DNA of 64,000 bases, from positions 22,677-86,676 of the forward strand of contig CAZCRT010000008.1 in NCBI GenBank assembly GCA_964501185.1, read 5' to 3'. The position numbers were made by a program, and so were the translations under genes. The notes under the pieces were generated by a model. The model made no database searches. It saw only the letters and a list, made by a program, of their open reading frames with translations, and had not been told where the DNA came from. The stretch's first letter is position 1. The number at the start of each line of letters is the position of its first letter. This stretch comes from an uncultured Bacteroidia bacterium (GTDB lineage Bacteria; CAIWAD01; BS150m-G50). Positions 1-64,000 of the stretch are shown here, piece by piece.

Positions 1-15
1 AGCGAGAGTATCTGG

Positions 16-591
16 TTGATCGATCCCGGTGGGGATCCTCAAATCGTGATTTCCCGCCTGCAGGATATGGGTTTAACACCGGATGGGATTTTACTCACCC
101 ACGGTCATCTGGATCACATTATGGGTGTTGCCGCTCTGAAGGATAGCTGGCCTGACCTGCAGGTAGTATTCCCGGAGGAAGACCTGCAACTCTATCAAAA
201 TCTGCCTGAACAGGCCGGCAGGTTCGGGATAAAAGCAAGTGAACTTCAAGCGCCGGACAGACTTCTGAAAGGGGCGGAGGTGATTGCTGCAGAGCCATTG
301 CACATTCGTTCTTTACCGACACCGGGTCATTCACCTGGCAGCACGGTTTTTGGAATTGCCGGGGCTGGAGTAGCGGAAGTGATTTTTGCCGGAGACACTC
401 TGTTCCGTGAATCGATCGGACGGACAGATCTCTGGGGTGGCAGCTGGGAGCAACTGGAGCAATCCATACGCCGGCAGCTGTATACCCTACCCTCTGAAAC
501 AAGGGTATTCCCGGGACATGGCCCTGAAACGACAATCGGCTGGGAACAGCAGCACAATCAGTTCTTCCGCTTGAAAGCGGAAGGCGAATGA
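16..591 (+). CDS. MBL-fold metallo-hydrolase (glyoxalase II-like), 5' end probably outside window
   Basis: THGHLDH metal-binding motif plus downstream GHSPG/FAGD/HGP motifs typical of the beta-lactamase fold. The ORF begins at the window edge. Confidence 0.7.
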   Translation: MIDPGGDPQIVISRLQDMGLTPDGILLTHGHLDHIMGVAALKDSWPDLQVVFPEEDLQLYQNLPEQAGRFGIKASELQAPDRLLKGAEVIAAEPLHIRSLPTPGHSPGSTVFGIAGAGVAEVIFAGDTLFRESIGRTDLWGGSWEQLEQSIRRQLYTLPSETRVFPGHGPETTIGWEQQHNQFFRLKAEGE

Positions 592-702
592 GCATAAGGG
601 CATATGCTGACAGGTTGCCCTGTCGTACATGTTGGAGTTACACCCTCGTAATAGAATCTGATCGGACCGGTAGAACCGGACCGTAATAATGACGGAGAGA
701 AA

Positions 703-1074
703 ATGATCGGTGTTAAAGGGATGGAGCTGATCTGGTTTTTTGTAACCGACTGGAAAAGCGCCATGAGCTTCTATCGGGATAATCTGGGACTCAAACTACT
801 GTTTGTGGATGAGGATGAAGGGTGGGCTGAGTTTCAAATCGGTGAATCAGAAACAAAGATGGCCATTAAGCACTGGAAGCTGCAAAGTCCTGCCCCGCGT
901 GGTGGTGGCGGCTGTCCTGTAATTCAGGTTGAAGACCTGGATAAGACAATTACCGGGCTATCCGGAAAAGGTGTCAAGATGGCGGGTGCTATTCAGGAAG
1001 TTGAGGGTATGAAACGGCATTCTACTCTCTATGATCCGGACGGCAATCCAATTCAGCTGACCCAGATCTGGTAG
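703..1074 (+). CDS. VOC/glyoxalase-bleomycin resistance family protein
   Basis: 123-aa ORF with a VOC-like beta-alpha-beta fold signature (FYRDNLGLKLLF ... DPDGNPIQL). Confidence 0.5.
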   Translation: MIGVKGMELIWFFVTDWKSAMSFYRDNLGLKLLFVDEDEGWAEFQIGESETKMAIKHWKLQSPAPRGGGGCPVIQVEDLDKTITGLSGKGVKMAGAIQEVEGMKRHSTLYDPDGNPIQLTQIW

Positions 1075-1130
1075 TGGAAAAACAAAATCGACGAAACGCT
1101 GTTATCTGAAATAAACACAAAGGCGAAATC

Positions 1131-2396
1131 ATGGAAAAAGCCCTCGAGCTTGCCAAACTGGAGCAACTGAAAGTCAGCGAGCTATTTGAGATAGCTAAAG
1201 AAATGGGTATGGAAATTGTAGGTGGTATGGCCAAACAGGATATCATCTTCAAACTACTTGCCCGTCAGACCGAACGCGATGGACTCATCTTCGCTCGCGG
1301 CGTGCTGGAAATACTCCCGGATGGCTACGGTTTCCTTCGCTCTGAAGCAAGCAGTTACCTGCCGGGTCCGGAAGATATCTATGTATCACCTTCTCAGATA
1401 CGCCGTTTTGGATTGACTGACGGTCATATCGTATCCGGTCAGATTCGCCCTCCAAAGGATAACGAGCGCTTTTTTGCCCTGCTTAAAGTTGAAGCGGTGA
1501 ATTTCTGTGCTCCCGAGGAAACCCGCGAGAAAATCATCTTCGACAATCTGACACCTCTTTTCCCGGAAGAGAAATTTCAGCTGGAGCGACAGTCAAGTGA
1601 GGTGTCGATGCGTATTATGGATCTTTTCACACCTATTGGCAAAGGACAGCGCGGTTTGCTGGTAGCGCCTCCACGCACTGGAAAAACTATACTCCTGCAG
1701 AAAATAGCTAACAGCATTACCACCAATCACCCGGAAACAGTACTGATTATTCTACTGATAGATGAGCGTCCTGAAGAGGTCACAGAAATGGAGCGAACTG
1801 TGGACGCTGAGGTAGTCAGTTCCACTTTCGATGAGAAGCCGGAACGCCATGTTCAGGTGGCAAAGATGGTTCTCAATAAGGCAAAACGGCTGGTGGAGTA
1901 TGGCCACGATGTTGTCATTCTTCTGGACAGTATTACCCGTCTGGCACGGGCTCACAATGCTGAGGCACCACATAGCGGGCGTATTCTTTCAGGTGGTGTT
2001 GATGCGATGGCTCTTTACGAACCCAAGAAGTTTTTCGGCGCAGCCCGTAACATTGAAGAGGGTGGCAGCCTGACTATCCTGGCGACAGCACTGGTTGAAA
2101 CCGGGAGCAGGATGGATGAAGTGATTTTTGAAGAGTTCAAGGGTACAGGGAACATGGAACTGGTATTGAACCGGGATCTGGCCGATGCCAGGATTTATCC
2201 CGCAATCGATATCAATCGTTCCGGAACCCGTAAGGAGGATCTGCTGCTGGACAGAAAGATCCTCAATAATATCTGGATCCTCCGCAATCTCGGATCAGGT
2301 AAACGGCCTGAAGAGAATATCAAGTTCCTTATCGAGAAGATGCGTGAGACAAAGAACAACCTGGAATTCTTTGAAATGATGAAAAGACTGGATTGA
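1131..2396 (+). CDS. rho: Transcription termination factor Rho
   Basis: N-terminal RNA-binding domain ([11 protein letters not shown]), Walker A PPRTGKT, RecA-like core, 421 aa. Confidence 0.95.
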
Positions 2397-2518
2397 TCCG
2401 GACAGGTTGATAAGTGATTTGAGTAGTATATTTTATACCATAATAAAAAATGCTTGCTAAACAGTTCTGAGATAGATAACATTTATGTCTCGAAAACTGG
2501 CTGAAAAAGGATAAAACT

Positions 2519-2734
2519 ATGAAGAGCAAAATTCACCCAAAATATGAAATGGCAACAGTATCCTGTGCATGCGGGAATACTTTTCAGGTACGCACGACAA
2601 ATGGTGACGTCAAACTTGAAATCTGTTCCGAATGCCATCCCTTCTTTACTGGCAAGCAGAAACTGGTAGATACTGCCGGGCGTGTAGACAAATTCCGCAA
2701 GAAGTATGAGAATGTGCAGACTGCTAAGAAATGA
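2519..2734 (+). CDS. rpmE: 50S ribosomal protein L31
   Basis: MKSKIHPKY start and a CxxC...CxxC zinc ribbon, 71 aa. Confidence 0.9.
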
Positions 2735-2768
2735 GCAGCTGCAATTCCCCGTTACCAGTATGAATATG

Positions 2769-2799
2769 AAACGGAATCGATCAGGTTCCGTTTTTTTTT
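2769..2799 (+). terminator. Rho-independent terminator after rpmE
   Basis: Hairpin ACGGAA-tcgatcagg-TTCCGT followed by a T9 run. Confidence 0.6.
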
Positions 2800-2804
2800 A
2801 GCAG

Positions 2805-3884
2805 ATGCAGTCAATGGACAACCACCGATCCGGAGATATCTTGAGCAGGGTTAGAAAGATATTGCTGATACTACCTCATCTGGTGGCAGGCCACTGGATG
2901 CAACGCGCTGAAGAGGAAAGCGAATCGATGGCTGTCGGTGGGCAGGCAATTCTGGAGGGTGTGATGATGCGCTCCCCGGATGCTATTGCGGCAGCTGTGC
3001 GAAGGCCTTCCGGTGATATCCTGGTTAAGCTGAAACCATATGTCGCTCTTTCAAAGCGGGTACGCCTCTGGCATCCACCACTGCTTCGCGGTATCGCCGC
3101 ACTCTGGGAATCGCTGACAATCGGTATGAGTATTCTCAACTGGAGTGCAGAAGTCGCTTCCGAGGATGACCAGAACAACGGTGAACCAAGAGAGGAAAAA
3201 TGGTGGGAGAAGCTGCTTGGTGTGCTGATGATGATTATTGCCTTCGGCCTGGGCCTGGCACTGTTCGTCTATCTTCCCTACCTCGTTTCCGGTTTTCTGA
3301 AACCTGATTCCAGCCCGATCATCTTTCACATTATTGCCGGTGTACTTCGTGTAATGCTCCTGATAGGATATCTCTGGGCAATATCGCTGGCTAAGGACAT
3401 TCGCCGCCTGTTCATGTATCACGGTGCCGAGCACAAATCAATTTCTGCGCATGAACAGAAGCAGGAGTTGACTGTTGAGAACGCCAGCAGGCAGTCCCGG
3501 TTTCATCCACGTTGTGGAACCAGCTTCGTACTGATTGTTGCGCTGCTGACCATGGTTGTCTTCATGCTGATCGATGCCCTGATAATCTCACTGGCAGGGG
3601 ATTACAATTCAGCTCTGCACCGATTGATCGTACACATCCCATTCATACCCCTGGTGGCTGGATTCTCATTTGAAGTACTTAAGATATCTGCCCGTTATCA
3701 GGATAGCTGGCTGGGCCGACAGGTTGTCAAGCCAGGATTGTGGCTGCAACGTATCACAACCCGCGACCCTGAGTCCAGCATGCTTGAAGTGGCGCTGATT
3801 TCACTCACTACTTCCCTGACCCACACAGTTGATCCGCAGCAGGCAACTCTCCTGCAGGATTCCGACCAGGAACTCCCGGGTTAG
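2805..3884 (+). CDS. DUF1385 (YqhQ-like) membrane protein
   Basis: Conserved AVGGQAILEGVMMRS core and multiple TM helices. Sits in the classic rpmE-DUF1385-prfA-prmC position. The true start may be the internal Met near 2928. Confidence 0.75.
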   Translation: MQSMDNHRSGDILSRVRKILLILPHLVAGHWMQRAEEESESMAVGGQAILEGVMMRSPDAIAAAVRRPSGDILVKLKPYVALSKRVRLWHPPLLRGIAALWESLTIGMSILNWSAEVASEDDQNNGEPREEKWWEKLLGVLMMIIAFGLGLALFVYLPYLVSGFLKPDSSPIIFHIIAGVLRVMLLIGYLWAISLAKDIRRLFMYHGAEHKSISAHEQKQELTVENASRQSRFHPRCGTSFVLIVALLTMVVFMLIDALIISLAGDYNSALHRLIVHIPFIPLVAGFSFEVLKISARYQDSWLGRQVVKPGLWLQRITTRDPESSMLEVALISLTTSLTHTVDPQQATLLQDSDQELPG

Positions 3885-3908
3885 CTGGACCGTATTGACT
3901 GCGACTTA

Positions 3909-5018
3909 ATGCAAAACCCCCCTTTATTAGCGGAGAAACCGCATATGGATATCAGAAACAAACTGGAAGCTATTACCACCCAGTACGAGGAACTCACGGA
4001 GCAGCTTTCGCAACCGGGCGTCACAGCTGATAACAGAGAATTTGCCCGTATCAGTAGAGAACACGGGCGCCTCGGTGCGATCGTTGCACATTTTCAACAG
4101 TGGCAGGAACTGGAACGGGAGCTGAATGATGCCCGGGAGTTGCTGCAGGGCGAAGATGATAGTGAAATGCTGGAGCTGACCCGTGAGGAGATTTCCCTGC
4201 TGGAGGAAAAGGCACTTCAGATTGAAAAAGAGCTGAAAGAGTTGCTGGTCCCACCAGACCCGGATGATTCCCGCAATGTCATACTTGAAATCCGCGCCGG
4301 TACCGGAGGAGACGAAGCTGCCCTCTTTGCCGGTGATCTCTACCGGATGTATTCCCGTCTGGCGGAGAATCACAACTGGAAGGTCGAGACGATGTCTGTT
4401 AATGCACAGGGCATCGGGGGGTTCAAGGAGATTGTATTCGGTGTGCGTGGCAAAGATGTTTTTGGCAAGCTCAAGTATGAGGCTGGTGTACACCGTGTGC
4501 AGCGTGTGCCACAAACAGAATCACAGGGACGGGTACACACTTCTGCAGCGACTGTAGCAGTATTGCCGGAGGCTGACGAAGTAGAGATTAATATAGATCC
4601 CACCGAATTACGCATCGACGTCTATCGTGCAACAGGTCATGGTGGCCAGTCGGTTAACACAACTGATTCTGCTGTCCGCATTACTCATCTCCCTACAAAT
4701 CTTGTAGTAACATGCCAGGATGAGAAATCACAGCATAAGAATAAGGCAAAGGCGATGAAAGTTCTGGTGTCGCGACTCTATGAGAAGCGAAAAGCTGAAG
4801 AGCTGGAGAAACGATCCGCTGCCCGCAGGTCGCAGGTGCTCACCGGAGACCGCAGTGCCAAGATTCGCACCTACAATTATCCTCAGGGAAGGGTAACCGA
4901 TCACCGTATTAACCTGACTCTCTACCGGCTGCAGGAAGTGCTGTTGGGTGACCTGGAAGAGATCATAACCGCTTTGCGTCAGGCTGATAATCTGGAAAAA
5001 CTGCAGAATGAAGGTTGA
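3909..5018 (+). CDS. prfA: Peptide chain release factor 1
   Basis: GGQ motif (ATGHGGQSVNTTDSAVRITHLPT) and RF1-type domain 2. An alternative start is at 3945. Confidence 0.95.
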   Translation: MQNPPLLAEKPHMDIRNKLEAITTQYEELTEQLSQPGVTADNREFARISREHGRLGAIVAHFQQWQELERELNDARELLQGEDDSEMLELTREEISLLEEKALQIEKELKELLVPPDPDDSRNVILEIRAGTGGDEAALFAGDLYRMYSRLAENHNWKVETMSVNAQGIGGFKEIVFGVRGKDVFGKLKYEAGVHRVQRVPQTESQGRVHTSAATVAVLPEADEVEINIDPTELRIDVYRATGHGGQSVNTTDSAVRITHLPTNLVVTCQDEKSQHKNKAKAMKVLVSRLYEKRKAEELEKRSAARRSQVLTGDRSAKIRTYNYPQGRVTDHRINLTLYRLQEVLLGDLEEIITALRQADNLEKLQNEG

Positions 5019-5883
5019 TACCGGTTCCCGGCAGTGGACAGTTCTGGAACTGCTCAAAGTCACGGAGACATACCTTTCGCAGAAGAAGGTGGAATCCCCG
5101 CGCATTGCTGCGGAGTTACTGCTGGGGCATCTGCTTGGACTGAAACGGATCGAGTTGTATGTGGAGTATGATCGACCTGTGAAGCTGGAGGAAAAAGCAA
5201 AACTGCGTGAATATGTCAGTCGTGCCGCACAGCATGAACCACTGCAGTACATTACCGGTGAAACCGACTTCTACGATTTTGCTCTGGCTGTTGCGCCCGG
5301 TGTATTGATACCACGTCCAGAGACGGAAGGCCTGGTTGAGCTGGTTCTGCAGGAGCTCAAATCTGAGACACCCCGCCGTCTTCTGGATCTGGGGACAGGT
5401 TCTGGCTGTATCGCGATCGCACTGGCTCGTCACCTGCCGGAAACCACCAGGATAACTGCTCTTGATAATTCTGTACAGGCTATAGCACAGGCGGAGCAAA
5501 ATATTAAAACACACAGGCTGCAGAACCGTATCGAGCTGCTGACAGGCTCTGCTTTTGAACTGCCTGAGAATGAGTCCTGGGATGTTATCGTCAGTAATCC
5601 GCCCTACATTGCAGAAGAGGAACGTGATACATTACCGGAAAATGTGTTGAGATATGAGCCGGAAACAGCACTGTTTGATGGTGGTGACGGGCTGGCCTTC
5701 TACCGGTTATTGAGTGAAAAACCTCCACTGCAGGATGATGGCGCAGTATTCTGCGAACTACCGGCCCCTGCGGCTGAAAGGGTGGCGGAACTCTTCAGGC
5801 ACAACTTTAATCAGGTAACATTTAAAGCGGATCTGGCCGGCCGTACCCGGTACCTGATCGCGCGTGAGCGGTTGGATCGATAA
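5008..5883 (+). CDS. prmC: Release factor glutamine N5-methyltransferase
   Basis: SAM motif LDLGTGSGCIAI and NPPY motif. Immediately downstream of prfA. Confidence 0.85.
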   Translation: MKVDTGSRQWTVLELLKVTETYLSQKKVESPRIAAELLLGHLLGLKRIELYVEYDRPVKLEEKAKLREYVSRAAQHEPLQYITGETDFYDFALAVAPGVLIPRPETEGLVELVLQELKSETPRRLLDLGTGSGCIAIALARHLPETTRITALDNSVQAIAQAEQNIKTHRLQNRIELLTGSAFELPENESWDVIVSNPPYIAEEERDTLPENVLRYEPETALFDGGDGLAFYRLLSEKPPLQDDGAVFCELPAPAAERVAELFRHNFNQVTFKADLAGRTRYLIARERLDR

Positions 5884-5885
5884 TC

Positions 5886-8306
5886 TTGAAACAGGATAAA
5901 ATAATGAGTGATAGATCGAGCAGTAATCTTCCGCGAAGCAGCGATCACCTGCAGAAGGAGATTGTCCGGATGATTACTGCCGCAGGCAAGTTGCGCACCA
6001 GAGAACTGTACAATCGCCTCGGGCGGCCGGGTGAGTACGATGATTTCAAGAATCTGCTTAACAGAATGCTCAAAAAGAGGGTGTTAAGGCTTGCTGCCAA
6101 ACGCACCTGGTGTCTGCCGCAGGCTGAACCTGATACTACTGACGGGAAGCAGCAGAAACAGGAAGGTATTACGGGCACTCTCCATCTTAACAGTGGTGGT
6201 AATGCATTCATAATGCTTGAGAACGGTGTGGAACGCCTGTTCATCAGACGTGCCGATCTGGCCGGTGCAGTACAGGGAGACACCGTTCAGGTAAGCATGC
6301 ACAATTCTCAGCAGCGTGGCAGGAGTGAGGGCAAAATCCTGAAGATCCTGCAGCGTGGCATGAAGCAGCTGGTAGGGCGCATCGAGCGTTATGGCAGGCG
6401 CTTTGTTCTCATCCCCATGGGTGTTCCACTTGCTGATACGGTGTTTGTGCGTCACTCCCAACTGGCGCTGGAAGAGGGAATGCATGTCCTGGTACAGCTG
6501 ATCTATCAGGATTCACCAAAGGGTAGAACCAGGCTGGAAGCAGATGTAATACGTACCTATGCGGAAGCCTCCCGTGCCGAGCTTCTGCAGGAGGCTGTTC
6601 GCTGCAGCTATCTGTTGCAGGCGGATTTTTCCGAAACCGTACTTGATGAAGCAGAGCAGCTGGATGATCGCGTGCTGCTGCAGAAAAGGCGCGACCTGCG
6701 GGAGTGGACGATTTTCACAATTGATCCGCATGATGCCCGGGATTATGATGATGCGGTCTCGCTGGAACCGTTGCCGGAGGGCGGTTTTCGACTTGGTGTG
6801 CATATTGCCGATGTATCACATTATGTCAAGCCGGGCACTGAATTAGACCGGGAAGCCTGGCAACGCGGGACCTCCACTTATCTGGTCGGCGAGGTGATCC
6901 CGATGTTGCCACACCGTCTCAGTACAGACCTGTGCAGTCTGCGGGAGAGCGAAGACCGTAATGCAATGAGTTGCGTGATTGATTATGACGAGCGTGGCAG
7001 GAAACGTCATTATGAGATATTCCCCAGTGTGATACGCAGTTGTAAACGCCACACATATCAGGAAGTGCAGTCATTACTGGAGCGGCTTCCCCGTCGCCGC
7101 AAGCAGGGGTTTAATCCCGAACAGGAATACAGTGATCCGATTGAGCGGTCACTCTACTACATGAACTTCCTCTTTCGTAAACTGCTGAAGCAACGTCAGA
7201 AGGCTGGTAGCCTGGACTTCAGCTCTCCTGAACCACGCTTTGAGCTGGATAGTGGGGGCATGCCGGTAGCTGTTAAGGCAATACATCAGCTGGACAGCCA
7301 CCGCCTGATTGAAGAATTCATGCTTGCGGCCAACCGGGTTGTCGCTGAGCATCTGCAAAAAGCCGGAGTGCCTGCTGTTTACAGGGTTCATGACGCGCCG
7401 ATCGGGGAAAAACTCAGCAAGTTTACAGAGTTCATGCAACACCTCGGAATTGTCCTTGATCCGGGAGCACTGCAGGAGGTAACCACCTGGCAGCGCGTAT
7501 TGCAAGATTTCAGCGGTTCGGACACCGGGTTGGTTTTACAGCAGGTTGTGCTGCGCAGCATGATGAAAGCTGGTTACACTACTGAAAACAGAGGGCACTT
7601 CGGACTCGCCTTTGAAACATATACACATTTTACATCACCGATTCGTCGCTACCCTGATCTGCTGGTACACAGAATTCTCAAGAAGCTGGCCAAAGGCGAT
7701 ACAATCCCTGAACCGGAGTTGAAAAAGGCTGCCCGTAACTCCTCCATGCGTGAGATCAATGCCATGGAAGCGGAGCGGGAATCAACCAAGATCAAGCAGA
7801 TGCTCTTTCTCGAAAACAGAATCGGTGAACGTTTCCGGGGTGTTATCCGGGGAGTTGAGCGTTTCGGCCTTTTCGTCGAGTTAGCCGACATTCTGGCTGA
7901 CGGGCTGGTGCCGGTGGCAGCTTTAGAAGATGATTACTATGTTTATGATGAAAAAGAGTGGACACTGACCGGACGCCGTAGTGGTGTTCGTTATGCAATC
8001 GGGCAGCCACTGTCAGTTGAGGTGACCCGCTGCAGTGTTGATGAACGCAAACTGGATCTGAAAATAGTCGAATCGCTGCAACCGATCCGTTATCATGATA
8101 GCATTCGCAGCGTTGAGACCAGCGCAAATGATCATGGCAAACCCGGAGTGCACAGAAGAACTGCTGCCAAAGGAAAGTCATCTTCAAGAAAAAAGAGATC
8201 ATCCGGGGGTAAGAAACCACGCACCACAGGCAGCCGACAGAAGCATGGAGCATTTACCGAAAAAAAGAAAAGCAGACCTGGAAGTACAACCGGTAAAAAG
8301 AGGTAA
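5886..8306 (+). CDS. rnr: Ribonuclease R
   Basis: RNB catalytic domain (FTIDPHDARDYDDAVS), cold-shock and S1 domains, basic K/R-rich tail. Confidence 0.9.
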   Translation: MKQDKIMSDRSSSNLPRSSDHLQKEIVRMITAAGKLRTRELYNRLGRPGEYDDFKNLLNRMLKKRVLRLAAKRTWCLPQAEPDTTDGKQQKQEGITGTLHLNSGGNAFIMLENGVERLFIRRADLAGAVQGDTVQVSMHNSQQRGRSEGKILKILQRGMKQLVGRIERYGRRFVLIPMGVPLADTVFVRHSQLALEEGMHVLVQLIYQDSPKGRTRLEADVIRTYAEASRAELLQEAVRCSYLLQADFSETVLDEAEQLDDRVLLQKRRDLREWTIFTIDPHDARDYDDAVSLEPLPEGGFRLGVHIADVSHYVKPGTELDREAWQRGTSTYLVGEVIPMLPHRLSTDLCSLRESEDRNAMSCVIDYDERGRKRHYEIFPSVIRSCKRHTYQEVQSLLERLPRRRKQGFNPEQEYSDPIERSLYYMNFLFRKLLKQRQKAGSLDFSSPEPRFELDSGGMPVAVKAIHQLDSHRLIEEFMLAANRVVAEHLQKAGVPAVYRVHDAPIGEKLSKFTEFMQHLGIVLDPGALQEVTTWQRVLQDFSGSDTGLVLQQVVLRSMMKAGYTTENRGHFGLAFETYTHFTSPIRRYPDLLVHRILKKLAKGDTIPEPELKKAARNSSMREINAMEAERESTKIKQMLFLENRIGERFRGVIRGVERFGLFVELADILADGLVPVAALEDDYYVYDEKEWTLTGRRSGVRYAIGQPLSVEVTRCSVDERKLDLKIVESLQPIRYHDSIRSVETSANDHGKPGVHRRTAAKGKSSSRKKRSSGGKKPRTTGSRQKHGAFTEKKKSRPGSTTGKKR

Positions 8307-8313
8307 TGAAAGC

Positions 8314-9135
8314 ATGACATTCAAAGAGAAGCTGTGTGATACAATTGAGCAGCAGCAGAGTAATCTCTGTGTAGGTCTTGATCCTGACCAGGAGCGGTTT
8401 CCGCAATTTCTGAACGATTACGATGACCCCGTACAGGCCTTTCTTAAAATGGTGATAGAGGCTACCGGTGACCTGGCATGTGCCTTTAAACCGAACTTCG
8501 CATTCTTCGAAGCGCTGGGAGAACGGGGATGGGGGCTGCTCCGTGAAGCAGTTCAGATTATACCGGAGCGGGTAGTAACTATCGCTGATGCCAAGCGGGG
8601 TGATATCGGGAACACTGCAAAAGCTTATGCTCGTGCTATCTTTGACGATCTGCAATTCGACTCCACCACTCTGAATCCATTGATGGGATACGATGCTCTG
8701 GAACCATTTCTGGACTATCCCGGCAAGGGAATATTCGCTCTGGTACTCACATCCAACCCCGGGGCTGCAGACTTCCAGATGTTGGAGACACCTGACGGGC
8801 CGCTTTATCAGCAGATCTTGCGTAAGCTGTGCGAGTGGGATAAGCAGGGGAGCATAGGTGCAGTTGTAGGGGCTACCCGTCCTGAGATGTTGCAGGATAT
8901 CAGAAGTATTGCACCCGGGATGCCATTGCTGTTGCCAGGTATCGGCAGCCAGGGGGGCGACCTGGAAGCAACCATTGCCAATGCAGCTCCCACAGCGGAC
9001 TCTCCATTTCTGGTAAATGTATCACGTGGTATTCTCTATCCGGACGGTAATCCCGCTACCACTGATGACTTCCAGAAGTTAGTACGTGAACAGGCGCTGC
9101 ATTATCGCGACAGTATAAACCAATGTCCCAGGTAG
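8314..9135 (+). CDS. pyrF: Orotidine-5'-phosphate decarboxylase (type 2)
   Basis: LCVGLDPD motif of type-2 OMPDC. The start is placed at the ATG at 8314, just after the rnr stop, rather than the track's overlapping upstream start. Confidence 0.85.
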   Translation: MTFKEKLCDTIEQQQSNLCVGLDPDQERFPQFLNDYDDPVQAFLKMVIEATGDLACAFKPNFAFFEALGERGWGLLREAVQIIPERVVTIADAKRGDIGNTAKAYARAIFDDLQFDSTTLNPLMGYDALEPFLDYPGKGIFALVLTSNPGAADFQMLETPDGPLYQQILRKLCEWDKQGSIGAVVGATRPEMLQDIRSIAPGMPLLLPGIGSQGGDLEATIANAAPTADSPFLVNVSRGILYPDGNPATTDDFQKLVREQALHYRDSINQCPR

Positions 9136-9139
9136 CCAG

Positions 9140-9802
9140 ATGAGTGACGACCGCCTGCAACTGCATGAAGAAATAAGCCTTTCCATCAGGCGGGAAGAGG
9201 AGCGTGTACGTCTGCGAACCAGGGTTATCGGATCAGAAGATGATAGTTTCTCTACCGGCCTGACAGATGTACCTGTTGCCAGTATGAAGTTGATCAGGCC
9301 TGGGGATGAGGTCCATGGTACTGTAACCCGCAGGGATGCGCTCTATCATTTCAAAACAACAATTATCGAGATAGTTCAAAATGTGCCACAACCTTCAGTA
9401 GTGTTTCATCAGCCGGTGAGTATCTGGCGTGAACAGAGACGGCAGTTCTTTCGAGCGGATCAGAAATTACCGGTATCAGTATTGCTGGAGTATTACGACA
9501 GCAAACGGCATATCCATTATAGTGCGCTTGACGGGGATATTATCAACATCAGTGCCGGTGGTCTGCTGATAACGGTGACCATTACTGAGGATGCTACTCT
9601 TGAAGAGGGAACACATGCACTGGTAGCTTTCACCCACGGAACACACTGTTTCAGGGATTTGCCTGGAAGGATTATCCGGGTTAAGGAATCGCATGATAGA
9701 CAGACGTTTGCTATGATATTTATAGATCCAGACCAGGATACGCAGAACAAAATCACACGCCTGAACATTGACTATGAACGCAGGCACCTGAAAGGAGAAT
9801 AG
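9140..9802 (+). CDS. PilZ-domain (YcgR-like) c-di-GMP-binding protein
   Basis: RRQFFR (RxxxR) and INISAGGLLI (DxSxGG-like) PilZ motifs in the C-terminal half. Confidence 0.65.
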   Translation: MSDDRLQLHEEISLSIRREEERVRLRTRVIGSEDDSFSTGLTDVPVASMKLIRPGDEVHGTVTRRDALYHFKTTIIEIVQNVPQPSVVFHQPVSIWREQRRQFFRADQKLPVSVLLEYYDSKRHIHYSALDGDIINISAGGLLITVTITEDATLEEGTHALVAFTHGTHCFRDLPGRIIRVKESHDRQTFAMIFIDPDQDTQNKITRLNIDYERRHLKGE

Positions 9803-9803
9803 A

Positions 9804-10382
9804 ATGGGCAAAGAGAAGAGTGTAGAGCTGGATATCTTTGAGCGTTCCGGCGCCCTGTTGAATGGTCACTTTGAATTGACCTCCGGCCGGCATTCTGAAA
9901 TGTACTTCCAGTGCGCTCTGGCTCTGCAGTACCCTGAGTTTGCTGCAGTACTGTGTCAGCGTATTGCCGAGCACTACTCCGGACAGAAGGTCAACAGTGT
10001 TATCGCACCGGCTATCGGTGGTATTCCGGTCGCCCAGGAAGTCGGGCGTCAGCTGGATGTACGTTCGCTTTTTGCTGAACGACTGGATGGAGCCATGATC
10101 CTGCGGCGTGGCTTCAAGATCGAAACAGGTGAACGGGTACTGGTAGTTGAAGATGTTGTTACAACCGGTGGTTCTGTTCAGGAAGTTGTCGATCTTGTGA
10201 AGCAGTGTGGTGCAGAGGTAGTTGGTGTGGGCACAATCGTGGATCGATCCGGTGGTGAAGCTGACTTTGGAGTACCGTTTTTTGCCACCTACAAGCAGGA
10301 CGTAGTTACCTGGGCACCTGAAGAGTGTCCGCTCTGCCGCAAACAGCAGCCTGTATACAAACCTGGAAGTCGTAGTTTGTAA
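9804..10382 (+). CDS. pyrE: Orotate phosphoribosyltransferase
   Basis: PRPP-binding motif VLVVEDVVTTGGS. Confidence 0.9.
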   Translation: MGKEKSVELDIFERSGALLNGHFELTSGRHSEMYFQCALALQYPEFAAVLCQRIAEHYSGQKVNSVIAPAIGGIPVAQEVGRQLDVRSLFAERLDGAMILRRGFKIETGERVLVVEDVVTTGGSVQEVVDLVKQCGAEVVGVGTIVDRSGGEADFGVPFFATYKQDVVTWAPEECPLCRKQQPVYKPGSRSL

Positions 10383-10441
10383 AAAGTCGATAACGACTGT
10401 CACCATAAGAAAAAGAAGCAAACCGGAAACAGACCTGACAG

Positions 10442-11203
10442 ATGAAACTCACTCTGCTGGCATCAGGAAGCAAAGGCAACGCTACCCTTATCACCACCCC
10501 TACCGGGGGTGTTCTTGTAGATATGGGCCTTTCATACCGGGAACTCTGCAAACGTCTTGACCAGGCCGGCCTGTCACCTGATATTATCCAGGCAGTGTTT
10601 GTGACACACGAACACTCAGACCATATCAAAGGTGTGGGTATACTGGCGCGAAAGTTGCATGTACCGGTATTTATCAGCCGGGATACACTGGCAGCATCGA
10701 GAAATATCTTCCGGGGTGATGAAGAAATACGCCTGCTGGAGGAACAGAACAGGGTGGACGGGTTGACTGTAACCTCACTGCCGATTTCACATGATGTTGC
10801 TGACCCGACAGCTTTCCTGTTAAGTGACGGAAAGGCCCGTGTAGCTGTTATTACAGATCTTGGGTTCCCCACTACAGCGGTGAAGCATGAGCTGGGAAAT
10901 GTTGATGCACTTGTTATCGAGTCAAATCACTGTCCCGAAATGCTGCAGAACGGTCCCTATCCCTGGTTCCTGAAGCAGCGTATCAGTGGTCGTCATGGGC
11001 ATCTTTCGAACATCCAGACCGGCGAGCTGTTACAGGAGCATCTCGGGAAGAAAACAAGACTTGTTTACCTGGCCCATCTGAGTGAGGAGAATAACAACCC
11101 GGAGCTGGCTTTGAACAGCGCCCGCGAGTATCTGGCTGACAGGCCTGATCTGATGCTGAAAGTGGCAAGTCAGTATGAATCATCTGAAACTGAAACAATA
11201 TAG
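10442..11203 (+). CDS. MBL-fold metallo-hydrolase (YycJ/PhnP-like)
   Basis: HEHSDH motif; 253 aa. Confidence 0.7.
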   Translation: MKLTLLASGSKGNATLITTPTGGVLVDMGLSYRELCKRLDQAGLSPDIIQAVFVTHEHSDHIKGVGILARKLHVPVFISRDTLAASRNIFRGDEEIRLLEEQNRVDGLTVTSLPISHDVADPTAFLLSDGKARVAVITDLGFPTTAVKHELGNVDALVIESNHCPEMLQNGPYPWFLKQRISGRHGHLSNIQTGELLQEHLGKKTRLVYLAHLSEENNNPELALNSAREYLADRPDLMLKVASQYESSETETI

Positions 11204-11223
11204 TGATACAAAAAGGAGTACTT

Positions 11224-11829
11224 ATGCGAAACTACATCACACACACGATATCCCTGCTACTGTTTCTGACCCTGGCCGTAAGCGCACTGGCAGTGGACAA
11301 TGGAAAGGAAGCGAACATGTCTGAAAGCCGTATCGTTGCAATGGTGACCAATCATGGCACAATCGAAATTGAACTCAACTACGCTCAGGCACCGATCAGC
11401 TGCGCCAATTTTGAGCAATATGTTAATGATGGTTTCTTTAATGGCACCATCTTCCACCGGGTAATCAGCAACTTCATGATTCAGGGTGGAGGTTTTACAC
11501 CAGACGGAAATCAGAAAGAGACCAGAGAGCCGATCGCCAATGAAGCTGGTAACGGTTTGAGCAATGAACGCGGCACTATTGCCATGGCACGGACAAGTGT
11601 GATCAACAGTGCAACAGCCCAGTTCTTCATCAATGTCAAAGATAACAGCGTTTTAAATCACCGTGATGACAGTGTACAGGGGTACGGTTACGCTGTATTC
11701 GGCAAGGTCGTCAAAGGGATGGACATTGTCGACGCTATTCGTGAGGTTGCGACAGGCAGTGGGCCGATGGGTATGCAGGATTGGCCAACAGAACCTGTAA
11801 TCATCGAAAGCGTTTCCTTCACGGAGTAA
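11224..11829 (+). CDS. ppiA: Secreted cyclophilin-type peptidyl-prolyl cis-trans isomerase
   Basis: FHRVISNFMIQGGGF cyclophilin signature and a signal peptide. RBS AAAGGAG sits 6 nt upstream of the ATG at 11224. Confidence 0.9.
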   Translation: MRNYITHTISLLLFLTLAVSALAVDNGKEANMSESRIVAMVTNHGTIEIELNYAQAPISCANFEQYVNDGFFNGTIFHRVISNFMIQGGGFTPDGNQKETREPIANEAGNGLSNERGTIAMARTSVINSATAQFFINVKDNSVLNHRDDSVQGYGYAVFGKVVKGMDIVDAIREVATGSGPMGMQDWPTEPVIIESVSFTE

Positions 11830-11844
11830 CGCCGGAGCTACGCT

Positions 11845-13497
11845 ATGTTCAGGAAGATCGTCATAACAGTTCTGTTGCTGGCTGTGACAGGGGGTACACT
11901 CCATGCAGCCAGGACCTGGGTCTACTTCGAGCAACTGCCACGAACCGGTGAATTAGCCGGGACAGACCGTGCAGCGGCCAGACTGTTGAAAGCCGGTATT
12001 GACCCGGGCGCTGTGATCAATCAATCTGTAGATCCGGTCTGGCTGGCTGAATTACAGCAGCAGGGTGCGGTCATTTACAATGTCTCACGCTGGTTGGATG
12101 CGATCTCAATTGCTGATGATCCGGAACTGCTCAACAGCCTGGTCAACCGATATCCGGTTCGCGAGGTCCGTCCGGTCCAGTCGTATCACCGTCCCCTGCC
12201 GACACGGTATATGGGGAAGAGTCAATCCTCCACTGATCAGACGACCATCTATGGTGATTCCTGGACACAACTGGCGCAGATGGGTGTGCCAACCCTGCAT
12301 GAACTGGGCTTTACCGGCACAGGTGTTTTTATCGGTATGCTGGATACCGGATGGCAGCTGGGACGTAATGCGTTGAGTCACGCTGATATCGTTGCCACCT
12401 GGGATTTCTACCACGATGATCCAATAGTAGAGAACGAGGAGGCCGATTCGCTTCAACAGGACTACCACGGTACCTCGACACTGGGCTGCATTGCCGCCTG
12501 GGCACCTCAGAACCTGATCGGTGTCGCTTACGATGCCAGTTTCGCGCTGGCAAAGACCGAGCATGTCGATCATGAAATCAACGCGGAAGAAGACGATTTC
12601 GTTGCCGGTCTGGAATGGCTGGACAGCCTGGGTGTTGACATCGTTTCCTCATCGCTGGGATACAGCCGCTTTGATGACGGGCAGGAGAACTATACTATTC
12701 ATGATCTCAATGGTGATATCTGCATAACCACGGTTGCCTGCGATCTGGCTGCAGAGCGTGGGATCTTTGTGGTGACATCTGCCGGTAACAGTGGAAATGA
12801 CTATAACTGGCATGGACTGATTACTTCTCCCGCTGATGGTGACAGTGTCATGGCAGTTGGAGCGGTAGCTGGCGACTCGACTATTGCCAGTTTCAGCTCC
12901 CGTGGCCCGACAGAGGACGGCCGTATTAAACCTGATTTTGTCGCCATGGGGCATGGAACACTGGTGATTGACACCAATCCTAATTCCGGATCGAATTATC
13001 ATTTTGGTTCCGGAACCAGCTATGCGGGCCCATTATTAGCTGGTGCTGCTGCTCTGTTGCTACAGATTGAACCTGATCTACTGCCGATGGAGCTGGCAAC
13101 GCTGATGAAGGAAAATGCCAGTCGGAGTGCTGCACCGGATACAGCCTATGGCTGGGGATTGGTCGACCTCTCCAGGATAACCTGGCAGCATTTTGCTAAT
13201 CCAGTTCAGCTGGCAGTAGATGAAATTCGAGTGTTCCCTAATCCTTTTAACAGTCGTCTTGTTTTCCTGCTCGATATCGATGATGAAACTCTATCGTCTG
13301 TACGGATCGAAATGTATGATCTTCTGGGCCGGATCGTATACAGCAAGGCTTGTAGCGGTATCAGGGAGGAGGGGGAGCTGCTTATCACTGCTCAACCATC
13401 CAGCGAGCTGGCAGCTGGCATATATTTTGCTGTGTTTACAATGATTGAAACCGGTCAAATTATTGGCCAGAAAAAGTGTATCAAACTGGAGTACTGA
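11845..13497 (+). CDS. Subtilisin-like S8 serine peptidase with T9SS C-terminal sorting domain
   Basis: Asp, His (HGTSTLG) and Ser (GTSYAGP) triad motifs, a signal peptide, and a C-terminal ~80 aa with FPNPFNS...KLEY (Por_Secre_tail-like). Confidence 0.85.
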   Translation: MFRKIVITVLLLAVTGGTLHAARTWVYFEQLPRTGELAGTDRAAARLLKAGIDPGAVINQSVDPVWLAELQQQGAVIYNVSRWLDAISIADDPELLNSLVNRYPVREVRPVQSYHRPLPTRYMGKSQSSTDQTTIYGDSWTQLAQMGVPTLHELGFTGTGVFIGMLDTGWQLGRNALSHADIVATWDFYHDDPIVENEEADSLQQDYHGTSTLGCIAAWAPQNLIGVAYDASFALAKTEHVDHEINAEEDDFVAGLEWLDSLGVDIVSSSLGYSRFDDGQENYTIHDLNGDICITTVACDLAAERGIFVVTSAGNSGNDYNWHGLITSPADGDSVMAVGAVAGDSTIASFSSRGPTEDGRIKPDFVAMGHGTLVIDTNPNSGSNYHFGSGTSYAGPLLAGAAALLLQIEPDLLPMELATLMKENASRSAAPDTAYGWGLVDLSRITWQHFANPVQLAVDEIRVFPNPFNSRLVFLLDIDDETLSSVRIEMYDLLGRIVYSKACSGIREEGELLITAQPSSELAAGIYFAVFTMIETGQIIGQKKCIKLEY

Positions 13498-13501
13498 GTC
13501 A

Positions 13502-15814
13502 ATGCGTATAGTTGCTCTGATTGCGGGCTTGTTATTACTGAGTAGTACAGCCGTTGCTTCCCTCGACGATTATTATCATAACTACGATGAGTGCTATGAC
13601 CTGCTCACTTCATTGGCGGATGCCAATCCTGACATCATGCGGGTTGACAGCGTGGGTTACTCCTGCGAACTGGAGATGCCGATCTGGGCTGCGGTGATCA
13701 GCGACAATGTTCAGGAAGACGAGGATGAACCGGCAGTACTGCTGACCGGCACCTGTCATGCTGAGGAGATACTGGGAACGGAAATTGTACTCAGCTTTGC
13801 AGAAGAGCTGATGGCGCATCGCAACCAGATGCCCTGGGTAGCCTGGATTGCCGCCTCGCAGATTATTATCGTGCCTACTTATAATCCTGAGGGAATGGGC
13901 ATCGTGTTGAGCGAAGAGGATGTCACCTATCGCAAGAACCTGCTGGAGATCGGTGGACAGTGCATCATCCAGCCCGGTATCGGTAATGATTCATGTGGTG
14001 TTGATCTCAACCGCAACTTCGATTTTTTCTGGAATCACGGTGATACACTGTGGCACGATCAGGACGCAGAGGCTTTTGATTACTACCGTGGTGCTGCTCC
14101 TTTCTCGGAAGGGGAGAGCAGGGCAATCCGTGATCTGAATCAGGATTTCAATCTGGTTTATTACATCGCTTATCATAGCGCCCGTACGTCGAATAATTTT
14201 CAGAAGGTCATCTACCCCTGGGGCTGGAAGCATCCGGATGATGACCTGATATTCAAACCCTGCCCTGATGTCGATCTGATGATATCGCTGGGTGATGACC
14301 TGGCTGCGCAGATCCCCACATTGGACGGGACCTCCACCTATGCCTCAGTTCTGGGCGGTGGCCGCAAGGGGAGCGCTCATAATTACACCTATGGCAGTTG
14401 GGGTACAATCTCCTTTCTGCTGGAAGTGGGCACTAATGAAGATGGTGGCGCTTTTCAGCCAGAGGACTTTGATATCCTCAACCAGATAATCGACGATAAT
14501 CTGCAGGGTGTGCACTGGATGATGAATCGGCTGATCGGTTATCAGGTTCCTGCACCGATGCTGCAGGGGCATGTTACCGACGCGGCCACCGGGCAGGCGC
14601 TTATCGCGCGGGTGGATGTATTGGAACACACCAGCACGGAAATCAAACCCCGTCTTACACAATTACCCTGGGGTCGCTTTTACCGTGTGCTGGCTGCCGG
14701 ATCATATCAGGTACAGATATCAAAACCGGGTTATGAAACCTATGAACAGACACTGGTAGTCAATCCGCAGGAACCGACAAACTACGAAATTGAGCTGCAG
14801 CCGCTGCCACGCTGGACTGTTTCCGGCACTACATTCCTGACTTCCGATGATGTAACACCTGTGTCATGTGAAGTACAGTTTCTGGATCTGATCCATGACA
14901 CACTGTACAGCTGCCAGAGTGATGGTGAGTATTCCATAGAACTGCCAACCGGTGAGTATTTTGCTTCAACCTCGCATAACGACTATGTACTGGCGGAGCG
15001 TACTCTGCAGCTGTACAGCGACATTGAGAGCAATTTCGGTTTGCCTGATAATGTGACCCTGCTTACACTCCCCACCAACTCGCTTGCCGATTGGAGCAGT
15101 GGTGGTGCTAATTCCGACTGGGCAGTGGCAACAGATGACAGTGCCGGTACGCATCTGGTATCCAACAGCACTATTTACACACACAGTGAAGTGGACGCCA
15201 CACTTACGCTATCCGATCCGGTCGATCTGGGCAGTTATCACCATGCTTCGCTGCATCTGCGGCATTATATCGATCTGGAGGATGAACTCGATTATGCCGA
15301 GATACAGGCCAGTAGTGATGGCCAGCAGTGGTCTACACTGGCACACTACAGTGGGCACTGGGGCGGATATCGTGATACAGAGCATTCACTGGATCAATTT
15401 GCCGGTGGTTTGCTGCACCTTCGTTTCCATCTGGTTACCGATGACTGGGTCAACGATCAGGGTTGGCATATTAACCTGATTACCCTGCGGCAGTCGGATC
15501 AGCTCAATGCTGTTTCTCCCGAAGATGTACAACCAGAGCAGTTTGCACTACTGGGTAATTACCCCAACCCCTTCAACCCGTCGACGACTATCGAGTTTCA
15601 TGTGCCGGCGCACCTGTCGGGTAAACAGCCTCAACTGCAGGTCTACAATTTGCGAGGCGCACAGGTGGCAATTGAAACCGGTGAACCGGTGACCGCTGGA
15701 AAAGCACGGATACAATGGCAGGCGGGCAATGATATCGCGAGTGGCATCTACTTCTACCAGTTGCAGCTTGGAGATCAGGCAACAGAAATCGGAAAGATGT
15801 TGTTTGTGAAATGA
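13502..15814 (+). CDS. M14 zinc carboxypeptidase with T9SS C-terminal sorting domain
   Basis: HxxE zinc motif (CHAEE), signal peptide, and C-terminal NYPNPFNPSTTIEF...MLFVK tail. The start is moved to the in-frame ATG at 13502, after the upstream stop. Confidence 0.8.
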   Translation: MRIVALIAGLLLLSSTAVASLDDYYHNYDECYDLLTSLADANPDIMRVDSVGYSCELEMPIWAAVISDNVQEDEDEPAVLLTGTCHAEEILGTEIVLSFAEELMAHRNQMPWVAWIAASQIIIVPTYNPEGMGIVLSEEDVTYRKNLLEIGGQCIIQPGIGNDSCGVDLNRNFDFFWNHGDTLWHDQDAEAFDYYRGAAPFSEGESRAIRDLNQDFNLVYYIAYHSARTSNNFQKVIYPWGWKHPDDDLIFKPCPDVDLMISLGDDLAAQIPTLDGTSTYASVLGGGRKGSAHNYTYGSWGTISFLLEVGTNEDGGAFQPEDFDILNQIIDDNLQGVHWMMNRLIGYQVPAPMLQGHVTDAATGQALIARVDVLEHTSTEIKPRLTQLPWGRFYRVLAAGSYQVQISKPGYETYEQTLVVNPQEPTNYEIELQPLPRWTVSGTTFLTSDDVTPVSCEVQFLDLIHDTLYSCQSDGEYSIELPTGEYFASTSHNDYVLAERTLQLYSDIESNFGLPDNVTLLTLPTNSLADWSSGGANSDWAVATDDSAGTHLVSNSTIYTHSEVDATLTLSDPVDLGSYHHASLHLRHYIDLEDELDYAEIQASSDGQQWSTLAHYSGHWGGYRDTEHSLDQFAGGLLHLRFHLVTDDWVNDQGWHINLITLRQSDQLNAVSPEDVQPEQFALLGNYPNPFNPSTTIEFHVPAHLSGKQPQLQVYNLRGAQVAIETGEPVTAGKARIQWQAGNDIASGIYFYQLQLGDQATEIGKMLFVK

Positions 15815-15902
15815 CAATATGAGATAGCTTGTAGGAGCATGACCAACGCTATGAATGGAATTGGCCAGGGGTAACCTGAGAACCGGAAAGAATCGAGGAT
15901 AA

Positions 15903-18900
15903 ATGATGAAAACAACTATCACAATTCTGTTGCTGACCGCTCTGCAACTTACAGCAGTGGCGGCAACCGATACCTGTATCACCAGCATTACTCAGGAACA
16001 GGATGCGGTTGTGATACAATATCAACTTGCCGGTTTCAACCTGGAAGATCAGGATGGGGAATCACTGATCGAAATTGACGGGATGGAACTCTCCAGCTAT
16101 GCCGGGCAACCTCAGGTGCCTTTCACCACCTTCTGGCTGGAAATCCCGGTTGACGCGGAAGTCAGCTTTGAACTACAGGAGCAGGATACCCGATTCTACC
16201 CCGATCTGGTTCTGGCGGAATATCAGGATGATGAAGTCAAGGTTGATCCGGCAGCGGGGCGAACCAACCTGGACAGTTTTGTCGCGATTGGTAATGACGG
16301 TTGGATGCGCGATCTGCGACTGGTGCCGTTGACGCTACAGCCTGTGCGCATAGAGCAGGAGGGTGTGCGAGTGCTGCAGTCGGCAGCGATCAGGATCAGT
16401 TTCAGCAAAACAACGGAGTACAGTGATATCAGCTATTCCAGCGAGATGGATGAACTCTATCGTTCCTTTGTTGTTAACCACGGGCAGTTTTCCAATCACA
16501 GGGATGAGACACAGTTCCCGCGTCTGCTGGTGGTCTCATCACCTTTCTATACGGATTACATAGGTGATCTGCTCCAGTGGAAACGGCGCGCAGGTTTTAA
16601 TGTGGACTATGTGACTTTTGACCAGATGCCGGGCGGTGGCAATACGATTACTGCTGATAACCTGGACAGCTGGTTGATCGATTACTACGCCCAGCATCAG
16701 CCTGAATATATTGTGCTGGTAGGTGATCAGGATGGTACCTACGCCTGTCCCACCTTTCTCATTCCGGAGTCGGAAGGGGAGGACTATAATGTAACCGATC
16801 TGCAGTTCAGTCTGAAAGTGGGCGACGATTACCTGCCGGATCTGCTGCTGGGCAGGCTCTCTGTACACGATGCTCCGGTACAGCTGATGACCATTATCGA
16901 CAAAGTAGTCCAGTATGAATCTGCACCATTTGCCGGTGTGAACGAAGAGCAGGAAGACTGGCTGGAAAGCGGCCTGGTGGTTGGTGGTAATTATGCAGAG
17001 GGTAATACAACTCCGGTAACACCGGTACTGACCAGTCGCTGGGTGCGTGAAAGGTTAATAGACAACGGTTTCTCGCAGGTGGACACAGTCTATTTTCCAC
17101 CTCATATTTCCGGTGAACCGATGATCTCCAATACGATCAATAACGGTGTCGGTATTGTTAACTATCGCGGATGGGCAGACGCTGAGCACTGGCAACGCCC
17201 CTCCTATTCAATCACCAATATGAACGACAACCTGAATAACCACTATATGACCCCGATCATGTTGTCAATCGTATGTAATACCGGTGATTTCGGTCACGCT
17301 CAACATGAACCCTGTTTCGCGGAGGCTTTTCTGCGGCTCGGTACCCCCGGTGCACCCCGGGGTGGGATAGCGGTGTTCGCCCCCAGCGATCTCCATACGC
17401 GATCCATCTATAACAATGCGATCAACGCCGGCTTTTACCGTGGCCTCTTCAACGAAGGTATCAGCACCATGGGTGGTAATGTGGTACGGGCGAAGATCGA
17501 TCTGTTCAACGGTTTTCCCAACGAACAGGAGCTGAACGGTTATGTCTTTTTCTATTTCAATGTCTACAATCTGCTGGGTGACCCCAGCCTGCGGATACGT
17601 ACTGCAGTGCCGGAGCCGCTGCTGGTAACTGCCCCGGACACACTTGCGGTCGGGAGCAGCAGTTACTCGGTGGCAGTCACCGATGAGCAGAGTTCACCTA
17701 TGGCAGATATGCTGGTCACGCTGGTTGCGGGTGATGAAAGTGAACAGCTGCTGGCGCGTGGGCGCACCGATGCCGCCGGTAACCTGACGCTGTATTACGA
17801 GCGATTAGTGGATGCCGGTACAGCCAGGTTGACTGTACTCGGTAACAACAGCTATCCCCATCTGGTCGACATTCCAATTGTAGTGCGTCCGCAATTCGCT
17901 ACACTCGTAGCCAGCACATGGCTGGAAGATGGTACTTCCGGATCAGACGGTAACGGTGACGCGGATGTTAATCCAGGTGAAACTGTTGCCTGGTTCCCAA
18001 CCCTGCTGAACAGTGGAAGCGAGACTATTCCTTCGATTGATCTGATTGCATCAGTTGATGATGGATTTATAGAGTTGCAAAGTACTGAACTGACTTTCGG
18101 GGAATTGCTGTCAGGTGCACAGACAACGTCTGCAACACCGTTGTTGCTGAATGTATCACATTCTGTTCCACATGGCTGGCCACTGCAACTGGATCTGCAT
18201 ATCAGTGGTGAGGAATTCACACAGAATTCCCGGGATGAACTGACAGCTGTTGCCAGCCGACCCTACTTTGTTTCTGATACATTGCCCGGTGATGCCAATC
18301 AGGTGATTGATTCGGATGAACTGGTTCAGCTGGAATTGACACTCGCCAACGATGGTGACCTGCCTACCGTTGATCTCAGCGGGACATTATCATCGCTGAT
18401 ACCGGAGCTTACAGTTGAAACAACGATACCACAAGCCATAGGTATAATACCGGTTGATGGCGAAGCGACTGTGGCTTTTGAACTGCATGGGGGCGTTGAC
18501 ATTCTGCCAGGACTACTGCTGCAATTGCAGCTGGAGTTGACCGGGGGTAGTGATTTCCAGCAGCTACTCGACATTGACATAATCAACGGCCAGCGGGAAA
18601 CAGGTGACCCCACCGGACCGGATGGTTACGGTTACTGGGCTTATGAGAGTCGCGATTACTACTACCTGAACCGGCCTGATTATGAATGGGAGGAAATCGA
18701 CACCCGTCTACTTCCGGAAAGTAACGGAACACGTCTCGAGCTGGAAGATGATCAGAGCACTACTATTGCGCTGCCTTCTGACAACTTTAACTTCCGATTC
18801 TACGGTGTTGATTTCGACTCGATCACCGTCTGCTCCAATGGTTGGATTTCAATGGGGAGAACCTGGATGTCAGACTTTACAAACTGGATGATTCCACCGG

Positions 18901-20450
18901 GCCTGGGGCCCTCTAACATGATCATGCCATTCTGGGACGATCTCAAGCCACAATACACACCTGCGGAAGATTCAGTTCAGGTTCCTGTTTATTACAAGGA
19001 TATGGGTGATGGCCGTTTTATTGTGGAATGGAGTCAGACCTATAACCGTTATCTGTGGGATTCAGAGCCCATGGAGGAAACCTTCCAGGTTATCCTGTAT
19101 GATCTGTTACAGTATCCCACAGCAACGGGTGACAGCCAGATAAAGTTTCAGTATCGCGTGATACACGATGAGGATGCCCGTGCTAATTATGCAACTGTCG
19201 GCATCACTGATCACGATCACTACCACGGGTTGGAGGTTACTTTTGCTCAGCGTTATGGCCCTGATGCTGCCATGCTGGCCGATGGCACCGCTATTCTCAT
19301 TACTACCGATCCACCACAGCGTGTCACCAATCCCCAGATATTCCTGGAAGGGGAACTGGAGGAGTGGTTCCATTCGCTTACACCTGAACTGCAGTGGGAT
19401 CCGGGGGTGCTGACCGGCAATCCGGATGTAACTTATACATTGCAGCTGGCACTGGACAATACATTCCCGGAGTTTGTGGCGAGCTATACAGATATCGATA
19501 CTTCTGCTTTCACGGTGCCTGATCCACTGGAGGAAGTAACACAATACTTCTGGCGGGTAATAGCTCATCTGGAGGACGAGGAGGATATCCTCTGTACACC
19601 TGATTTCCACAGCTTTCAGATCGATGCTACCGAACCTGTCGCCGAACTGGGGTTGATTGACAACCCGGTGTTTCCGCACTACCTCGATCTCGGTCTCATC
19701 AGTAGCGAGGAGTTAGAGGATGTACCCTGGGTGGTTGTAACCGATGCGGATACCGCACTGGTGGATTCCTCTCAGGCAGCACAGATGCCGCAGACCGAAA
19801 CAGGATTCCATTATACGCTCAACCTGGAACTGCTGGGACAATATCAACTCGCTGTACAGATGGTGGATGCACATGGATTGCCCGGTAGTACTGAGCGTGA
19901 TCTGGCGCTGGGTGGTGCCGGCTACACCTCCATTGAAATAGGTGATGATATCCGACTGGACTGGCTGTCGGGGACAGTAGTAACCGCTCTCGAAGGTGAG
20001 CAGGGTGTTGAACTGAGTGGTAATGGCAGCTATCTTCTTGAGTTTTCCGGTGAGGGGATTATCTGCCGGTTTGAAAATGGTAACTGGCGGGCGCTGGCTC
20101 CGGAAGGAGTGCAGCAGATTGTGATACATGAGGGAGGGCATTATGCTCTACGCTCTGCAGGTGATTTACTGCCTGATGCGGTAACCCTTTACGATAACTA
20201 CCCCAACCCCTTTAACGGTTCCACCCGTCTGGAGTTCACCCTGCCGGAAAGGGCAGCAATCCAGTTATCGGTGTACAACCTGCTGGGCAGGAGGGTTGAA
20301 GTATTGCAGGAGAGTACACTTAACGCCGGATTCCACCAGTATGACTGGCAACCCGGCAACTATGCTTCCGGTATGTACTGGGCGGTGTTGCGGGTTACGG
20401 GAGAAACCGAGAGTGTGACACGTATTCAGAAAATGCTCTATCTGAAGTGA
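15903..20450 (+). CDS. Large secreted multidomain protein, peptidase C25 (gingipain/PorU)-like, with T9SS C-terminal sorting domain
   Basis: 1515 aa with a signal peptide. C25-like N-terminal region (YIVLVGDQDG ... IVCNTGDFGH), FN3-like segments, and a C-terminal DNYPNPFNGSTRLEF...MLYLK tail. Confidence 0.5.
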   Translation: MMKTTITILLLTALQLTAVAATDTCITSITQEQDAVVIQYQLAGFNLEDQDGESLIEIDGMELSSYAGQPQVPFTTFWLEIPVDAEVSFELQEQDTRFYPDLVLAEYQDDEVKVDPAAGRTNLDSFVAIGNDGWMRDLRLVPLTLQPVRIEQEGVRVLQSAAIRISFSKTTEYSDISYSSEMDELYRSFVVNHGQFSNHRDETQFPRLLVVSSPFYTDYIGDLLQWKRRAGFNVDYVTFDQMPGGGNTITADNLDSWLIDYYAQHQPEYIVLVGDQDGTYACPTFLIPESEGEDYNVTDLQFSLKVGDDYLPDLLLGRLSVHDAPVQLMTIIDKVVQYESAPFAGVNEEQEDWLESGLVVGGNYAEGNTTPVTPVLTSRWVRERLIDNGFSQVDTVYFPPHISGEPMISNTINNGVGIVNYRGWADAEHWQRPSYSITNMNDNLNNHYMTPIMLSIVCNTGDFGHAQHEPCFAEAFLRLGTPGAPRGGIAVFAPSDLHTRSIYNNAINAGFYRGLFNEGISTMGGNVVRAKIDLFNGFPNEQELNGYVFFYFNVYNLLGDPSLRIRTAVPEPLLVTAPDTLAVGSSSYSVAVTDEQSSPMADMLVTLVAGDESEQLLARGRTDAAGNLTLYYERLVDAGTARLTVLGNNSYPHLVDIPIVVRPQFATLVASTWLEDGTSGSDGNGDADVNPGETVAWFPTLLNSGSETIPSIDLIASVDDGFIELQSTELTFGELLSGAQTTSATPLLLNVSHSVPHGWPLQLDLHISGEEFTQNSRDELTAVASRPYFVSDTLPGDANQVIDSDELVQLELTLANDGDLPTVDLSGTLSSLIPELTVETTIPQAIGIIPVDGEATVAFELHGGVDILPGLLLQLQLELTGGSDFQQLLDIDIINGQRETGDPTGPDGYGYWAYESRDYYYLNRPDYEWEEIDTRLLPESNGTRLELEDDQSTTIALPSDNFNFRFYGVDFDSITVCSNGWISMGRTWMSDFTNWMIPPGLGPSNMIMPFWDDLKPQYTPAEDSVQVPVYYKDMGDGRFIVEWSQTYNRYLWDSEPMEETFQVILYDLLQYPTATGDSQIKFQYRVIHDEDARANYATVGITDHDHYHGLEVTFAQRYGPDAAMLADGTAILITTDPPQRVTNPQIFLEGELEEWFHSLTPELQWDPGVLTGNPDVTYTLQLALDNTFPEFVASYTDIDTSAFTVPDPLEEVTQYFWRVIAHLEDEEDILCTPDFHSFQIDATEPVAELGLIDNPVFPHYLDLGLISSEELEDVPWVVVTDADTALVDSSQAAQMPQTETGFHYTLNLELLGQYQLAVQMVDAHGLPGSTERDLALGGAGYTSIEIGDDIRLDWLSGTVVTALEGEQGVELSGNGSYLLEFSGEGIICRFENGNWRALAPEGVQQIVIHEGGHYALRSAGDLLPDAVTLYDNYPNPFNGSTRLEFTLPERAAIQLSVYNLLGRRVEVLQESTLNAGFHQYDWQPGNYASGMYWAVLRVTGETESVTRIQKMLYLK

Positions 20451-20458
20451 GGTATCTG

Positions 20459-21046
20459 ATGAAACAGACAACTATGGCTCTGTGGTTACTGGTGCTGGTA
20501 TTGAGCGGTTGCAATCAGGATACCGATAACTATGAGGAGCTGATTGCAGACGGATGGCACGCCTACAGTAATGAGAACTATGAACTCGCTGCCGACCGCT
20601 TCATGGAGGCCACTCTGGAAGATGGCACCCGTGCGGAAGCCTGGAACGGGCTGGGTTGGAGCCAGATAGGGCTCTTCGAGGATGAGCAGGGTGATGCGGA
20701 CTATCTGAACGCTATAGATAACAACTTCCAGGAAGCGGTATCACGATCAGGAGAGTGGGCACCACCGCTGGCTGGCCTGGCGCTGACCCGCTCCCGCCTT
20801 GGGGAATCGCTTGCGGCAATCCACTTTGCAGGGCTGGCGCTGGCGCAGGCTGGTGACAGTTGGGTTTACAGTCGTATCGAAGATGTTACCGGGCGTTCTT
20901 TGCGCCGGGTACGTGCCTGGAATTACTTCCTGGTAGAGGATTTTGCCGCCGCCCAGGCTGAAGTAGAGCTCGTTCTGGAAGTGAGTCTGGACCCGGACGA
21001 TTCTGACTATCTTTCACAGTTGCTGGCATACATCGAACAGATGTAG
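20459..21046 (+). CDS. TPR-like lipoprotein
   Basis: Lipobox LVLSGC, acidic, TPR-like helices. The track's GTG start at 20447 overlaps the upstream stop; ATG at 20459 is preferred. Confidence 0.5.
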   Translation: MKQTTMALWLLVLVLSGCNQDTDNYEELIADGWHAYSNENYELAADRFMEATLEDGTRAEAWNGLGWSQIGLFEDEQGDADYLNAIDNNFQEAVSRSGEWAPPLAGLALTRSRLGESLAAIHFAGLALAQAGDSWVYSRIEDVTGRSLRRVRAWNYFLVEDFAAAQAEVELVLEVSLDPDDSDYLSQLLAYIEQM

Positions 21047-21050
21047 CTTC

Positions 21051-22016
21051 GTGCCGATAACTACCGGTGCTTCCCGGCTGGATAAGAAAACAGTGTTGGC
21101 CAGAGCGCGGGAGCTGGGCGCCGATCTGGTAGGTGTAACAGATACAGCTCCCCTTGAAGAGCAGGACGCACGCTTCAGTAGCTGGCTGGCTGCCGGTAAA
21201 CATGCCGGTATGCAGTGGCTGGAGCAACGTGTTCCACAACGACTGCTGTATGAATCACCTCTTCCCGACGCCCGATCTATAATTGTTATCGCGCTCAGTT
21301 ATCACACGGGACAACCTTCCGGGCAGAACTCCGAGTCACCTGTCTACAATGTATCACGTTATGCCCACGGCCGGGACTACCACAAAGTAATACGGCGTAT
21401 ACTCAGGGGGCTCTCCCGATTTATCAGTGAACAGACCGGTTGCCAGAGTCGCGGCTTTGTTGATTCGGGACCGGTAATGGAAAAAGCCCTCGCACAGAGA
21501 GCCGGTCTTGGCTGGATCGGGAAAAACACGCTCCTCCTGAATCGCACTTATGGCTCCTGGCTGGTGCTGGGCGAGCTGTTTACCGAACTGGAACTGACGC
21601 CTGATCATCCCCATTCCGATTATTGCGGTGAATGTACGATATGCCTGGAGGCCTGTCCTACAGAAGCGCTGACTGACTTCGGACTGGATTGTAAGAGCTG
21701 TATTTCCTATGCTACTATCGAGCGTCCTGACAAGGAATCCTGCCAGCTGGAGCCAGCAGGGAACATCTTTGGCTGTGATATCTGCCAGGATGCCTGTCCC
21801 TGGAATGAGCAGGCAGCAACAACGGCCCTGGTGGATTTCGAAATGCGCGATGTAGTCAAACAGTTAAGACTCGGTAATCTGCCCCCTGATGCTGAAGCGT
21901 GGGAGCTGGCAAATCGCGGTTCATCTCTGCGGCGCATAAGTTATCAGAGGCTTCTGGAAAATGCTTCAGGTGTAGATCGGGAAAGGGTTGAACGATCAGG
22001 AGGAACGAGCAGGTGA
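21051..22016 (+). CDS. queG: Epoxyqueuosine reductase
   Basis: Two CxxCxxCxxxCP ferredoxin motifs plus the QueG-type N-terminal domain. GTG start is uncertain. Confidence 0.8.
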   Translation: MPITTGASRLDKKTVLARARELGADLVGVTDTAPLEEQDARFSSWLAAGKHAGMQWLEQRVPQRLLYESPLPDARSIIVIALSYHTGQPSGQNSESPVYNVSRYAHGRDYHKVIRRILRGLSRFISEQTGCQSRGFVDSGPVMEKALAQRAGLGWIGKNTLLLNRTYGSWLVLGELFTELELTPDHPHSDYCGECTICLEACPTEALTDFGLDCKSCISYATIERPDKESCQLEPAGNIFGCDICQDACPWNEQAATTALVDFEMRDVVKQLRLGNLPPDAEAWELANRGSSLRRISYQRLLENASGVDRERVERSGGTSR

Positions 22017-22906
22017 AAATGCTCCTGAAATTTCTGGATTATCTCTTTTTCTGCCGTCCAATACTGATTCTGGCTGCATGGACTGTTATTCTGCTGGGTG
22101 CATCACGCCAGGGGTTTCAGCAACAGGCCTGGTTGCTGGCAGGCTATGGTTGCCTGCTCGGTACGGCTTTCATTATCAATCAATTGCGTGACCGCGAGAG
22201 TGACCGGATCAACAACAAATTGCCCCACCTCGCTCACGGAGTTGTCAGCGAACATGAGGCTCGCACCTTGACCTGGCTGTTGCTGATCGGAGGCGTCCTG
22301 TTTATTCTGCGTGCCGGTTGGGAACACATCCTGAGCATGACGCTCCTCCTCGCCATTACAACCTGGGCCTATAATCTGCCACCACTTCGACTGAAGAAAC
22401 GTTTTCTCTCAGGACCGGTCACATTGGGCCTGTCTGCCTGTCTGGTATTTCTGCAGAGTACAGGATTCAGCCGGGTTGCGTGGGAGGAGCTGGTTGCAGT
22501 ATTCCTGTCAGTAACTTCAATATGCCTTCTGACAGAATTACCTGATCGGGAAGGAGACCGGCAAACGGGACGTCGTACGGTAGCCGTTGTTTCCGGTGAG
22601 ACAGTTACGCTGCGAATAACAACGCTGCTGATGGCTGCAGCGACTCTCTCTGCCATTGCAGGAGAGTTTTATCTACTGGCATTTCCGGCCTTTGCGTCCA
22701 CATTAATACAATTACGTCTACTGGTCAAACGTCGACGTGATACAAAAGCGATCAATTTTGCCATCAGGCTATCGCTTTTACTGTTGGGAGTGGCAGTAGC
22801 TGTTGCTTTTCTCTGGTTCGGCTTGTTAATTCTAGCCTGTTATCTGGTAGCGCGTAAGTACTACTGGTACCGCTTCCGCAGGCGCTATCCTTCATTCACC
22901 GAATAA
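22013..22906 (+). CDS. UbiA-family prenyltransferase (membrane)
   Basis: Asp-rich motifs NQLRDRESD and DREGD; 8-9 TM helices. Confidence 0.75.
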   Translation: MKMLLKFLDYLFFCRPILILAAWTVILLGASRQGFQQQAWLLAGYGCLLGTAFIINQLRDRESDRINNKLPHLAHGVVSEHEARTLTWLLLIGGVLFILRAGWEHILSMTLLLAITTWAYNLPPLRLKKRFLSGPVTLGLSACLVFLQSTGFSRVAWEELVAVFLSVTSICLLTELPDREGDRQTGRRTVAVVSGETVTLRITTLLMAAATLSAIAGEFYLLAFPAFASTLIQLRLLVKRRRDTKAINFAIRLSLLLLGVAVAVAFLWFGLLILACYLVARKYYWYRFRRRYPSFTE

Positions 22907-22946
22907 CCGGTCAGGGAAGCTCGCACACACGCAAACTGGAAATTAT

Positions 22947-23123
22947 ATGGTCAGGATCGATCCCACCATCTGCGACTACTGTGGTACCTGTGTAGGTGCC
23001 TGTCCGGAGAACTGTATCGAGATGGGTACACATTTTATCGCCATCGATTACAGCATCTGCACCGAGTGTGGTATCTGTGTCCATGTCTGTCCGCTGGAGG
23101 CGGTCAGCGAGGAGGAGGAATGA
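22947..23123 (+). CDS. 2[4Fe-4S] ferredoxin (58 aa), absent from the ORF track
   Basis: Manual translation gives MVRIDPTICDYCGTCVGACPENCIEMGTHFIAIDYSICTECGICVHVCPLEAVSEEEE. Two CxxCxxCxxxCP motifs. Stop TGA overlaps the next gene's ATG (ATGA). Confidence 0.7.
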   Translation: MVRIDPTICDYCGTCVGACPENCIEMGTHFIAIDYSICTECGICVHVCPLEAVSEEEE

Positions 23124-24313
23124 CCGGACAGCAGTGGGATGTGATCATTGGCGGTGCAGGTCCCGGTGGTAGTGCGGCAGCGGAGTACTGCGCCAGGGCA
23201 GGCCTGCGGACTCTGTTGCTGGAGAAGGATCGTGATATTGGAATTCCTGTCCGTTGTGGTGAGGGCGTGCCACACGATGGCCTGGTAGAATTCTGCGAGC
23301 CTGACCCCCGCTGGATTGCAACCGAAATCGACAGTGTGCGAATCTACTCTCCTGATGCAACCAGTTTTAACCTGTCGATGCCCGGAGCCGGATATATTCT
23401 CGACCGACGTACTTTTGATTATTACCTGGCCACACGCGCAGCCAGTGAAGGTGCCCGGGTGGAAACCGGTGTTACCATCAGCGGTGTTATCAGCGAGCAG
23501 GGTTGTGTTACCGGAGTGGAACTCGAGCAGGGTCGTAAACGCTATAAGTTAAACTGTCGCCTGCTGATTGCTGCTGATGGTGTAGAGTCCCGGATTGCCC
23601 GTTGGGCGGGATTACGTACCTTTACAACTCTCAAGGATCTGGACAGTTGTCAGCAGGTAACATTGCAGGGAAAGAATATTGATTCCGGCCGGGTGGATTT
23701 CTACTTCGGCAATAAAACCGCTCCTGGTGGTTACGCCTGGGTATTTCCTAAAGGTGATAACATGGCCAACGTCGGGCTGGGTATCTCCGGGAAGGCTTCA
23801 ATTCATCGTAAGGCTCATCTCTATCTGGAGGATTTCCTGCAGGCGCATTTCCCGGATGCCTCTATTCTGAGCACAACCTGCGGTGGCATTCCGCTGGATG
23901 GCTCATTGAAAGCACCCTACGGTAATGGCATAATGATTGTGGGTGATGCCGCCCATCAGCCAAACCCTGTCACCGGAGCCGGGATTATCAACGCCATGAT
24001 TGCCGGGAAGCTGGCTGCTGAAACTGCTGCAACCGCTCTGGCAGAGGATGATGTCAGCGCTGGCGTACTGTCGGCTTATGGCAAAGCCTGGCAGAAACGG
24101 GTCGGTTGGGAGCACAAACTGTACTATCGGGTACGGGGGTTGATGGAAGATCTTAACGATGAAACATATAACAGCGTAGCGGCCACTCTTCATGACCTTC
24201 CGGAGTCAAAACGGAATCTGCGCAAAGTGTTGATGACTGTGTTCCGCAACCAGCCAGGATTCGTGCTGGATCTGGTGATGGGATTGTTTGGTAGTAGATC
24301 TGGTAAGGAGTAG
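23120..24313 (+). CDS. Geranylgeranyl reductase family FAD-dependent oxidoreductase
   Basis: GxGxxG motif (DVIIGGAGPGGSAAA) and GGR-family length and topology. Start at MTGQQWD is coupled to the ferredoxin stop. Confidence 0.85.
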   Translation: MTGQQWDVIIGGAGPGGSAAAEYCARAGLRTLLLEKDRDIGIPVRCGEGVPHDGLVEFCEPDPRWIATEIDSVRIYSPDATSFNLSMPGAGYILDRRTFDYYLATRAASEGARVETGVTISGVISEQGCVTGVELEQGRKRYKLNCRLLIAADGVESRIARWAGLRTFTTLKDLDSCQQVTLQGKNIDSGRVDFYFGNKTAPGGYAWVFPKGDNMANVGLGISGKASIHRKAHLYLEDFLQAHFPDASILSTTCGGIPLDGSLKAPYGNGIMIVGDAAHQPNPVTGAGIINAMIAGKLAAETAATALAEDDVSAGVLSAYGKAWQKRVGWEHKLYYRVRGLMEDLNDETYNSVAATLHDLPESKRNLRKVLMTVFRNQPGFVLDLVMGLFGSRSGKE

Positions 24314-24315
24314 GG

Positions 24316-25731
24316 ATGGCATTGAAGTTTTATAACAGTATGTCTCGCAGAAAAGAGCAGTTTGTTCCTTTGCAGGAGGGGAAGGTCGGGCTCTATACCT
24401 GCGGCCCCACTGTCTATAATTACGCTCATATCGGTAATTTCCGCACATACATGTTCGAGGATCTCCTGCGGCGTTACCTTCAATTCAGTGGCTACTCTGT
24501 GACACAGGTGATGAACCTGACCGATGTTGATGATAAGACTATCCGCACTTCGCAGGAAAAAGGACTGCCCTTGCAGGAGTTTACCAGACCCTTCAAAGAG
24601 GCGTTCTTTAATGACCTCAAAACCCTCAATATAGAATCAGCCGAATACTATCCTGCCGCTACCGATCATGTACCGGAGATGGTAGAACTGGTAAAGCTGC
24701 TGCAGGAAAATGGACACACTTACGAAAGTGAAGGTTCCATATACTTCAGCATTGATAGCTTCCCTGATTACGGGAAACTGGCCAATCTCGATCCGGAAGG
24801 GATGCGTGCCAGTGAACGGGTCGATAACGATGAATACGAGAAGGATGACGCCCGCGATTTCGCGCTCTGGAAAGCCTGGACGGAAGAGGATGGTGAAGTG
24901 TTCTGGGATACAGAGCTGGGCAGAGGCCGCCCCGGATGGCATATCGAATGCAGTGCCATGTCCACCCGTTATCTGGGGACCAGCTTCGACCTGCACACCG
25001 GTGGTGTTGACAACCGCTTCCCGCACCATGAAAACGAGATTGCCCAGAGCGTTTGTGGTTACAGGGAGAAGTTTGTCAACTACTGGATGCACAGCGAGTT
25101 CCTGCTGGTTGAGGGACGCAAGATGAGCAAATCGCTGGATAATTTCTACACCATTACGGAACTGCTGGAGAAGGGACTGGACCCGATTGCAATACGTTAT
25201 GCGCTGCTCAGTGTTCACTATCGCATGAAACTGAGTTTTTCCATTGCCGGGGTGAGAGCGGCAGGGCAGAGCGTACAGCGGTTACAGAATTTCTACAAGT
25301 CTCTCTGCAGGGTTACGGAAGCCTCCGGTGCAGACAATACCGATACCGACAGTCGTGTCAGTAAGCTTGTTGAACAGGCTGACACGGCTTTCAGGGAAGC
25401 AATGGATGACGATCTCAACATAGCGTCCGCACTCGGGGGTATCTTCTCGTTACTGCCTGAGATAAACCGCCTGCAGGATGAAAACATGCTGAGCAGTGAA
25501 GGTGCATCAACAGTACGCAACTTCCTGGACAGTATCGACACTGTACTCGGTGTTATCGTTCAGGAAGAGGAGTGCAACAGTGAGATCGAGCAACTGATGG
25601 CAGATCGTCAGGCTGCCCGGGAAAGCAAAGACTGGTCGGAAGCGGACCGTATTCGTGACCGGATCAAGCAGCTTGGATATGTCATCGAAGACTCGCCGGA
25701 TGGGCCGCGCTATCACCGCTGCAAAAGCTGA
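24316..25731 (+). CDS. cysS: Cysteine--tRNA ligase
   Basis: HIGN (HIGH-type) and KMSKS motifs. Confidence 0.95.
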   Translation: MALKFYNSMSRRKEQFVPLQEGKVGLYTCGPTVYNYAHIGNFRTYMFEDLLRRYLQFSGYSVTQVMNLTDVDDKTIRTSQEKGLPLQEFTRPFKEAFFNDLKTLNIESAEYYPAATDHVPEMVELVKLLQENGHTYESEGSIYFSIDSFPDYGKLANLDPEGMRASERVDNDEYEKDDARDFALWKAWTEEDGEVFWDTELGRGRPGWHIECSAMSTRYLGTSFDLHTGGVDNRFPHHENEIAQSVCGYREKFVNYWMHSEFLLVEGRKMSKSLDNFYTITELLEKGLDPIAIRYALLSVHYRMKLSFSIAGVRAAGQSVQRLQNFYKSLCRVTEASGADNTDTDSRVSKLVEQADTAFREAMDDDLNIASALGGIFSLLPEINRLQDENMLSSEGASTVRNFLDSIDTVLGVIVQEEECNSEIEQLMADRQAARESKDWSEADRIRDRIKQLGYVIEDSPDGPRYHRCKS

Positions 25732-25736
25732 TCATT

Positions 25737-26321
25737 ATGGATATAATCTCAATAGCTGTCACACTCATACTGATCATGGACCCCTTCGGGAATATACCTG
25801 TATTCCTGTCCATTCTGGATGAGGTTCCGGGTCACAGGCGCCGCCGGATCCTGGTACGGGAGCTGATCCTGGCACTGGCAGTAATAATGGTCTTCATTTT
25901 CTGCGGCCGTTACATGATGGGATTTCTGGGCCTGAAGCAGGAAGCGGTCAGTATTGCCGGTGGTATCATCCTCTTTCTGATTGCCATTCGAATGGTGTTT
26001 CCCAGAACCAGAGTGCAGGTACCCACAGAGTGTGAGGGAGAACCGTTGCTGGTTCCGCTGGCAATACCCCTGATTGCCGGCCCGTCACTGCTGGCGGTGC
26101 TGATTCTCTTTTCCACCTCCACACAGGTGCAACTCACCGGTCTGCTGCTGGCATCACTACTGGCCTGGGGCGTGGCTTTCATTGTGCTCTTCAGCGCAAC
26201 CTTCCTGATCCGCTTCCTCACCAGACGGGGCCTGATAGCGGTGGAGCGGTTGATGGGTATGATACTGGTCGCAATCGCGGTACAGCTGTTTCTGGATGGT
26301 GTAGCCAGCTATCTGGGGTAG
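25737..26321 (+). CDS. marC: MarC family (UPF0056) integral membrane protein
   Basis: MDIISIAVTLILIMDPFGNIPVFLSIL N-terminus and 6 TM helices. Confidence 0.8.
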   Translation: MDIISIAVTLILIMDPFGNIPVFLSILDEVPGHRRRRILVRELILALAVIMVFIFCGRYMMGFLGLKQEAVSIAGGIILFLIAIRMVFPRTRVQVPTECEGEPLLVPLAIPLIAGPSLLAVLILFSTSTQVQLTGLLLASLLAWGVAFIVLFSATFLIRFLTRRGLIAVERLMGMILVAIAVQLFLDGVASYLG

Positions 26322-26356
26322 AGGGAGCGTGGAAACTGACCTCAGGTTATCACACA

Positions 26357-27151
26357 ATGGAGTACCCCATGCAACTTCTGGACCTGACACCGGAAACTGA
26401 AGCAACCTTCCTCCATTGTCTTCACGATGAAAAGCCGGATGATCCGCGGGTAATCGACTTACGTCGCAGGTGGGTCGAAGAGAAGCGTGATCGGGGCTTT
26501 CGTGGTAAGGTACTGCGTCTGGAAAGTGGTGAAATTGCTGCCCTGGGACAATACCTGCCGATCGAAGAGAGTTTTATCGATGGAGATAATCTGACGGTAA
26601 TCCTCTGCCTCTGGGTGCATGGCTATGATCACCACATTGGCAACCGGCAGGAAAATGGCTATGGCCGGTTCATGCTGGAACAGATAGAAACTGAGATTCG
26701 TGACAGTGGAGCAGAGGGGATCGTTGCCTGGGGGATGGATTTTCCTTACTGGAATCCGGTCTCTTTCTACGAGCATATGGGATATGAACGGGTCGACAGG
26801 GATGGGCCAGCTGTACTGGTCTGGAAACCGTTTGTTCCGGAAGCACAACCTCCCCGCTGGTTTCATCTTCAGAAGCGTCCGCAAACCGATCCACAGAGGG
26901 TGACGGTTCATTCTTTTTACAATGGCTGGTGTACGGGCAGTTGTGGCCAGTGTGTTACGGTTCGCGACGCCGTAGCTGGAATCGATGAGAAAATCCGTTT
27001 CCGGGAGGTGGACAGCAATCAGCGGGAACAGCTTGTTGAGTGGGGTATTTCCACCGGTACTTATCTGGATGGGGAGCCGTTCCGCCCCGACGAACCCCCC
27101 TTCAGCAGTGAAGATCTGCGACAGGAAATCCTGTCACGCATTGAAGAGTAA
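26357..27151 (+). CDS. Hypothetical GNAT-like domain fused to a glutaredoxin/NrdH-like CxxC domain
   Basis: The N-terminal acyl-CoA N-acyltransferase-like segment (QENGYGRFMLEQIE) is a weak match. The C-terminal ~80 aa has a CGQC motif in a Grx-like beta-alpha-beta context. Confidence 0.4.
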   Translation: MEYPMQLLDLTPETEATFLHCLHDEKPDDPRVIDLRRRWVEEKRDRGFRGKVLRLESGEIAALGQYLPIEESFIDGDNLTVILCLWVHGYDHHIGNRQENGYGRFMLEQIETEIRDSGAEGIVAWGMDFPYWNPVSFYEHMGYERVDRDGPAVLVWKPFVPEAQPPRWFHLQKRPQTDPQRVTVHSFYNGWCTGSCGQCVTVRDAVAGIDEKIRFREVDSNQREQLVEWGISTGTYLDGEPFRPDEPPFSSEDLRQEILSRIEE

Positions 27152-27169
27152 CTGCTGTATCACATGGCA

Positions 27170-27212
27170 ATCCATAAAAAAGGGCACCCCTGTTGATGGA
27201 GTGCCCTGAATA
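27170..27212 (-). terminator. Rho-independent terminator for rpmB (hairpin is bidirectional)
   Basis: GGGCAC-ccctgttgatgga-GTGCCC hairpin with a T-run on the minus strand. Confidence 0.55.
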
Positions 27213-27239
27213 AGCCTATCAAATATACGGAAACCGGGA

Positions 27240-27428
27240 TCAGACCTGGATTGTTTTACCAGCCTGGATGCAGGAAGCGCAGACCTTCATCTTGACCCTG
27301 ACGCCATCCTTTTTAACCCGTACAGTCTGAATATTGGGGTACTGGACCCGCTTGGTAATATTATGGGCGTGACTGATGGAATTACCAAACATCGGACCCT
27401 TACCACATATTTCGCATACTCGTGACAT
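27240..27428 (-). CDS. rpmB: 50S ribosomal protein L28
   Basis: [27 protein letters not shown] is an L28 signature. The start is trimmed to the conserved Met. Confidence 0.9.
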
Positions 27429-27810
27429 GATATTCTCCTCTATTCCAGCTGCAGCATACAAAACTACACTGCTCTTCACTACTTACAGACCCTCATATTA
27501 TATGCACAGTATGCAAAAGGCAAGGGAAAAACTCAGGTCGGAAAATTGACCGGTTCGAAGCATTTTTCCTGCTATGCATCACCTCCTGTAGATGGATACT
27601 TTCCCGGTTATTAACACCGCTCCTTTTTAAAGGTTGAATTTGCAGCAGCAGTTCTCTAAAGTTAACGATCCTGAGTCCGATAGTGTGATCTGGCAGCAGC
27701 GCTTGTTGGTGCGAAATGTAACACAATCGGATATAAGGATTGCAGAGAAGCGCTATTACTGCGGCTCCGCAGATGTAACCATCATAATGTCCATGAAACT
27801 GGGAGAGTAA

Positions 27811-30465
27811 ATGGCTGGCAAAACTGACCAGGAAAAAGCGAAATATTGGATTCAGGAAACACACAAAATTCATAAAAACCCCAACCCCGATCTGAAAAAA
27901 GTAATCGCGGGTTATCGCAAGGGGCTTTCCTATTATCAGGCTGATGCTGAAGGGCACTATTTTCTCGGTGTAGCTTATCTCGGTACAGGTCAATTTGCCC
28001 AGGCTCTGGAAGAGTTCGATCTGGCGCTGGGTTATCGTCCTGAGTTTCCAGATGTATTTTTCCATAAGGGGCAGGCGTTGATCAATCTGCGCCGTCTGGA
28101 AGAGGCTGCTGAAAGCTTTAAAAAGGCGCTGAAGTTCAATCCCCAGGCAACGCCGGTAATCTACAGTCTGGGTTTCGCTTATCAGTCGATGGGCAAACAG
28201 GAAGAGGCGGAGAAGTACTTTACCGAGGCTTACGGCAAGAATCCGGTCGATAAACCAGGTGTCATGCAGTATCTGATGTTTCTCAACCAGACGCAGCAGA
28301 GTGAAAAGGCACTTGAGGTTGTAGAGGCCTTCCTTGAGAAGGTTCCGGGAGATCGGGATGTGCGCAATTTCAGAGCACTGGTATTGATCAACCTCAAGCG
28401 AGGTGAAGAAGCACGTGAGTTACTGCTGGCGCTCTCAGAGGAGTTTCCTGCTGACGGTGGAACAAAATTCAACCTGGCGCAGGCCTACGAACTGCTGCAG
28501 GATTATGACAACGCGGAACCGTTTTACCGGGAGGCGTTGAAAATCAATCCCAACTATGCACCGGTATACAACAAGCTGGGTGGTTTGTTATCTCGGCGGC
28601 AGGATTTTGATGAAGCGCTGAAGATCCTGGAACAGGGTCTGGAGATGGCGCCCCAGGATCCCAACCTGCGCTACAGTCGCGCTCTTGTACTGGCTGATAT
28701 GAAACGCACAGAAGAGGCGGAAGAGCTGCTGACAGAACTGCTGAAGGAGTATCCTGATTTTGCTCCTGCTCGAGCGGCGCTGGAAAGACTGAATCAGTCT
28801 ACCGGCAAGGTCGCCCGTGGTGTAGAAGAGATCGAAAAAGATCTGAAGGACAAACCGGATGATCCAACACTGGAAGCAGAGCTTGCTCACACGCATCTGT
28901 TATCCCGCAGCTTTGAGAAAGCAATTGAATTACTCGAAAAACACCGTGGCAGTTTTGCCGGTAACGCTGCATTTATGGCTGATCTGGGTTATGCCTACGC
29001 GGGCAACGCCCAGCAATCACCTGAACTGATGGAAAAAGCTGAAGAGGCTCTGGAAAGCAGTCTGCAGCTCAAGCCTGACCAGCCGGCAGTCCTGCTGCAA
29101 CTGGCACGCATCGCTCTGAATCAATCCCGGCCACAGGCTGCCTTCGAATATTCAGAGAAGTGTGAAGCCAATGGTGGTGAATCCACACAGAGTGCTAACG
29201 TGAAAGGGTATGCCCTGCTGCAGAAAGGATTTGCAGAGGAAGCGTTAAATCATTTTCAGCGTTCACTGGAGCTGCAACCGGAAAACAACCTGGAAGCGAT
29301 CAGTAATCTGGCACAGCTTTCCGATTTTTCAGGACAGCTGGAGCAGGCCAATGGCTACTATCAACAGTGGAAGGAACTCGTTCCGAAGGATGTAACACCG
29401 CTTATGAAGCAGGCGATGATGGCAATACGCAGTGGTGCACCTGAAGATGGAATTGACATTTTCGACAGGGTTCTGGAACTGAAACCGGATGAGGCCAGCG
29501 CACTGTTCATGCAGAGTATGGCACTCAAGGATCAGGGCCGGATAGAGGATGCTATTGAGAAGCTACAGAAAGCGGTAGAGGTCAAACCGGATTACAGCGA
29601 AGCTGCCTACTATCTTAAACAGCTGGAGCAGAATCGTCCACTCGGGCTTTCATCACTGACTGAGCTTGAGGAGAGCGTTGCCGAAGACCCGGAGAATTAC
29701 GATGACCGCTATCTGCTGGGATACATCTACATGCATATGCGTCGCTTCAGTGACGCAGCTGAGCAGCTGCAGGCTGTTGTTGAGAATGACAATGAAAACT
29801 ACCGGGCCAATTTTGAACTGGCTGACGCTCTCTTTCACAGTGGGGAGAAAGATCGTGCAATCGATATTCTGATTGCTCTGGAGGAGAAAATCCCTCGCGA
29901 TCCAGGTCTACGTTTCCGACTGGCAGATATGCTGGAGAGTAATGAGGAATACGACCTGGCTCTGAAGGAGTTCCGGAACGCTGCCGAGATGATGCCACAG
30001 AATGTCAGTTTCCAGTATCGTCTTGCTCTGGCTCTCATCAATGCTGATAAAGAGGATAAGGGAGAAGAGAAGCTACGCAAGGTGCTTGAAGAACAGGAAC
30101 AGTTTGCACCTGCCTGGATAGAGCTTGGCAAGCTGGAGATGACCAGTGATCGTGAGAAGAGCGCTCTGGAGAGCTTTGACAAAGCGCTGCGCTACAACCG
30201 CAATCTGGTTGATGCGATTTACTTTAAAGGGTTGATCTACCGCAATCAGCTGAAGGAAGAGTTTGAAGCATTGCGGCATTTTCGGGCAGTACTCGGCTTT
30301 CGCTGGGAATCTCCTGACGCTCATTTCCAACTGGGCGAGATGCTGCGTGAATCTGAACCGGCTACTGCACGGCAGCACTTTGCTATGGCATTACGTTTCT
30401 GGGATGAGGATAACTTCAATTACCAGCGCGCTGACAGCTACCTGAAGGAATTGAAAGACGACTAA
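27811..30465 (+). CDS. Tetratricopeptide-repeat protein (884 aa)
   Basis: More than 15 consecutive TPR units (recurrent A..F..AL patterns). Confidence 0.8.
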   Translation: MAGKTDQEKAKYWIQETHKIHKNPNPDLKKVIAGYRKGLSYYQADAEGHYFLGVAYLGTGQFAQALEEFDLALGYRPEFPDVFFHKGQALINLRRLEEAAESFKKALKFNPQATPVIYSLGFAYQSMGKQEEAEKYFTEAYGKNPVDKPGVMQYLMFLNQTQQSEKALEVVEAFLEKVPGDRDVRNFRALVLINLKRGEEARELLLALSEEFPADGGTKFNLAQAYELLQDYDNAEPFYREALKINPNYAPVYNKLGGLLSRRQDFDEALKILEQGLEMAPQDPNLRYSRALVLADMKRTEEAEELLTELLKEYPDFAPARAALERLNQSTGKVARGVEEIEKDLKDKPDDPTLEAELAHTHLLSRSFEKAIELLEKHRGSFAGNAAFMADLGYAYAGNAQQSPELMEKAEEALESSLQLKPDQPAVLLQLARIALNQSRPQAAFEYSEKCEANGGESTQSANVKGYALLQKGFAEEALNHFQRSLELQPENNLEAISNLAQLSDFSGQLEQANGYYQQWKELVPKDVTPLMKQAMMAIRSGAPEDGIDIFDRVLELKPDEASALFMQSMALKDQGRIEDAIEKLQKAVEVKPDYSEAAYYLKQLEQNRPLGLSSLTELEESVAEDPENYDDRYLLGYIYMHMRRFSDAAEQLQAVVENDNENYRANFELADALFHSGEKDRAIDILIALEEKIPRDPGLRFRLADMLESNEEYDLALKEFRNAAEMMPQNVSFQYRLALALINADKEDKGEEKLRKVLEEQEQFAPAWIELGKLEMTSDREKSALESFDKALRYNRNLVDAIYFKGLIYRNQLKEEFEALRHFRAVLGFRWESPDAHFQLGEMLRESEPATARQHFAMALRFWDEDNFNYQRADSYLKELKDD

Positions 30466-30609
30466 ATATGTATCACAGTGAAACCTCCTGTATCCAGTAG
30501 TGTTATCACACGCACAAATGCCGGAGTCAGCAGTTACAGTTTCAGTTGTGATGTTAAGAAACAGGAAATGTTGAAAACAGAATAGAATGTAATTGGAAAG
30601 GAGCCAGAA

Positions 30610-30933
30610 ATGGCAGAACTGCAGAATGTAAGCGAAGCCGATTTTGAGGAGCATGTACTTAAAAAGGAAAACCTGGTAGTTGTGGACTTCGGCGCAACCT
30701 GGTGTGCCCCCTGTAAGAAACTGCACCCGTTGCTGGAAGAGTTGCTGGAAGAATACAGTGGTGAAGTTGATGGCGCCTATGTTGATGTTGGCGCTAATCC
30801 CAATCTGGCCCGGCAATATGGAGTAATTTCAGTTCCGCAGACTCATTTCTTCAAAGGTGGGGAACATGTCGACCAGGTGATAGGTCTAAGTAAAAAGGAT
30901 AAATACAAAGATCTGATAGAAGCGCATAAGTAG
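30610..30933 (+). CDS. trxA: Thioredoxin
   Basis: WCAPC active site; 107 aa. Confidence 0.9.
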   Translation: MAELQNVSEADFEEHVLKKENLVVVDFGATWCAPCKKLHPLLEELLEEYSGEVDGAYVDVGANPNLARQYGVISVPQTHFFKGGEHVDQVIGLSKKDKYKDLIEAHK

Positions 30934-30941
30934 GAGTCGAA

Positions 30942-31454
30942 ATGAGAGTACGTAATTTCATCCTGGCCCTGTTGCTGGGATTATCCGCTCTGGCAATCGT
31001 TGCCTGTGGCGGGAATGACAAAGCGCAGACTGAGACCAGTACACCACCGGTGGTGAAAGAGCAGATCATTGATCTGCAGGGATTCGATCTGGCAAGCTAC
31101 AGTGGAAAAGTCCGTATGTATGAACTCTGGGGAGTCTGGTGTATGCCATGCATTCTCTCCATGCCCAAAGTGCAGGAGTTGCATGAACAGTACAGCCCAC
31201 ACCCGGAATTCGAAATGCTTGTCATTAACACCGCCTGGCGTGGTGACAATCCGCAGCGTGTCAAGGAGTGGCTGGATAAGAACCCGCAGTATACTTTCCA
31301 GGTCTACTATGATGGTGAGCATGCTATCTCACAGCTGTATCAGGTGAACAGCATTCCCCGTACGATTATTCTCGGCAAGGATGATCAGGTTCGTTTCAAC
31401 GATCATCCTTCAAAACTTACCCACGAATTCCTTGATCAGTTGCTGGCTGAGTAA
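30942..31454 (+). CDS. TlpA-like thiol-disulfide oxidoreductase lipoprotein
   Basis: Lipobox LAIVAC and WCMPC redoxin motif. Confidence 0.75.
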   Translation: MRVRNFILALLLGLSALAIVACGGNDKAQTETSTPPVVKEQIIDLQGFDLASYSGKVRMYELWGVWCMPCILSMPKVQELHEQYSPHPEFEMLVINTAWRGDNPQRVKEWLDKNPQYTFQVYYDGEHAISQLYQVNSIPRTIILGKDDQVRFNDHPSKLTHEFLDQLLAE

Positions 31455-31511
31455 TTACTCCAGCTGGTGTACTGCTCCCCGGCCGTTTCCCGGGATCAAA
31501 TATCACATTTT

Positions 31512-31550
31512 AATGAGGGTGGGATGCTCAGTCATCTCACCCTTTTTAAC
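31512..31550 (+). terminator. Rho-independent terminator after the trxA/tlpA pair
   Basis: AGGGTG-n-CACCCT hairpin followed by TTTTT. Confidence 0.5.
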
Positions 31551-31839
31551 TACCCTTTAGAAGCTGTTTTCAGGTCGAAAAAACGCGAATAAGACCAGTT
31601 TTCAGGGTGTATTACACCTCCTTCTCTTGAAAATACAGTATGATAGCTTGGTCCGACCCCGGCTGTTATGAAAAGCGAACTTCAGATTCCCGAATACTAA
31701 AATTATGCATATATCTGCTATTCCCGGCAATGAATGCTGCAACCGAAAATCTTCCAGTATTATCCTGTGAAGTTGCCATTCTCTAATCACGATAGTATTC
31801 TATATGAAAGCCTATTAAGCCCAATACCAGGAGTATATC

Positions 31840-34263
31840 ATGCGAAGCCTGTTGACCCTGAGCGGAGCAGCCCTGTTGTTCTCTCTGCATTCCCTTTATG
31901 CGACCGTTCTCATTCACGAGGTTCATTACGATGTCACCGGCAGCGATAACGGTGAGTTTGTCGAGCTGTTTAACACCGGCGCTTCGGATGTTGACATCTC
32001 CGGCTGGTATCTGGGTGATGAGGAAACTGAAGGTGGCGGGGAATCAATGAGCAGTTTTCCCGGTGGCACCATTATCTGCGCCGGAGACTTTCTGCTGATC
32101 GCACGCGATGAGGTAGAGTTTGTGGCACATTTCGGCCTGACACCGGATGTGATCATGCCCTTCGCTCTCAGCAACAGCGGTGACGAGGTATTGCTCTCGC
32201 GCAGTTTCTATGCCGAATACGAAGATGTAGTAGCATACGAAGGGGGTAGTTTCCCCGGTGTAACCCCACATCCGGGAGTCGGCACCGGGTTTTCACTGGA
32301 GCGGGTAGATCTGACTGATACTGATGATTGTTCATTAGATTTCACCTCCATCAATCCTCCGACACCTACAGCTGCAGACTGTACACCCGATCCTCCTATC
32401 GAAGGTACTATTTCCGCATTCTTCAACGGCTCTGTCAATCCGGGATACGCTGTATACGATCCGGCAAACGGGTATGATGATCTAGCCAATCGTCTGATTG
32501 CACTGATAGACCAGACCACAGTTTCACTCGATATCTGTATATACAATCTCTCTTTAGGCGATATTGCCAATGCGATCATCGCAGCGCATAACCGCGGTGT
32601 CAGCGTGCGGGTCATCATTGAAGATGACAATCATAATTCCTATACACAGTCTATGGAGAATGCCGGCATTACCATTATTGATGATTCCTTCGGCAGTAAC
32701 TCCGGGTCCAATCTGATGCACAACAAGTTCGTGCTGTTTGATTACCGGCTGGACGAAGGGGACGATGACGATCAGGTATGGACCGGATCCTACAATTTCA
32801 CCTACCAGTCGGACACTTATGACGACAACAATGTGCTGGTCATTCAATCCAGCCAATTGTGCTCCGTCTATCTGGACGAATTCAACGAGATGTGGGGCGC
32901 CACAGGTGAAACACCATCTGCTGACAACAGCCGTTTCGGTGGTAACAAGCTGGATAACACACTACATTCAGTCACCATTGACAGCAGTTTGGTCGAACTC
33001 TACTTCTCCCCCTCCGATGGCGCTACCGCTGAACTGACGCAGCTGATTGCCACCGCTGACCATGATATATACTTCTGCATCCTCTCTTTCACCCGTACCG
33101 ATGTCGAAGACGCCCTGCATAACCGCTTTAACGCCGGTAAGCCGGTACGTGGTGTGTTTGACTACGCGCAGGGAAACGATCCCTACTCAGTTTTCAGCGA
33201 TATGGCCGGCACCGGTGACGATCCCTGGAATCCTGCAGCGGATGTTCACCTGGATGGCAACGGTTCCGGAATGATGCATCACAAATACATGCTGATCGAC
33301 CCACAGCATCCTGACTCAGACCCGATTGTGATTACCGGTTCCATGAACTGGTCTACATCCGGTGGATTTTACAACGATGAAAACATGATCGTTATCCATG
33401 ATCCTCATATTGCCGACCAGTATTTCCAGGAATTTGCCGCCCGGTTTATTGATGCCGGCGGGGAGCTGCCCGATGGCGGAGATGAGGTCAGCATCCATGA
33501 CATCCAGTACACAGAAGATCCTTCCGGCAGTTCTCCATACGAAGGCGCACAGGTTTCCACCAGCGGGCTGGTGTCTGCTGTCTTCAGCAGTGGTTTCTTC
33601 CTGAGTGAAAACAACAACGCGCCCTGGAGCGGGATTTATGTGTATAACAATACAATCAACCCGGTGGTTGGTGATTCACTTACGCTGAATGCAACCGTAG
33701 CGGAGTACTACGAACTGACCGAGCTGACAGGTGTCAGCGATTTCATACTGCATGAAAGCGGCCTGATACCGGTTCCTCTGACTGTCAGTTGCCTGGAAGC
33801 TGCCGGTGAACAATATGAAGGGTGTTTCCTGCAGTTGAACGATCTGACCGTCATCGATCCTGATCTCGGATATGGTGAGTGGAGTGTCAGTGATGGTACT
33901 GCTACGCTGGTGGTAGATGATATGGGCAGTTACACTTATGTGCCACAGGCGGGTGATCAGATTGCGCAGTTAACCGGCCCGTTGTACTTCGGCTATGGCC
34001 TGTTCAAACTGGAACCGCGTGATGATGATGATATTGTACTCTCACTGCCGGCAGTAACTGACCTGGCCATCACTACTGATGGCAGCACTGTTCAGCTCTC
34101 CTGGAGTGCAATCCCGGGTGCAACTCACTATCGTATTTTCGCTGCAGTTGATCCCTGGTTTACTCCGGGGCCGGAAAACCTGGTAACGGAAACAGCTCTG
34201 CTCATTTATGATGAAGCGGTGTCAGGATCAGCTCTGTTCTACCGGGTGGTAGCACTGAATTGA
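31840..34263 (+). CDS. Secreted phospholipase D/nuclease-superfamily protein (two HKD motifs) with lamin-tail domains
   Basis: Signal peptide, N-terminal LTD (EVHYD...EFVELFN), HNKFVLFD...GSYNF and HHKYMLID...GSMNW HKD motifs, a second LTD-like region, and an FN3-like C-terminus. Confidence 0.7.
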   Translation: MRSLLTLSGAALLFSLHSLYATVLIHEVHYDVTGSDNGEFVELFNTGASDVDISGWYLGDEETEGGGESMSSFPGGTIICAGDFLLIARDEVEFVAHFGLTPDVIMPFALSNSGDEVLLSRSFYAEYEDVVAYEGGSFPGVTPHPGVGTGFSLERVDLTDTDDCSLDFTSINPPTPTAADCTPDPPIEGTISAFFNGSVNPGYAVYDPANGYDDLANRLIALIDQTTVSLDICIYNLSLGDIANAIIAAHNRGVSVRVIIEDDNHNSYTQSMENAGITIIDDSFGSNSGSNLMHNKFVLFDYRLDEGDDDDQVWTGSYNFTYQSDTYDDNNVLVIQSSQLCSVYLDEFNEMWGATGETPSADNSRFGGNKLDNTLHSVTIDSSLVELYFSPSDGATAELTQLIATADHDIYFCILSFTRTDVEDALHNRFNAGKPVRGVFDYAQGNDPYSVFSDMAGTGDDPWNPAADVHLDGNGSGMMHHKYMLIDPQHPDSDPIVITGSMNWSTSGGFYNDENMIVIHDPHIADQYFQEFAARFIDAGGELPDGGDEVSIHDIQYTEDPSGSSPYEGAQVSTSGLVSAVFSSGFFLSENNNAPWSGIYVYNNTINPVVGDSLTLNATVAEYYELTELTGVSDFILHESGLIPVPLTVSCLEAAGEQYEGCFLQLNDLTVIDPDLGYGEWSVSDGTATLVVDDMGSYTYVPQAGDQIAQLTGPLYFGYGLFKLEPRDDDDIVLSLPAVTDLAITTDGSTVQLSWSAIPGATHYRIFAAVDPWFTPGPENLVTETALLIYDEAVSGSALFYRVVALN

Positions 34264-34322
34264 TTATGTTTCGTGTGTTAGAGAGAATTGATACCTGAAG
34301 TGAGTCAGCTTCCTGGAGATGG

Positions 34323-34682
34323 CTACATCAGGATTATGTATATCAGAACACAGCATACTAAACCACAGAGTGCGTTAAGGCCATCGTCTTTAAAGGCCTT
34401 CGGGGTAGATTCAGCCAACCATTTTTCCATCTCATGAATGGATAGACTGGTCCTCAATCCCGCTTTTGTAACTGCAATATGCTTCGCAGCCAGAAGCGAC
34501 TGACAGGAAGTATGCCCGTCAGAACCAGATTCCACTAACGCCATTGAACCAGCCAGTATGCAGTCATCAGCTGCAGTCTTACCACCATGTGCAGCTGAAA
34601 GGATATCCGTGACCTCCGGGGATCCGGCCTGCATTAAAGCCGGGATGGAAATCATAAGAAAGCATATGAGTACTCTTAACAT
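34323..34682 (-). CDS. Small secreted hypothetical protein (possible CMD/AhpD-like fold)
   Basis: Signal peptide, 119 aa. Translationally coupled (TAATG) to the upstream YidD-like gene. The fold assignment is weak. Confidence 0.3.
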   Translation of the reverse strand: MLRVLICFLMISIPALMQAGSPEVTDILSAAHGGKTAADDCILAGSMALVESGSDGHTSCQSLLAAKHIAVTKAGLRTSLSIHEMEKWLAESTPKAFKDDGLNALCGLVCCVLIYIILM

Positions 34683-35362
34683 TAACCTTCCTCCTCCAGC
34701 ACTGACAGAATATTGAAATAGACATCACTGAGATAGAAAGAAGAGAATATGAAAAATGATAGATAAATCCGGATACCACGGGACTCATAACCCTGCATGA
34801 GCCGATATCCAGAATAGCCTGTAACAAAGAGCATTGAGACTCCATCCCAGAAACGGCCATTGACCATTTTGTTAAACCCCGGCAGCACAAATGATAATGG
34901 AACGGTGAGCCAGGGCAGGTGATCACTTCTGAAATATGATCCCGCCCGGGATGCGTTTACCAGTCTATGGTTCTCAGAGGGATAATAGCTGTTGGCAAAA
35001 GGATGGCAGCGGGATACCCGGTCTGCTCCATACAGAATCCCCGGGAAGATGCCATGCTTCCGGATAGAGTGGATGCCGTATTCGGAACAGCAGGGCTCAA
35101 ATTGACAATTCAGGAGGGGCGTACTGAAGGATATCTTCTGCCATCCCCTGATGGCCAGAATCGCCGGATTCCAACTCTCATTAATGCCCGGACTACTATC
35201 CTCAGTGAGCCATTGACCGGGTTGTGCCATTGTCTCGATCTTCAGCCTATCACCCGTTTTCTTCACAGCGACAGCGTCGGACGAAAAGAGGAACAGAGTA
35301 AACAGAATTGATAGAATATTGACCGGGCGGAGTGTGTTGTGTCTGAAGCGCACTATTCTCAC
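34682..35362 (-). CDS. YidD-domain (membrane protein insertion efficiency factor-like) fusion protein
   Basis: ISFSTPLLNCQFEPCCSEYGIHSIRKHGIFPGILYGADRVSRCHPF matches the YidD core (CRFxPSCSxY...RCHP). N-terminal signal/TM segment and a ~100-aa C-terminal extension with two TM helices. Confidence 0.65.
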   Translation of the reverse strand: MRIVRFRHNTLRPVNILSILFTLFLFSSDAVAVKKTGDRLKIETMAQPGQWLTEDSSPGINESWNPAILAIRGWQKISFSTPLLNCQFEPCCSEYGIHSIRKHGIFPGILYGADRVSRCHPFANSYYPSENHRLVNASRAGSYFRSDHLPWLTVPLSFVLPGFNKMVNGRFWDGVSMLFVTGYSGYRLMQGYESRGIRIYLSFFIFSSFYLSDVYFNILSVLEEEG

Positions 35363-36207
35363 ATCTCTTCTGCGTTCAGGGAAACCGTCTCCACAGGGGG
35401 GATCAGCTTATACATCTCCTCATCGTCGAGGTAGGATTCGATAACAGGGTGGGGCATGTTAGCCAGCTGCTGCAGAATACCACCCAGTTTGTATGTCTCT
35501 GCCAGAATGCTATCGAGCTTCTGGCGGGCGGGATCCTTATCCGCCAGTTTCAGCAACAGCATTTCCGCATTACCGGCGATAGCTGTCAGCGGATTGTTGA
35601 TCTCATGATTCAGGGTTGTCACCATGCGGCTGATGGTCTTGAGTTGTTCCTGCTCCAGCAGTTGAGCCTGCATCTTGCGTAATCGTGCGTAACTGCTCTG
35701 CAACTCCTGATGCGAACGGCGCAGACGCTTAACCAGCTCCAGGTTCCGAATTATAAGTGCCGCCTGGCTTCCCAGCACACTCAACATGTCCAGGTCAAGC
35801 CTGATGAAGGCTTCCGGCTCCCGGTGCCCGAAGTTGAGTACCCCGATCAACTCTTCTTCAATCACCAGCGGGATTGAAACAAAAGAGCGCCAGCTGTCTT
35901 TCTCCTGCTGATGTCGGCGCTGAATATCATTGAGTAGCAGCGGCTGCCGGCGTCGTGCAATCCATCCGGCCAATCCCTCACCCATATCGAAACTGACCGG
36001 CATAATCAGATTGACTTCCCGGCCGATTCTGGCGGCACATTCAAGCTGTCTATCCCCCTCCTTGAAGAGGTAGAGTGTCGCATCCTGCCAGGGAATCACT
36101 TCCCGGGTCAGCTGCAGTAACGCTTCCGGCATAGTTGCAGGATCGTGAGTGGTCTGAATCAACCCACTCAGCTGCGCCAGCATATCCAGTGCTTTCTTAC
36201 CGTTCAT
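35359..36207 (-). CDS. GAF-domain sensor with HisKA phosphoacceptor domain but no HATPase domain
   Basis: GAF-like N-terminus, H-box LNHEINNPLTAI, and the protein ends ~60 aa later. Confidence 0.6.
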   Translation of the reverse strand: MNGKKALDMLAQLSGLIQTTHDPATMPEALLQLTREVIPWQDATLYLFKEGDRQLECAARIGREVNLIMPVSFDMGEGLAGWIARRRQPLLLNDIQRRHQQEKDSWRSFVSIPLVIEEELIGVLNFGHREPEAFIRLDLDMLSVLGSQAALIIRNLELVKRLRRSHQELQSSYARLRKMQAQLLEQEQLKTISRMVTTLNHEINNPLTAIAGNAEMLLLKLADKDPARQKLDSILAETYKLGGILQQLANMPHPVIESYLDDEEMYKLIPPVETVSLNAEEM

Positions 36208-36224
36208 ATGATTATAACCACTTC

Positions 36225-36488
36225 CTACATCCTGCCGTCAACACCACCATCACGCATCGTTCCGATCCGTTTCAACCTGATGGTCGGCCGCAGTTTTTCC
36301 ACCAGCAGGATAATTCTCTCACCAATCTGTAATGTCTCACGGCTGGTAAACGGCAGTGTTACACCAGCCAGAGCAATATCCCAACTGCCATCCTGCCGGT
36401 GTTCTTTTACCAGTGCTGTCAGAATTTGTCCCTGTCGCAACTTACTGCGCAGCTTCTCTAAACCATTCTCACTCGTTTGCAGAGACAA
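36225..36488 (-). CDS. Small hypothetical protein (87 aa) within the flagellar/signalling operon
   Basis: Co-directional and tightly spaced with its neighbours. No recognisable motif. Confidence 0.3.
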   Translation of the reverse strand: MSLQTSENGLEKLRSKLRQGQILTALVKEHRQDGSWDIALAGVTLPFTSRETLQIGERIILLVEKLRPTIRLKRIGTMRDGGVDGRM

Positions 36489-36490
36489 CG

Positions 36491-37768
36491 TCAGCTTTCA
36501 TTTTCCTGAGATTCCTCATCCTCTTTTTCAGACGGGGAATTACTTTCCTGATGGCGCATCTGCAGAATCAGTCGAACTTCATCCTGGCTGAGCCCGAGCG
36601 TGCCGGCGATTTCCGCGGTTCCCTTTTTCTTGTCAGCCAGCCGATAGACTTCCTTGTCACGCTCATAGCCCGGCTTGTCTTCCCCCTTTCCGTCAGCTGG
36701 CCTGTCCTCGTCTGCTGCAGGGGATGATGTTTCATCTCCGGCGGATTTCTTCTTTTCATCCTTTTTTTTGCGGGCCTTCCTGCCTTTGGCCTCTTTGTCC
36801 GGGGTGGCTTCATCTTCTGTATCAGAGTCGGAATCAAAACTGGCGAGGTGCTTTCTTTCGACCATTTTATGGCGTACCAGTAAACCAGCACCAACCAGGA
36901 TCAGTCCAACCAGTCCAGCCAGCAACAGTTTCAGACTCAGTTCCGGTATCCCGCCGGCCCCCTCTGGATTGTCCGTATTTGATTCTGATGCTGATTCCTG
37001 ACTGCTGATGCTGTTGTCATAGCCAGCCAGCATTCTGGCCACCACTACGCCATAGGTTGGTTTAAGCAGTAATGGATCCAGATGAGCGTATGCTTCCTCA
37101 GTGTTTTTACCGGTCAGATAGATAGATCCAAGCCGGAAGTGGAGTGTGTCTGCGTCAGGCCGGGTAACAAGTTCCTTCTCGAGAATGCGACAGGCCGTTT
37201 CCGGGTCTCCTGCCTGCTCCAGAGTGGCAACAATCTCAAGCAGCTGCAGCAGTTCCTCATGACTGAGATCAGGAGCTTCCTCTGCCCTGTCTGTCTGCTC
37301 AGGGGAAGGTGATGATGAATCTTTCCTGACTTCTGTTCTGGCAGGTTCCGGTGGAGTGGCTTCTGCTTCCCTGGTTGCGGGGGCACCACTACTACGGTGC
37401 AGGCAGTCAACTACGAAACGGAATCCGCTTCCACCACCCTGACGAAAAGCGTGAACTTCCAGCACATCGCTGAGGTCCAGGCGGTAGACCAGACGGTCCG
37501 GTGCAACATCATGAAGGTTTATCTGCAGCAGGTGTGGACTCACTGGTTGCTGCAGGTGCTTTGCCAGAAGCTGGATATTACCATGGAGAATTACATCGAT
37601 ATAACCCTGATCCAGGTGGCGTTCAATTTCTACCGGTGTTCTCTCTGTCAGATCAAAAACAATCCGGTAGTAGGTTTCATGTGGTGCATGCCGGATGTCA
37701 AGCAGTTGTGGTACAGCCTGAACGGACTGAACCAGTATCAGCAACCCTATCAATCGTAACAACAGCAT
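36491..37768 (-). CDS. AMIN-domain/TPR-like membrane protein with charged C-terminal tail
   Basis: Signal peptide; AMIN-like YYRIVFDLTERTPV...YIDVIL; a TM helix near residue 290; K/E/D-rich tail with an HTH-like GTAEIAGTLGLSQDEVRLI segment. Confidence 0.45.
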   Translation of the reverse strand: MLLLRLIGLLILVQSVQAVPQLLDIRHAPHETYYRIVFDLTERTPVEIERHLDQGYIDVILHGNIQLLAKHLQQPVSPHLLQINLHDVAPDRLVYRLDLSDVLEVHAFRQGGGSGFRFVVDCLHRSSGAPATREAEATPPEPARTEVRKDSSSPSPEQTDRAEEAPDLSHEELLQLLEIVATLEQAGDPETACRILEKELVTRPDADTLHFRLGSIYLTGKNTEEAYAHLDPLLLKPTYGVVVARMLAGYDNSISSQESASESNTDNPEGAGGIPELSLKLLLAGLVGLILVGAGLLVRHKMVERKHLASFDSDSDTEDEATPDKEAKGRKARKKKDEKKKSAGDETSSPAADEDRPADGKGEDKPGYERDKEVYRLADKKKGTAEIAGTLGLSQDEVRLILQMRHQESNSPSEKEDEESQENES

Positions 37769-37776
37769 GAATAACC

Positions 37777-39024
37777 TCAGTTCTGATCTTCCGGTGGCTT
37801 ATCCTGTTCACCGGTCTCATTCCTGTCAGGACGCAGGTTGAGCATCTTTAAGTCTCCCAGGTAGTTGACCGATTCCAGTGATTCAAGTTGTTCGAATCTT
37901 TGTATCACGTCAGCTATCCGGTCACTGTTTTCCATCAGGGTCTGCAATCGCTCTCTGTCCTTCTGGCGCATCGGGGAATCTTTATCATTCAGCATGAGAT
38001 AGAGCTGACTCTTGATGGTGGTCAGAGGATTATTGATCTCATGACTGACCGCTATGGCAGCTTCACTCAGCAGTTGAAATTTCTCTGCGAAGCGCGCTTT
38101 TTCCTGCAACTGCCGTGTCTCGGTCATATCTCGCACCAGCAGCATTGATCTGTTCTGCATCTCTACCTGCAGCGGAGTGACAGTGATATCAGTTTCCAGC
38201 TTCTGTTGCTGGTCATTAATCAGGGTTGCTTCCAGTCGCCCTGTTTTGCGTGAAGCGAGTAGTTGCTGCAGCTGTTTCTGCTGCTTTCTCTCAATCAGCA
38301 GATCGATAAAATCGCGATGCAGAAACTTGTCTTTACTCCAACCCATTCTCACGATTGCAGGATTGGCAAATTGAATTGATCCCTCTTCGTCCAGCAGGAT
38401 TACCGCCTCCTGAGCTTGAGTGATCAGAGTATCCAGAAAGGCGCTGGTTCGTTCAATTTTCTGGTAGAGCAGGGAATTCTGCAAGGCCACAGCTGCCTGG
38501 TTGACCGTGTAGAAAATTGTATCCAGGCTATGCTGTGTGATTGTATCACGAACAGCAGAAGTCGTGCAGATGAAAAATCCGATCCCCTGACCACCGACAG
38601 CCAGTGGTACAACCAGGAAAGAAAGCTGTTGACCGGAATCATCGCTCTCTTCCTGTATCACATCAATATCCGGAACCAGTATTGCGCGCTGTTCACCCTG
38701 TATCCAATCGATGATACCGTCACTGATCATACCGGGAACAGCACTTGTGAGCGCTTTTTCCGGGCTTCCAAAGCAGACCGGCTTATCGCTTTCGGTCATC
38801 AGATACACTGCACATGAATCAAAATCTACCAGTCGGGCGACAACTCCGAAGAGTGCTTCTACCACATAATCCGGTTCCACGGCGGAGCGTATTGTCTCCG
38901 ATAGCTGCTGGATCTCCTTGAACTCACCCAGTGACTCACGAAGTGCATCCCGGGTATGAGCAGCTGTAATCAGTTCCTGACGCAGCTGTTCAAGATCGGA
39001 CCTGTCACTCTTCCGCTTGTCCAT
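37777..39024 (-). CDS. GAF/PAS sensor with HisKA domain but no HATPase domain
   Basis: GAF and PAS-like segments, H-box SHEINNPLTTI, terminates shortly after. Start is moved to MDKRK to avoid overlap with the upstream gene. Confidence 0.6.
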   Translation of the reverse strand: MDKRKSDRSDLEQLRQELITAAHTRDALRESLGEFKEIQQLSETIRSAVEPDYVVEALFGVVARLVDFDSCAVYLMTESDKPVCFGSPEKALTSAVPGMISDGIIDWIQGEQRAILVPDIDVIQEESDDSGQQLSFLVVPLAVGGQGIGFFICTTSAVRDTITQHSLDTIFYTVNQAAVALQNSLLYQKIERTSAFLDTLITQAQEAVILLDEEGSIQFANPAIVRMGWSKDKFLHRDFIDLLIERKQQKQLQQLLASRKTGRLEATLINDQQQKLETDITVTPLQVEMQNRSMLLVRDMTETRQLQEKARFAEKFQLLSEAAIAVSHEINNPLTTIKSQLYLMLNDKDSPMRQKDRERLQTLMENSDRIADVIQRFEQLESLESVNYLGDLKMLNLRPDRNETGEQDKPPEDQN

Positions 39025-39037
39025 GGATCTGCCTGTT

Positions 39038-40000
39038 CTAGCTGTTGCCGGTACGGTTCTCGCTGCCCCAGGCGTAATAATCAGACTCCGGGACATCTCT
39101 ACCCTGAATTATACTGCGGAACGCATTAGCACGTTCGAACTCCTCCCTGAAGAGATCAGTATAATGATCAATATCGACTTCACCCTGTGGGGTGCGATGC
39201 AGTTGCAGGAGGTTTGCCACCGGTTCTGCCACTCCCCAGATTTTCCCCTCCTGCGCATAGTGCGGATGCAGGCGCCGTGTAAGAAAATCAGCGAAATAGG
39301 TTATTGCAGTAAGCTGAGACAGTTCCTCTTCCAGCAGTGGCTGATGATGATAACGAATGGCATCGACTATCTGCTCCGGCAGATTCCAGCGCCGGGTCAG
39401 CAATCCTCCGATTTCTGCGTGGCACAATCCCAGAATTTCCTTCTCCGCTTCCCAGAGCAGGTAGTCCTTCTTCTCCTGTAATCGCTGGATCTCAGTGAAC
39501 TCCTGTGGCAGGTAGCGTACAATGACCAGCCGTCCGATATCGTGCAGCAATCCGGTCACAAATGCTTCACCGACTACACGATAGTTACCTTCCCTGCTTA
39601 TCATCCTGGCGGCAATTGCAGTACCGATAGAGTGTTCCCAGAATCCGGTCATATCAAATCCGGTGACTTCATGGCTGATATTGAATCGATCCACCAGCGA
39701 AGAGCTGACACCGAGATCTTTGACCGTGTTGAAGCCGAGTACAACTATTGCCAGGTTGATAGTGCCGATACGGCGTGGAAAGCCATAGAAAGCAGAGTTA
39801 GCCAGCTTCAGCATCCGGGCAGTCAGGCCGGGATCGGTTGCGATCAGACGGGAGAGTGTCGCCGCGTTTGTCTTCGGATTATCCACCAGTTCGACAATTT
39901 TGGAGACAACCATCGGTAGTGACGGTAGATCGAGAATACCATCGGCAATTGCTCTCACTCTGTCAGCTTTGGTTAACGGGGCAACTTGGGAAGGGGGCAT
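39038..40000 (-). CDS. HDOD-domain signalling protein
   Basis: LPSLPMVVSKIVELV...ATDPGLTARMLKLANSAFYG and a downstream HD-like HDIG...HH region. Confidence 0.8.
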   Translation of the reverse strand: MPPSQVAPLTKADRVRAIADGILDLPSLPMVVSKIVELVDNPKTNAATLSRLIATDPGLTARMLKLANSAFYGFPRRIGTINLAIVVLGFNTVKDLGVSSSLVDRFNISHEVTGFDMTGFWEHSIGTAIAARMISREGNYRVVGEAFVTGLLHDIGRLVIVRYLPQEFTEIQRLQEKKDYLLWEAEKEILGLCHAEIGGLLTRRWNLPEQIVDAIRYHHQPLLEEELSQLTAITYFADFLTRRLHPHYAQEGKIWGVAEPVANLLQLHRTPQGEVDIDHYTDLFREEFERANAFRSIIQGRDVPESDYYAWGSENRTGNS

Positions 40001-40002
40001 AT

Positions 40003-40365
40003 TCAGGCTTTCACATCAATTTCATGGTCTGGTCCGGGCCGGCTTTTCTCCGGTTCAGTTTCAGTTGTCTCTTCCCGGTCTGACTCTTTTTTATGTTGCT
40101 TACGAATGAACTTCTTCTGCTTCTCACTGTCGGCTTTGGCCCGGTAGTCTTCTTCCGCTTCCTGGGCTTTTCGCAACCGCGCTTTCGCTTTCTCTTCATC
40201 TGCGGCAGCATTAGCGACCTGGTGCTGCAGAGCCTGTTGACGCATTGCTTCCTGAAGACGCTCGATCAGTTTTGTCTTGGAGAAGTTATCCTGCAGGTCG
40301 ATAGAGCGTATCATTGATTCACTACTCTTTTCAGCAACGATATCAACAGCTCCCGCTGCTGACAC
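40003..40365 (-). CDS. Highly charged coiled-coil hypothetical protein downstream of fliA
   Basis: 120 aa, K/E-rich. Confidence 0.35.
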   Translation of the reverse strand: MSAAGAVDIVAEKSSESMIRSIDLQDNFSKTKLIERLQEAMRQQALQHQVANAAADEEKAKARLRKAQEAEEDYRAKADSEKQKKFIRKQHKKESDREETTETEPEKSRPGPDHEIDVKA

Positions 40366-40380
40366 GTCGGTGAATTTGTA

Positions 40381-41142
40381 TCACACTGAGATCAGGCTGC
40401 GAATTTTATTCTTCAGGTTAATGATAATCTTGGTATGAATCTGCGAAACACGGGATTCACTGATGTCCAGCACCTGGCCGATTTCCTTAAGTGTCAATTC
40501 CTCGTAATAGTAAAGGGCCATTACCAGTTTTTCCTGTTCCGGCAGCGAATTGATGAGCTTGACCATCAGGATCTTGATCTCCTTGCGTTCCATGATATCA
40601 AGCGGACTGTCATTGTGCTGATTCTCGACAACATCGTAAAGGCTTGTAGTCTGTCCTTCGTCAGAACCCATTGGATGATCGAAGGAGAGCAATGAGGTGG
40701 CGGACACCTCGTCCAGCAATTTATGATAATCAGAAAGAGTGAGTTCCAGCTTGACAGCGAGTTCCTCGTCAGTAGGTACGCGGTTAAGTTCCTCTTCCAG
40801 AGCAACCATCGCCTTACTCACCATTCGTTCCTTGGCTCTGATTGAACGGGGTACCCAGTCATAGTCACGCAGCCCATCAAGAATTGCACCACGAATACGT
40901 GGCACAGCGTAGGTTTCGAACTTGAAGCCGAGGGCAGGGTCAAAGTGATCAACCGAGTTTATCAGACCCATTGTTCCTGCGCCAACCAGATCGTCAAGGA
41001 CAACAGAGTTGGGTAATGATACTTTCATGCGGCTGGCTACAATTTTAACCAACGGCAGGTAATTGACCAGCAGCTGCTCCTTGAGTGCCGGATCCCGGTT
41101 GGTCTGAAACTCAGCCCAGACGGTTTTCATATCGTCAGACAT
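40381..41142 (-). CDS. fliA: Flagellar sigma-28 factor (FliA/WhiG family)
   Basis: Sigma-70 region 2 (DLVGAGTMGLINSVDHFDP..YAVPRIRGAI) and region 4 HTH (LTLKEIGQVLDISESRVSQIH). Sits downstream of flhF/flhG. Confidence 0.9.
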   Translation of the reverse strand: MSDDMKTVWAEFQTNRDPALKEQLLVNYLPLVKIVASRMKVSLPNSVVLDDLVGAGTMGLINSVDHFDPALGFKFETYAVPRIRGAILDGLRDYDWVPRSIRAKERMVSKAMVALEEELNRVPTDEELAVKLELTLSDYHKLLDEVSATSLLSFDHPMGSDEGQTTSLYDVVENQHNDSPLDIMERKEIKILMVKLINSLPEQEKLVMALYYYEELTLKEIGQVLDISESRVSQIHTKIIINLKNKIRSLISV

Positions 41143-41145
41143 GAT

Positions 41146-41457
41146 TTATTCCTTTTCTGCTTCAGAGGATTCAGATGATTCACTTGCCGCCTGCGGGCTA
41201 TGCGCCGCCTGTGGTGGCATGCCAACAGGTGTTGGTACTTTTCTCCTCTGTTCCAACTGCCAGTAATTATAAGTAACCAGCCCCAGTAAAACCAGAATTG
41301 AATAAGTAGCCCAGACTATCAGGGCACGACTCAGAATGGTCCAGAGGGAGAAATCAAACCAGGCGCCCAGAACTATGGTCACCAGCAGGATTATCTGCCC
41401 GAGCTGTTGCCATAACTGTTTGTTGTTGTCCTGATCACTCTTGTGTTGAACACTCAT
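41146..41457 (-). CDS. Small membrane protein (2 TM)
   Basis: 103 aa with two hydrophobic helices, between flhG-like and fliA. Confidence 0.4.
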   Translation of the reverse strand: MSVQHKSDQDNNKQLWQQLGQIILLVTIVLGAWFDFSLWTILSRALIVWATYSILVLLGLVTYNYWQLEQRRKVPTPVGMPPQAAHSPQAASESSESSEAEKE

Positions 41458-41464
41458 AGTATTC

Positions 41465-42169
41465 TCAATTATTTATATCCATGATATCAGATTTCCTCTG
41501 ACTGGAGTAGTGATATTGCCAGCTTATCAATGGTAGTCTGGAGGACCGCAGGAATACCGCTGCTTCCCTGAGTACTTCGACAAAAGCATCTGCATTCTCT
41601 GCCGGGATAGATTTCCCCTCAGCATCAGTATGCAGGCCTGACAACATTCCCAGGCAGGGTGGTGATACGCCAAACCACTGTCGAGTCAGATTGGTGAACA
41701 CGTCCAGTGGTGTTTCCTTGTTTTCAGGATCAGTTACATCTGCTTCTGTCCGGTTCATTAACAGGTAGAGTGGGCGTTCCAGATAATGATGCAGGTTTCT
41801 ACTGAAAAAACCAAAACTGCGCAGTAATTCTCTACTCTCATCAGGCAACACAAGTATGAAATCGTCTATCAGTGTATCACAACCATCAATAGAATCGAGC
41901 AGGATGAAATCATATCTCTGTGATAACCTGCGCCATTCCGCTTTTCGTTCCCGGTAAATCCTGTTGAATTCAGCGCTGTTCAACCTGCTGGGTCTGGCTG
42001 ATGTCATCACAGCTTCTTCCTGTGGTGAATCGCTGACCAGCAGTACTTTTTCACCAACTATCCTCAATGATACAGCCAGCACCTGAGCAATAAGAGATAT
42101 CCTGCTGTTACTGCTCTCAGCATGCAGAAGGATTACTCTGGGTCCACTGTTTTGAGTACTGTGATACAT
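41465..42169 (-). CDS. FlhG/MinD-family protein with degenerate Walker A (predicted non-ATPase)
   Basis: In the FlhG position. RVILLHAESSNSRISLIAQVLAVSLRIVGEKVLLV aligns to RVIAVTSGKGGVGKTT...NLA.ALA..GKRVLLL, with GKGGVGKT replaced by AESSNSRI. A Walker-B-like YDFILLDS is retained. Confidence 0.6.
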   Translation of the reverse strand: MYHSTQNSGPRVILLHAESSNSRISLIAQVLAVSLRIVGEKVLLVSDSPQEEAVMTSARPSRLNSAEFNRIYRERKAEWRRLSQRYDFILLDSIDGCDTLIDDFILVLPDESRELLRSFGFFSRNLHHYLERPLYLLMNRTEADVTDPENKETPLDVFTNLTRQWFGVSPPCLGMLSGLHTDAEGKSIPAENADAFVEVLREAAVFLRSSRLPLISWQYHYSSQRKSDIMDINN

Positions 42170-43284
42170 CAGTCGTCCTTTACCGGGAATCCATTTCCAT
42201 CAAGCAGCCAGGAAGCTATCAGAGATGGCCGCAAACTCAGCATATCCTCCGGGATTCGCTGGCCATTACCCAGGAAACTGAATACCGGCTTAATATCACA
42301 GGCGAGATTCAGGACATTGCCCAGGGTTCCAGTTTCATCAAGTTTGGTAAGAAGTATTCTATTGAAATTTATCTGACGATATTCTCTTACCATCCGGTTC
42401 AGGTCGGAGTACTTTGTGTTCAGTGGCAATACCAGATGGGTTTCCGAAGGCGCCGCCAGCTCCAGCATCTTCTCAACATCACGCAGCTGTTTCCCCGCAC
42501 GCCAGGAAGCCCCCGGCGTATCTATCAGTATAACCTCACAGTGCTGCAGTTCGCGCAGGGCGGGCTTGATTTCCTTTTCACGATACACCAGCCTGAGATC
42601 AGCTTTGACGATCTCTGCAAACACCTGCAGTTGTTGCGCAGCTGCCAGTTTCTTTGTGTCAAGACTGAGGATTCCCAGACGACGATTCCCAAAGAAGGAC
42701 CGATTTGCAGCCAGCTTTATGAGACTGGCGGTTTTACCTGCCCCGGTCGGGCCGATAAATGCCAGCTTCAGTGCCGTTCCATCAGTGTTGGAAGGTATGC
42801 CTGATGCGCGGAAACGCCGGGCAATCCAACGTGCGGCCCTTTCCTGCATGAGTTTGTGAGAGCGCAGTTCTCTGGGTGTAGCGCTCATCTGCAGGTCCTG
42901 CAAAAGCTCCTGTATCACGTTACTGTTTACTTCCATCCGGTGCAGATGGTTTGCCAGGTTGGAAAGTGTCGGCCAGGGCGATTTACCTTCCGGACGCCCC
43001 ATCTGTTGTTGCAGTTCCTGAATAGACCGGGCCAGCTGCTGCATTTCCCCCTGGAGTGCAGCCGGAGGAGCTATTCCGGCAGCCCCTGAAGAACCGGGAG
43101 GTGTAGAGGGGTGGATACTGTCAGCAGATTGTCCGACAACTACTTCATAACTCCAGCCATATTCCGGACCCGCAGGATGGTTGCGCCGGCCTGATTCAAC
43201 GATAACAACATCATCGCCGTTTTCCCGCTTTATCTTGCTCATGATATCACGGTAGTTAGTGCCGGTGTAGGATTTCGTTTCCAT
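42169..43284 (-). CDS. flhF: Flagellar biosynthesis GTPase FlhF
   Basis: SRP-type GTPase motifs GPTGAGKT and DTPG, basic N-domain, sits between flhA and flhG-like. Confidence 0.85.
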   Translation of the reverse strand: METKSYTGTNYRDIMSKIKRENGDDVVIVESGRRNHPAGPEYGWSYEVVVGQSADSIHPSTPPGSSGAAGIAPPAALQGEMQQLARSIQELQQQMGRPEGKSPWPTLSNLANHLHRMEVNSNVIQELLQDLQMSATPRELRSHKLMQERAARWIARRFRASGIPSNTDGTALKLAFIGPTGAGKTASLIKLAANRSFFGNRRLGILSLDTKKLAAAQQLQVFAEIVKADLRLVYREKEIKPALRELQHCEVILIDTPGASWRAGKQLRDVEKMLELAAPSETHLVLPLNTKYSDLNRMVREYRQINFNRILLTKLDETGTLGNVLNLACDIKPVFSFLGNGQRIPEDMLSLRPSLIASWLLDGNGFPVKDD

Positions 43285-43371
43285 TGTTGATTCCTCTATG
43301 CTGTATCACATGATCGTGTGGCTGTACTTCGGGATTTACGACCTTAAATTCATGTATAGTCTGTTCGACGA

Positions 43372-45504
43372 TCAGGCTTCACTGCCGGCTACGATCGCTT
43401 CCTTCTCTCTATCTTCCTGCCCTGCTTTCAGATTGCGGTGTGAAATCACTCCACAGGATTCTACTTCCACGCTGGGGATGAGTTCGCTGTACGAAACCAG
43501 ACTGAGATCAGGCAGCGAACTCTCGAGCAGTTTACGGAGGTATGGCCTGATGGTCGGTGCTGTCAGAAGCACGCCCCTGCGCCCCTGGGTTGACATCTCT
43601 TCAGAGAGATCCCGGATCTGGCGGATAAGAGCCGCAAAAACTTCCGGCGTAAGGCTCAAAGCGCGTCCCTGGGCAGTCTGCTCAAGTTCCCGGCTGAACA
43701 TTTCTTCCAGTTCCGGGTCGAGTGTCATACAGTAGATACGCCCATCTTCATTCTGGTATATCCTGGTGATAGTCTGGTTCAACGAGAAACGGGCATACTC
43801 GTTCAGAATCTCCACATCCTTGGTTGAAGGAGCGTAGTCTGCCAGTGTCTCCAGAATCGTCGTCAGATCCCGGATGGGGATACCCTCCTTCAACAGACGC
43901 TGGAGGACCTTATGTATCACACCCAGGCTGAGCAGATTGGGATAGAGCTCATCGACCAGTGCCGGGTTATCCTTTTTGATATTTTCAATCAGGTTCATCG
44001 CATCCTGGCGGCCGAGTATACGCCACGAGCTTTTTTGTATCACGTCAACCAGATGTGTCGCCAGTACTGCCGGTGCTTCGATTACGGCATAGCCCAGCAG
44101 TTCAGCCCTCTCCCTGATTTCCTCTCGTATCCAGGTTGCCGGCATGCCAAATGTCGGTTCCGTGGTCTTGAAACCGTCAATCTCCTCGTCAGCTTCCCCG
44201 GCGTTCAGCGCCAGATGATAGCCAACCTTGATTTCACCCTGTGCTACTTCAATACCACGGATTTTGATCGTGTACTCTTCCGGCTTCAGCTGAATATTAT
44301 CGCGAATGCGTATTGGCGGAATAATGATACCGAGATCCAGTGCCTGCTGTTTCCGGATAAGGGTAATACGGTTCAGCAGGTCACCATTCTGTTCCACATC
44401 GACCAGCGGAATGAGGCCGTAACCGATTTCAATTTCCATGGGATCGACATAGAGGAAGTCCTCGATATTTTCCTCTGCGGGCTCTTCCTGTGCTTCAGCT
44501 TCCGGTTCCTGTTGTTCACTCTTGCGTCCACTGCGCAGGGCCAGGGCGACGCTGCCGATTGCTATGGAAAGGATCATAAACGGAAGCGTGGGCAAACCGG
44601 GTACCAGCGCGAAAAACATGAGTACAAACGCTACAATGATGAGTGGCCGGATACGACTGAAGAGCTGAGCGGTTACATCATGCCCAAAGTTATTGCGGGC
44701 ACCGGCACGTGTTACAATTACACCGGCAGCCGTAGAGATGATCAGGGCAGGGATCTGGTTAACGAGACCGTCACCAACTGTAAGCAGAGTGTAGTTGGCA
44801 ATGGCTTCCGGGAAAGTCATACCCAGCTGAATCATACCGATAGCGAAACCACCAAGGATATTGATAGCGGTAATAATCAGACTGGCAATGGCATCACCCC
44901 GGACAAACTTGGAGGCACCATCCATTGCCCCATAGAAATCAGCCTCCTTGCTGATTTTCTCACGCCGCTGCCTGGCTTCCTGTTCGTCAATAACACCATT
45001 GTTGAGATCGGCGTCGATCGCCATCTGTTTACCCGGCATAGCGTCGAGTGTAAACCGGGCCGCTACCTCTGCAACACGCCCGGCACCCTTGGTAATGACG
45101 ATGAAGTTGATCAGTACCAGGATCAGGAAGACGATGAAACCGACGATGTAGTTGCCCTTGACCACGAAGCCACCGAAGGCGGAAATCACCTGCCCGGCGT
45201 AGCCATCACCCAGGATCAGCCGGGTAGAGGCGACATTAAGTGCCAATCGGAAAAGCGTGATCAGAAGCAGCAGACCGGGAAAGATGGAGAATTGGAGCGG
45301 CTCTGTATTGTAGATCGCAACCAGCAGGATGGTCAAGCCGATGGCAATATTGAGCGCCAGCAGCACATCCAGAAACGCTGCCGGCAGCGGAATGATCATC
45401 ATCACCAGGATACCGACAATACCCAGCGCTATCAGCACATCACTGCGTCGTGTCAGTGCCGAAAGGGTGTTATTACGCAGTGTGATACGATCGTCCATAC
45501 TCAT
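43372..45504 (-). CDS. flhA: Flagellar biosynthesis protein FlhA
   Basis: 710 aa; 8-TM N-domain with FlhA signatures (FPGLLL, TRLILGDG) and a large cytoplasmic domain. Confidence 0.95.
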   Translation of the reverse strand: MSMDDRITLRNNTLSALTRRSDVLIALGIVGILVMMIIPLPAAFLDVLLALNIAIGLTILLVAIYNTEPLQFSIFPGLLLLITLFRLALNVASTRLILGDGYAGQVISAFGGFVVKGNYIVGFIVFLILVLINFIVITKGAGRVAEVAARFTLDAMPGKQMAIDADLNNGVIDEQEARQRREKISKEADFYGAMDGASKFVRGDAIASLIITAINILGGFAIGMIQLGMTFPEAIANYTLLTVGDGLVNQIPALIISTAAGVIVTRAGARNNFGHDVTAQLFSRIRPLIIVAFVLMFFALVPGLPTLPFMILSIAIGSVALALRSGRKSEQQEPEAEAQEEPAEENIEDFLYVDPMEIEIGYGLIPLVDVEQNGDLLNRITLIRKQQALDLGIIIPPIRIRDNIQLKPEEYTIKIRGIEVAQGEIKVGYHLALNAGEADEEIDGFKTTEPTFGMPATWIREEIRERAELLGYAVIEAPAVLATHLVDVIQKSSWRILGRQDAMNLIENIKKDNPALVDELYPNLLSLGVIHKVLQRLLKEGIPIRDLTTILETLADYAPSTKDVEILNEYARFSLNQTITRIYQNEDGRIYCMTLDPELEEMFSRELEQTAQGRALSLTPEVFAALIRQIRDLSEEMSTQGRRGVLLTAPTIRPYLRKLLESSLPDLSLVSYSELIPSVEVESCGVISHRNLKAGQEDREKEAIVAGSEA

Positions 45505-46574
45505 GCTGCTTCACTTTTGTTCTGATAGACCAGTGCCAGCACTTCGGCAATGGCCTGATAGAAATCAACCGGTACTTCCACACCTACATCCACAACGTGA
45601 TACATTGCGCGGGTGAGGGGCGGATTTTCTATTACCGGAATATCGTTGTGCCCGGCAATTTCCCGGATACGCTCTGCGACCTTGCGGACCCCCTTGGCTA
45701 CGACACGGGGAGCGCGCATATTTTCCTGTTCATATTTGAGTGCGATAGCGTAATGTGTCGGGTTGGTGATCACAACATCCGCGTCCGGGACGTCATTCAG
45801 CATCCGCCGGAACGCCATCTCAAACTGCAGTGAACGGACATGTGATTTCAACAGCGGGTCACCCTCGGTCTGCTTACGCTCATCCTTGACTTCCTGTTTA
45901 GTCATCTTCAGTTTGCGCGAGTGTTCCCATTTCTGAAACCACCAGTCGAATGCTGCGATCGCGCTCAGGAAAACCGCAGTCCAAATGATCAGGTTGCGTG
46001 TACTTTCCGCAACTGCCATCAGCATGCCGGCGGTAGTCGAGTCACCCAGCCGGGAAAAATCTCCCAACTCGTTCTTTACTACCAGCCACGCGACAAATCC
46101 CACCACAGTGATCTTGACGAAGTTCTTCACCAGTTCGTTGAGAGAGCGGGTGGAGAAAATGTTCTTCAATCCCTTTACCGGGTTCATTTTATTGAAATCA
46201 GGTTTGATCGATTCGGCTGAAGCGAGGAAGCCAACCTGTGACAGATTGGCTGCCAGGCCGATAACCAGTACCAGCAGCATGAAGGGCAGCACCGCTCTGG
46301 CAGTAATACCCACACTGAAGCTGCCAATCTCCTGAACCTGATCGATTTCAACAGGCCAGCTGGATGCATGACTGTAGATGTAGCGGAATCCACCGGTGAT
46401 GGTCGCCATTATCTGACCACCCAGTATCATCAACGCCAGCAGGCCACCCAGAATCACGGCAGCGGAGTTAATCTCCATGCTCTTGGCGACGTTACCCTTC
46501 TTGCGTGCGTCATCGCGCCGCTTCTGGGTTGCCGGTTCTGTTTTGTCCTGGAAGGATGTCTGCTCATCAGCCAT
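45501..46574 (-). CDS. flhB: Flagellar biosynthesis protein FlhB
   Basis: 4-TM N-domain and NPTH autocleavage motif (VVITNPTHYAIAL). Confidence 0.95.
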   Translation of the reverse strand: MADEQTSFQDKTEPATQKRRDDARKKGNVAKSMEINSAAVILGGLLALMILGGQIMATITGGFRYIYSHASSWPVEIDQVQEIGSFSVGITARAVLPFMLLVLVIGLAANLSQVGFLASAESIKPDFNKMNPVKGLKNIFSTRSLNELVKNFVKITVVGFVAWLVVKNELGDFSRLGDSTTAGMLMAVAESTRNLIIWTAVFLSAIAAFDWWFQKWEHSRKLKMTKQEVKDERKQTEGDPLLKSHVRSLQFEMAFRRMLNDVPDADVVITNPTHYAIALKYEQENMRAPRVVAKGVRKVAERIREIAGHNDIPVIENPPLTRAMYHVVDVGVEVPVDFYQAIAEVLALVYQNKSEAA

Positions 46575-46826
46575 AGGAAAAAGCTGCCCTGTTTCTATTG
46601 TTCACAGGTCAGAAGGCAAAATCCATTCCATTTATGGCCATTGTGGTGAGAGGAGGGGGAGGTTTTCTCAACTAACCTCGTTCATCGTTGTAAGGGATGG
46701 AAAAACAATGGGTAACGGTTGATGCAGGTCGAAAGCTGGTTAGCTGCAGAGCATGGGAGATACCGAATAGAGTTCGGAAGTTCGCTACTCGAACGGTTGC
46801 GAAGCTGCTAAAATTGCCGGGAGCAG

Positions 46827-47879
46827 TTAGACTATCCGCAGCCCTTTACCATCGTAACCGGTAATCTCACCGATCAGGCAGGCGTTCTTGACACCATGTT
46901 CCAACAGGCTTTGCAGCAGTCGGTCACTCTCATTGCCAGCGACGGCAATCAGCAGGCCACCGGAAGTCTGTGGATCGTAGAGCAGTTGCTGATCTTTCCA
47001 GCTGATTTCCCGGTTGAATTCCAGTTCGGAAGCTACCTTTTCGTAGTTGGGCTTGTTGGCACCGGTACCGACTTTGTCGTAATACAACTCCTGCGCCTGT
47101 GTGAAAAATGGCAGCGACTCTAAGTTGATCCGCATGGTAACACCACTGGTGGCAGCCATCTTGCCGGCATGTCCGGCCAGGCCGAAACCGGTCACATCAG
47201 TACAGGCGTGTACCGTGAAATCTGTTAACACTTCTGCAGCGACGCGGTTGAGTGTAATCATCGACTCAATCACAGGTTCCAGATTCTCCGGCAGGGTTTT
47301 ACCGGCATTGTTACCGTTGATGATGACACCGGTACCGAGTGGTTTGGTGAGGATAAGCCTGTCTCCCGGTTGCGCTGTTGAGTTGCGCAGGATCCGGTCA
47401 GGATGTACCAGGCCATTGACCGACAGGCCGTATTTCGGCTCCGGATCATCGGTAGTATGTCCACCGATCAGTATTGCCCCCGCTTCACTGATCTTGCTCA
47501 AACCGCCGGCCAGCACCTGCTGAAAAACAGTCACATCCTGGGTACCGGGCAGCCCCAGCAGATTGAGAGCAGTAATCGGCCGCGCACCCATGGCATAAAT
47601 GTCACTCAATGCATTAGCAGCTGCTATCTGGCCGAATGTGTAGGGATCGTCAACCGGAGGGGTGATCCAGTCACCGGTAACTACCAGCGCCTGTTCATCC
47701 GATAGCCTGTAAACACCGGAATCATCACCGGTATCGATACCTACCAGGACATCTGAATCCTGTTGAGTATGCACATCAGCCAGTATTTTATCCAACCCGA
47801 CCGGGTCAATCTTGGCCGCTCAACCGCACTTGTGTGCCAGTGATGCCAGTCCCGGTTGATCTGTGAGGTGTAGTTTCAT
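46827..47879 (-). CDS. selD: Selenide, water dikinase (selenophosphate synthetase), Sec-containing, in-frame UGA at 47820-47822
   Basis: The track's ORF (TTG start at 47795) lacks the SelD N-terminus. Extending upstream in frame gives MKLHLTDQPGLASLAHKCG-U-AAKIDPVGLDKIL, which aligns to E. coli SHGAGC(17)GCK(20)ISPKVLETIL with UGA at the Cys17 position. The rest is a full-length SelD (AIR synthase-like). Confidence 0.85.
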
Positions 47880-48053
47880 CTTTTTTCCATTTAGTTCAGG
47901 AATATAATAATATTGAGCTGCGGGGCGCAAATGCCAGTTTATTTTCCTTTTATAAGCTCGATGATTGCAGTTTCCTGCCCTGACCGGTATTTTATGATGA
48001 GTATATAAACCCGTTCATGAACCTGGATATACCTGGTAAAAGGAGAAACTCCC

Positions 48054-51000
48054 ATGTCTAAATGGATCATTGTACCAACAGCTATGCTGGTAGTGCTGAT
48101 ACAACTGACAGCAGCTCCTGCTGTTGATGCAGCAGAGACCCGTACCCTGATGAAAATTGACAATGCTACCCCCCTGCAGATGCAGTTACTGGCGCAGGGC
48201 CATTACCACGTCGACAGGGTTGTTGATAACGAGGTTGAACTCTGGTTGAATGAATCAGAACTGGGTAAGCTGCAGGAGCAGGGGATACGACCATACAGTA
48301 TACCTGACCAGGCTTATGAGATGTTTCTGCATTTACAGGCAACAGCCCGTGACGATGGCGGCTGGCGCGATTACCATAACTACAGCCAGGTTACCGGTTA
48401 TCTGCAGAACCTGAATGATACCTATCCGGACATCACAGAATTGTTCAGTATCGGCCAGACGGTGGATGGGCGGGAGCTCTGGGTTCTCCGGATTACTGAT
48501 AATCCGGATGTTGAAGAAGATGAACCGGAGTTCAAATATATCTCCACCATGCATGGCAACGAACCGGTAGGCACGGAAATGCTGCTCGAGTTGTGCGATC
48601 TGCTGTTGGAAGGATACGGCCTTATTCCCCGGTATACCAACATCATAGACAATATCGACCTTTCCATTCTGCCGATGATGAACCCTGATGGTAATGATGC
48701 CGGAACCCGCAGCAATGCTAACGGTGTCGATCTAAACCGCAATTTTCCGGATCAATACGATGACCCTTTCAACACCCCTGACGGGCGTGAGCCGGAGACC
48801 GCTGCAGTGATGAACTGGACAGCAGCAGAGAACTTCATCCTCTCAGCTAATTTCCATACCGGCGCCCTTGTAGTCAATTATCCCTTTGACAGCAATCCGC
48901 AGGGAACCAATACTTTCTCCCCCTCACCGGATGAGGACCTTTTCGTCGTCATGTCAGAAGCTTACTCCATACATAATTCACCGATGTGGAACGGAAGTTT
49001 TTATCACGGGATAACCAACGGTGCTGACTGGTACTGTATTTACGGTGGCATGCAGGATTGGAACTATGTCTGGGAGGGGGGCATGGAGGTCACAGTCGAG
49101 CTCAGTAACACATCCTGGCCGGATGGTTCCGTCCTGCCACAGCTCTGGAATGACAACCGGGAATCGATGCTGTCTTACCTCGAGTATTCCCTGGAAGGTA
49201 TCCGGGGGGTGATTATCGACGCCGACACAGGATTGCCAATAGCAGCCACAGTATGCCTTGAAGGCAATCCACATGAAACCTACAGCGATCCGGATGTGGG
49301 CGATTATCACCGTATCTGTCTCCCGGGGACATACACCCTGGTGGTCAGCAAGCAGTTCTATGAAAGTGCCACAATTCCGGGTGTCTTTGTTATGGACGGC
49401 ATGCCTACCGAAGTGGATGTAGCTCTGACCCCGCTTGCACCGACACCTGACCTGCAGCTGATTGCCACACTGATAGACGATGGGGGTGACGGTGTGCTGG
49501 ATCCAGGTGAAACTGCCTGGTTGACGCTGGAACTTGCCAATGAAGGCAATCAACCGGCCTCCAGCACACTCGGTATCATAACCGGTAGCAATCCGGAATT
49601 GACAATTAATGATGGTGACGGCAGTTGGGGGACGATCAACCCGGAAACAACTGCCTGGAACAGTGGTGATCCCTTCCAAATGACTTTAGCTGCTGGTTGC
49701 CCGGTGGGAGAAGTACTGCCGCTGGAATTGAACCTGACTGCAGGTGACTACAGCACTGTTATCAGTTTTTCGTTGACGGCTGGCCTGCAGATCGAGGATT
49801 TCGAGAGTGGTGACTTTGCAGGGCTCCCCTGGACAATGGATGGCAGTGCCGGCTGGATAATCAGCGGGGCCCCTTACGAAGGAGCATGGTGCGCACAGTC
49901 GGGCAACATCGGCAACAACCAGACTTCCGAATTGCACCTGACTGTCGACGTGGTAGCGCCCGGTGATATTGCCTTCCAGTATAAAGTCTCCTCAGAAGAC
50001 ACTTACGATTATCTCCGTTTCCTGATTGATGGAACGCCGCAGGCTGCCTGGGCCGGAGAAGAGGGCTGGAGTGAGTACAGTTGCGCTGTAGCTGCCGGTG
50101 AGCATCAGTTCAGCTGGATTTTTGACAAGGATAATTCCGTCAGCCATGGCAGCGACTGTGGCTGGATTGACTATATTGTATTCCCGCCGCTGGCCGCGCT
50201 CCCCTTCCCGGAAATCGATGTGGATCCCACTGCCTTCAGCATCAACCTGGAGCCGGGTGAGTCTACGCTGGAATTGCTGACTATCGACAACAGTGGCGAC
50301 GCTGAGCTGGATTATACAGTGCAGGTTTCCATTGATGGTGAACCAACCGCAGTTCCACACATGGAGTTGCGCAAAGGAGAGGATGATCCCCGAACAGGTC
50401 AGTTCGGTCGTGACCAGGGGAGGCCGGATGGTTTTGGCCATTACTGGATAGATAGTGATCAGCCGGAGGGACCGGCTTACAACTGGATAGAAATCAGCAG
50501 CGTTGGAACTTCTCCCGGTGACCAGGATGATGGTAACTATGGCCCGATCCCGCTCGGGTTCACAGTCGATTTCTACGCCTGGGCTTATGACGCGATCCGT
50601 ATATGTACCAACGGCTGGCTCTCTTTCGCCTCAACCGTCACTGAATACGACAACCAGGGGATCCCGGACAGCGCTGAGCCGAACGGCCTGATAGCGCCCT
50701 TCTGGGACGACCTGAATCCTTCCAGCAGCGGTACTGTTTACTACTATGCTGATGCAGCCAACCAGCGCTTCATAGTTGAGTGGGACGGTGTAGTGCTATA
50801 TGGAACCGAAGATGCGCAGACCTTCCAGGTGATTATCAACGCCGACGGAACCATACTCTACCAGTACCAGACGGTAACTGATGGCACAAGTTGTACGGTT
50901 GGAATTGAGAACCAGGATGGCAGTGATGGGTTGGAGATAGTCTTTAATGCCCCTTATCTGCATGACGGCCTGGCAATACTGATTGATCACAGCACACCCT

Positions 51001-51389
51001 GGCTTACTGTCAATCCAATGGCAGGCAGCGTTGGCCCTTACGACTTCACACTGCTGGATGTGATGTTTAACGCGACAGAAGTAACGGAAGGGACATATAC
51101 CGGGAGTATTACGATTTTCTCCAATGATCAGGATGAAAGCATTATCGTGGTTCCGGTCACCCTTGAGGTTGGTACCATTGAGCCCGATCCGATAACTGAC
51201 CTGCAGATCGTGTATGCGGGTGACAGCATATTCCTTTCCTGGAGTGCGGTTCCCGGAGTGACATTGTATCACATTTATGAGTGTGATACACCATACGGAA
51301 CCTTTATGAATGTGGGCAGTACGGCTGAGACTGAAGTAGTGCTTCCGGTATCAGCCGCTAAATTCTACCGTGTAACATCGGATTTCTAG
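48054..51389 (+). CDS. Secreted M14 zinc carboxypeptidase with large C-terminal accessory domains
   Basis: Signal peptide and HxxE motif (MHGNE). Followed by Ig/CARDB-like and jelly-roll-like modules and an FN3-like C-terminus. No PNPFN T9SS tail. Confidence 0.8.
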   Translation: MSKWIIVPTAMLVVLIQLTAAPAVDAAETRTLMKIDNATPLQMQLLAQGHYHVDRVVDNEVELWLNESELGKLQEQGIRPYSIPDQAYEMFLHLQATARDDGGWRDYHNYSQVTGYLQNLNDTYPDITELFSIGQTVDGRELWVLRITDNPDVEEDEPEFKYISTMHGNEPVGTEMLLELCDLLLEGYGLIPRYTNIIDNIDLSILPMMNPDGNDAGTRSNANGVDLNRNFPDQYDDPFNTPDGREPETAAVMNWTAAENFILSANFHTGALVVNYPFDSNPQGTNTFSPSPDEDLFVVMSEAYSIHNSPMWNGSFYHGITNGADWYCIYGGMQDWNYVWEGGMEVTVELSNTSWPDGSVLPQLWNDNRESMLSYLEYSLEGIRGVIIDADTGLPIAATVCLEGNPHETYSDPDVGDYHRICLPGTYTLVVSKQFYESATIPGVFVMDGMPTEVDVALTPLAPTPDLQLIATLIDDGGDGVLDPGETAWLTLELANEGNQPASSTLGIITGSNPELTINDGDGSWGTINPETTAWNSGDPFQMTLAAGCPVGEVLPLELNLTAGDYSTVISFSLTAGLQIEDFESGDFAGLPWTMDGSAGWIISGAPYEGAWCAQSGNIGNNQTSELHLTVDVVAPGDIAFQYKVSSEDTYDYLRFLIDGTPQAAWAGEEGWSEYSCAVAAGEHQFSWIFDKDNSVSHGSDCGWIDYIVFPPLAALPFPEIDVDPTAFSINLEPGESTLELLTIDNSGDAELDYTVQVSIDGEPTAVPHMELRKGEDDPRTGQFGRDQGRPDGFGHYWIDSDQPEGPAYNWIEISSVGTSPGDQDDGNYGPIPLGFTVDFYAWAYDAIRICTNGWLSFASTVTEYDNQGIPDSAEPNGLIAPFWDDLNPSSSGTVYYYADAANQRFIVEWDGVVLYGTEDAQTFQVIINADGTILYQYQTVTDGTSCTVGIENQDGSDGLEIVFNAPYLHDGLAILIDHSTPWLTVNPMAGSVGPYDFTLLDVMFNATEVTEGTYTGSITIFSNDQDESIIVVPVTLEVGTIEPDPITDLQIVYAGDSIFLSWSAVPGVTLYHIYECDTPYGTFMNVGSTAETEVVLPVSAAKFYRVTSDF

Positions 51390-51607
51390 TCTGACGTGGA
51401 TACCGGCAAGCCGGCGCCTGGGTCAGACGCTGTGCATGCAGCGGACAAATCCCCCGCTGATGCACAGCCCGCAGTGTAGAACGTGAATAACATAAAGCCC
51501 CGGGGTGAAGGAGTCAGCTGAGATCAAATCTGATCAATCCTCCATGCTTCTGTTGCACCCTGTCATTTGGACTAATCATCACAATCTGCTAGATTAACGG
51601 AACAATC

Positions 51608-52471
51608 ATGAGATTGTTCCGTCCAATAGCAAAAACAGGAACCACTATGCAGATGCAGAATCAGTACCGTCCATCGTTTCGTCAGATGCTTCCACAGGGG
51701 GTGCGCTGGCTACTGGGGCTCAATATCGGTATATTTCTCCTGCAGTCAATGATACCTTCCAATATCTGGTTGCGTGGTCTGGCGCTTATTCCTGCACAGG
51801 TCATTTCGGGAGCGCAGGTCTGGCGCCTGGTAACCTACATGTTTCTGCACGGTAGCCTCTGGCATCTGCTGATCAATATGCTGGTGCTCTGGATGTTTGG
51901 TGCTGAGCTGGAGCGACGCTGGGGGACCCGCGCGTTTCTGCGTTACTACTTCATTACCGGGATCGGTGCCGCACTGTTCGGATTCTTCACCTACCATGAT
52001 TACGTCATTGGTGCTTCCGGTGCTATCTACGCCCTGATGCTGGCGTACGGCCTGCTGTTCCCCAACCGTGTGATTTACCTGTATGCGGTTTTGCCTGTAA
52101 AGGCGAAATACTTCGTCATCGGATTACTGGGAATTTCTCTGCTCTCCGGTATTGGCGGTTCTTTTTCTGCCGGGCAATCGGGTGGTGGTATTGCCCACTT
52201 CGTACACCTGGGTGGAATGCTGGTCGGATTTGTCTACCTGCGCTGGGATCTGATTCAGAAATGGTGGCGGTCGTTTCAACATCAGAAGCGAATGCAGCAG
52301 CACAACCAGAAAAAAAATGTCGAAAAGGAAAAATTGCGTCAGGTCGAACAGCGGGTTGACGATCTACTGGCGCGCATCAGCGAGAATGGTTTTGATTCAC
52401 TCAGCGAGAAGGAAAAGACATTTCTGAAACAGGCCAGCGACTGGTTAGCCAGGCACAGAAAACATGAGTAA
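51608..52471 (+). CDS. Rhomboid family intramembrane serine protease
   Basis: GASGAIYAL (GxSG) and downstream His (HLGG). An alternative start is at 51644. Confidence 0.8.
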   Translation: MRLFRPIAKTGTTMQMQNQYRPSFRQMLPQGVRWLLGLNIGIFLLQSMIPSNIWLRGLALIPAQVISGAQVWRLVTYMFLHGSLWHLLINMLVLWMFGAELERRWGTRAFLRYYFITGIGAALFGFFTYHDYVIGASGAIYALMLAYGLLFPNRVIYLYAVLPVKAKYFVIGLLGISLLSGIGGSFSAGQSGGGIAHFVHLGGMLVGFVYLRWDLIQKWWRSFQHQKRMQQHNQKKNVEKEKLRQVEQRVDDLLARISENGFDSLSEKEKTFLKQASDWLARHRKHE

Positions 52472-53210
52472 GATACCGGGGCTGCACCTGCTGTCATTAC
52501 CGGCTTCACTGCCACCAGCCGGCGGTGAGCTTGAGTGGGAGGGAAAAGCAGCACATCACCTCCTGAAAGTGCTGCGTGTTTCGCCGGGTGACGAAGTCCG
52601 TCTGGGAGATGGCATGGGCACTATCCTGGCCGCCCGGGTTCTTCCCAAATCTCACAAGAATAGACTCCAGGTTTCAATTACAGAGGTTAGTGACACCCCA
52701 CCTCCGGCTCCATTGACAGTAGTATTCCCTCTGATTCGACGGGAACGGATGGAGTGGGGGATGGAAAAACTGGCCGAGATAGGGGTGCGGCGAGTTATCC
52801 CCTGCCGTTTTGATCATTCTGACAGCTCCCGGGGGCAACTCCGGGCTGAAAGACTGGAGCAGCGGCTGCGGGAGGGATGTCGACAGTCCGGCAATCCCTG
52901 GCTGCCGGAGCTGGGGGCAGTCATTGACTTCGATCAGCTGCTCTCTGAAGAGTTTCCTGTTCATCAGCATCTGTTCCAGGGAGCAATTGATGGGGACACT
53001 GCTGCTGATATCAATGACCGCATTGCACCGAATCAGACCGCTTTACTGCTGGTTGGCCCTGAAGGCGGTTTCTCGCAGCGGGAAATGGAATTGTTGTCCC
53101 GGCAGGAACACACTCAGTTCCTGCGACTTGGCAGGCACATCTTAAGGGCTGAGACTGCAGCTGTTCTGCTGGCGGCAACGGTCAGCGATCTGGTAATGAG
53201 AGACAGGTAG
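52464..53210 (+). CDS. rsmE: 16S rRNA (uracil1498-N3)-methyltransferase
   Basis: LLVGPEGGFSQRE motif of the RsmE SPOUT family. Confidence 0.85.
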   Translation: MSKIPGLHLLSLPASLPPAGGELEWEGKAAHHLLKVLRVSPGDEVRLGDGMGTILAARVLPKSHKNRLQVSITEVSDTPPPAPLTVVFPLIRRERMEWGMEKLAEIGVRRVIPCRFDHSDSSRGQLRAERLEQRLREGCRQSGNPWLPELGAVIDFDQLLSEEFPVHQHLFQGAIDGDTAADINDRIAPNQTALLLVGPEGGFSQREMELLSRQEHTQFLRLGRHILRAETAAVLLAATVSDLVMRDR

Positions 53211-53380
53211 TTCAGCCATAATACTGTTATCCCGATTAACACTTTCTGCAACGATTCCACACCTGCCCGGATCATAATCCTGACAGAGAAAACAGTTGCT
53301 AAAAGTAGGATATCCCTGTAAAATTAAGTCTCTGAAAACTGAAAAATTCAGAATGAAGTTATCGTTCAGACTGAAGCGAG

Positions 53381-53728
53381 GTGCATATGTCTGACTGTCT
53401 TTTCTGTCGTATCATTGAGAAAAAAATTCCAGCTGAGATAGTAATGGAACGGGACAACCTGATTGCTTTCCGTGACATTAATCCTCAGGCGCCGACACAT
53501 GTGTTGATCATACCCCGCAAACATATCGCTTCCATAGACGATTTGCAGGGTGAAGACACATTGCTGGTCGGAGAACTGGTTCAGGCTGCCCGTGAAATCG
53601 CAGCTTCAGAGAGGTTGGGAGAAGGATACCGACTCGTCTTCAACTGTGGTAAACAGGGGGGACAGGATGTGTATCATATCCACCTGCATCTGCTTGGTGG
53701 CCGCAGTATGAAATGGCCTCCAGGTTGA
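53381..53728 (+). CDS. HIT-family (histidine triad) hydrolase
   Basis: HIHLHLLGG histidine triad. Confidence 0.85.
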   Translation: MHMSDCLFCRIIEKKIPAEIVMERDNLIAFRDINPQAPTHVLIIPRKHIASIDDLQGEDTLLVGELVQAAREIAASERLGEGYRLVFNCGKQGGQDVYHIHLHLLGGRSMKWPPG

Positions 53729-53878
53729 TTAGCGATTCTCAGAAAGAATGGCCTTCGAATAATGTAGTAGATGAATCGCTTTTTAGTATTTCACACAGTG
53801 ATGTTCTGGTACAATTCCGTACGCATCGAAGAGTGAAATACTAACACTGATAGTACAAGCTGATGAAGGAGATTTGAG

Positions 53879-54127
53879 ATGCCCAGTTACAGCTACAAGT
53901 GTCTCGATTGCGGACATGAGTACACCATGTTCCAGAAGATGACTGACGAACCGCATAGCACCGGCTGCCCCATCTGCGAGGGCCGCGTGCATCGTCTGAT
54001 CGGTGCAGGTGCCGGTCTTGTGTTCAAGGGAACCGGTTTTTACATTACCGATTATAAGCGCAAAGAGAGTGCAGGAGCTGCTGTTGAATCCTCCGGTGGC
54101 TGCCAGGGTTGCAGCGCTAACAAATAA
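53879..54127 (+). CDS. FmdB-family zinc-ribbon protein
   Basis: MPSYSYKCLDCGHEY...CPICEG; 82 aa. Confidence 0.7.
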   Translation: MPSYSYKCLDCGHEYTMFQKMTDEPHSTGCPICEGRVHRLIGAGAGLVFKGTGFYITDYKRKESAGAAVESSGGCQGCSANK

Positions 54128-54181
54128 CTGCAGGTACGCCTGACCAGCAACCGGATGGCGTTTTGAAGTCGAGAGGAAACG

Positions 54182-54832
54182 ATGCCGATTATCAGTGACA
54201 AAGATCAACAGGTTGTGCGTGACATGTTCAATGTCATGGATAAACCGGTGAAGCTGGTTTTCTATGAGAAGACAGAAGATTGTCAGTACTGCGAGGAGAT
54301 AGACCAGCTGCTGAGTGAGCTGGTACAACTCTCTGATAAACTGACACTGGAAAAGAAAAACATCGACAGCGATCAGGAGCTGGCCGTTAAGCTGGCAGTT
54401 GATAAAGCACCCGCGATTGTGCTGCTGGGTGAAGATGATCATGATTATGGCATCCGTTTCTACGGTATTCCGGCCGGGTATGAATTCAGCGCTCTGCTGG
54501 AAGATATCACCATGGTCTCTCTGGGTGAGTCGGGGCTGCAGCATACAACCCGGACCGCATTGGAACAGCTGAAGGAACCGGTGAACCTGAAGGTGTTTGT
54601 CACACCCACCTGACCCCACTGCACACAGGCAGTTCGCCTGGCACATCAGATGGCCTATGAGCGAGAAAACATCACCGGTGAAATGGTGGAAGCACAGGAA
54701 TTTATGGCTCTATCACAGCGCTTCAAAGTGCGTGGTGTGCCACGTACGGTTGTGAACGACAGCAAATTCATCGATGGCGGCCTTCCGGAGCAGATGTTCC
54801 TGGAAAGGGTAGTGGAGCTGGTGAAGTTATAG
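54182..54832 (+). CDS. Glutaredoxin-like protein disulfide oxidoreductase (two Trx folds), predicted selenoprotein with in-frame UGA at 54611-54613
   Basis: Track ORFs 54182-54613 and 54650-54832 are in the same frame, separated only by TGA. The read-through gives ...LKVFVTPT-U-PHCTQAVRLAHQMAYE...VPRTVVND. The first Trx unit carries CQYC and the second carries U-P-H-C in place of CPxC. Confidence 0.7.
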
Positions 54833-55022
54833 TATTGTAAGGTTCATTGTTTAAGCAGCATTTCAACCTGTAGAGTTAATACTATGAGCCGGTGCTTCGA
54901 TTAGTATTGCAAATAGACATGTATATGAGCATCGGCAAAGATGACTGAACCGCAGCTGCTTCTTACAGCCGATATCCTGTGCACTGCGGCACAGGGCGGA
55001 TGAATTCACCGGGAGTTTCTTA

Positions 55023-55232
55023 ATGATTACAGCCGATGTTTACATTGAGGACCTGGTAGAAGATTATCCTGCTTCGGTAGCTTTTCTGCTGGAACGGAAG
55101 ATCGTCTGTATCAAGTGTGGTGAACCGATCTGGGGTACACTGCGGGAAACGCTTGAACGGGGTGAGGTTGAGGATATCGGACAGTTTGTTAAAGACCTCA
55201 ATGAATTCCTGGCCAACTCAATAAACTCCTAG
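55023..55232 (+). CDS. DUF1858 redox-disulfide small protein
   Basis: VCIKCGEP motif; 69 aa. Confidence 0.6.
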   Translation: MITADVYIEDLVEDYPASVAFLLERKIVCIKCGEPIWGTLRETLERGEVEDIGQFVKDLNEFLANSINS

Positions 55233-55350
55233 ATTCCACTATCAAATTTCGTAATTTGTGATACAGGGCATACAACTGCCTCTGTTGTTCTTTGAAGTTG
55301 TTGGCAGGGAGTCTGCGAGACTCCAAACATCACGTCATTACGTCATTCCT

Positions 55351-55704
55351 GGGGACGTTCAGGATTCGACGGGCTGGAAGTGACTTGGATCTGCATGTCG
55401 AGGTGTTCCGTCTGCTCGTAAAAACAGCGGTAAACAATTTAGTTGCCAACGACAACTATGCACTCGCTGCTTAATATAAACTAAGCAGCTGTCCCTCCAG
55501 GGGGTGCCGTTACTCCTGGTCCGGACATCATTTCAACGGCTGGCGCAACCGATTGCCTCCAGCGGAAGCGTGAGATTAAGGAGGATAACTCCCCAGAGCC
55601 TGTCTGACGGCTTCGAAGGGGGCGAAAACTCGTAGTCAGACTAAGCATGTAGATGATCCCTGGTGCTCCTTTCCGGACGCGGGTTCAATTCCCGCCGTCT
55701 CCAC
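55351..55704 (+). ncRNA. ssrA: tmRNA (SsrA), standard one-piece form
   Basis: 5' GGGGACGTTCAGGATTCGACGGG resembles E. coli GGGGCTGATTCTGGATTCGACGGG. 5' GGGGACG pairs with 3' CGTCTCC. T-arm GCGGG-TTCAATT-CCCGC precedes the 3' acceptor strand and discriminator A. Tag reading frame GCC AAC GAC AAC TAT GCA CTC GCT GCT TAA at 55445-55474 encodes ANDNYALAA, with the resume codon 94 nt from the 5' end. Confidence 0.9.
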
Positions 55705-55707
55705 TTT

Positions 55708-55757
55708 TAAAAAACCCGTTCTGCTTGATACTCAAGGCAGGGCGGGTTTTTTTATTG
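55708..55757 (+). terminator. Rho-independent terminator after ssrA
   Basis: AAAAACCCG...CGGGTTTTTTT with an internal CTTGA/TCAAG hairpin and a T-run. Confidence 0.7.
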
Positions 55758-55805
55758 AGTATCCATCTTGTGAATTTCGAACCTCAAATCGGTCAACAGA
55801 AAACC

Positions 55806-56921
55806 ATGCTTAAATGCCCTGACTGCAAAGTAGCTCTCATCCAACACAGGGGCCGCCCTGGCGCTTACTGGAGTTGTCCCGAATGTGGTGGTCGGTCAGT
55901 GACTTTTCCCCTGTTGCGCAAAACTATACCTCGAGTGTTAGCGAACAGTCTCTGGCAAAGGGCAACTACAGCTGTCAAGTCTGGCGACCGACGCTGCCCA
56001 TCCTGTCATAGGATAATGGTTGAAGTACCGGTTGGTGCAGGCCCACAGTCAGACCAGCTTGACATCTGCACAAGTTGTCAGTTTGTGTGGTTTGACCACT
56101 CTGAGTTTGAGGCGTTACCTGTGGAATCTGGTTCGAAACGAACTGAAGTGGAGATTTCACCAGAAGGATGGCAATCTCTGGGGGGACTGGAACTCGATGT
56201 AATTCAAAGGGAGCAGGATGAAGCTGAATCGAATTGGATCGGACCTGATGGATTATGGAAATGGTGCTCATCCTATTTTGGTTTACCGGTTGAGTATGAT
56301 CCCGGATTTCTGCAGCGGTGGCCTTTGCTGACCTGGTTCATCATCTTCGTAGTTTCCACTGCCAGCCTGGCTGCTTTTCAACAATTTGAGCTTACGACGC
56401 AAGACTTCGGATTCATTCCTGCCGCCTGGTCCCGTTATGGCGGACTGTCTTTTCTAACAGCATTCTTTATTCATGGCGGTGTAACACATCTGCTGGTTAA
56501 CATGTATTTCTTGCTGGTCTTTGGTGATAACGTTGAAGATTGGCTGGGGCGCTGGAAATTTGTTCTGCTGTTAATCCTGGCTGCAGCGGGGGGAGCACTT
56601 GCGCATCTTCTGGGAAACCCATCCTCTACTATTCCACTGGTTGGTGCGAGCGGGGGAATATCAGGGGTAATTGCATTCTATGTGTTCAGGTTCCCCCATG
56701 CACGACTGGGTCAGTTTGTTCACATATTCATCATCATCAGATGGTTGCGCATGCCGGCATATATGTGGTTCTGCTACTGGATACTGTTGCAAATCACCGG
56801 CGTCTGGTTCCAACTTAAAGGATTCAGCCATGTGTCAGTATTATCACACGTGGGAGGGGCTGCGGTGGGTGTGCTCTTCTGGTGGGTGACCAGGAGACAG
56901 GATATCTCAACAAAACACTGA
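55806..56921 (+). CDS. Rhomboid family protease with N-terminal zinc-ribbon domain
   Basis: CPDCK...CPECGG zinc ribbon; rhomboid core GASGGISGV and HVGGAAVG. Start is moved downstream of the tmRNA. Confidence 0.8.
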   Translation: MLKCPDCKVALIQHRGRPGAYWSCPECGGRSVTFPLLRKTIPRVLANSLWQRATTAVKSGDRRCPSCHRIMVEVPVGAGPQSDQLDICTSCQFVWFDHSEFEALPVESGSKRTEVEISPEGWQSLGGLELDVIQREQDEAESNWIGPDGLWKWCSSYFGLPVEYDPGFLQRWPLLTWFIIFVVSTASLAAFQQFELTTQDFGFIPAAWSRYGGLSFLTAFFIHGGVTHLLVNMYFLLVFGDNVEDWLGRWKFVLLLILAAAGGALAHLLGNPSSTIPLVGASGGISGVIAFYVFRFPHARLGQFVHIFIIIRWLRMPAYMWFCYWILLQITGVWFQLKGFSHVSVLSHVGGAAVGVLFWWVTRRQDISTKH

Positions 56922-56971
56922 TTCTAATTCCGGTTATTTACGTTAGATTTCATCTCTACGGGAACAGAGTA

Positions 56972-57925
56972 ATGCGCCTGTTCAAAACCACCTTTATCGT
57001 TCTGTCAGCCGTTGCCATCCTCCTGCTCCTCCTCATCGCCCTCTGGGTAATCTGGGAACACAAACGAAATCCATTATCTGCTGTTGATATCGAAGCCGGC
57101 CGGGTGGTACTGCAGCAGGACAGTGTTATTGTACCGGAAAACATCTCGCTGGAGCGAACCTATCGTCGAATTGTACTGGCTACCGAAGAGCTTGGTGAGA
57201 TAACATTCTCACTGAGTCTTCCGATGGAAATCCCGGTCACCGGATTACCATTGATCATTGTGCTGGGGGGACTTGAGATTGGTGAAGCCAATTTCGAGCT
57301 GATTGATGAACCGGGCGAGAACATCATCGCTATTTACCACTATCCATACAGCCCCCAATACTGGTATAAAGGCAGCGCTGCAGGGAAGATTCCATTGATC
57401 CGTCGCTCAATGTTGCGAGTACCGGCACAGGTAGCTAACCTGATCAAATGGGCAGCACCGCTGGACCAGGTGGACAGCGAGCGGGTCTGTATTACCGGCT
57501 ACAGTTTTGGCGCCATGTTTCTACCGGCGGTCTATCGTCTGGCTGAAAGCAGGCAACTGCTATTACAGCAGGGGGTAATTGCTTACGCGGGTACCGGAAT
57601 CTACGACCTTCTTGCATACAATCTCGGTGAACTTCCCAGACCGTTCCGATCGCTACTTGCCTGGCTGGCCGCTACCGCTATCCACACACTTGAACCAGCC
57701 CTGCACCTGCCACACCTGCACAATGAATTTCTGCTGATAAATGGTATCCGTGATCACCAGATCCCCGAGCATAGCTGGCGCAGGTTGCATCAACTGACAC
57801 CGGATCCGAAAACTACTGTAATACTCGATGAGGGGCATATGCATCCCGACAAACCGGCGTTGACCCGTAAACTGGTGGAGATCAGCCGGAGGTGGCTGTT
57901 GGATAATGAGGTGATTAACCCGTAG
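56972..57925 (+). CDS. Membrane-anchored alpha/beta hydrolase
   Basis: N-terminal TM helix and GYSFG nucleophile elbow. Confidence 0.55.
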   Translation: MRLFKTTFIVLSAVAILLLLLIALWVIWEHKRNPLSAVDIEAGRVVLQQDSVIVPENISLERTYRRIVLATEELGEITFSLSLPMEIPVTGLPLIIVLGGLEIGEANFELIDEPGENIIAIYHYPYSPQYWYKGSAAGKIPLIRRSMLRVPAQVANLIKWAAPLDQVDSERVCITGYSFGAMFLPAVYRLAESRQLLLQQGVIAYAGTGIYDLLAYNLGELPRPFRSLLAWLAATAIHTLEPALHLPHLHNEFLLINGIRDHQIPEHSWRRLHQLTPDPKTTVILDEGHMHPDKPALTRKLVEISRRWLLDNEVINP

Positions 57926-58023
57926 CGCGCCTTTTAATTTGCTTGAGAATAATCCAGCCATTACTTCATAAGACTGATTCATATTTGAGATTCCTGTAAC
58001 TGAGTGAAGGAGAGATTGAAGCT

Positions 58024-58479
58024 ATGAAAACAACATTGACAACCGCTATTCTGGTTTTGTTATTCGCTGGCAGTACTGCACGGGCAACCGGCAGTACCGG
58101 AATAGGCGTTATCATCGGGGAACCTACCGGTATCTGTGCCGTTAAAAAAATCAGTGACAGTAATTCTCTGGCTGCAGCACTGGCCTGGTCACTTGACAGC
58201 AACAGCTCAATGCACCTGCATGTGGATTATCTTTTTCAGCGGAACGACCTGCTGCCGTTACCTTTCTACTTCGGCATAGGTGGCAGGGTAAAACTGGTTG
58301 AGGATAACAATAACAACGAGTCAGATGCACATATCGGCCTGCGTATCCCGCTGGGTGTAACTTATCAGTTCACCGATTATCCGGTTGACTGTTTTTTCGA
58401 ACTTGTTCCGCTTTTCGATCTTTTACCGGGCACCGGTTTTGATCTGAACGCTGCCATCGGAATCAGGTACTATTTCTAG
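58024..58479 (+). CDS. Small outer-membrane beta-barrel-like protein (paralog 1)
   Basis: Signal peptide, alternating hydrophobic beta-strand pattern, C-terminal ...RYYF. Confidence 0.5.
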   Translation: MKTTLTTAILVLLFAGSTARATGSTGIGVIIGEPTGICAVKKISDSNSLAAALAWSLDSNSSMHLHVDYLFQRNDLLPLPFYFGIGGRVKLVEDNNNNESDAHIGLRIPLGVTYQFTDYPVDCFFELVPLFDLLPGTGFDLNAAIGIRYYF

Positions 58480-58516
58480 CAACAGGCAGGTACAGATATC
58501 GGAGGACAGTGAAGCT

Positions 58517-58981
58517 ATGAGAACAACACTCACAACCGCTATTCTGATGCTATTAATAGCGGGCAGTACCGTTAAAGCTGCCGACAGCGGTATGGGTGCC
58601 GGCTTCATCATCGGGGAACCTACAGGCATCTGCGCTGTTAACAAAATGAATGACAGTAACTCATTGGCTGCAGCAGTCGCCTGGTCACTCACCGGCAACA
58701 GCTCCCTGCATCTGCATATTGATGATCTCTTTTTTAGAAACGATCTGTTGGCTCTGCCATTCTATTATGGCGGTGGTATCAGGGTGCTGCTGGTTGAGAA
58801 TGGTGAGAATGAAGATGAAAACCGGGCTACCCGATTAGGTGTCCGGTTACCTCTGGGAGTCACCTATCAGTTCAAACCCCATCCGATCGACATGTTCTTC
58901 GAGGTGGTGCCGATCTTTGACCTGCTGCCAGGCACTGACTTTGATCTCAATGCAGCGGTTGGTGTGCGGTACTATTTCTGA
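58517..58981 (+). CDS. Small outer-membrane beta-barrel-like protein (paralog 2)
   Basis: About 55-60% identical to the upstream paralog, with the same C-terminal ...RYYF. Confidence 0.5.
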   Translation: MRTTLTTAILMLLIAGSTVKAADSGMGAGFIIGEPTGICAVNKMNDSNSLAAAVAWSLTGNSSLHLHIDDLFFRNDLLALPFYYGGGIRVLLVENGENEDENRATRLGVRLPLGVTYQFKPHPIDMFFEVVPIFDLLPGTDFDLNAAVGVRYYF

Positions 58982-59041
58982 TGATGTCTTCCTGAACGAA
59001 GATGAAGTGCCATTCACATGGTGAGAAGAGGGGGAAGCATT

Positions 59042-60196
59042 CTAGAGTTTGTTTTCGATCACTTTAAAGGGTTCATTGATACCAACGCTTTTAGCGAATG
59101 AACGTAATCTTTGCAGCATCACCGTAGTAACTTCCTGACCCTGCACTGCGATCGTCAGGCCGTTAGAGGCGATAATATCCTCATCTAACACCATATTTAT
59201 CTTCAACTCCCCGGAAGTGAGGTTGAGGTGAACCTGTTCTACCTCAACTGTCCTGAGAGTCTCAAGTGCAGCAACCGCTTCCGGGAAATATTCTTCCGGT
59301 TGTTCCTGAAGCCTCTGAATTGCCTGAGGATTAGTATGTCCCTGCGCTATCTCGTTATCAAAAGCGACTGCAATTCGCAGGAGGTTACCACCCAGCGCAA
59401 TCAGATTCTCCCCCTTGAAATCCCTGTGTTCTGCGCGTCTCTCAAAGACACCGTTCTGCGCTTCAATCATACGGGCTACATTTTCCAGACGGGGAATATG
59501 TTCCAGTAAATCACCTGCAACGGCTGGATGTTGACTGATCATTTCCTGTTCCACCTCAGAAAGATCAATACCTGAGTAGATCTTACTGATGACATCCGGA
59601 GGAATAGTGATGTAACCTATCAGCGATAATAATGCCGCCACCTCAAATTGCCAGGCGTTGGGTAAATCAAGCCTCGATACCATGTGGCTGACATAGTTTT
59701 TAATACGAAACGAACTCCCGAAAGCGGTAGGATTAACCAGTCCCAGCATATCTGTCATAACCCGTATACTGCCAGCAAGCGTTTTTTCCAGGATCTCTTT
59801 CTCACCGGTAACCAGCCGGTGCTGATCGCTGGCTGCGTTCAATGCCTGCACCATGGTTTCCTTGGAACAGGGCTTTGTCAGAAAGCGGAACAGATTCCCC
59901 TGATTGACCGCTTCCATGGCAACATTCAGGTCAGCCTGGCCGGTTAGCATTACCCGGGTAGTATCAGGTGACTTTGCCTTGAACTGCTGCAGAAACCGGA
60001 TACCATCCATTTCCGGCATCTGGAAGTCGGAGACAACTACGGCGAAGGGCTTCTCAGTTTCTATCAGTTTCAAACCCTCAGCACCACTGGTGGCGGTAGT
60101 AATACTGAAATCCTTACGCAACTGCCGTTGGAAGGAACGCAGGATATCAGGCTCATCATCTACCAGTAAGACCCGTTTATTCACTGTTCTCTCCAC
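59042..60196 (-). CDS. Response regulator (REC) with HDOD-like output domain
   Basis: REC motifs LLVDDE ... SDFQMPEMDG ... TKP, plus a C-terminal HD-related region. Confidence 0.7.
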   Translation of the reverse strand: MERTVNKRVLLVDDEPDILRSFQRQLRKDFSITTATSGAEGLKLIETEKPFAVVVSDFQMPEMDGIRFLQQFKAKSPDTTRVMLTGQADLNVAMEAVNQGNLFRFLTKPCSKETMVQALNAASDQHRLVTGEKEILEKTLAGSIRVMTDMLGLVNPTAFGSSFRIKNYVSHMVSRLDLPNAWQFEVAALLSLIGYITIPPDVISKIYSGIDLSEVEQEMISQHPAVAGDLLEHIPRLENVARMIEAQNGVFERRAEHRDFKGENLIALGGNLLRIAVAFDNEIAQGHTNPQAIQRLQEQPEEYFPEAVAALETLRTVEVEQVHLNLTSGELKINMVLDEDIIASNGLTIAVQGQEVTTVMLQRLRSFAKSVGINEPFKVIENKL

Positions 60197-61400
60197 TGGC
60201 TAATATTCTGGTCAGCATTTCCTGCCAGACCGGCAACTCATCAGTCAGGCCTGACCGGTTAATGAAATCCATATCGAGCATCGTTCCCGTTGGAGTTTGA
60301 TTCTCTGCCATCTCATCTGTTACCAGTGCAGTTGCCACATGGACAGCTGTGAGTGGTGAGAAACTGACATCTCCAGGTGCATCACCTGGAGAATGCTGGA
60401 AGTAGATTGCTTCCACAATTGTATCGGGCAATCCCCACAAGCCCATCAGATAACCTCCAATTTCTGCGTGAGTCCGGCCAAACTCCTCCTGCTCTGAAGT
60501 TATCTGCTTCCGGGTATCTTTCCCGGCAGACTGCAGCACTTTACTGTATTGTTCGGGAGATCCGGAGGCCAGTACCAGAATTCCCACATTGTGCAACAGG
60601 CTGGCAAGATATACATCATCGACCAGCTTCTGGTCCAGTTCCGCCCGCAATGCAATTTCCTTTGCCAGCAGGCTGGCCAGGTAGGATTGATGCCAGAGCT
60701 GTTCCAGATCAAGCTGTTCCGGTATATTGGAACCATCAGCTTCAGAAAACAGTTTCATGGACAGCACCAGTGGTCGTATGGTATCCACACCCAGCAGACT
60801 GACTGCCTGTGCGGGGCTGGAAATATGCCTGGGAATACCGAAAAAAGCGGAATTGACCAACTGAAGAATCTTGGCGGTCATACCGATATCCTTCGAAATA
60901 ATCTCACCCACTTTTGCCAGAGAACTGAGCGGGGACTTCAGTTCATCCATGACTGCAGTGTACAGGGAGGGAAGACTCGGCAGTGATCCCAGGTCGGTGG
61001 TGAACTGTAGTAATGAGGTGTCGGATAGAAGATCGCGTAAAGCGCAGGAGCGGGTAATCACACTGGTCAGGATATCAGCATTGCACGGTTTGGCAAGGAA
61101 CTGATGTGTCGGTCCTACCGCCCTCAAGAGATCATCCCGTTCAGAGTGACCTGAGAGGGCTATGCGTACAGTCTGGGGATATTGCTTCTGAATATGGGTC
61201 AGCAGTTCCACACCATCCATTTCCGGCATCCGTATATCCGATACAACAACATCGAAACTGTCCTCACTGAATTTTTCCAGCGCTGCTGCGCCACTTTCAC
61301 AAAACACCATTTCCCATTCGTCCCGTTTCTGACGCAACATCCGTCTGAGAGAATTCAGAATATCCGGTTCGTCATCAACGAACAGTATCCGCTTTTTCAT
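60177..61400 (-). CDS. Response regulator (REC) with HDOD output domain
   Basis: REC domain plus LPSLPSLYTAVMDEL...AKILQLVNSAFFG HDOD signature. Confidence 0.8.
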   Translation of the reverse strand: MKKRILFVDDEPDILNSLRRMLRQKRDEWEMVFCESGAAALEKFSEDSFDVVVSDIRMPEMDGVELLTHIQKQYPQTVRIALSGHSERDDLLRAVGPTHQFLAKPCNADILTSVITRSCALRDLLSDTSLLQFTTDLGSLPSLPSLYTAVMDELKSPLSSLAKVGEIISKDIGMTAKILQLVNSAFFGIPRHISSPAQAVSLLGVDTIRPLVLSMKLFSEADGSNIPEQLDLEQLWHQSYLASLLAKEIALRAELDQKLVDDVYLASLLHNVGILVLASGSPEQYSKVLQSAGKDTRKQITSEQEEFGRTHAEIGGYLMGLWGLPDTIVEAIYFQHSPGDAPGDVSFSPLTAVHVATALVTDEMAENQTPTGTMLDMDFINRSGLTDELPVWQEMLTRILASGENSE

Positions 61401-64000
61401 GAATGTTGCTCCGGTGCGTTTTTCTCGAGAGGGAGACTGATTTCAAAAGTTGTACCTGTTCCCGGTTCTGTGTCAAAGGTGATCCGGCCCTGAAGGTTCT
61501 CAACAACCACAGCGTGGACAAGGCTTAATCCCTGTCCGGTCCCCTTTCCGACATCCTTGGTCGTGAAGAACGGATCGAAAATCCGCTTCTGGATTTCTTT
61601 CGGTATACCGGTACCGCTGTCTGAAACCTGAATGACAGCCTTCTGATTCTGTTGCCCGGTTGTAATTCGAATCAAACCTTTGGCTCCACCCGCCTGGGAA
61701 CGGTTCTCATCGGATGCTACATTTTCCTTAGCTGCTTTTATTGCATGCGTGGCATTGGTGATGAGGTTCAGGATAACCTGGCCTAATGCACCGGGATTAC
61801 AGGGAACTGCCGGAAGTGATTCTGTCAGGTCGGTCTCCAGGATTGCATCATATTTCCATTCACAGCGGGAGACAGTAATCGTATCCTGGATTATTTTGTT
61901 AAGGTCAGAAGGTATCATTTCGTCCTGACCAGGATGAGCAAACGCCTTCATGGAACTGACAATTCGGGAAACTGTTTCAATACCACGTTGTGATTGTTCG
62001 ATAGCTGACGGTATTTCCCCGACCAGGAACTCCAGATCCGCCTCCCGTACTTTTGTCACCAGGGCGTCAGTTTCCCCATTGGAATTCCCGTTATCCTGAC
62101 CGGCCTCAATAAGGTCATTCACGTCGCTGAGCAGTGCAGTGATATCACTGAAACTGTCCTGTAGAAAACGGAGATTGTTACCTACAAACTGAGTGGGTGT
62201 GTTGATCTCATGAGCTATACCGGCTGCCAGAGTACCTATGGATTCCATCTTGTTGGCCTGCTGCAACTTAATTTCCGCTTTCTTGCGTTCGGTCAGATCC
62301 CTTAGTACACCAACCGCCTGCCATTCATCATCAATCAGTACACTTGACAGGGACAGCTCGACCGGAATCTCCCTGCCATCCTTACAGAGAGCCTTCAGTT
62401 CCAGTGTATTATTGATAGCGGGTCCAGTACCAGTTTTACGGAAATTCGGAAACGCCCTGTTGAATGTCTTCTGGAATGTTTTCGGATGAAAAGTTTCCGG
62501 GACCAGCTGCCTGTGGAGATCCTTTCCTTCAATCTCCGCTGCAGTATAACCGAACATCTGCTCCGCCCCGGGATTCCAGAAGTTGACTCTACCATTGGAA
62601 TCCAACATGACAATGGCGTCGCGGGCAGTGTCGGTGATTGCGCGGGTACGGGCTTCACTCTGCCTGACCTGGTTGATCATCTGTATGCGTTCCAGAAAAA
62701 CGCTGACGCGCTGTGCAATAATATCCAACAGGTTCTGCTCTTCCTGTAGAAAGAGGTCGTCAGGTTTTTCTGACTCTTTCTTAAGACTGTACACCACGAT
62801 TTCACCATAAACCTGGTTGTTATATTCCAATGGGGCAACCTGTCGCTGATCGGTTTCCTTGAAACTGCTGCTGACAAATTCTCCCTCCGCGATTCTGATC
62901 CGCGCAGTAATCAACTGCGGATCCTGCCAACCGGATGGTATCTGTTCCACAATTCCCTGCAGGACATCTTCCTGCGTGGCATCGATCCGCGTCAGTTGTT
63001 GAGAAATCCCGAACAGGCAATCCAGTTCCTTAACCCGCTGATCTAGATCAAAGGTGCGTTGCTCGAGTGCTGCTTCTGTAAGCTTGCGTTGTGTAATATC
63101 CTTATCTACTCCCCGGTAGCCGAGCAGTTCGCCCTCCTCATCTAACATTGGTACACCGTTTGTCAACAGAATGATCTCACGCCCATCTTTGGTCAGGCTC
63201 CTGTTTTCCAGATTCCTGATGGGCTTCAGGTTCTCTGCGATCTCCTGAAAAATCTTACCTACTCGATCAGCCTCTGCCGCAGGCATCAGATCAAAAGGAG
63301 TCTTTCCCAGCATTTCCTCTGCAGTATAACCCAACTGATCTATCACCTTGTCTGAACAGTATGTATAGCGCCCCTCCGCGTTGACTTCCCATACCCAGTC
63401 ATAACTGCTCAGAGCTACATCCCGGAAACGCGCTTCAGATTCCTGGATCACATTTATCATCTGCTTTCGCTCTGTGATATCGTGCGCAATAACGAAAAGA
63501 CGTTCGTCACAATCATCCTCGCAGGGTATTGCTGTTTCGGTAATCCGAAGTTGCCGTTTTTCACCACTGGGACGGGTTATTTCAAGCTCATAACAGCCTG
63601 TTCCACAACCCGGTAACTCAACCTTTCTCAGAGCCTTAACTTCACCCTCTTCATGCTCAAGAAAATCACAGGTTTGAAGTCCAATCAATGTCCCCGGGAT
63701 AACACCGAGAATCTTTTCCAGGCTGGGATTAGCGTTTATAAAACGATGGTTTTTGATAATACAGACGCCATCACTCATGGCATCCATGAGCATCTCGAAC
63801 ATGGTCTCATTTTCGAAGACGGTTTTTTTCATATGAGCGCGTTCACGACGAAGTTCTGCATCCAATACTGCCCGCTTCACAGCGGGAACAAGCCGGGCAA
63901 GGTTGTTTTTATTGATGAAATCGTGTGCGCCAGCTTTGAGGGAGTCTATCACGACCTCCTGTTCAGACAAGCCGGATACTATGATAAACGGAAGCTCCGT
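61397..64000 (-). CDS. Hybrid sensor histidine kinase (REC-PAS/PAC-GAF-PAS-HisKA-HATPase), N-terminus beyond window
   Basis: H-box [10 protein letters not shown], HATPase G-boxes (GTGIPKE...GKGTGQGLS), multiple PAS/PAC repeats. The reading frame continues upstream of 63970 ([10 protein letters not shown]), so the REC N-terminus lies outside the window. Confidence 0.85.

Follow-up and report, generated by a model that had tools for sequence, protein, structure and literature searches.

Three adjacent genes of a marine bacterium code for a UbiA-superfamily prenyltransferase, a small ferredoxin, and a geranylgeranyl reductase (GGR), and raise the question of whether a bacterial genome carries a module for an archaeal-type saturated isoprenoid lipid. 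The late steps of ether-lipid synthesis in Archaea, as exemplified by MjDGGGPS (PDB 6M31), M. acetivorans MA1484/MA1485, and T. acidophilum GGR (PDB 3OZ2), involve the same three protein types. The genes lie in a 64-kb window, i.e. the whole stretch of DNA that was analyzed. Its host, for which T9SS cargo had suggested the FCB group, is a T9SS-bearing marine relative of Candidatus Delongbacteria.

The superphylum-level setting is the same as that of the lipid genes already described in the FCB group (Villanueva et al., 2021; Coleman et al., 2019). Homologues of GGGPS, DGGGPS, and GGR have been reported in FCB phyla (PMC7852524, PMC6431249), and a pair of GGGPS and DGGGPS from Cloacimonetes yields unsaturated archaetidylglycerol in E. 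coli (PMC7852524). Archaeal-like FCB lipids, euryarchaeal-type GGRs included, are therefore published (PMC7852524, PMC6431249, PMC12590816), and the original prediction overstated its novelty. The GGRs are akin to euryarchaeal ones in both the published set and ours, and the phyla overlap in Calditrichaeota, KSB1, Zixibacteria, and Marinimicrobia. What is added here is a new phylum, Delongbacteria, which the published set does not cover, and an operon arrangement.

Gene organization

All three genes were found where they had been predicted, on the + strand, by profile matches and direct reading of the sequence. The UbiA-superfamily intramembrane prenyltransferase (22013..22906, 297 aa) is followed by a 2x[4Fe-4S] ferredoxin of 58 aa (22947..23123), and by a GGR-family flavoprotein of 397 aa resembling archaeal digeranylgeranylglycerophospholipid (DGGGPL) reductases (23120..24313). 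Translational coupling had been proposed for the whole trio. It holds for the ferredoxin and GGR, whose stop and start codons overlap in an ATGA (23120..23123, + strand), whereas a gap of 40 nt separates the ferredoxin from UbiA. The length of GGR follows from a start at ATG 23120 instead of the GTG at 23066 given in the ORF list; this ATG is preceded by a GAGGAGGAGG ribosome-binding site, and is also chosen by gene callers on other contigs.

The upstream neighbour is queG (TIGR00276, 279.9 bits), whose stop overlaps the UbiA start in a GTGA (22013..22016, + strand), and cysS starts 2 nt past the GGR stop. Such tight junctions are not peculiar to the trio: the whole run from queG to cysS is compact and reaches into a housekeeping neighbour, and promoter or terminator signals that would set the three genes apart did not rise above background.

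Conservation and genomic context

That the trio overlaps with queG and lies 2 nt from cysS would fit three independent genes whose adjacency is simply inherited order within compact housekeeping operons, and in other phyla the trio does lie amid unrelated genes (purF, ftsY, rimO, purN) that form a long conserved string. We consider this highly improbable. Among species-representative loci with enough downstream sequence (n=66), a ferredoxin follows UbiA in 53 and a reductase in 50. The order queG-UbiA-ferredoxin-GGR-cysS is identical in the Candidatus Delongbacteria MAG GCA_016784425.1, and UbiA-ferredoxin-GGR also occurs in Calditrichota, KSB1, LCP-89, Zixibacteria, and Marinimicrobia. The trio stays intact in Delongbacteria, in Marinimicrobia, and in KSB1 with Calditrichota, each time with an entirely different set of flanking genes. 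Since it recurs in 50-53 of the 66 genomes, in several phyla and with different flanks, its adjacency is more than chance, and the three genes form the conserved unit that had been anticipated. Moreover, the overlap between ferredoxin and GGR is general across related loci, and the three products share an obvious chemistry.

A gene for a pgsA-like CDP-alcohol phosphatidyltransferase comes after the trio in 46 loci, and directly follows UbiA where ferredoxin and GGR are missing. In a more remote branch of this UbiA subfamily, the UbiA gene is preceded by uppS-cdsA. Part of this pgsA/cdsA adjacency sits within long conserved housekeeping strings (purF...ftsY-rimO; rpsB-tsf-pyrH-frr-uppS-cdsA), so that it may reflect inherited gene order and not function.

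The reductase and its ferredoxin

Members of the GGR family are recognized by an FAD-binding GxGxxG, a catalytic Cys in an RCGEG motif, and a YxWxFP motif. The GGR of the trio scores 85.6 bits with Pfam GGR_cat and 212.6 bits with TIGR02032 (cutoff 158.8), which places it in this family. Homology to the Thermoplasma GGR 3OZ2 extends along the full length (E 2.6e-64, residues 5-380), and the alignment shows that GxGxxG, VRCGEG, PGGYAWVFPKG, and VGDAA are kept. The specific NCBIfam models scoring best are archaeal DGGGPL reductases, with that of Thermoplasmatales on top at 236.9 bits, followed by ChlP and then MenJ. The scores stay under the archaeal DGGGPL reductase cutoffs (236.9 against 780 for NF041160, 167.1 against 580 for NF041080, and 86.4 against 700 for NF041385). 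Assignment to ChlP/BchP was rejected (TIGR02023, 136.8 against 343.3; TIGR02028, 76.1 against 505.3), as was assignment to MenJ (67.7 against 700).

The ferredoxin carries two CxxCxxCxxxCP motifs, CDYCGTCVGACP and CTECGICVHVCP, and matches Pfam Fer4 (48.5 bits, cutoff 21.1) and Fer4_10. Other contigs of this organism also have it among their called genes. The 53 ferredoxins found directly 3' of UbiA in the 66 related loci are orthologous small proteins with the motif CDFCGTCVxVCPxDAIEL, and in Marinimicrobia a ferredoxin adjoins GGR even in loci devoid of UbiA. Two cluster motifs, together with adjacency to GGR and co-conservation with it, are what characterizes a dicluster GGR-linked ferredoxin, and the protein shows all of these. 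In M. acetivorans a ferredoxin gene adjoins that of GGR and is needed for activity, and in T. acidophilum, as in the window, a gene for a small 4Fe-4S protein adjoins GGR (PMC10821996). By analogy, the ferredoxin is presumed to be the electron donor to GGR.

Judged by its sequence, the reductase thus appears clearly to be of the archaeal-lipid type, and the match to 3OZ2, the model ranking, and the gene adjacency all agree with the original prediction of such an enzyme served by its own small ferredoxin.

The UbiA-family prenyltransferase

Membership of the UbiA superfamily is indicated by the Pfam score (PF01040, 94.2 bits, cutoff 34.2), a pair of Asp-rich motifs for Mg2+, and the fold, which in this superfamily is polytopic with ~9 TM: the AF2 model (pLDDT 90.9) matches UbiA-fold PDB entries at TM 0.6-0.69. 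The first motif, described earlier as NDxxD-type, actually reads NQxxDxxxD (N56 Q57 D60 D64), and its Gln is invariant in an alignment of the subfamily. The second is D178xxxD182 (D178xxGD182), and N56xxxD60xxxD64 and D178xxxD182 are likewise invariant. The protein also has Y120...K128 and a C-terminal YYxxRFxxxYPS tail. It is 33% identical, over the full length, to a Calditrichaeota UbiA in an equivalent gene position, and it belongs to a large subfamily that has no curated model, with at least 395 representative clusters at E<=1e-30. No sequence of a 19-member subfamily alignment reaches any NCBIfam cutoff.

Is this protein a DGGGP synthase? A Foldseek search with the model gave MjDGGGPS as the best match (TM 0.64-0.69), with AfUbiA also among the top matches, and the N/D/D, Y...K, and DxxxD catalytic motifs are found in both MjDGGGPS and the window protein. 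However, the latter differs from archaeal DGGGPS in having NQ for ND and an extra conserved C-terminal tail, and falls below every curated DGGGPS cutoff (36.0 of 296 bits for PRK12882, 25.3 of 353 for PRK12883, and 20.5 of 278 for PRK12872). Going by these profile scores, its identity as a DGGGP synthase is not established. No Cloacimonetes records were present among 80 GTDB loci of the subfamily, which may therefore differ from the experimentally verified bacterial DGGGPS clade.

The nearest solved relative is AfUbiA from Archaeoglobus fulgidus (PDB 4TQ3), the best PDB match of the subfamily profile (61.9 bits), ahead of ChlG, MjDGGGPS, and, far behind, UBIAD1. Both AfUbiA and the subfamily lack an Asp at the second position of motif 1 (NA... 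and NQ..., respectively) and share an N-terminal YLxLLRP-type motif, at an identity of only ~24%. The physiological acceptor of AfUbiA is unknown, so it allows no functional transfer to the window protein. In a neighbour-joining tree with only five references, and devoid of Cloacimonetes or crenarchaeal DGGGPS, the subfamily and AfUbiA (91.5% bootstrap) join MjDGGGPS and ChlG (62.5%), which pair with each other, and the E. coli enzymes UbiA and MenA branch off outside this group.

This tree and the profile scores bear on a reading in which the trio would prenylate menaquinone or another quinone and saturate its side chain, as MenA and MenJ do in a known bacterial pairing of UbiA-family and GGR-family enzymes. 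This precedent and weak matches to MenA models speak for it. Against it, no MenA model exceeds 30 bits, with cutoffs at 102-522, the score for MenJ is as low as noted above, the validated E. coli enzymes lie outside the subfamily, UBIAD1 is its weakest match by structure as well as by sequence, and there are no men or ubi genes nearby. Family scores effectively refute this reading, to which we assign a negligible probability. The original prediction was to fail if UbiA grouped with MenA/UbiA quinone enzymes and GGR with ChlP/MenJ, and they do not; UbiA is placed apart from the quinone enzymes, but it did not pass the curated DGGGPS models, and its sister in the small tree is AfUbiA. Overall, the prediction is borne out in part. 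By Foldseek, profile order, and tree, UbiA sides with enzymes for lipids and pigments and not with those for quinones.

A partnership of UbiA-family and GGR-family enzymes is also known from pigment synthesis, where ChlG acts with ChlP. By this precedent, GGR would make phytyl-PP or reduce the chain after transfer, UbiA would attach it to a non-glycerol acceptor (aromatic, carboxyl, or other), and the product would be a phytylated cofactor, antioxidant, or pigment, and not a diether. Several matches point that way. The window protein scores slightly higher on ChlG, BchG, and HPT models than on DGGGPS models, its top NCBIfam scores being BchG/ChlG (63.8 bits, cutoff 212) and homogentisate phytyltransferase (59.7, and 46.6 for the Calditrichaeota orthologue); a single-sequence PDB search returns chlorophyll a synthase first; and automatic annotation calls one relative a tocopherol phytyltransferase. 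However, these scores lie 3-7 fold under the cutoffs and no NCBIfam model is reached, the trio is hosted by non-phototrophs, and GGR, at 136.8 against 343, does not belong to the ChlP type, archaeal lipid reductases being the closest to it. Moreover, the neighbours that are conserved are not pigment genes but pgsA-like and cdsA genes, and both the window and 80 related loci are free of genes for chlorophyll, homogentisate, quinones, or aromatic precursors. We also confirm the earlier statement that quinone, chlorophyll, and tocopherol genes are absent from the 64-kb window and 10 kb on either side. We consider such a role unlikely, though far from negligible.

Partners of the archaeal pathway

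Unlike the archaeal system, the trio has a bacterial host and pgsA-like or cdsA neighbours, and no GGGPS, G1PDH, GGPP/polyprenyl synthase, or CarS could be found in the window plus 10 kb on each side (~84 kb); nor is there a GGGPS at distances of up to 8 kb from 160 related loci. The search for GGGPS and G1PDH suggested by the original prediction, carried out at this scope, thus returned neither. The linkage also differs from that published for Cloacimonetes, where GGGPS is joined to DGGGPS; here it is UbiA-ferredoxin-GGR, with GGGPS never adjacent.

These absences might be taken to mean that GGGPS is dispensable. The UbiA subfamily, as a group other than archaeal DGGGPS orthologues, would then prenylate a bacterial G3P-based lyso-lipid or glycerol phosphate and, together with ferredoxin-GGR and CdsA/PgsA-like enzymes, give hybrid acyl/phytanyl or phytanyl-ether phospholipids with neither GGGPS nor G1P. 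The distinctness of the subfamily from curated DGGGPS, the linkage to pgsA-like and cdsA genes in separate UbiA branches, and the lack of GGGPS in the stretches searched are all consistent with this, as are reports that G1PDH is missing from most FCB phyla (PMC6431249) and that GGGPS occurs in only 26% of marine Cloacimonadota having DGGGPS and GGR homologues (PMC12590816). However, absence nearby says nothing on the rest of the genome, and GGGPS together with DGGGPS homologues has been reported in genomes of Calditrichaeota, KSB1, and Zixibacteria (PMC7852524). We regard this route as quite improbable. If true, a native pathway for hybrid lipids would be spread over Delongbacteria, KSB1, Calditrichota, Zixibacteria, and Marinimicrobia. 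It would also be a departure for the UbiA superfamily, where we know of no precedent for such an acceptor.

A putative module for saturated isoprenoid lipids

Our preferred reading, held with roughly even confidence, is that the trio is one module for making an isoprenoid lipid embedded in the membrane and for saturating it, likeliest via a DGGGP-synthase-like step. We infer the prenyl donor length, the acceptor, the transfer of electrons from ferredoxin to GGR, and the final lipid as follows. Mg2+ bound to the Asp-rich motifs of UbiA would ionize a polyprenyl diphosphate, probably C20 geranylgeranyl-PP, and the prenyl chain would then be moved onto a membrane lipid acceptor. The likeliest acceptor would be a glycerol-phosphate-based lipid, e.g. 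geranylgeranylglyceryl phosphate from a GGGPS whose gene would lie elsewhere, in a DGGGP-synthase-like reaction. The FAD-dependent GGR would hydrogenate the double bonds of the chain with electrons from the 2x[4Fe-4S] ferredoxin, and head groups would be added by ordinary bacterial CDP-dependent enzymes (CdsA, PgsA-like transferase). The product is probably a saturated isoprenoid membrane lipid. What is directly observed, namely the protein families, the conserved catalytic motifs, the conservation of the trio across phyla, and its frequent pgsA-like neighbour, extends the published idea of archaeal-like lipids in bacteria without proving it.

The locus also flags a large UbiA subfamily that lies outside all curated models and is mislabelled by annotation pipelines as 4-hydroxybenzoate polyprenyltransferase or tocopherol phytyltransferase. 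Under our preferred reading, the UbiA-ferredoxin-GGR cassette, often with the pgsA-like gene, would offer a compact three- or four-gene construct for expression that includes the presumed physiological reductant, as needed in E. coli reconstructions of archaeal lipids. If this reading is true, Delongbacteria and many lineages of KSB1, Calditrichota, Zixibacteria, and Marinimicrobia would join the bacteria suspected of having mixed archaeal/bacterial membranes, which would matter for the 'lipid divide' and for the question of where archaeol-type biomarkers of anoxic marine waters come from.

Organization of the UbiA-ferredoxin-GGR genes

Three consecutive forward-strand genes code for a UbiA-family prenyltransferase of 297 aa (22013-22906; Pfam UbiA, 94.2 bits against a cutoff of 34.2), a ferredoxin of 58 aa that carries the CxxCxxCxxxCP motif twice and matches Fer4/Fer4_10 (22947-23123), and a geranylgeranyl reductase (GGR) of 397 aa (from ATG 23120; Pfam GGR_cat; TIGR02032, 212.6 against 158.8). 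This ATG is most plausibly the GGR start, in place of the listed GTG 23066: it is preceded by GAGGAGGAGG, overlaps the ferredoxin stop as ATGA, and is the start picked by gene callers on other contigs. The mechanical ORF from GTG 23066 opens inside the ferredoxin gene (23066-23119), and its length of 415 aa is a listing artefact, as the real start is ATG 23120. The translational coupling proposed for all three genes in the original prediction fits the ferredoxin/GGR overlap, but a 40-nt gap lies between UbiA and the ferredoxin. Close spacing is not peculiar to the trio, as the queG stop and the UbiA start overlap as GTGA, and cysS lies 2 nt past the GGR stop. A scan for consensus promoters and terminators gave no signal exceeding shuffled background.

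We annotated the entire window plus 10 kb past both ends. This region contains housekeeping genes (rho, prfA, prmC, rnr, pyrF, queG, cysS, marC, and rpmB), three peptidases with T9SS tails, flagellar export genes (flhB, flhA, flhF, and fliA), and genes for signalling proteins. No quinone, chlorophyll or tocopherol genes were annotated in it, as had been predicted for the neighbourhood, nor any for GGGP synthase (GGGPS), G1P dehydrogenase, polyprenyl synthase, or CarS. Identical proteins are present on 86-168 kb contigs of several metagenome samples (JGI, ENA). Among named relatives, a Candidatus Delongbacteria MAG is nearest (68% identity for UbiA, 80% for GGR), and its genes follow the same queG-UbiA-Fd-GGR-cysS order.

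Other features of the region are also worth recording. The peptidases, all secreted and with T9SS C-terminal sorting domains, are encoded consecutively at 11845-20450 (+) and comprise an S8 subtilase of 550 aa, an M14 carboxypeptidase of ~770-790 aa, and a C25 gingipain-like protein of 1515 aa, an order repeated in the Delongbacteria MAG. At ~39000-46600 (-), flhB, flhA, flhF, a gene for a 234-aa protein, and fliA represent flagellar export and regulation, and their presence alongside T9SS in one genome is a noteworthy pairing for an FCB-type organism. An 807-aa protein (31840-34263, +) combining a lamin-tail domain with a phospholipase D/cardiolipin synthase-like PLDc_2 domain is also kept in the Delongbacteria MAG and may be lipid-related. 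Finally, a 264-aa protein (26357-27151, +) with no Pfam or NCBIfam family and a sub-threshold GNAT match only is kept downstream of cysS/marC on related contigs.

Conservation of the trio across phyla

Homologues of GGR with ~45% identity are plentiful in MAGs of Marinimicrobia, Zixibacteria, Calditrichaeota, KSB1, and Bacteroidetes. A Calditrichaeota contig and one further contig carry UbiA (325 aa), a ferredoxin (58-61 aa), GGR, and a CDP-alcohol phosphatidyltransferase in succession, while one Marinimicrobia contig has the ferredoxin and GGR alone. The Calditrichaeota and window UbiA proteins are 33% identical over their full length (E 8e-33), and an alignment of both groups displays invariant N56, Q57, D60, D64, Y120, K128, D178, G181, and D182, together with a distinctive C-terminal YYxxRFxxxYP.

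Scanning this alignment against one genome per GTDB species yielded 80 loci from KSB1, Calditrichota, LCP-89, Zixibacteria, Marinimicrobia, and unclassified or mislabelled MAGs. In 66 of these the downstream sequence exceeds 1.6 kb; a small dicluster ferredoxin (motif CDFCGTCVxVCPxDAIEL) lies immediately 3' of UbiA in 53 of the 66, and GGR is found in 50. A pgsA-like transferase of ~195 aa comes next in 46 loci; in loci lacking Fd-GGR, the pgsA-like gene directly follows UbiA. On pgsA TIGR00560, these transferases reach 91-109 bits, every time slightly below the 109.1 cutoff, and they could represent a diverged and possibly specialised PgsA subgroup. This set consists of L012:7264-7869 and cluster 6 of loci L013-L092.

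In KSB1 and Calditrichota, part of the adjacency may be inherited gene order, since the region sits inside a long conserved run of unrelated genes (purF ... ftsY-rimO-purN). Elsewhere the flanks differ fully (queG/cysS in Delongbacteria, SNF/RNase T-helicase in Marinimicrobia), and maintenance of the trio despite wholly changed flanks argues for function; that the three genes have independent functions appears very improbable to us. One trio is assigned to an archaeon ('Candidatus Poseidoniia archaeon', L094, GCA_030754855.1, JASLZM010000047.1). Its SNF-UbiA-Fd-GGR-RNase T context matches that of the Marinimicrobia contig L010, and it is therefore probably a mis-binned bacterial contig.

A distant branch of the UbiA subfamily lies directly 3' of cdsA, in an rpsB-tsf-pyrH-frr-uppS-cdsA run, in 8/55 loci, and has cdsA less than 1 kb away in 13; at other loci a ZIP transporter or rpmB is upstream, and GGR is nearby in only four. 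The metagenome loci of this branch (L098-L177) encode P0008/P0012-type relatives of ~310 aa with the same C-terminal YYxxRF motif, and an adjacent Fd-GGR pair is mostly missing.

An archaeal-type reductase with its own ferredoxin

GGR aligns end to end with the Thermoplasma acidophilum GGR (3OZ2; 220.7 bits, E 2.6e-64), with conservation of the motifs GGPGGS, VRCGEG, PGGYAWVFPKG, and VGDAA, and matches the Sulfolobus GGR with an E of about 1e-30. On the specific NCBIfam models, the Thermoplasmatales DGGGPL reductase ranks first (236.9 bits), followed by the generic DGGGPL reductase (167.1), BchP/ChlP (136.8), ChlP (76), and MenJ (67.7), all five below their equivalog cutoffs. Because of this ranking, and as no equivalog cutoff is reached, we place GGR, from its sequence, with the archaeal type of lipid reductase, as a bacterial branch; the family scores rule out ChlP and MenJ. 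The same type agrees with the FCB GGRs reported by Villanueva et al. (PMC7852524). In Methanosarcina acetivorans, a ferredoxin gene adjoins that of GGR and is needed for GGR activity, and a 4Fe-4S gene also neighbours the Thermoplasma GGR (PMC10821996).

A large uncurated subfamily of UbiA prenyltransferases

Neither the window UbiA nor any of 19 family members meets the cutoff of a curated NCBIfam model. The window protein scores 63.8 bits on BchG/ChlG (cutoff 212), 59.9 on PRK12884 (269), 59.7 on homogentisate phytyltransferase (226), 36, 25, and 20 on the DGGGP synthase (DGGGPS) models (296, 353, and 278), and at most 30 on the MenA models (102-522). PRK12884 is unspecific, since a validated E. 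coli UbiA gets 81 bits on it. An exhaustive profile search recovered at least 395 representative clusters at E<=1e-30, of which the best 150 are all full-length with 240-400 bits. The subfamily is thus, as judged from these profiles, large, discrete, and uncurated, and the database names of its members are generic, empty, or wrong ('4-hydroxybenzoate polyprenyltransferase', 'tocopherol phytyltransferase').

Against the PDB, the family profile matches the Archaeoglobus fulgidus homologue AfUbiA (4TQ3, 61.9 bits), chlorophyll synthase (56), the archaeal MjDGGGPS (6M31, 42.6), DPPR synthase (34.9), and UBIAD1 (17.9). The AlphaFold model (pLDDT 90.9) has an N-terminal amphipathic helix and ~9 TM helices, the same layout as published for MjDGGGPS. 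Foldseek ranks MjDGGGPS first (TM 0.64-0.69), then AfUbiA and ApUbiA, with UBIAD1 lowest (0.47), but the spread among non-quinone members is small (TM 0.57-0.69), so that structure separates UbiA clades weakly and is not decisive. The first motif is NQLRDRESD, i.e. NQxxDxxxD, and not of the NDxxD type originally described. The MjDGGGPS motifs N62/D66/D70, Y...K, and DxxxD are shared with the window UbiA, but they are superfamily-wide.

A small NJ tree, built on 282 columns with 200 bootstraps, recovers the family as a single clade with AfUbiA, an enzyme without assigned acceptor, as its sister (91.5%). MjDGGGPS pairs with ChlG (83%), and the E. coli enzymes UbiA and MenA, whose sequences were checked against NCBIfam, lie outside. 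Together with the low MenA scores, this bears out the expectation that the protein does not belong with the quinone enzymes. Quinone prenylation followed by saturation, for which MenA/UbiA and MenJ would be the models, is excluded by the family scores and the tree, and we give it hardly any credence. ChlG/HPT-like phytylation of a non-glycerol acceptor, with HPT standing for homogentisate phytyltransferase, finds some echo in the ChlG and HPT scores, which are far below cutoff, and seems unlikely. The acceptor cannot be named from homology alone, and a DGGGPS-like function is compatible with these data but unproven.

Search for GGGPS and relation to published lipid genes

As GGGPS seeds we used B. 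subtilis PcrB (identical to PDB 3VZX), the M. thermautotrophicus enzyme (identical to PDB 4MM1), and 6NKE, covering groups I and II. No match was found at E<=10 in the window, the Delongbacteria loci, and the 80 GTDB loci (1.3 Mb in total), or at E<=1e-3 in 80 further distant-branch metagenome loci (0.72 Mb). This absence from the window, its extensions, and 177 loci overall excludes co-localisation only, and agrees with PMC7852524, where GGGPS-DGGGPS co-localisation is confined to Cloacimonetes, a phylum with no record among our 80 GTDB loci. A hybrid-lipid route independent of GGGPS would accommodate the same absence; we regard it as improbable. Villanueva et al. list GGGPS and DGGGPS homologues together in, for example, Calditrichaeota, KSB1, and Zixibacteria, and separately in Marinimicrobia (PMC7852524), and these phyla strongly overlap with those bearing the trio.

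The proposal of archaeal-lipid-like genes in FCB-group bacteria, to which the original prediction referred, is already published: GGGPS, DGGGPS, and euryarchaeal-type GGR homologues are reported in PMC7852524, PMC6431249, and PMC12590816, and a Cloacimonetes GGGPS-DGGGPS pair is functional in E. coli (PMC7852524). In the same papers, we found no description of a conserved UbiA-ferredoxin-GGR(-pgsA-like) operon, of the definition of this UbiA subfamily, or of its presence in Delongbacteria, and a literature search for the phylum found nothing on Delongbacteria lipids. The trio therefore adds useful operon-level detail to a known kind of lipid gene set, without amounting to a novel type of system.

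The best-supported reading, which we hold with moderate confidence, is that the three genes form a module producing a saturated isoprenoid glycerolipid. UbiA would carry out a DGGGPS-like prenyl transfer, GGR would hydrogenate the chains with electrons from the co-translated ferredoxin, and head groups would be added by bacterial CDP-dependent enzymes.

Follow-up and report, generated by a model that had tools for sequence, protein, structure and literature searches.

What can a sensor protein that carries a phospho-acceptor histidine but no ATP-binding domain do in a flagellar gene cluster? The question is raised by positions 34323–46574 of the window (the whole 64,000-nt stretch of DNA analysed), where 14 densely spaced minus-strand genes, according to the ORF coordinates, form a cluster of ~12 kb that runs from flagellar export genes into a block encoding two such sensors. 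From 46574 down, the genes are as follows.

45501–46574, minus strand: flhB, flagellar type III export gate and substrate-specificity switch, 357 aa (Pfam Bac_export_2, E 2e-127, full length)
43372–45504, minus strand: flhA, export gate, 710 aa (Pfam FHIPEP, E 3e-269), with a 4-nt overlap with flhB
42169–43284, minus strand: flhF, SRP-type GTPase, 371 aa (Pfam SRP54, E 5e-26)
41465–42169, minus strand: 234-aa protein at the FlhG position
41146–41457, minus strand: small membrane protein, 103 aa, with a hydrophobic core in its translation
40381–41142, minus strand: fliA, sigma-28, 253 aa (Pfam Sigma70_r2, r3 and r4)
40003–40314, minus strand: small charged protein directly after fliA, 103 aa from the probable start M18 (longest ORF to 40365)
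39038–40000, minus strand: stand-alone HDOD protein, 320 aa (Pfam HDOD, E 9e-65)
37777–39024, minus strand: GAF-PAS-HisKA protein without a catalytic domain, 415 aa from the probable start M25 (longest ORF to 39096, 439 aa; Pfam GAF_3, PAS and HisKA)
36491–37768, minus strand: AMIN-like/TPR membrane protein, 425 aa (weak Pfam matches only)
36225–36488, minus strand: 87-aa protein, modelled as an N-terminal helix and a small OB-like beta-barrel (AF2, pLDDT 79)
35359–36207, minus strand: GAF-HisKA protein without a catalytic domain, 282 aa, here called GH282 (Pfam GAF_2, E 2e-19; HisKA, E 5e-10)
34682–35362, minus strand: YidD-domain fusion, 226 aa, with hydrophobic N- and C-terminal extensions and a 4-nt overlap with the GH282 gene
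34323–34682, minus strand: small protein, last of the block, 119 aa, with a signal-like segment at the N-terminus and a hydrophobic one at the C-terminus

The flagellar genes and the module after fliA

A sequence-only reading of this DNA had given the gene order and coordinates, and all 14 minus-strand ORFs lie where it placed them; a Pfam domain search upheld its domain calls, including FlhB, FlhA, FlhF, FliA, HDOD, GAF/PAS/HisKA and YidD, and che and mot genes are indeed missing from the cluster. Several metagenomes, with 19 contigs between them, contain the same locus, which excludes an assembly artefact. Intergenic spacing, measured on the longest ORFs, ranges from −59 to +87 nt, and the maximum, between flhA and flhF, is the sole sizeable intergenic space. 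Promoter and terminator scans of the cluster gave signals no higher than shuffled controls, and the 14 genes may be read as a single transcript. Two start codons are to be shifted on the basis of orthologue alignment and of gene calls made independently on identical contigs: M25 (39024) is the most likely start of the GAF-PAS-HisKA gene and leaves a 13-nt gap after the HDOD gene in place of the 59-nt overlap of the longest ORF, and M18 (40314) is the most likely start of the charged-protein gene.

Here the flagellar export and regulatory genes form an intact cluster of a type seen across FCB-group phyla, with the order flhB-flhA-flhF-(decayed flhG)-small membrane protein-fliA. Upstream of flhB, where fliPQR are not present, a 250-nt gap is followed by a ThiL-like AIRS gene. 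The FlhF translation shows the GPTGAGKT, DTPG and TKLD motifs. The 234-aa protein next to it matches nothing in Pfam or NCBIfam and lacks the KGGxGK P-loop; against an HMM of ~50 FCB FlhG proteins, it scores only 14.9 bits, in a collinear match spanning the helix after the P-loop and "YDFILLD", and it is probably a degenerate FlhG remnant. The same position holds a true ParA-type FlhG in the related locus L003 and no gene in L005 or L001. The 103-aa membrane protein has no family match in Pfam or NCBIfam, and homologues occupy the equivalent position in L004, L005, and L010.

In its distal half, the cluster carries signalling genes that are met again downstream of fliA in FCB-group phyla; this module comprises the charged protein, the HDOD protein, the TPR/DUF6115-like protein, the OB-like protein, and the sensors. 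The charged protein belongs to a family of 109 homologue clusters, all of 91–129 aa, that share a conserved helix at the N-terminus (MxRPVELxDxLSKT) and the motif H-I-D-I-K-A at the C-terminus, and its gene directly follows fliA in at least 13 clustered loci as well as in L004 and L005. Sequence gives no support to the earlier suggestion of an anti-sigma-28 (FlgM-like) factor, and only the location right behind fliA is conserved; none of 15 family members matches Pfam FlgM, and none of the 109 clusters matches any Pfam domain. HDOD genes also follow fliA in Delongbacteria, Gemmatimonadales-type, Glassbacteria, Cloacimonadota, and some Latescibacteria loci.

The 425-aa protein consists of a signal peptide, an AMIN-like N-terminus, TPR, one transmembrane segment, a charged linker, and a C-terminal DUF6115-like helix-turn-helix-like motif (DUF6115, E 1e-3); the matches behind its former description as an AMIN/TPR protein are present, but fall below threshold (TPR_14, E 0.003; AMIN-like, E 0.095). 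Marinimicrobia (~300 aa), Cloacimonadota (430–608 aa; DUF6115, E 0.006), and Zixibacteria (~135 aa) have, at this position, counterparts that share its N- and C-terminal ("...LSYDEAxL") features. The 87-aa protein has no Pfam match, and the top PDB matches of its model, the IF1 and PAN-N OB folds, are not significant (E ~0.03); its gene is co-conserved with the GAF-HisKA-only gene in 41 of ~78 related loci (42 with the window's own copy), and in Cloacimonadota it is fused to a longer protein. Residues 67–125 of the YidD fusion match Pfam YidD (E 3e-16) and TIGR00278 (E 1e-12). The 119-aa protein has no family match in Pfam or NCBIfam, and its gene converges with a PLD/LTD gene ending at 34263. 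Neither of these two genes has a counterpart after GH282 in the two closest related loci, L004 and L005, and the YidD fusion is therefore probably a lineage-specific addition.

A fliA-linked family of sensors without a catalytic domain

The lack of a HATPase domain, first noticed from the sequence alone in both HisKA proteins, is borne out. Pfam detects no HATPase_c domain in either at E ≤ 1; ~80 residues follow the H-box His in GH282 and ~85 in the 439/415-aa protein, and the next gene lies within ~10 nt. With filtering disabled, an HMM of the CA domain derived from related full kinases was applied to the six-frame translation of the whole window; it found nothing in 34–47 kb and matched, as a positive control, only the kinase at 61400–64000 (E 3e-36). 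As neither protein contains an ATP-binding domain, the claim that they cannot autophosphorylate holds in cis.

Genome-context comparison shows that the 282-aa sensor is not, as had been supposed, a peculiarity of one operon; GH282 is a member of an unnamed protein family encoded beside fliA in at least 59 species-level genomes of many FCB-group phyla. All 82 orthologues have just 64–95 residues beyond the phospho-acceptor His, so the short form is no local truncation, and the 13 closest database clusters are all HisKA-only proteins of 255–294 aa. The AF2 model of GH282 (pLDDT 80) lacks a CA domain and consists of a GAF domain, a long helix, a DHp hairpin, and a short tail. The H-box reads N-H-E-I-N-N-P-L with an invariant phospho-acceptor His; N200, H201, I203, N204, P206, L207, and Y259 are 100% conserved across the 82 orthologues, the phosphatase-linked Asn at H+4 (N205) is kept in 81 (99%), and the Glu at H+1 (E202) is 96% conserved, with Lys in its place in both Calditrichota orthologues and Gly in L024. 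Residues of the GAF domain are strongly conserved too. In 59 of 67 informative loci, the GH282 gene is preceded by a same-strand fliA gene (median distance 2.8 kb), and flhA is also found in 54 of the GH282 loci; the fliA-linked loci come from Delongbacteria, Latescibacterota, Zixibacteria, Marinimicrobia, Cloacimonadota, Calditrichota, Ignavibacteria, and Gemmatimonadales MAGs, and in Marinimicrobia-type loci the GH282 gene sits between fliA and flgF-flgG. The family lost its ATP-binding CA domain long ago, and its architecture is ancient and selected rather than a product of decay.

The 415-aa protein (H-box SHEINNPLT) is a paralogue of GH282, 23% identical in the GAF domain and 31% in the DHp and tail, with the common tail Y-L-x-D-x-x-M-x-x-L. 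Its positional counterparts are full GAF-HisKA-HATPase kinases in Latescibacteria (L016 and L024) and are likewise CA-less in L004, L005, L007, and L010. The CA domain of the sensor adjoining GH282 is strong in Marinimicrobia and Latescibacteria (140–200 bits), weak in Calditrichota (40–76 bits), vestigial in Zixibacteria and Ignavibacteria (8–26 bits), and gone in Delongbacteria, L007, L010, and L073. These scores indicate that the neighbouring sensor has lost its catalytic domain repeatedly, and the decay series suggests that kinase activity is dispensable in the post-fliA module.

Phosphatase, relay or scaffold

Phosphatases, phospho-relay partners, and kinase decoys were the roles first suggested for the HisKA-only proteins, and these three remain the live options. 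We tentatively favour, with a probability of about 45%, the reading in which GH282, under control of its GAF domain and without ATP, acts on CheY-like regulators as a phosphatase or phosphate sink. In this mechanism, GH282 would form a DHp dimer whose GAF domain senses a ligand and, via the long connecting helix, controls a reaction that needs no ATP and has a phosphorylated receiver protein as its substrate; the likeliest reaction would be dephosphorylation of, or phosphate draining from, a partner that is presumably a CheY-like single-domain or flagellar response regulator, so that motility control would be coupled to fliA-operon expression. In HisKA kinases, the acidic residue at H+1 is needed only for kinase activity, and the Thr/Asn at H+4 only for phosphatase activity (PMC3510030). 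Retention of the H+4 Asn with replacement of the H+1 Glu in Calditrichota and L024 is as expected under selection for phosphatase, not kinase, function. Because the second sensor of this lineage also lacks a CA domain, the module holds no kinase, and phosphate must come from a kinase encoded elsewhere. The Zixibacteria and Ignavibacteria loci contain no intact kinase either, the CA domain of their second HK-like protein being vestigial; the GH282 gene there is flanked by genes for a receiver protein of 146 aa and for three canonical receivers with a single domain. Against a phosphatase, the window's own cluster contains no receiver gene, and the GH282 gene has an intact kinase gene right beside it in ~30 loci, which favours trans-phosphorylation in those lineages.

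Candidate partners had been proposed at 59–64 kb, in what were described as two REC-HDOD response regulators and a hybrid kinase. One regulator (59–61 kb) is indeed REC-HDOD, but the other is REC-HD_5, with an HD domain of another Pfam family. The kinase at 61–64 kb has three PAS domains and HATPase_c and ends after its CA domain; no receiver domain is visible in it, its N-terminus lying beyond the window edge. The three genes form a unit of their own 20 kb away, and nothing ties them to the flagellar cluster.

The main rival, which we consider rather unlikely, is a split kinase or phosphorelay, in which GH282 and the 415-aa paralogue would be phospho-acceptor DHp modules, phosphorylated in trans by a CA-bearing kinase or by back-transfer from a receiver, that pass the phosphate to a response regulator, serving either as histidine phosphotransferases under GAF control, in the manner of Spo0B or ChpT, or as the DHp part of a kinase split over two polypeptides. 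The invariant His agrees with such a relay, as does the kinase-linked H+1 Glu; at 96% conservation, the latter fits a phosphorylated His equally well. The adjacent PAS- or GAF-HisKA-HATPase kinase (at a 13-nt gap in L003, for example) and the relay-typical arrangement of several flanking receivers in Zixibacteria and Ignavibacteria point the same way, and domain A of EnvZ is reportedly phosphorylated in trans by domain B. However, the adjacent kinase is lineage-specific: it is missing from Gemmatimonadales-type, Glassbacteria, Cloacimonadota, and most Latescibacteria loci, decayed or lost in Calditrichota, Zixibacteria/Ignavibacteria, and Delongbacteria, and absent as a CA domain in any frame of the window's cluster. 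Both Calditrichota orthologues, with the H+4 Asn but no acidic residue at H+1, also argue against a relay, and the Marinimicrobia kinase has a different H-box (HELSQPL), so that DHp heterodimerisation is not obviously favoured.

Less probable still is that the CA-less DHp proteins act by binding alone, as decoys or scaffolds that heterodimerise with or cap a full kinase to block its autophosphorylation, sequester a response regulator, or tether the HDOD, TPR, and OB-like proteins at the flagellar base. Inhibition of GacS autophosphorylation is one of three mechanisms of RetS, the GH282 gene is co-conserved with non-enzymatic partners (the OB-like protein and the TPR/DUF6115-like membrane protein), and the invariant tail Tyr259, having no known catalytic role, suggests a docking contact. 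Nevertheless, a pure binding module should tolerate changes of the His and catalytic Asn, whereas the whole H-box is essentially invariant across phyla, and the conserved GAF residues point to a ligand-regulated activity. Finally, although kinases that look incomplete in a draft metagenome assembly are often just fragments and the final two genes of the block lack conserved counterparts in related loci, the notion of truncated pseudogenes, frameshifted kinases, or mis-assemblies in a block unrelated to flagella is effectively refuted by the single architecture of the 82 orthologues, the identical locus on 19 independent contigs, the CA-HMM search, which found no CA-coding remnant before the closely following genes, and the fliA synteny maintained across phyla.

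For the phosphatase or phosphate-sink reading, one precedent is Myxococcus xanthus RedE, an HK-like protein that cannot autophosphorylate; one regulator hands its phosphate to RedE, and another, of the single-domain type, is dephosphorylated by it (PMC2755868). The uptake of phosphate by RedE from RedD also speaks for a relay, and the RedE phosphatase required ADP, and therefore a nucleotide-binding domain, which GH282 does not have; this difference counts against the comparison. The isolated DHp domain of EnvZ reportedly has phosphatase activity.

The HisKA proteins of the flagellar cluster

The flagellar cluster comprises 14 co-directional minus-strand genes, a layout proposed by the sequence-only reading and confirmed by ORF listing and translation. 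Two of its products, GH282 (a GAF-HisKA protein) and a GAF-PAS-HisKA sensor of 415 aa, carry a phospho-acceptor domain and no catalytic HATPase_c (CA) domain. The features concerned are the following.

46574–34323 (−): flagellar cluster, from flhB to a 119-aa gene
41465–42169 (−): 234-aa protein in the FlhG position
40003–40314 (−): charged protein directly after fliA
37777–39024 (−): GAF-PAS-HisKA sensor (the 415-aa protein)
35359–36207 (−): GH282, 282 aa, phospho-acceptor His201
34682–35362 (−): YidD fusion
43912–45525 (+): antisense ORF inside flhA
59042–64000 (−): three-gene unit encoding a kinase and two regulators

The claim that both HisKA proteins lack an ATPase domain was upheld. Pfam detected HisKA in the 282-aa protein (E 5e-10) and in the GAF-PAS-HisKA sensor (E 2e-8; 415 aa, longest ORF 439 aa), and no HATPase_c in either at E ≤ 1. 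In each protein, approximately 80–85 residues follow the H-box histidine, and the next gene starts within about 10 nt. A CA HMM derived from related full kinases, run with filters off over six frames of the window, found no CA domain at 34–47 kb; its sole match in the window was an unrelated PAS kinase at 61400–64000 (E 3e-36), which serves as a positive control. A hidden HATPase_c domain that a sensitive profile would reveal, the finding named by the sequence-only reading as contrary to its claim, is rejected, since both Pfam at E ≤ 1 and the family-specific six-frame HMM were negative at 34–47 kb. The AF2 model of GH282 (pLDDT 80) consists of a GAF domain, a long helix (136–220) bearing His201, and a return helix (226–249), followed by a short low-confidence hairpin and a disordered tail, with no CA-type domain after the helices, and Foldseek matched this model to GAF domains only. 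GH282 thus cannot bind ATP via a CA domain and, lacking that domain, falls outside the definition of a histidine kinase; autophosphorylation by ATP is predicted to be absent in both HisKA-only proteins.

The earlier assignments of FlhB, FlhA, FlhF, FliA, the HDOD protein, both HisKA proteins, and the YidD fusion are supported by Pfam and NCBIfam, while the presumed FlhG matches no family and the 425-aa membrane protein yields only sub-threshold Pfam matches (TPR, AMIN-like, and DUF6115). FlhB (Bac_export_2, E 2e-127) and FlhA (FHIPEP, E 3e-269) match over their full lengths, FlhF is an SRP-type GTPase (SRP54, E 5e-26) with GPTGAGKT, DTPG, and TKLD in its translation, and FliA (sigma-28) contains regions 2, 3, and 4 (Sigma70_r2, r3, and r4). 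Orthologue alignment and independent gene calls on identical contigs moved the start of the GAF-PAS-HisKA gene to 39024 and that of the charged-protein gene to 40314, giving proteins of 415 and 103 aa. The 537-aa antisense ORF within flhA can almost certainly be discounted as a spurious shadow ORF.

The 234-aa protein in the FlhG position matches nothing in Pfam or NCBIfam and lacks both the deviant Walker A motif of MinD/ParA proteins and an N-terminal activator-type motif; its P-loop is replaced, and an FCB FlhG profile gives it only 14.9 bits. We read it, from these sequence features, as a degenerate FlhG remnant. Among the related loci compared (L003:5285–6124, L005, and L001), which come from other genomes carrying GH282 orthologues, the FlhG gene is absent from L005 and from Gemmatimonadales-type loci. 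As FlhG is decayed or missing while the GTPase motifs of FlhF are kept, it appears that in several of these lineages FlhF operates with no working FlhG partner. The genes fliP, fliQ, and fliR precede flhB in L003 and do not do so here (46575–47795), which implies that this genome divides its export-gate genes between two or more loci; the gene found upstream of flhB instead, 250 nt away on the same strand, encodes a ThiL-like AIRS-domain protein.

Gene spacing is consistent with a single operon, in which the widest intergenic space is the 87 nt between flhA and flhF and the other gaps are small. At 33.8–47.2 kb, sigma-70-like promoters and intrinsic terminators did not exceed shuffled controls. 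A sigma-54 consensus scan gave chance-level results, and a sigma-28 consensus was enriched window-wide, with no convincing site at gene starts in the cluster. The flhA-flhF-fleN-fliA operon of Pseudomonas putida is reported to have an internal promoter before flhF (PMC6424431), and by analogy the 87-nt gap could have the same role here.

The suggestion that the charged protein is a FlgM-like factor finds no support in sequence: none of 15 members of its family matches FlgM (PF04316) at E ≤ 0.1, and none of its 109 homologue clusters contains any Pfam domain. Its conserved position after fliA is the one feature that suggests a FliA-related role.

At the distal end, the YidD protein (PF01809, E 3e-16; TIGR00278, 47.6 bits versus a cut-off of 40) is a 226-aa fusion in which hydrophobic extensions lie on both sides of the domain, and its gene is translationally coupled to that of GH282 through a 4-nt overlap. 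YidD is typically a small stand-alone protein in an rnpA-yidD-yidC neighbourhood; the fusion, at the end of a flagellar cluster, neither stands alone nor lies in that neighbourhood, so its size and context are unusual, and it is not conserved in L004 or L005. In the two nearest of the related loci, neither the fusion nor the 119-aa gene was found downstream of GH282; both are probably outside the conserved module.

The rest of the window contains housekeeping and secreted-protease genes and no other flagellar or chemotaxis genes. The kinase and regulators at 59–64 kb, put forward earlier as candidate partners, do exist, but they are one REC-HDOD and one REC-HD_5 protein rather than two REC-HDOD proteins, and the kinase has no visible receiver. 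They form an overlapping three-gene unit encoding a PASx3-HisKA-like-HATPase kinase, then the REC-HDOD protein (407 aa), and then the REC-HD_5 protein (384 aa). The kinase, whose N-terminus lies off the window, ends after its CA domain and has an H-box (AHEINTP) unlike that of GH282; as a separate unit with a different H-box and nothing that ties it to the cluster, it was rejected as a source of partners. With the cluster's own HDOD protein, this region encodes two HDOD proteins and one HD_5 protein. A 220-aa PilZ-domain protein (9140–9802 (+), E 2e-15), whose gene has pyrF on one side and a phosphoribosyltransferase gene on the other, may be a c-di-GMP effector, and related flagellar clusters carry PilZ genes. 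A 1515-aa gingipain-like peptidase C25 (15903–20450 (+)), with a weak match to the sorting domain of type IX secretion substrates (Por_Secre_tail, 26.8 bits, just below the cut-off of 27), is encoded near two M14 carboxypeptidases and an S8 subtilase; this match would fit an FCB-group source for the window. The longest ORF of a zinc-ribbon/rhomboid gene (start 55653) overlaps the 3' end of a tmRNA gene (55351–55706 (+), tag ANDNYALAA, Rfam 188 bits), so that its true start is probably further downstream.

Conservation of GH282 and the module after fliA

GH282 is conserved and is not a one-off of a single operon. Among GTDB species representatives, at least 519 relatives were confirmed by tblastn, of which the best 80 were examined; these best 80 are labelled Delongbacteria, Latescibacterota, Gemmatimonadales, Glassbacteria, Zixibacteria, Neomarinimicrobiota, Cloacimonadota, Calditrichota (including a Caldithrix abyssi MAG), Ignavibacteria, and Fidelibacterota, the nearest among them being from Delongbacteria (74% and 68% identity). 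A Delongbacteria-like organism is accordingly the most likely source of the window. All of the 13 nearest database clusters are HisKA-only proteins of 255–294 aa, and the remoter matches are full kinases; a separate search of the representatives with a family profile had its top ranks filled by giant multi-GAF kinases and gives no estimate of family size.

Across 82 orthologues, the H-box NHEINNPL is essentially invariant: Asn200, His201, Ile203, Asn204, Pro206, and Leu207 are 100% conserved, as is Tyr259 in the tail, while Asn205 (H+4) reaches 99% and Glu202 (H+1) 96%. The phospho-acceptor motif is therefore under strong purifying selection, and the tail after the histidine is uniformly short (64–95 residues, median 75). 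Variant H-boxes occur in both Calditrichota orthologues (NHKINNPL; L027 and L082) and in a Latescibacteria orthologue (NHGINNPL; L024), all three of which keep the H+4 Asn; in L027 and L082 the adjoining PAS kinase also has an eroded catalytic domain.

GH282 is also genetically linked to fliA across phyla. Upstream sequence of 6 kb or more is available for 67 loci; 59 of these have fliA upstream in the same orientation, at a median distance of 2.8 kb, and 54 of the 59 carry flhA as well. No named equivalent of GH282 was found in PDB or NCBIfam, which returned generic GAF domains and full kinases only, and no curated description of a CA-less GAF-HisKA protein of flagellar clusters was found among Pfam architecture names, NCBIfam, or PDB. 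Literature searches likewise returned no prior account of CA-less HisKA or HDOD genes in flagellar clusters and none of flagellar regulation in Marinimicrobia or Ignavibacteria.

Clustering of neighbouring ORFs revealed a variable yet recognisable module after fliA across the related loci.

Table. Recurrent members of the module after fliA
Small charged protein: directly after fliA; family of 109 clusters, all 91–129 aa
HDOD protein: here PF08668, E 9e-65, profile positions 1–196 of 196
Membrane protein ending in a DUF6115-like LSYDEAxL sequence: 425 aa here, ~300 in Marinimicrobia, 430–608 in Cloacimonadota, ~135 in Zixibacteria
87-aa protein: 41 related loci; fused to a longer protein in Cloacimonadota
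GH282: GAF-HisKA protein

The 103-, 120-, 87-, and 119-aa proteins of the cluster have no Pfam or NCBIfam family match. The AF2 model of the 87-aa protein shows a helix and an OB-like barrel, for which the best Foldseek match in PDB (E 0.03) is not significant. SwrB of B. subtilis is a membrane protein encoded just after sigD, and a link between it and the DUF6115-like C-terminus of the 425-aa protein would be a positional analogy only. The charged protein ends in H-(I/L)-D-(I/L/V)-K-A, and many members of the s87 family, to which the 87-aa protein belongs (L003, L029, L031, L033, L048, and others), end in the similar T-(D/N)-I-(I/L)-(V/I); these C-termini may represent a shared docking or sorting motif.

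The sensor encoded next to GH282 differs between lineages in the state of its CA domain.

Table. The sensor neighbouring GH282, with CA-HMM scores
Marinimicrobia: complete PAS-HisKA-HATPase kinase; 140–200 bits
Latescibacteria (two loci, L016 and L024): complete GAF-HisKA-HATPase kinase; 140–200 bits
Calditrichota: sensor with eroded CA domain; 40–76 bits
Zixibacteria/Ignavibacteria: (PAS-)GAF-HisKA protein of 567–607 aa with vestigial CA domain; 8–26 bits
Delongbacteria, L007, L010, and L073: sensor without CA domain; no match

In the one neighbour of the Zixibacteria/Ignavibacteria type that was tested (L023), Pfam found no HATPase_c. The 415-aa protein is closer to the full kinases of Latescibacteria than to GH282, yet it shares the tail motif of GH282 and is its paralogue, from which we infer that the CA domain was lost at least twice within the module.

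In Zixibacteria and Ignavibacteria, GH282 has four receiver proteins, PilZ proteins, and an MCP-like fragment encoded around it, and an intact kinase is lacking. The CA-vestigial sensor lies directly downstream of GH282 at ~10.4–12.6 kb in locus coordinates (L020, L021, L023, L028, L051, L055, L056, L060, L061, L069, and L070) and precedes genes for three canonical single-domain receivers and an MCP-signalling-like fragment of 119–128 aa, while one to three PilZ proteins and a DUF2225 protein are encoded upstream. In Latescibacteria (L022:8038–9956; also L035, L037, and L032), a ~540-aa protein with a weak C-terminal FliK match (Flg_hook, E 6e-4) and a 100-aa stand-alone protein resembling the FlhB C-terminal domain (E 3e-19) are encoded just upstream of GH282, which there adjoins hook-length and export-switch components.

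Possible functions of GH282

GH282 is proposed to act as a phosphatase or phosphate sink: a putative DHp dimer, gated by its GAF domain, would remove or drain phosphate from a CheY-like or flagellar response regulator without the use of ATP, a reading to which we assign a probability of about 0.45. Mutagenesis of HisKA proteins has shown that the acidic residue at H+1 is needed for kinase activity only, and that the Thr or Asn at H+4 is needed for phosphatase activity only (PMC3510030). The phosphatase model is favoured because the H+4 Asn is near-invariant, the H+1 residue is lost in some members, the kinase encoded next to GH282 has decayed more than once, and in Zixibacteria and Ignavibacteria GH282 is flanked by single-domain receivers. 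The 96% conservation of the H+1 Glu, together with the intact kinase that adjoins GH282 in ~30 loci, would instead fit a relay or split kinase phosphorylated in trans, which is the main rival and a somewhat less likely reading. Improbable by comparison is a purely steric decoy or scaffold, a role that would accommodate the co-conserved non-enzymatic partners and the invariant Tyr259 but poorly explains the invariant H-box. The locus was found identical on 19 contigs from several metagenomes, and a truncation or artefact is effectively excluded.

A broader and more doubtful proposal is that GAF-DHp proteins form a new FCB-wide class of flagellar regulators, that is, former kinases that permanently lost the ATPase domain and would now, under ligand control and without ATP, dephosphorylate CheY-like or flagellar response regulators or act as sinks for their phosphate, in concert with the OB-like 87-aa protein and the TPR/DUF6115-like membrane protein. 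If so, they would take the place of phosphatases of the CheZ/CheX/CheC type or serve as a checkpoint in flagellar assembly.

Two-component "kinases" that lack a catalytic domain tend to be written off as fragments. GH282 is intact across numerous phyla, its active-site motif does not vary, and its position in the flagellar fliA operon is fixed; such conservation offers a natural case of a transmitter domain under selection for a non-kinase role. It suggests that flagellar control has an uncharacterised layer in the FCB group (Marinimicrobia, Latescibacteria, Zixibacteria, Cloacimonadota, Calditrichota, Ignavibacteria, and others), whose motility regulation is, to our knowledge, essentially unstudied. 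The graded CA loss in the neighbouring sensor provides a comparative series from kinases to phosphatases, relays, or pseudo-enzymes. The interest of the system rests on the breadth of conservation, this clean series, and the absence of a flagellar-regulation study in these phyla; the candidate partner regulator is predicted as a class only. The GH282 gene is present in loci labelled Caldithrix abyssi (L027) and Ignavibacterium sp. (L051), and as both genera have cultured members, the question of its function may be open to experiment.

Comparison with known systems

The closest functional precedents for GH282 are RedE, Spo0B/ChpT, RetS, and the isolated DHp domain of EnvZ. In genomic setting, it recalls the cytoplasmic transmitters FlgS/FlgR, FleS/FleR, and FlrB/FlrC of polar flagellates, which are encoded with flagellar genes and whose regulation is tied to assembly of the export apparatus and MS ring. 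The flhF-flhG-fliA neighbourhood is common to both; however, the kinases of these checkpoint systems are complete and act on NtrC-type sigma-54 activators, whereas this cluster encodes neither such an activator nor an intact kinase.

Spo0B of Bacillus and ChpT of Caulobacter are DHp-like helical-hairpin dimers with an acceptor histidine that do not autophosphorylate with ATP and act between receivers, and ChpT-CtrA controls flagellar genes in alphaproteobacteria. GH282 shares the helical hairpin with its acceptor histidine, according to the predicted helices of its AF2 model. In contrast, Spo0B and ChpT retain an alpha/beta domain of pseudo-CA type at the C-terminus and lack a sensor domain, whereas GH282 has an N-terminal GAF domain and its family ends 64–95 residues past the histidine. 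Pfam found no SPOB_a or HPTransfase match for the window proteins, and in both NCBIfam and Pfam GH282 falls among the ordinary HisKA (AtoS/NtrB-like) transmitters; without a pseudo-CA domain and as a plain HisKA protein, GH282 is not a member of the Spo0B/ChpT type.

RedE, of the M. xanthus RedCDEF system, is a histidine kinase-like protein that does not autophosphorylate and whose conserved histidine receives its phosphate from a response regulator; RedE also dephosphorylates a single-domain receiver, a reaction that needs ADP (PMC2755868). GH282 resembles RedE as a kinase-like transmitter predicted not to autophosphorylate; RedE is encoded in an operon with its signalling partners, as GH282 may be. 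However, RedE keeps an HATPase_c-type domain, has no GAF sensor, and governs development rather than flagella, while GH282 has no nucleotide-binding domain at all.

RetS of Pseudomonas aeruginosa modulates GacS by three mechanisms, namely phosphate siphoning, dephosphorylation, and blocking (PMC5992135), and is likewise a sensor transmitter that does not signal by its own autophosphorylation. It differs in being a large membrane hybrid kinase with CA and receiver domains and no flagellar-cluster context, whereas GH282 is a small cytoplasmic GAF-DHp protein.

EnvZ, NtrB, HK853, and CrdS belong to the same DHp sequence family and follow the same H-box logic, with the histidine, an acidic H+1, and a Thr or Asn at H+4 (PMC3510030). 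In contrast to these kinases, every GH282 family member examined lacks the CA/HATPase_c domain. As in GAF- and phytochrome-linked kinases, a continuous helix joins the GAF domain of GH282 to its DHp region, and for a DHp region that stands without its catalytic partner, the isolated EnvZ domain provides a functional precedent.

Follow-up and report, generated by a model that had tools for sequence, protein, structure and literature searches.

The gene on the minus strand at positions 46827-47879 of the window, by which we mean the whole 64-kb stretch of DNA that was analysed, very probably encodes a Sec-type SelD. On this reading translation begins at an ATG at 47879, the UGA at codon 20 is recoded as selenocysteine (Sec) by means of a SECIS, and the product is a 350-residue enzyme carrying Sec20 and Lys23. 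The claim is drawn from the reading frame, from alignment to characterised enzymes and relatives, and from the predicted fold of the mRNA after the UGA.

Reading frame and proposed start codon of selD

46827..47879, minus strand: full-length selD coding sequence, 350 codons including Sec20 followed by a TAA stop, from translation and from profile, domain and PDB matches
47877..47879, minus strand: proposed true ATG start of selD; similarity to the 81% identical relative L163 starts exactly here
47886..47888, minus strand: putative, weak Shine-Dalgarno-like GGA of selD, 7-9 nt before the ATG
47820..47822, minus strand: in-frame UGA, codon 20 of selD, predicted to be read as Sec; corresponds to Cys17 of E. 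coli SelD by alignment
47793..47795, minus strand: TTG taken as the start in the mechanical and public ORF calls, in the proposed frame the internal Leu29; the product from it lacks TIGR00476 positions 1-20

Translation of the selD frame from the upstream start (ATG AAA CTA CAC...) gives MKLHLTDQPGLASLAHKCG-TGA-AAKIDPVGL..., and no further stop is encountered until the TAA at 46829-46827. An earlier note on this DNA had claimed that the called selD frame starts at a TTG and is missing the SelD N-terminus, and that extending it 84 nt upstream in frame takes in a UGA, and both observations hold. The mechanical ORF list begins selD at the TTG at 47795, 84 nt 3' of the ATG, with a product of 322 aa, and in the public annotation of the contig an exact-sequence look-up found the identical 322-aa product; the frame opened by the ATG at 47879 is confirmed, as is the TGA at 47822-47820 within it.

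The extension has a start codon and, in front of it, a modest Shine-Dalgarno-like site: the start context is TGGAAAAAAG-ATG, and its GGA resembles the sites of several other genes in the window. Upstream of the TTG at 47795 there is no correctly spaced Shine-Dalgarno-like equivalent. A promoter and terminator scan returned matches at chance level only.

The intergenic region 5' of selD is shared with a divergent gene for an M14 peptidase, and is for the most part diverged from that of L163. Two short blocks within it, AAAnAAACnGGCATT and ATATTnTT, are nevertheless kept between the window (47900-47950, minus strand) and L163 (approximately 9846-9916); they lie 20-60 nt 5' of the ATG, and may be promoter or regulatory elements.

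Family identity and the catalytic N-terminus

Profile matches identify the gene as selD, of the selenide, water dikinase family, in agreement with the assignment first made from the letters alone. Scored with its Sec replaced by Cys, as the HMM alphabets require, the 350-residue protein reached 370.5 bits against TIGR00476 (NCBIfam selD; cutoff 125) and 321.1 bits against NF002098 (cutoff 299), and it contains an AIRS domain (PF00586) at residues 51-158 and an AIRS_C domain (PF02769) at residues 170-346. The truncated 322-aa product scored 346.1 bits against TIGR00476 and 300.2 bits against NF002098 (cutoff 299), its match beginning at profile position 21. The 28-residue extension is accordingly worth 24.4 bits with the first profile and 20.9 bits with the second, and restores profile positions 2-20.

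The best matches in the PDB were SelD from Aquifex aeolicus (2yye/2zod, E = 5e-66) and from E. coli (3u0o, E = 1e-62); each aligns from query residue 11 onwards, a point within the proposed extension. In the phmmer alignment to 3u0o, query residues 11-33 pair with chain residues 8-30 without a gap, placing U20 on Cys17 and K23 on Lys20; the proposal that the UGA occupies the Cys17 position, and that the equivalent of Lys20 is preserved, is borne out by this alignment. Further along the chain D53, D70, N89, D93 and D228 align with E. coli D51, D68, N87, D91 and D227, which we take to be the ATP- and metal-binding residues of the E. coli enzyme.

The N-terminal loop with the catalytic residues is required in SelD (PMC7595633), and truncated SelD without the N-terminal catalytic Cys and Lys does not complement selD-deficient E. 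coli (PMC7595633). Given that such truncated enzymes fail in complementation, the truncated annotation cannot represent the functional product.

The UGA codon among relatives

The loci of 80 relatives in species-representative genomes and of 80 in metagenomes, with identities to the window's SelD of 43-50%, were fetched and read through stops. At the exact codon of the UGA, 57/80 of the best genome relatives have TGA and 19/80 have TGC or TGT, the remaining 4 not being parsed by the motif; over all fetched loci there were 105 distinct UGA-type and 27 distinct Cys-type selD 5' regions. Before and after this codon the peptide is kept (...RLT.....G-[U/C]-A-[AS]-K-[IL]-.-P...), and the UGA thus sits in a column occupied by either Sec or Cys, the usual hallmark of a selenoprotein family.

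Scans of genome and metagenome contigs found no selD relative above approximately 50% identity. The protein database holds closer ones, at 90%, 86% (partial) and 81% identity, and all of these have been called in the truncated form. The 81% relative, whose cluster carries the NCBI name Candidatus Delongbacteria, is represented by three independent assemblies (L163-L165) and reads MKIHLTDQPGLASLAHKCG-TGA-AAKLDPVGL; the TGA is kept in these three and in the 90% relative (L162). The contigs of the close relatives are syntenic with the window, with genes for the M14 peptidase, selD, flhB and flhA.

Comparison with the 81% relative bears directly on whether the sequence before the UGA is translated. 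Of codons 1-19, 13 are identical, 5 differ synonymously and 1 differs non-synonymously; the first 57 nt of selD are 88% identical, whereas the 84 nt 5' of the ATG are 44% identical. Because codons 1-19 are mostly identical or synonymous while the sequence upstream has fallen to 44% identity, the extension reads as coding DNA, kept by purifying selection from ATG 47879 onwards, and its conservation is far above the random level at which the proposal of an extended N-terminus would have failed. The 330 codons after the UGA are intact as well, and differ from the relative by 114 synonymous and 59 non-synonymous codon changes. The 90% relative cannot be used to compare start codons since there is an assembly artefact at its selD 5' end: a run of N (scaffold gap) at approximately 4813-4912 covers selD codons 1-17, after a short duplicated AAAATACTGGCGG.

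The candidate SECIS

47777..47818, minus strand: candidate bacterial SECIS, consisting of a lower stem CGGCCA/UGGCUG, an internal region and an upper stem-loop
47794..47807, minus strand: predicted upper stem-loop of the SECIS, GACCC[GGUC]GGGUU, at nt 16-29 counted from the U of the UGA

The mRNA just after the UGA can fold into a hairpin that we regard as a candidate bacterial SECIS, supported by its agreement with published geometry but weak in its predicted stability. The earlier note had pointed to CCC-GGUC-GGG flanked by pairing of CCAA with UUGG; the core does occur, at nt 18-27 if the U of the UGA is taken as nt 1, and it fits the geometry of bacterial SECIS elements, but the flanking CCAA/UUGG pairs were rejected, as the minimum-energy fold instead has GACCC paired with GGGUU, and a lower stem in which CGGCCA (47818-47813) pairs with UGGCUG (47782-47777). 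The apical loop, GGUC, occupies 47799-47802, or nt 21-24 from the U of the UGA.

In the published bSECIS model (PMC13188914 Fig. 2) the apical loop has 3-9 nt and the upper stem 4-16 bp, and the model further puts a G at loop position 1 or 2, with G or U as the usual next nucleotide (PMC13188914), and specifies 16-37 nt from UGA to loop and an MFE of <= -7.5 kcal/mol (PMC13188914). The selD hairpin has a 4-nt loop (GGUC) on a stem of 5 bp, or of 7 bp if two U-G pairs are included, its loop begins G21-G22-U23, and 17 nt (GCGGCCAAGAUUGACCC) separate the loop from the UGA, close to the minimum; all of these values lie within the model. With respect to energy the outcome depends on the span used, as the limit of -7.5 kcal/mol is reached only by the two stems together. 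So folded, the element has an MFE of -14.5 kcal/mol (z = -1.05), and the z-scores obtained from folding, -0.56 and -1.05, do not set it apart from shuffled sequences; the upper hairpin alone has -6.0 to -6.3 kcal/mol, where the median for other UGA-type selD genes is -10.8 kcal/mol. There is no bulged U like U17 of E. coli.

The 15-nt hairpin core is invariant in L162 and L163, although the flanking codons vary synonymously; given that 43% of amino-acid-identical codons elsewhere in selD vary synonymously, five invariant hairpin codons would occur by chance with p ~0.06. A consensus fold of three relatives contains one compensatory pair in the lower stem (C-G/U-G/U-A) and an invariant upper stem, which does not amount to statistically meaningful covariation. 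A permissive Rfam scan of 47600-48000 gave chance-level miRNA and UTR matches only, with no SECIS among them, and we did not count this as counter-evidence.

In place of the folding test, which is not significant for so short an element, we compared UGA-type with Cys-type genes and scanned the window for background. Hairpins were counted as one class if the loop began at nt 19-24, if G stood at loop position 1 or 2, and if the energy was <= -6 kcal/mol. Hairpins of this class follow the codon in 80/105 UGA-type and in 2/27 Cys-type selD regions (Fisher p = 4.5e-11; GC 0.58 and 0.61, respectively), a result to be read with the energy threshold being the window hairpin's own value and the compared sequences being phylogenetically non-independent. 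By this contrast the hairpin class goes with the UGA rather than with the peptide encoded there. As background, a hairpin of the selD geometry and strength follows 2.6% of arbitrary positions in the window.

UGA usage in the window and a second selenoprotein gene

Elsewhere in the window UGA serves as a stop. Among 43 long ORFs it is the commonest terminator (TGA 19, TAG 13, TAA 11), and their approximately 18,500 codons contain no in-frame TGA; since TGA is thus a common stop and absent within long frames, genome-wide reassignment of UGA is excluded. A mechanical scan for UGA-interrupted frames returned 36 candidates, and only two of these, the sites in selD and in a PDO gene, lie in the frames of genuine genes. 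Each occupies the place of a redox-active Cys in a known selenoprotein family.

54182..54832, plus strand: PDO_seleno_TRX protein disulfide oxidoreductase (TIGR02187, 279.6 bits, cutoff 185)
54611-54613, plus strand: in-frame UGA of the PDO gene, ...VFVTPT-U-PHC..., in the motif T-U-P-H-C
54626-54640, plus strand: hairpin CAGGC[AGUUC]GCCUG of the PDO gene, a 5-bp stem at nt 16-20 and a loop from nt 21, with G22-U23

The suggestion in the earlier note of a second selenoprotein at 54.6 kb has proved sound. The closest known family of the PDO gene is PDO_seleno_TRX, from which it differs in nothing notable, and its UxxC motif is that of the second thioredoxin-fold domain; the 81% relative has TGA and hairpin alike, and the public gene calls break the gene into products of 143 aa and 60 aa. 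Hairpins of the quality found in the PDO gene follow 0.85% of window positions. The selD and PDO hairpins are alike in that the loop runs from nt 21 and has G22-U23, the likeness one would expect of these predicted folds if a single SelB served both genes.

On either side of the PDO gene lies one for a small Cys-motif protein: an FmdB-family zinc ribbon (53879-54127, plus strand; TIGR02605, 54 bits) and a 69-aa CxxC protein (55023-55232, plus strand) with a weak resemblance, at 25 bits and below the cutoff, to TIGR03980, the hybrid-cluster-protein-associated redox disulfide domain. The three genes may form a small redox cluster.

Within the 64-kb window ARAGORN and Rfam detected no tRNA-Sec, and Pfam and NCBIfam searches of the 25 large ORFs found neither selA nor selB; selA, selB and the tRNA-Sec gene, selC, presumably lie elsewhere in the genome. 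The sole Rfam match in the window at the gathering threshold was a tmRNA gene (55351-55706, plus strand, its end also given as 55704; 187.9 bits) with the tag peptide ANDNYALAA. It overlaps the first ~50 nt of a listed rhomboid-family ORF (55653-56921, plus strand), and the true start of that ORF is therefore probably further downstream.

Alternative explanations

The annotation could be right as called, with a truncated SelD made from the TTG at 47795 or from another internal start and the UGA merely closing a 19-codon upstream ORF. The mechanical and public calls do agree on 322 aa, and that product still exceeds the family cutoffs (346 bits for TIGR00476, and 300.2 against 299 for NF002098). 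However, it would be without the catalytic Sec or Cys and the Lys whose loss abolishes selD complementation (PMC7595633), the 19 codons preceding the UGA change in the manner of coding sequence and prolong the SelD alignment, the TTG has no correctly spaced Shine-Dalgarno, and 57/80 relatives share the same architecture, all of which makes the called form very unlikely. It would likewise be surprising in the extreme if selD were a pseudogene or the product of an assembly error, in which a Cys codon had mutated or been misread to TGA. One base separates TGA from TGC or TGT, and the window does come from a metagenome assembly, but assemblies made independently from separate samples repeat the TGA, with identities of 100%, 90% and 81%, the 330 downstream codons are unbroken and differ synonymously in 114 cases and non-synonymously in 59, and the site is followed by a hairpin of the UGA-specific class, with a second gene in the window behaving alike.

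It is also conceivable that the selD UGA is decoded without the Sec machinery. The codon might have been reassigned across the genome (code 4 or 25), or near-cognate read-through might insert Trp or Cys; the lack of Sec machinery genes in the window together with the weakness of the selD hairpin would accord with this. Against it stand the use of TGA as the commonest stop of long ORFs (19/43) and the ~18,500 codons free of in-frame TGA, as well as the finding that the sole two TGAs in real frames sit on the redox-active Cys of known selenoprotein families, and we give this route next to no credence. Recoding of the selD UGA to Sec is the reading we adopt in what follows.

Proposed mechanism

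We propose that translation of selD would begin at ATG 47879 and that the UGA at codon 20 would be recoded to Sec by a SelB-GTP-Sec-tRNA(Sec) complex recruited by an mRNA hairpin, the bacterial SECIS. The GGUC apical loop 17 nt after the UGA would mark the SelB-recruiting hairpin of selD. The resulting 350-residue SelD would carry Sec20 and Lys23 in a flexible, glycine-rich N-terminal loop, where they would form the catalytic pair that in characterised SelD enzymes handles selenide and the gamma-phosphate of ATP to yield selenophosphate. Both Sec insertion and binding of SelB to the selD hairpin are part of what we infer from the sequence features described above.

Genomic surroundings and implications

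Directly 3' of selD and on the same strand (39038-46574, minus) are genes for FlhB, FlhA, an SRP54-type FlhF, a FliA-like sigma-70-family factor and an HDOD protein; these form a cluster for flagellar export and regulation, whose gene order recurs in the 81% relative and which has no obvious functional link to selenium. In the regions 13445-20450 (plus strand) and 48054-51389 (plus strand) the window further contains two large M14 carboxypeptidase paralogues together with a 1515-aa protein that has weak similarity to PorU, the type IX secretion sortase, and a T9SS C-terminal sorting domain. The M14 paralogues and the 1515-aa protein suggest T9SS-type secretion in the lineage.

The public calls for this contig and its relatives strip the catalytic residues from selD and split the PDO gene, and owing to these errors metabolic reconstructions of these MAGs would misjudge their use of selenium. 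A Sec-containing SelD implies a full Sec-decoding machinery, and an organism that needs selenium to make its own selenium donor. The host lineage, going by the NCBI name of the 81% relative, is probably Candidatus Delongbacteria, and the Sec trait would thereby be extended to a poorly sampled lineage; the searchable literature contained no mention of selenocysteine in Candidatus Delongbacteria. The value of the result lies in re-annotation and in a marker of the Sec trait, and it leaves the understanding of selenoprotein synthesis unchanged.

A more ambitious joint reading can be put together from these observations, and we offer it tentatively, as one that is rather doubtful when taken whole. 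It would hold that this is the first evidence of selenocysteine use in a lineage of the candidate phylum Delongbacteria; that its selenoproteome, on the 64 kb, includes SelD and the PDO without formate dehydrogenase; that SelB of this organism recognises a minimal SECIS, with a 5-bp upper stem, no bulged U and a loop at nt 21 in both genes; and that a C-G-U selenenylsulfide replaces the Cys17/Cys19 pair of E. coli.

Comparison with known systems

Among bacterial selenoprotein families SelD ranks second in spread, behind FdhA (PMC1794560, PMC13188914), and Sec-type SelD is known in Geobacter, Desulfovibrio, Clostridium, Moorella and Treponema (PMC1794560). The window's protein resembles these and the Sec-containing Aquifex enzyme in family and domains, in the Sec column and in the motif G-U-A-A-K-[IV]-x-P ('kcgCaakidp' in the one, 'ssgCaakvgp' in the other), and its gene resembles theirs in having a SECIS-class hairpin inside the coding region just 3' of the UGA. 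The Aquifex structures (2yye/2zod) were, we assume, solved as a Sec-to-Cys variant. It differs from known Sec-type SelDs, among other things, in that the nearest genome relatives are only ~44-50% identical, and in that the hairpin is weaker than is typical (-6.0 against a median of -10.8 kcal/mol).

With E. coli SelD (3u0o) the protein shares its family, a catalytic loop and ATP-site residues that align, and an N-terminus that does so without a gap. The E. coli gene, however, is of the Cys type, with no UGA and no need of a SECIS, and where the E. coli protein has Cys17, and Cys19 at +2, the window's protein has Sec20 and Ala. It has in turn a Cys two residues before the Sec (C-G-U-A-A-K; codons 18-19, 47823-47828, minus strand), a feature that among 33 distinct Sec contexts was found in this selD clade and one Verrucomicrobiales MAG only, most of the others having no nearby Cys; this Cys may serve as the selenenylsulfide partner of the Sec.

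The SECIS of E. coli fdhF, which has been defined experimentally, has a loop with G23-U24 and a bulged U17 (PMC8659212). The selD hairpin is like it in being a coding-region stem-loop right after the UGA, with G22-U23 in place of G23-U24, and unlike it in having no bulged U17, a shorter upper stem and a loop 1 nt nearer the UGA. Set beside these systems, the selD of the window is a further case of a very common bacterial selenoprotein, and one that would not surprise a specialist.

Follow-up and report, generated by a model that had tools for sequence, protein, structure and literature searches.

An in-frame UGA as a probable selenocysteine codon in a protein disulfide oxidoreductase gene of an uncultured Bacteroidia bacterium

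Does the UGA that parts two neighbouring open reading frames in the DNA of an uncultured Bacteroidia bacterium end a gene, or is it a coding position within one? The question arises in a stretch of 64,000 nucleotides, the whole of which was analysed and is called the window below. Its list of open reading frames halves one locus on the forward strand into a frame of 143 amino acids (54182-54613) and another of 60 amino acids (54650-54832), the reading frame of both being identical. An earlier interpretation (the sequence-only reading) had joined them into a single selenoprotein, and our analyses lead to the same answer. We consider it very likely, with a probability of roughly 0.93, that 54182-54832 encodes a cytoplasmic protein disulfide oxidoreductase (PDO), also described as an ‘AhpF N-terminal domain homolog’ (family TIGR02187), whose UGA is recoded as selenocysteine (Sec).

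Gene layout and protein family

Translation confirmed that the two open reading frames are in the same frame and parted by the TGA at 54611-54613 alone, which is the sole internal stop of the interval. With the terminal TAG counted, 54182-54832 (+) comprises 217 codons in one frame; the complete putative Sec-type PDO gene thus has 216 codons, including one predicted Sec codon, followed by the TAG stop. A Shine-Dalgarno-like GAGAGGA, as read from the sequence, lies at 54171-54177 (+), 4 nt upstream of the ATG at 54182. A scan for promoters and terminators around the gene returned nothing beyond chance. Translated across the TGA, the protein reads ...NLKVFVTPT-U-PHCTQAVRLAHQMAYE...GVPRTVVND.... 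Both redox motifs named in the sequence-only reading are present in this read-through translation: CQYC in the N-terminal unit, at residues 34-37 (Cys34 and Cys37; 54281-54292, +), and the UGA within VFVTPT-U-PHC of the C-terminal unit. There the active-site motif U-P-H-C (UxxC; 54611-54622, +) would begin with Sec144 and ends with Cys147.

For the family searches, we used the read-through protein with U replaced by C. It scores 279.6 bits with the NCBIfam profile TIGR02187.2 (‘PDO_seleno_TRX, protein disulfide oxidoreductase’), whose curated cutoff is 185 and whose NCBI name itself includes ‘seleno’; protein residues 6-212 are aligned to profile positions 2-208 of 209. Thioredoxin-type Pfam domains are found in both halves (residues 21-86 and 135-211). 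Among solved structures, the top match is PDB entry 1A8L, the Pyrococcus furiosus PDO (E=9.4e-50 over residues 1-212), whose VFVTPT-C-PYC lies opposite the VFVTPT-U-PHC of the window protein. The two proteins can be aligned end to end and share both the CQYC of the N-terminal unit and the VFVTPT-x-P-x-C context of the C-terminal unit. The window protein is accordingly predicted to be a single polypeptide with two thioredoxin-fold units in tandem. The PDO family is recognised by a CxxC in the first of these and a C/U-P-x-C in the second, the latter as part of VFVTPT-[C/U]-P-x-C, and the window protein has both. The earlier assignment to two-domain PDO/glutaredoxin-like proteins is thereby borne out, as a full-length member of TIGR02187 with a match to the P. 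furiosus enzyme. The solved PDOs (1A8L, 1J08, 2AYT/2YWM and 2HLS) come from hyperthermophiles and carry Cys at this site (CPYC), whereas the window protein would carry Sec (UPHC). One of them, 2AYT/2YWM, whose source organism we take to be Aquifex, is annotated as a ‘glutaredoxin-like protein’.

Two other groups of thioredoxin-fold proteins resemble the window protein in part. The N-terminal domain of AhpF (PDB 1HYU, 1ZYN) likewise consists of tandem thioredoxin folds with a redox-active CxxC in the second unit, and the comparison with solved structures detects this homology (E=2e-9 to 2e-8). Unlike AhpF, the window protein has no FAD/NADH reductase module, and its first unit holds an additional CxxC. 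Membership of AhpF itself was rejected, the score against TIGR03140 being 76.7 bits for a cutoff of 502.9, and this 216-aa protein matches the profile in its N-terminal part only (7-195 of the 515 positions). The single-domain Sec thioredoxins and glutaredoxins, such as those of Treponema denticola and Clostridium oremlandii, share with the predicted protein a Sec in place of the first Cys of a thioredoxin-fold CxxC. These UxxC proteins are single-domain members of families PF00085 and PF00462, in contrast to the two-unit PDO of the window. In the single-domain proteins, Sec is reported to give a catalytic advantage (PMC13188914).

The UGA as a coding position

A search of a collection of 5.8 billion proteins retrieved 3279 homologs, of which the full-length ones, about 50% identical to the window protein, align with 97-100% of its length and therefore span the stop. 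The sequence-only reading had pointed to the alignment of Cys-containing homologs across the UGA, and they do align across it: the column opposite the TGA is occupied by Cys in all 17 full-length homologs aligned. In the resulting 18-sequence alignment, V138-T143, P145 and C147 are invariant, forming the block V-F-V-T-P-T-C-P-x-C, and so are C34 and C37 of the CQYC motif. Both the Cys column of the homologs and the retention of the TGA in close relatives point to the UGA at 54611-54613 (+) as the codon for Sec at residue 144.

The closest relatives carry the TGA as well. In the protein collection, each of the four closest clusters (83-92% identity) is entered as a protein of 143 aa, and on the contigs of seven relatives the gene is likewise split, into 143 aa and 62 aa, in a syntenic order of HIT protein, FmdB zinc ribbon and split gene. 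The TGA is retained in 7/7 of these close metagenomic relatives. The sequence-only reading had foreseen that automated pipelines would break the gene in this way, and the JGI and ENA calls for the relatives are indeed 143 aa plus 62 aa, under the name ‘glutaredoxin-like protein’. Synonymous divergence between the window gene and its close relatives is substantial (pS 0.41-0.65), and dN/dS against them is 0.03-0.07 downstream of the TGA and 0.05-0.13 upstream. The strong purifying selection in the downstream frame, which answers the earlier question of its conservation, extends to the 12 codons that separate the TGA from the following ATG (PHCTQAVRLAHQ), for which pN is 0-0.056 at pS 0.33-0.38. 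These codons contain the resolving Cys147 as well as the family-invariant P145, A150, V151, A154 and H155.

The simplest alternative is that the TGA is a true stop, whether through nonsense mutation, decay into a pseudogene or an error of sequencing, leaving a truncated single-domain protein of 143 residues and a downstream part that is decaying or untranslated. In favour of it, gene callers end the gene at the TGA, TGA is an ordinary stop in this genome, and selD is the sole Sec-decoding gene visible in the window. It would nonetheless have to account for a TGA at the same column on each of seven independent metagenome contigs and in the genomes of at least 120 species, and for 70 downstream codons whose constraint (dN/dS 0.03-0.07) equals that of the codons before the TGA. 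Moreover, the truncated product would stop exactly one residue short of the active site, and TIGR02187 is a recognised selenoprotein family. We consider this alternative extremely improbable.

Another possibility is that the locus holds two genes, one for a thioredoxin-like protein of 143 aa and one for an independently initiated C-terminal fragment of 60 aa starting at the ATG at 54650. Both open reading frames exist mechanically and are called by public pipelines, and the C-terminal fragment alone matches PF13192. Yet the 12 codons separating the two frames are conserved at the protein level and hold Cys147, so that a product initiated at M157 would be devoid of any CxxC motif. When the sequence preceding the internal ATG was inspected, no Shine-Dalgarno motif was seen, and the Cys-type homologs are all single polypeptides. 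Two separate genes are, in our judgement, exceedingly unlikely. Taken together, the retention of the TGA in relatives and the constraint on the downstream codons exclude, for practical purposes, a pseudogene, a sequencing error and two independently translated genes, and leave a UGA translated within one gene.

Decoding context and the downstream hairpin

If the UGA is translated, it remains to ask which amino acid it specifies. One answer is a standard residue, either Cys or Trp inserted by near-cognate decoding, or one specified by a lineage-specific reassignment or a suppressor tRNA. The genetic code is the standard one, because TGA ends 19 of the 43 genes in the window, including rho, prfA, cysS, flhA and flhB, and is their commonest ordinary stop. 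These terminations at the expected gene ends also led us to reject a global reassignment of UGA, and they count against a standard residue at residue 144. A scan of the window for TGA-interrupted frames found coding sequence on either side of the TGA and a credible Sec context in only two, those of PDO and SelD, and in both the TGA sits at the known Sec position of the family.

The second of these genes, selD (selenide, water dikinase), lies on the minus strand at 46827-47879 and matches TIGR00476 with 370.5 bits against a cutoff of 125. Its in-frame UGA (47820-47822, -), in the context ..LAHKCG-U-AAKIDP.., occupies the known Sec position, as expected for a Sec-type selD. The sequence-only reading was right about the presence of this gene nearby and slightly off in its distance from the PDO gene, given as 7 kb and measured here at about 6.3 kb. 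A candidate SECIS hairpin, UUGACCC-GGUC-GGGUUGG (47792-47809, -), follows 17 nt after the selD UGA, with a 7-bp stem, a 4-nt loop beginning with GG and, when the stem-loop is folded by itself, an energy of -5.7 kcal/mol. The minimum free energy (MFE) of the 60-nt segment is -14.5, and the MFE structure shares only the inner 5 bp with this hairpin. A SelD that contains Sec presupposes a working Sec-decoding machinery. A search of all large open reading frames in the 64-kb window found none of selA, selB and tRNA-Sec, and none of them occurs on the contigs of the close relatives. Because these three are absent from the window, the decoding machinery of the organism is deduced from the Sec-type selD only, and their absence there is also a point in favour of a standard residue.

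The hairpin CAGGC-AGUUC-GCCUG that the sequence-only reading had singled out downstream of the UGA is located, as claimed, at 54626-54640, its first base 13 nt past the A of the UGA. It forms the core of a candidate bacterial SECIS at 54620-54643 (+), folding at -8.5 kcal/mol, with an upper stem CAGGC/GCCUG of 5 bp (54626-54630 paired with 54636-54640), a 5-nt apical loop AGUUC (54631-54635) with G and then U at loop positions 2-3, and a lower extension of 3 bp (UGC/GCA). The spacing between UGA and loop is 17 nt. The bacterial SECIS (bSECIS) consensus, as given in a review of 2026 (PMC13188914), has an apical loop of 3-9 nt on an upper stem that measures 4-16 bp. It calls for a G within the first two nucleotides of the loop, with G or U as the usual next base, and for a distance from UGA to loop of 16-37 nt with an MFE of -7.5 kcal/mol or lower. 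Compared with this model, as the sequence-only reading had suggested, the PDO hairpin lies within all four published constraints. No SECIS family was reported by Rfam, either at the gathering threshold on the whole window or at E<=10 on 54500-54800. The only Rfam matches in the latter interval were to ArcZ and flpD, at chance level and on the opposite strand.

Taken by itself, the window hairpin is statistically indistinguishable from background. For the window alone, the 60-nt segment that follows the UGA folded with z-scores of -1.13 and -0.86, and when synonymous codons of the window gene alone were resampled with the protein fixed, an equal or better hairpin arose in 22% of cases (p=0.22). 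This unremarkable statistic is a second point in favour of a standard residue. Conservation among the close relatives is suggestive only: the nucleotides 54628-54654 are invariant, and the longest stretch of unvarying codons in the gene, 8 codons at 54629-54652, lies over the hairpin (permutation P=0.078). Of the degenerate codons, 0/7 vary at the hairpin against 90/162 elsewhere (Fisher p=0.004, for a region picked post hoc).

Comparison across the family is more informative. We examined the hairpin region in 120 Sec-type genes, those listed among the matches of a motif scan described below. The covariation of the four helices predicted for the window was tested on these 120 sequences as an unselected set. 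The upper helix of the window pairs in 53% against 52% in shuffles, a helix that would pair with the UGA itself (CUGA/UCAG) in 56% against 55%, and the outermost helix in 86% against 82%, two of its three pairs never varying. Because these helices pair about as they do in shuffles, we dropped the idea of a single structure common to the whole family, and with it that of a lower helix sequestering the UGA. Instead, the registers differ by lineage, some having a 17-nt spacing with loops of 5 or 6 nt and others a 22-nt spacing with loops of 3 nt.

Despite these different registers, a qualifying hairpin is found in 119 of the 120 Sec-type genes among the matches listed. Energies of -5 kcal/mol or lower are reached by 85% of the Sec-type genes and by 22% of shuffles, and the mean hairpin energy of the Sec-type genes is -8.2 kcal/mol against -3.1 in synonymous resamples that encode the same proteins (Wilcoxon p=7e-21). 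Set against 119 genes of the Cys type that carry the same motif, which come from metagenomes while the Sec-type set comes from another collection, the means are -8.25 kcal/mol for the Sec type and -2.80 kcal/mol for the Cys type (Mann-Whitney p=2e-23), and this difference holds within GC bands. The window hairpin stands at -6.7 in the family comparison, close to the Sec-type mean of -6.4 in its GC band, a value attained by 13% of the Cys-type genes. A hairpin at a specific position in Sec-type and not in Cys-type genes is what SelB-dependent decoding predicts, and we regard a standard residue at this UGA as very unlikely. The PDO hairpin is very probably a SECIS element, with a support that is comparative, at the level of the family, and not intrinsic to the window sequence.

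For the window PDO, we infer the insertion of Sec, the chemistry and the reductant as follows. The UGA at 54611-54613 would be decoded as Sec instead of causing termination, the stem-loop at 54620-54643 recruiting SelB with Sec-tRNA(Sec) to the ribosome, and the selenophosphate donor would be made by SelD, encoded 6.3 kb away and itself a putative selenoprotein. In thioredoxin-fold and PDO biochemistry, the first position of the C-P-x-C of the C-terminal unit is the attacking position, and characterised PDOs are more reactive at their C-terminal site than at the N-terminal one. Sec144 would replace the attacking Cys of this C-terminal CPxC site, and its selenolate would attack the substrate disulfide to give a mixed selenenylsulfide. 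Cys147 would then resolve the mixed intermediate, forming an intramolecular Se-S bond. Characterised PDOs are reduced by thioredoxin reductase and, by analogy with them, the Se-S bond would most likely be re-reduced by a partner of the thioredoxin-reductase type. No gene of this type adjoins the PDO gene in the window.

A known selenoprotein family in further lineages

The Sec form of this family has been described before. TIGR02187 is catalogued as a selenoprotein family with a UxxC motif, the reference being ABB15282.1 of Carboxydothermus hydrogenoformans, and the Sec-type PDO belongs there to the group ‘predicted with high confidence’; the family is noted in Asgard archaea too (PMC13188914). 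The Sec-type PDO was first listed by Kryukov and Gladyshev in 2004, as cited in the same source. As criteria for a selenoprotein we used the Sec/Cys-pair criteria summarised there (PMC13188914), and of these the window gene shows a UGA aligned with Cys, conservation downstream of it, UGA-containing orthologs elsewhere and a hairpin within the bSECIS consensus. Like the catalogued Sec-type PDOs, it has a single predicted Sec at UxxC, a two-unit architecture and a downstream hairpin within the coding region. The catalogued members belong to Firmicutes and Actinobacteria, whereas the window gene comes from another lineage; no functional difference was found. In every feature tested, the window gene agrees with the known selenoprotein family TIGR02187.

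To appraise the breadth of the Sec form, the exact back-translated motif VFVTPT-TGA-P-x-C was scanned in one genome per species for 185,579 species, and VFVTPT-TGA-PxC was present in at least 120 species genomes. All 120 of the matches listed are true homologs, with a BLASTP alignment to the window protein that crosses the TGA, and 103 of these 120 alignments span both domains. The matches listed are dominated by uncultured Chloroflexota, Acidobacteriota (Terriglobia/Vicinamibacterales) and Actinomycetes (Gaiellaceae), and include also Ignavibacteria, Armatimonadota, NC10, Zixibacteria and Delongbacteria, as well as, for the Bacillota, the cultured Alicyclobacillus tolerans and A. mengziensis. 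The closest named genome among them is the Candidatus Delongbacteria MAG L118 from the Black Sea, at 73% identity; L118 and the window also have in common an adjacent tmRNA with an identical tag peptide.

A comparative study of 2006 reported Sec-type members in 2 genomes, those of Carboxydothermus hydrogenoformans and Symbiobacterium thermophilum (PMC1794560). The occurrence of the Sec form in at least 120 species genomes, compared with the 2 of the 2006 census, is mildly new, and so is the observation that the hairpin register differs between lineages of one orthologous family. Somewhat speculatively, and at less than even odds in our estimation, the Sec-type PDO may be far wider than catalogued, with at least three SECIS registers that would reflect repeated remodelling of the element or independent Cys-to-Sec conversions.

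The family, the position of Sec and the recoding mechanism are already described, and the window gene opens no new biology. It adds one more record to the known distribution of a selenoprotein with the thioredoxin fold. Its significance lies also in annotation. Public gene calls for the close relatives, and many metagenome assemblies, split the PDO gene, and the split annotation, a 143-aa protein and a ‘glutaredoxin-like’ fragment of about 60 aa, loses the active-site residue and leaves the use of selenium unrecorded. Correctly annotated, the locus flags this organism as a probable Sec user, with at least two predicted selenoproteins, SelD and PDO, within 64 kb.

Surroundings of the disulfide oxidoreductase gene

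The two-domain disulfide oxidoreductase (PDO) gene (54182-54832, (+)), a member of TIGR02187, is followed at about 0.5 kb on its 3' side by a tmRNA gene (55351-55706, (+); Rfam 187.9 bits; tag peptide ANDNYALAA). This neighbourhood is kept in a contig of a close relative, L002 (tmRNA at 2764-3117), and in the Candidatus Delongbacteria MAG L118 (3335-3688). A 422-aa mechanical ORF starting at 55653 runs over the 3' end of the tmRNA and, because of this overlap, its true start probably lies further downstream. Genes for rhomboid-family intramembrane proteases stand on either side of the PDO locus, the first at 51608-52471 (+) and the second, coding for an N-terminal zinc-ribbon domain (PF13453 + PF01694), at 55653-56921 (+).

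Directly 3' of the PDO gene, a 69-aa ORF with a C-x-x-C motif (55023-55232, (+); KIVCIKCGEPIWG) had no match in Pfam or NCBIfam; relatives carry a 70-aa ORF in the equivalent place (e.g., 2420-2632 in L002), likened to it by position. On the opposite strand, a 287-aa ORF (53783-54646, (-)) covers the greater part of the PDO gene and also overlaps the zinc-ribbon FmdB gene upstream of it. Since the (+) strand frame is under strong purifying selection, this antisense ORF is probably a mechanical artefact with no real gene behind it. Further along, two tandem paralogous DUF3996 ORFs of 151 and 154 aa occupy 58024-58479 and 58517-58981 (+), and L002 likewise carries a DUF3996 ORF.

A selenoprotein selD beside flagellar genes

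The Sec-type selD (46827-47879, (-)) contains an in-frame UGA (47820-47822, ..LAHKCG-U-AAKIDP..), and its product is itself a selenoprotein. The UGA is followed by a hairpin resembling bacterial SECIS elements (bSECIS; 47792-47809, (-); UUGACCC-GGUC-GGGUUGG) at a spacing of 17 nt, equal to that in the PDO gene. The neighbours of selD are flagellar export genes, not selA or selB: directly downstream on the same strand lies a flagellar block (40381-46574, (-)) comprising flhB, flhA, flhF, an unassigned 234-aa ORF, and a FliA/WhiG sigma factor gene.

Spread of the Sec form and register of its hairpins

The Sec form of TIGR02187 occurs in at least 120 species-representative genomes (loci L008-L127), most of them from uncultured Chloroflexota, Acidobacteriota, and Actinomycetes; a 2006 census recorded it in two genomes (PMC1794560). 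One Chloroflexota MAG, JAYNIL01, holds two separate matches (L055 and L113).

For each of these loci, the best bSECIS-like hairpin was sought in the 60 nt after the UGA. Its register differs between lineages inside this one orthologous family: 62 genes place the loop 17 nt after the UGA, another 30 place it at 22 nt, and 23 fall between these at 18-21 nt, with loops of 3, 5, or 6 nt. Across L008-L127, Sec-type TIGR02187 genes have no single family-wide SECIS structure.
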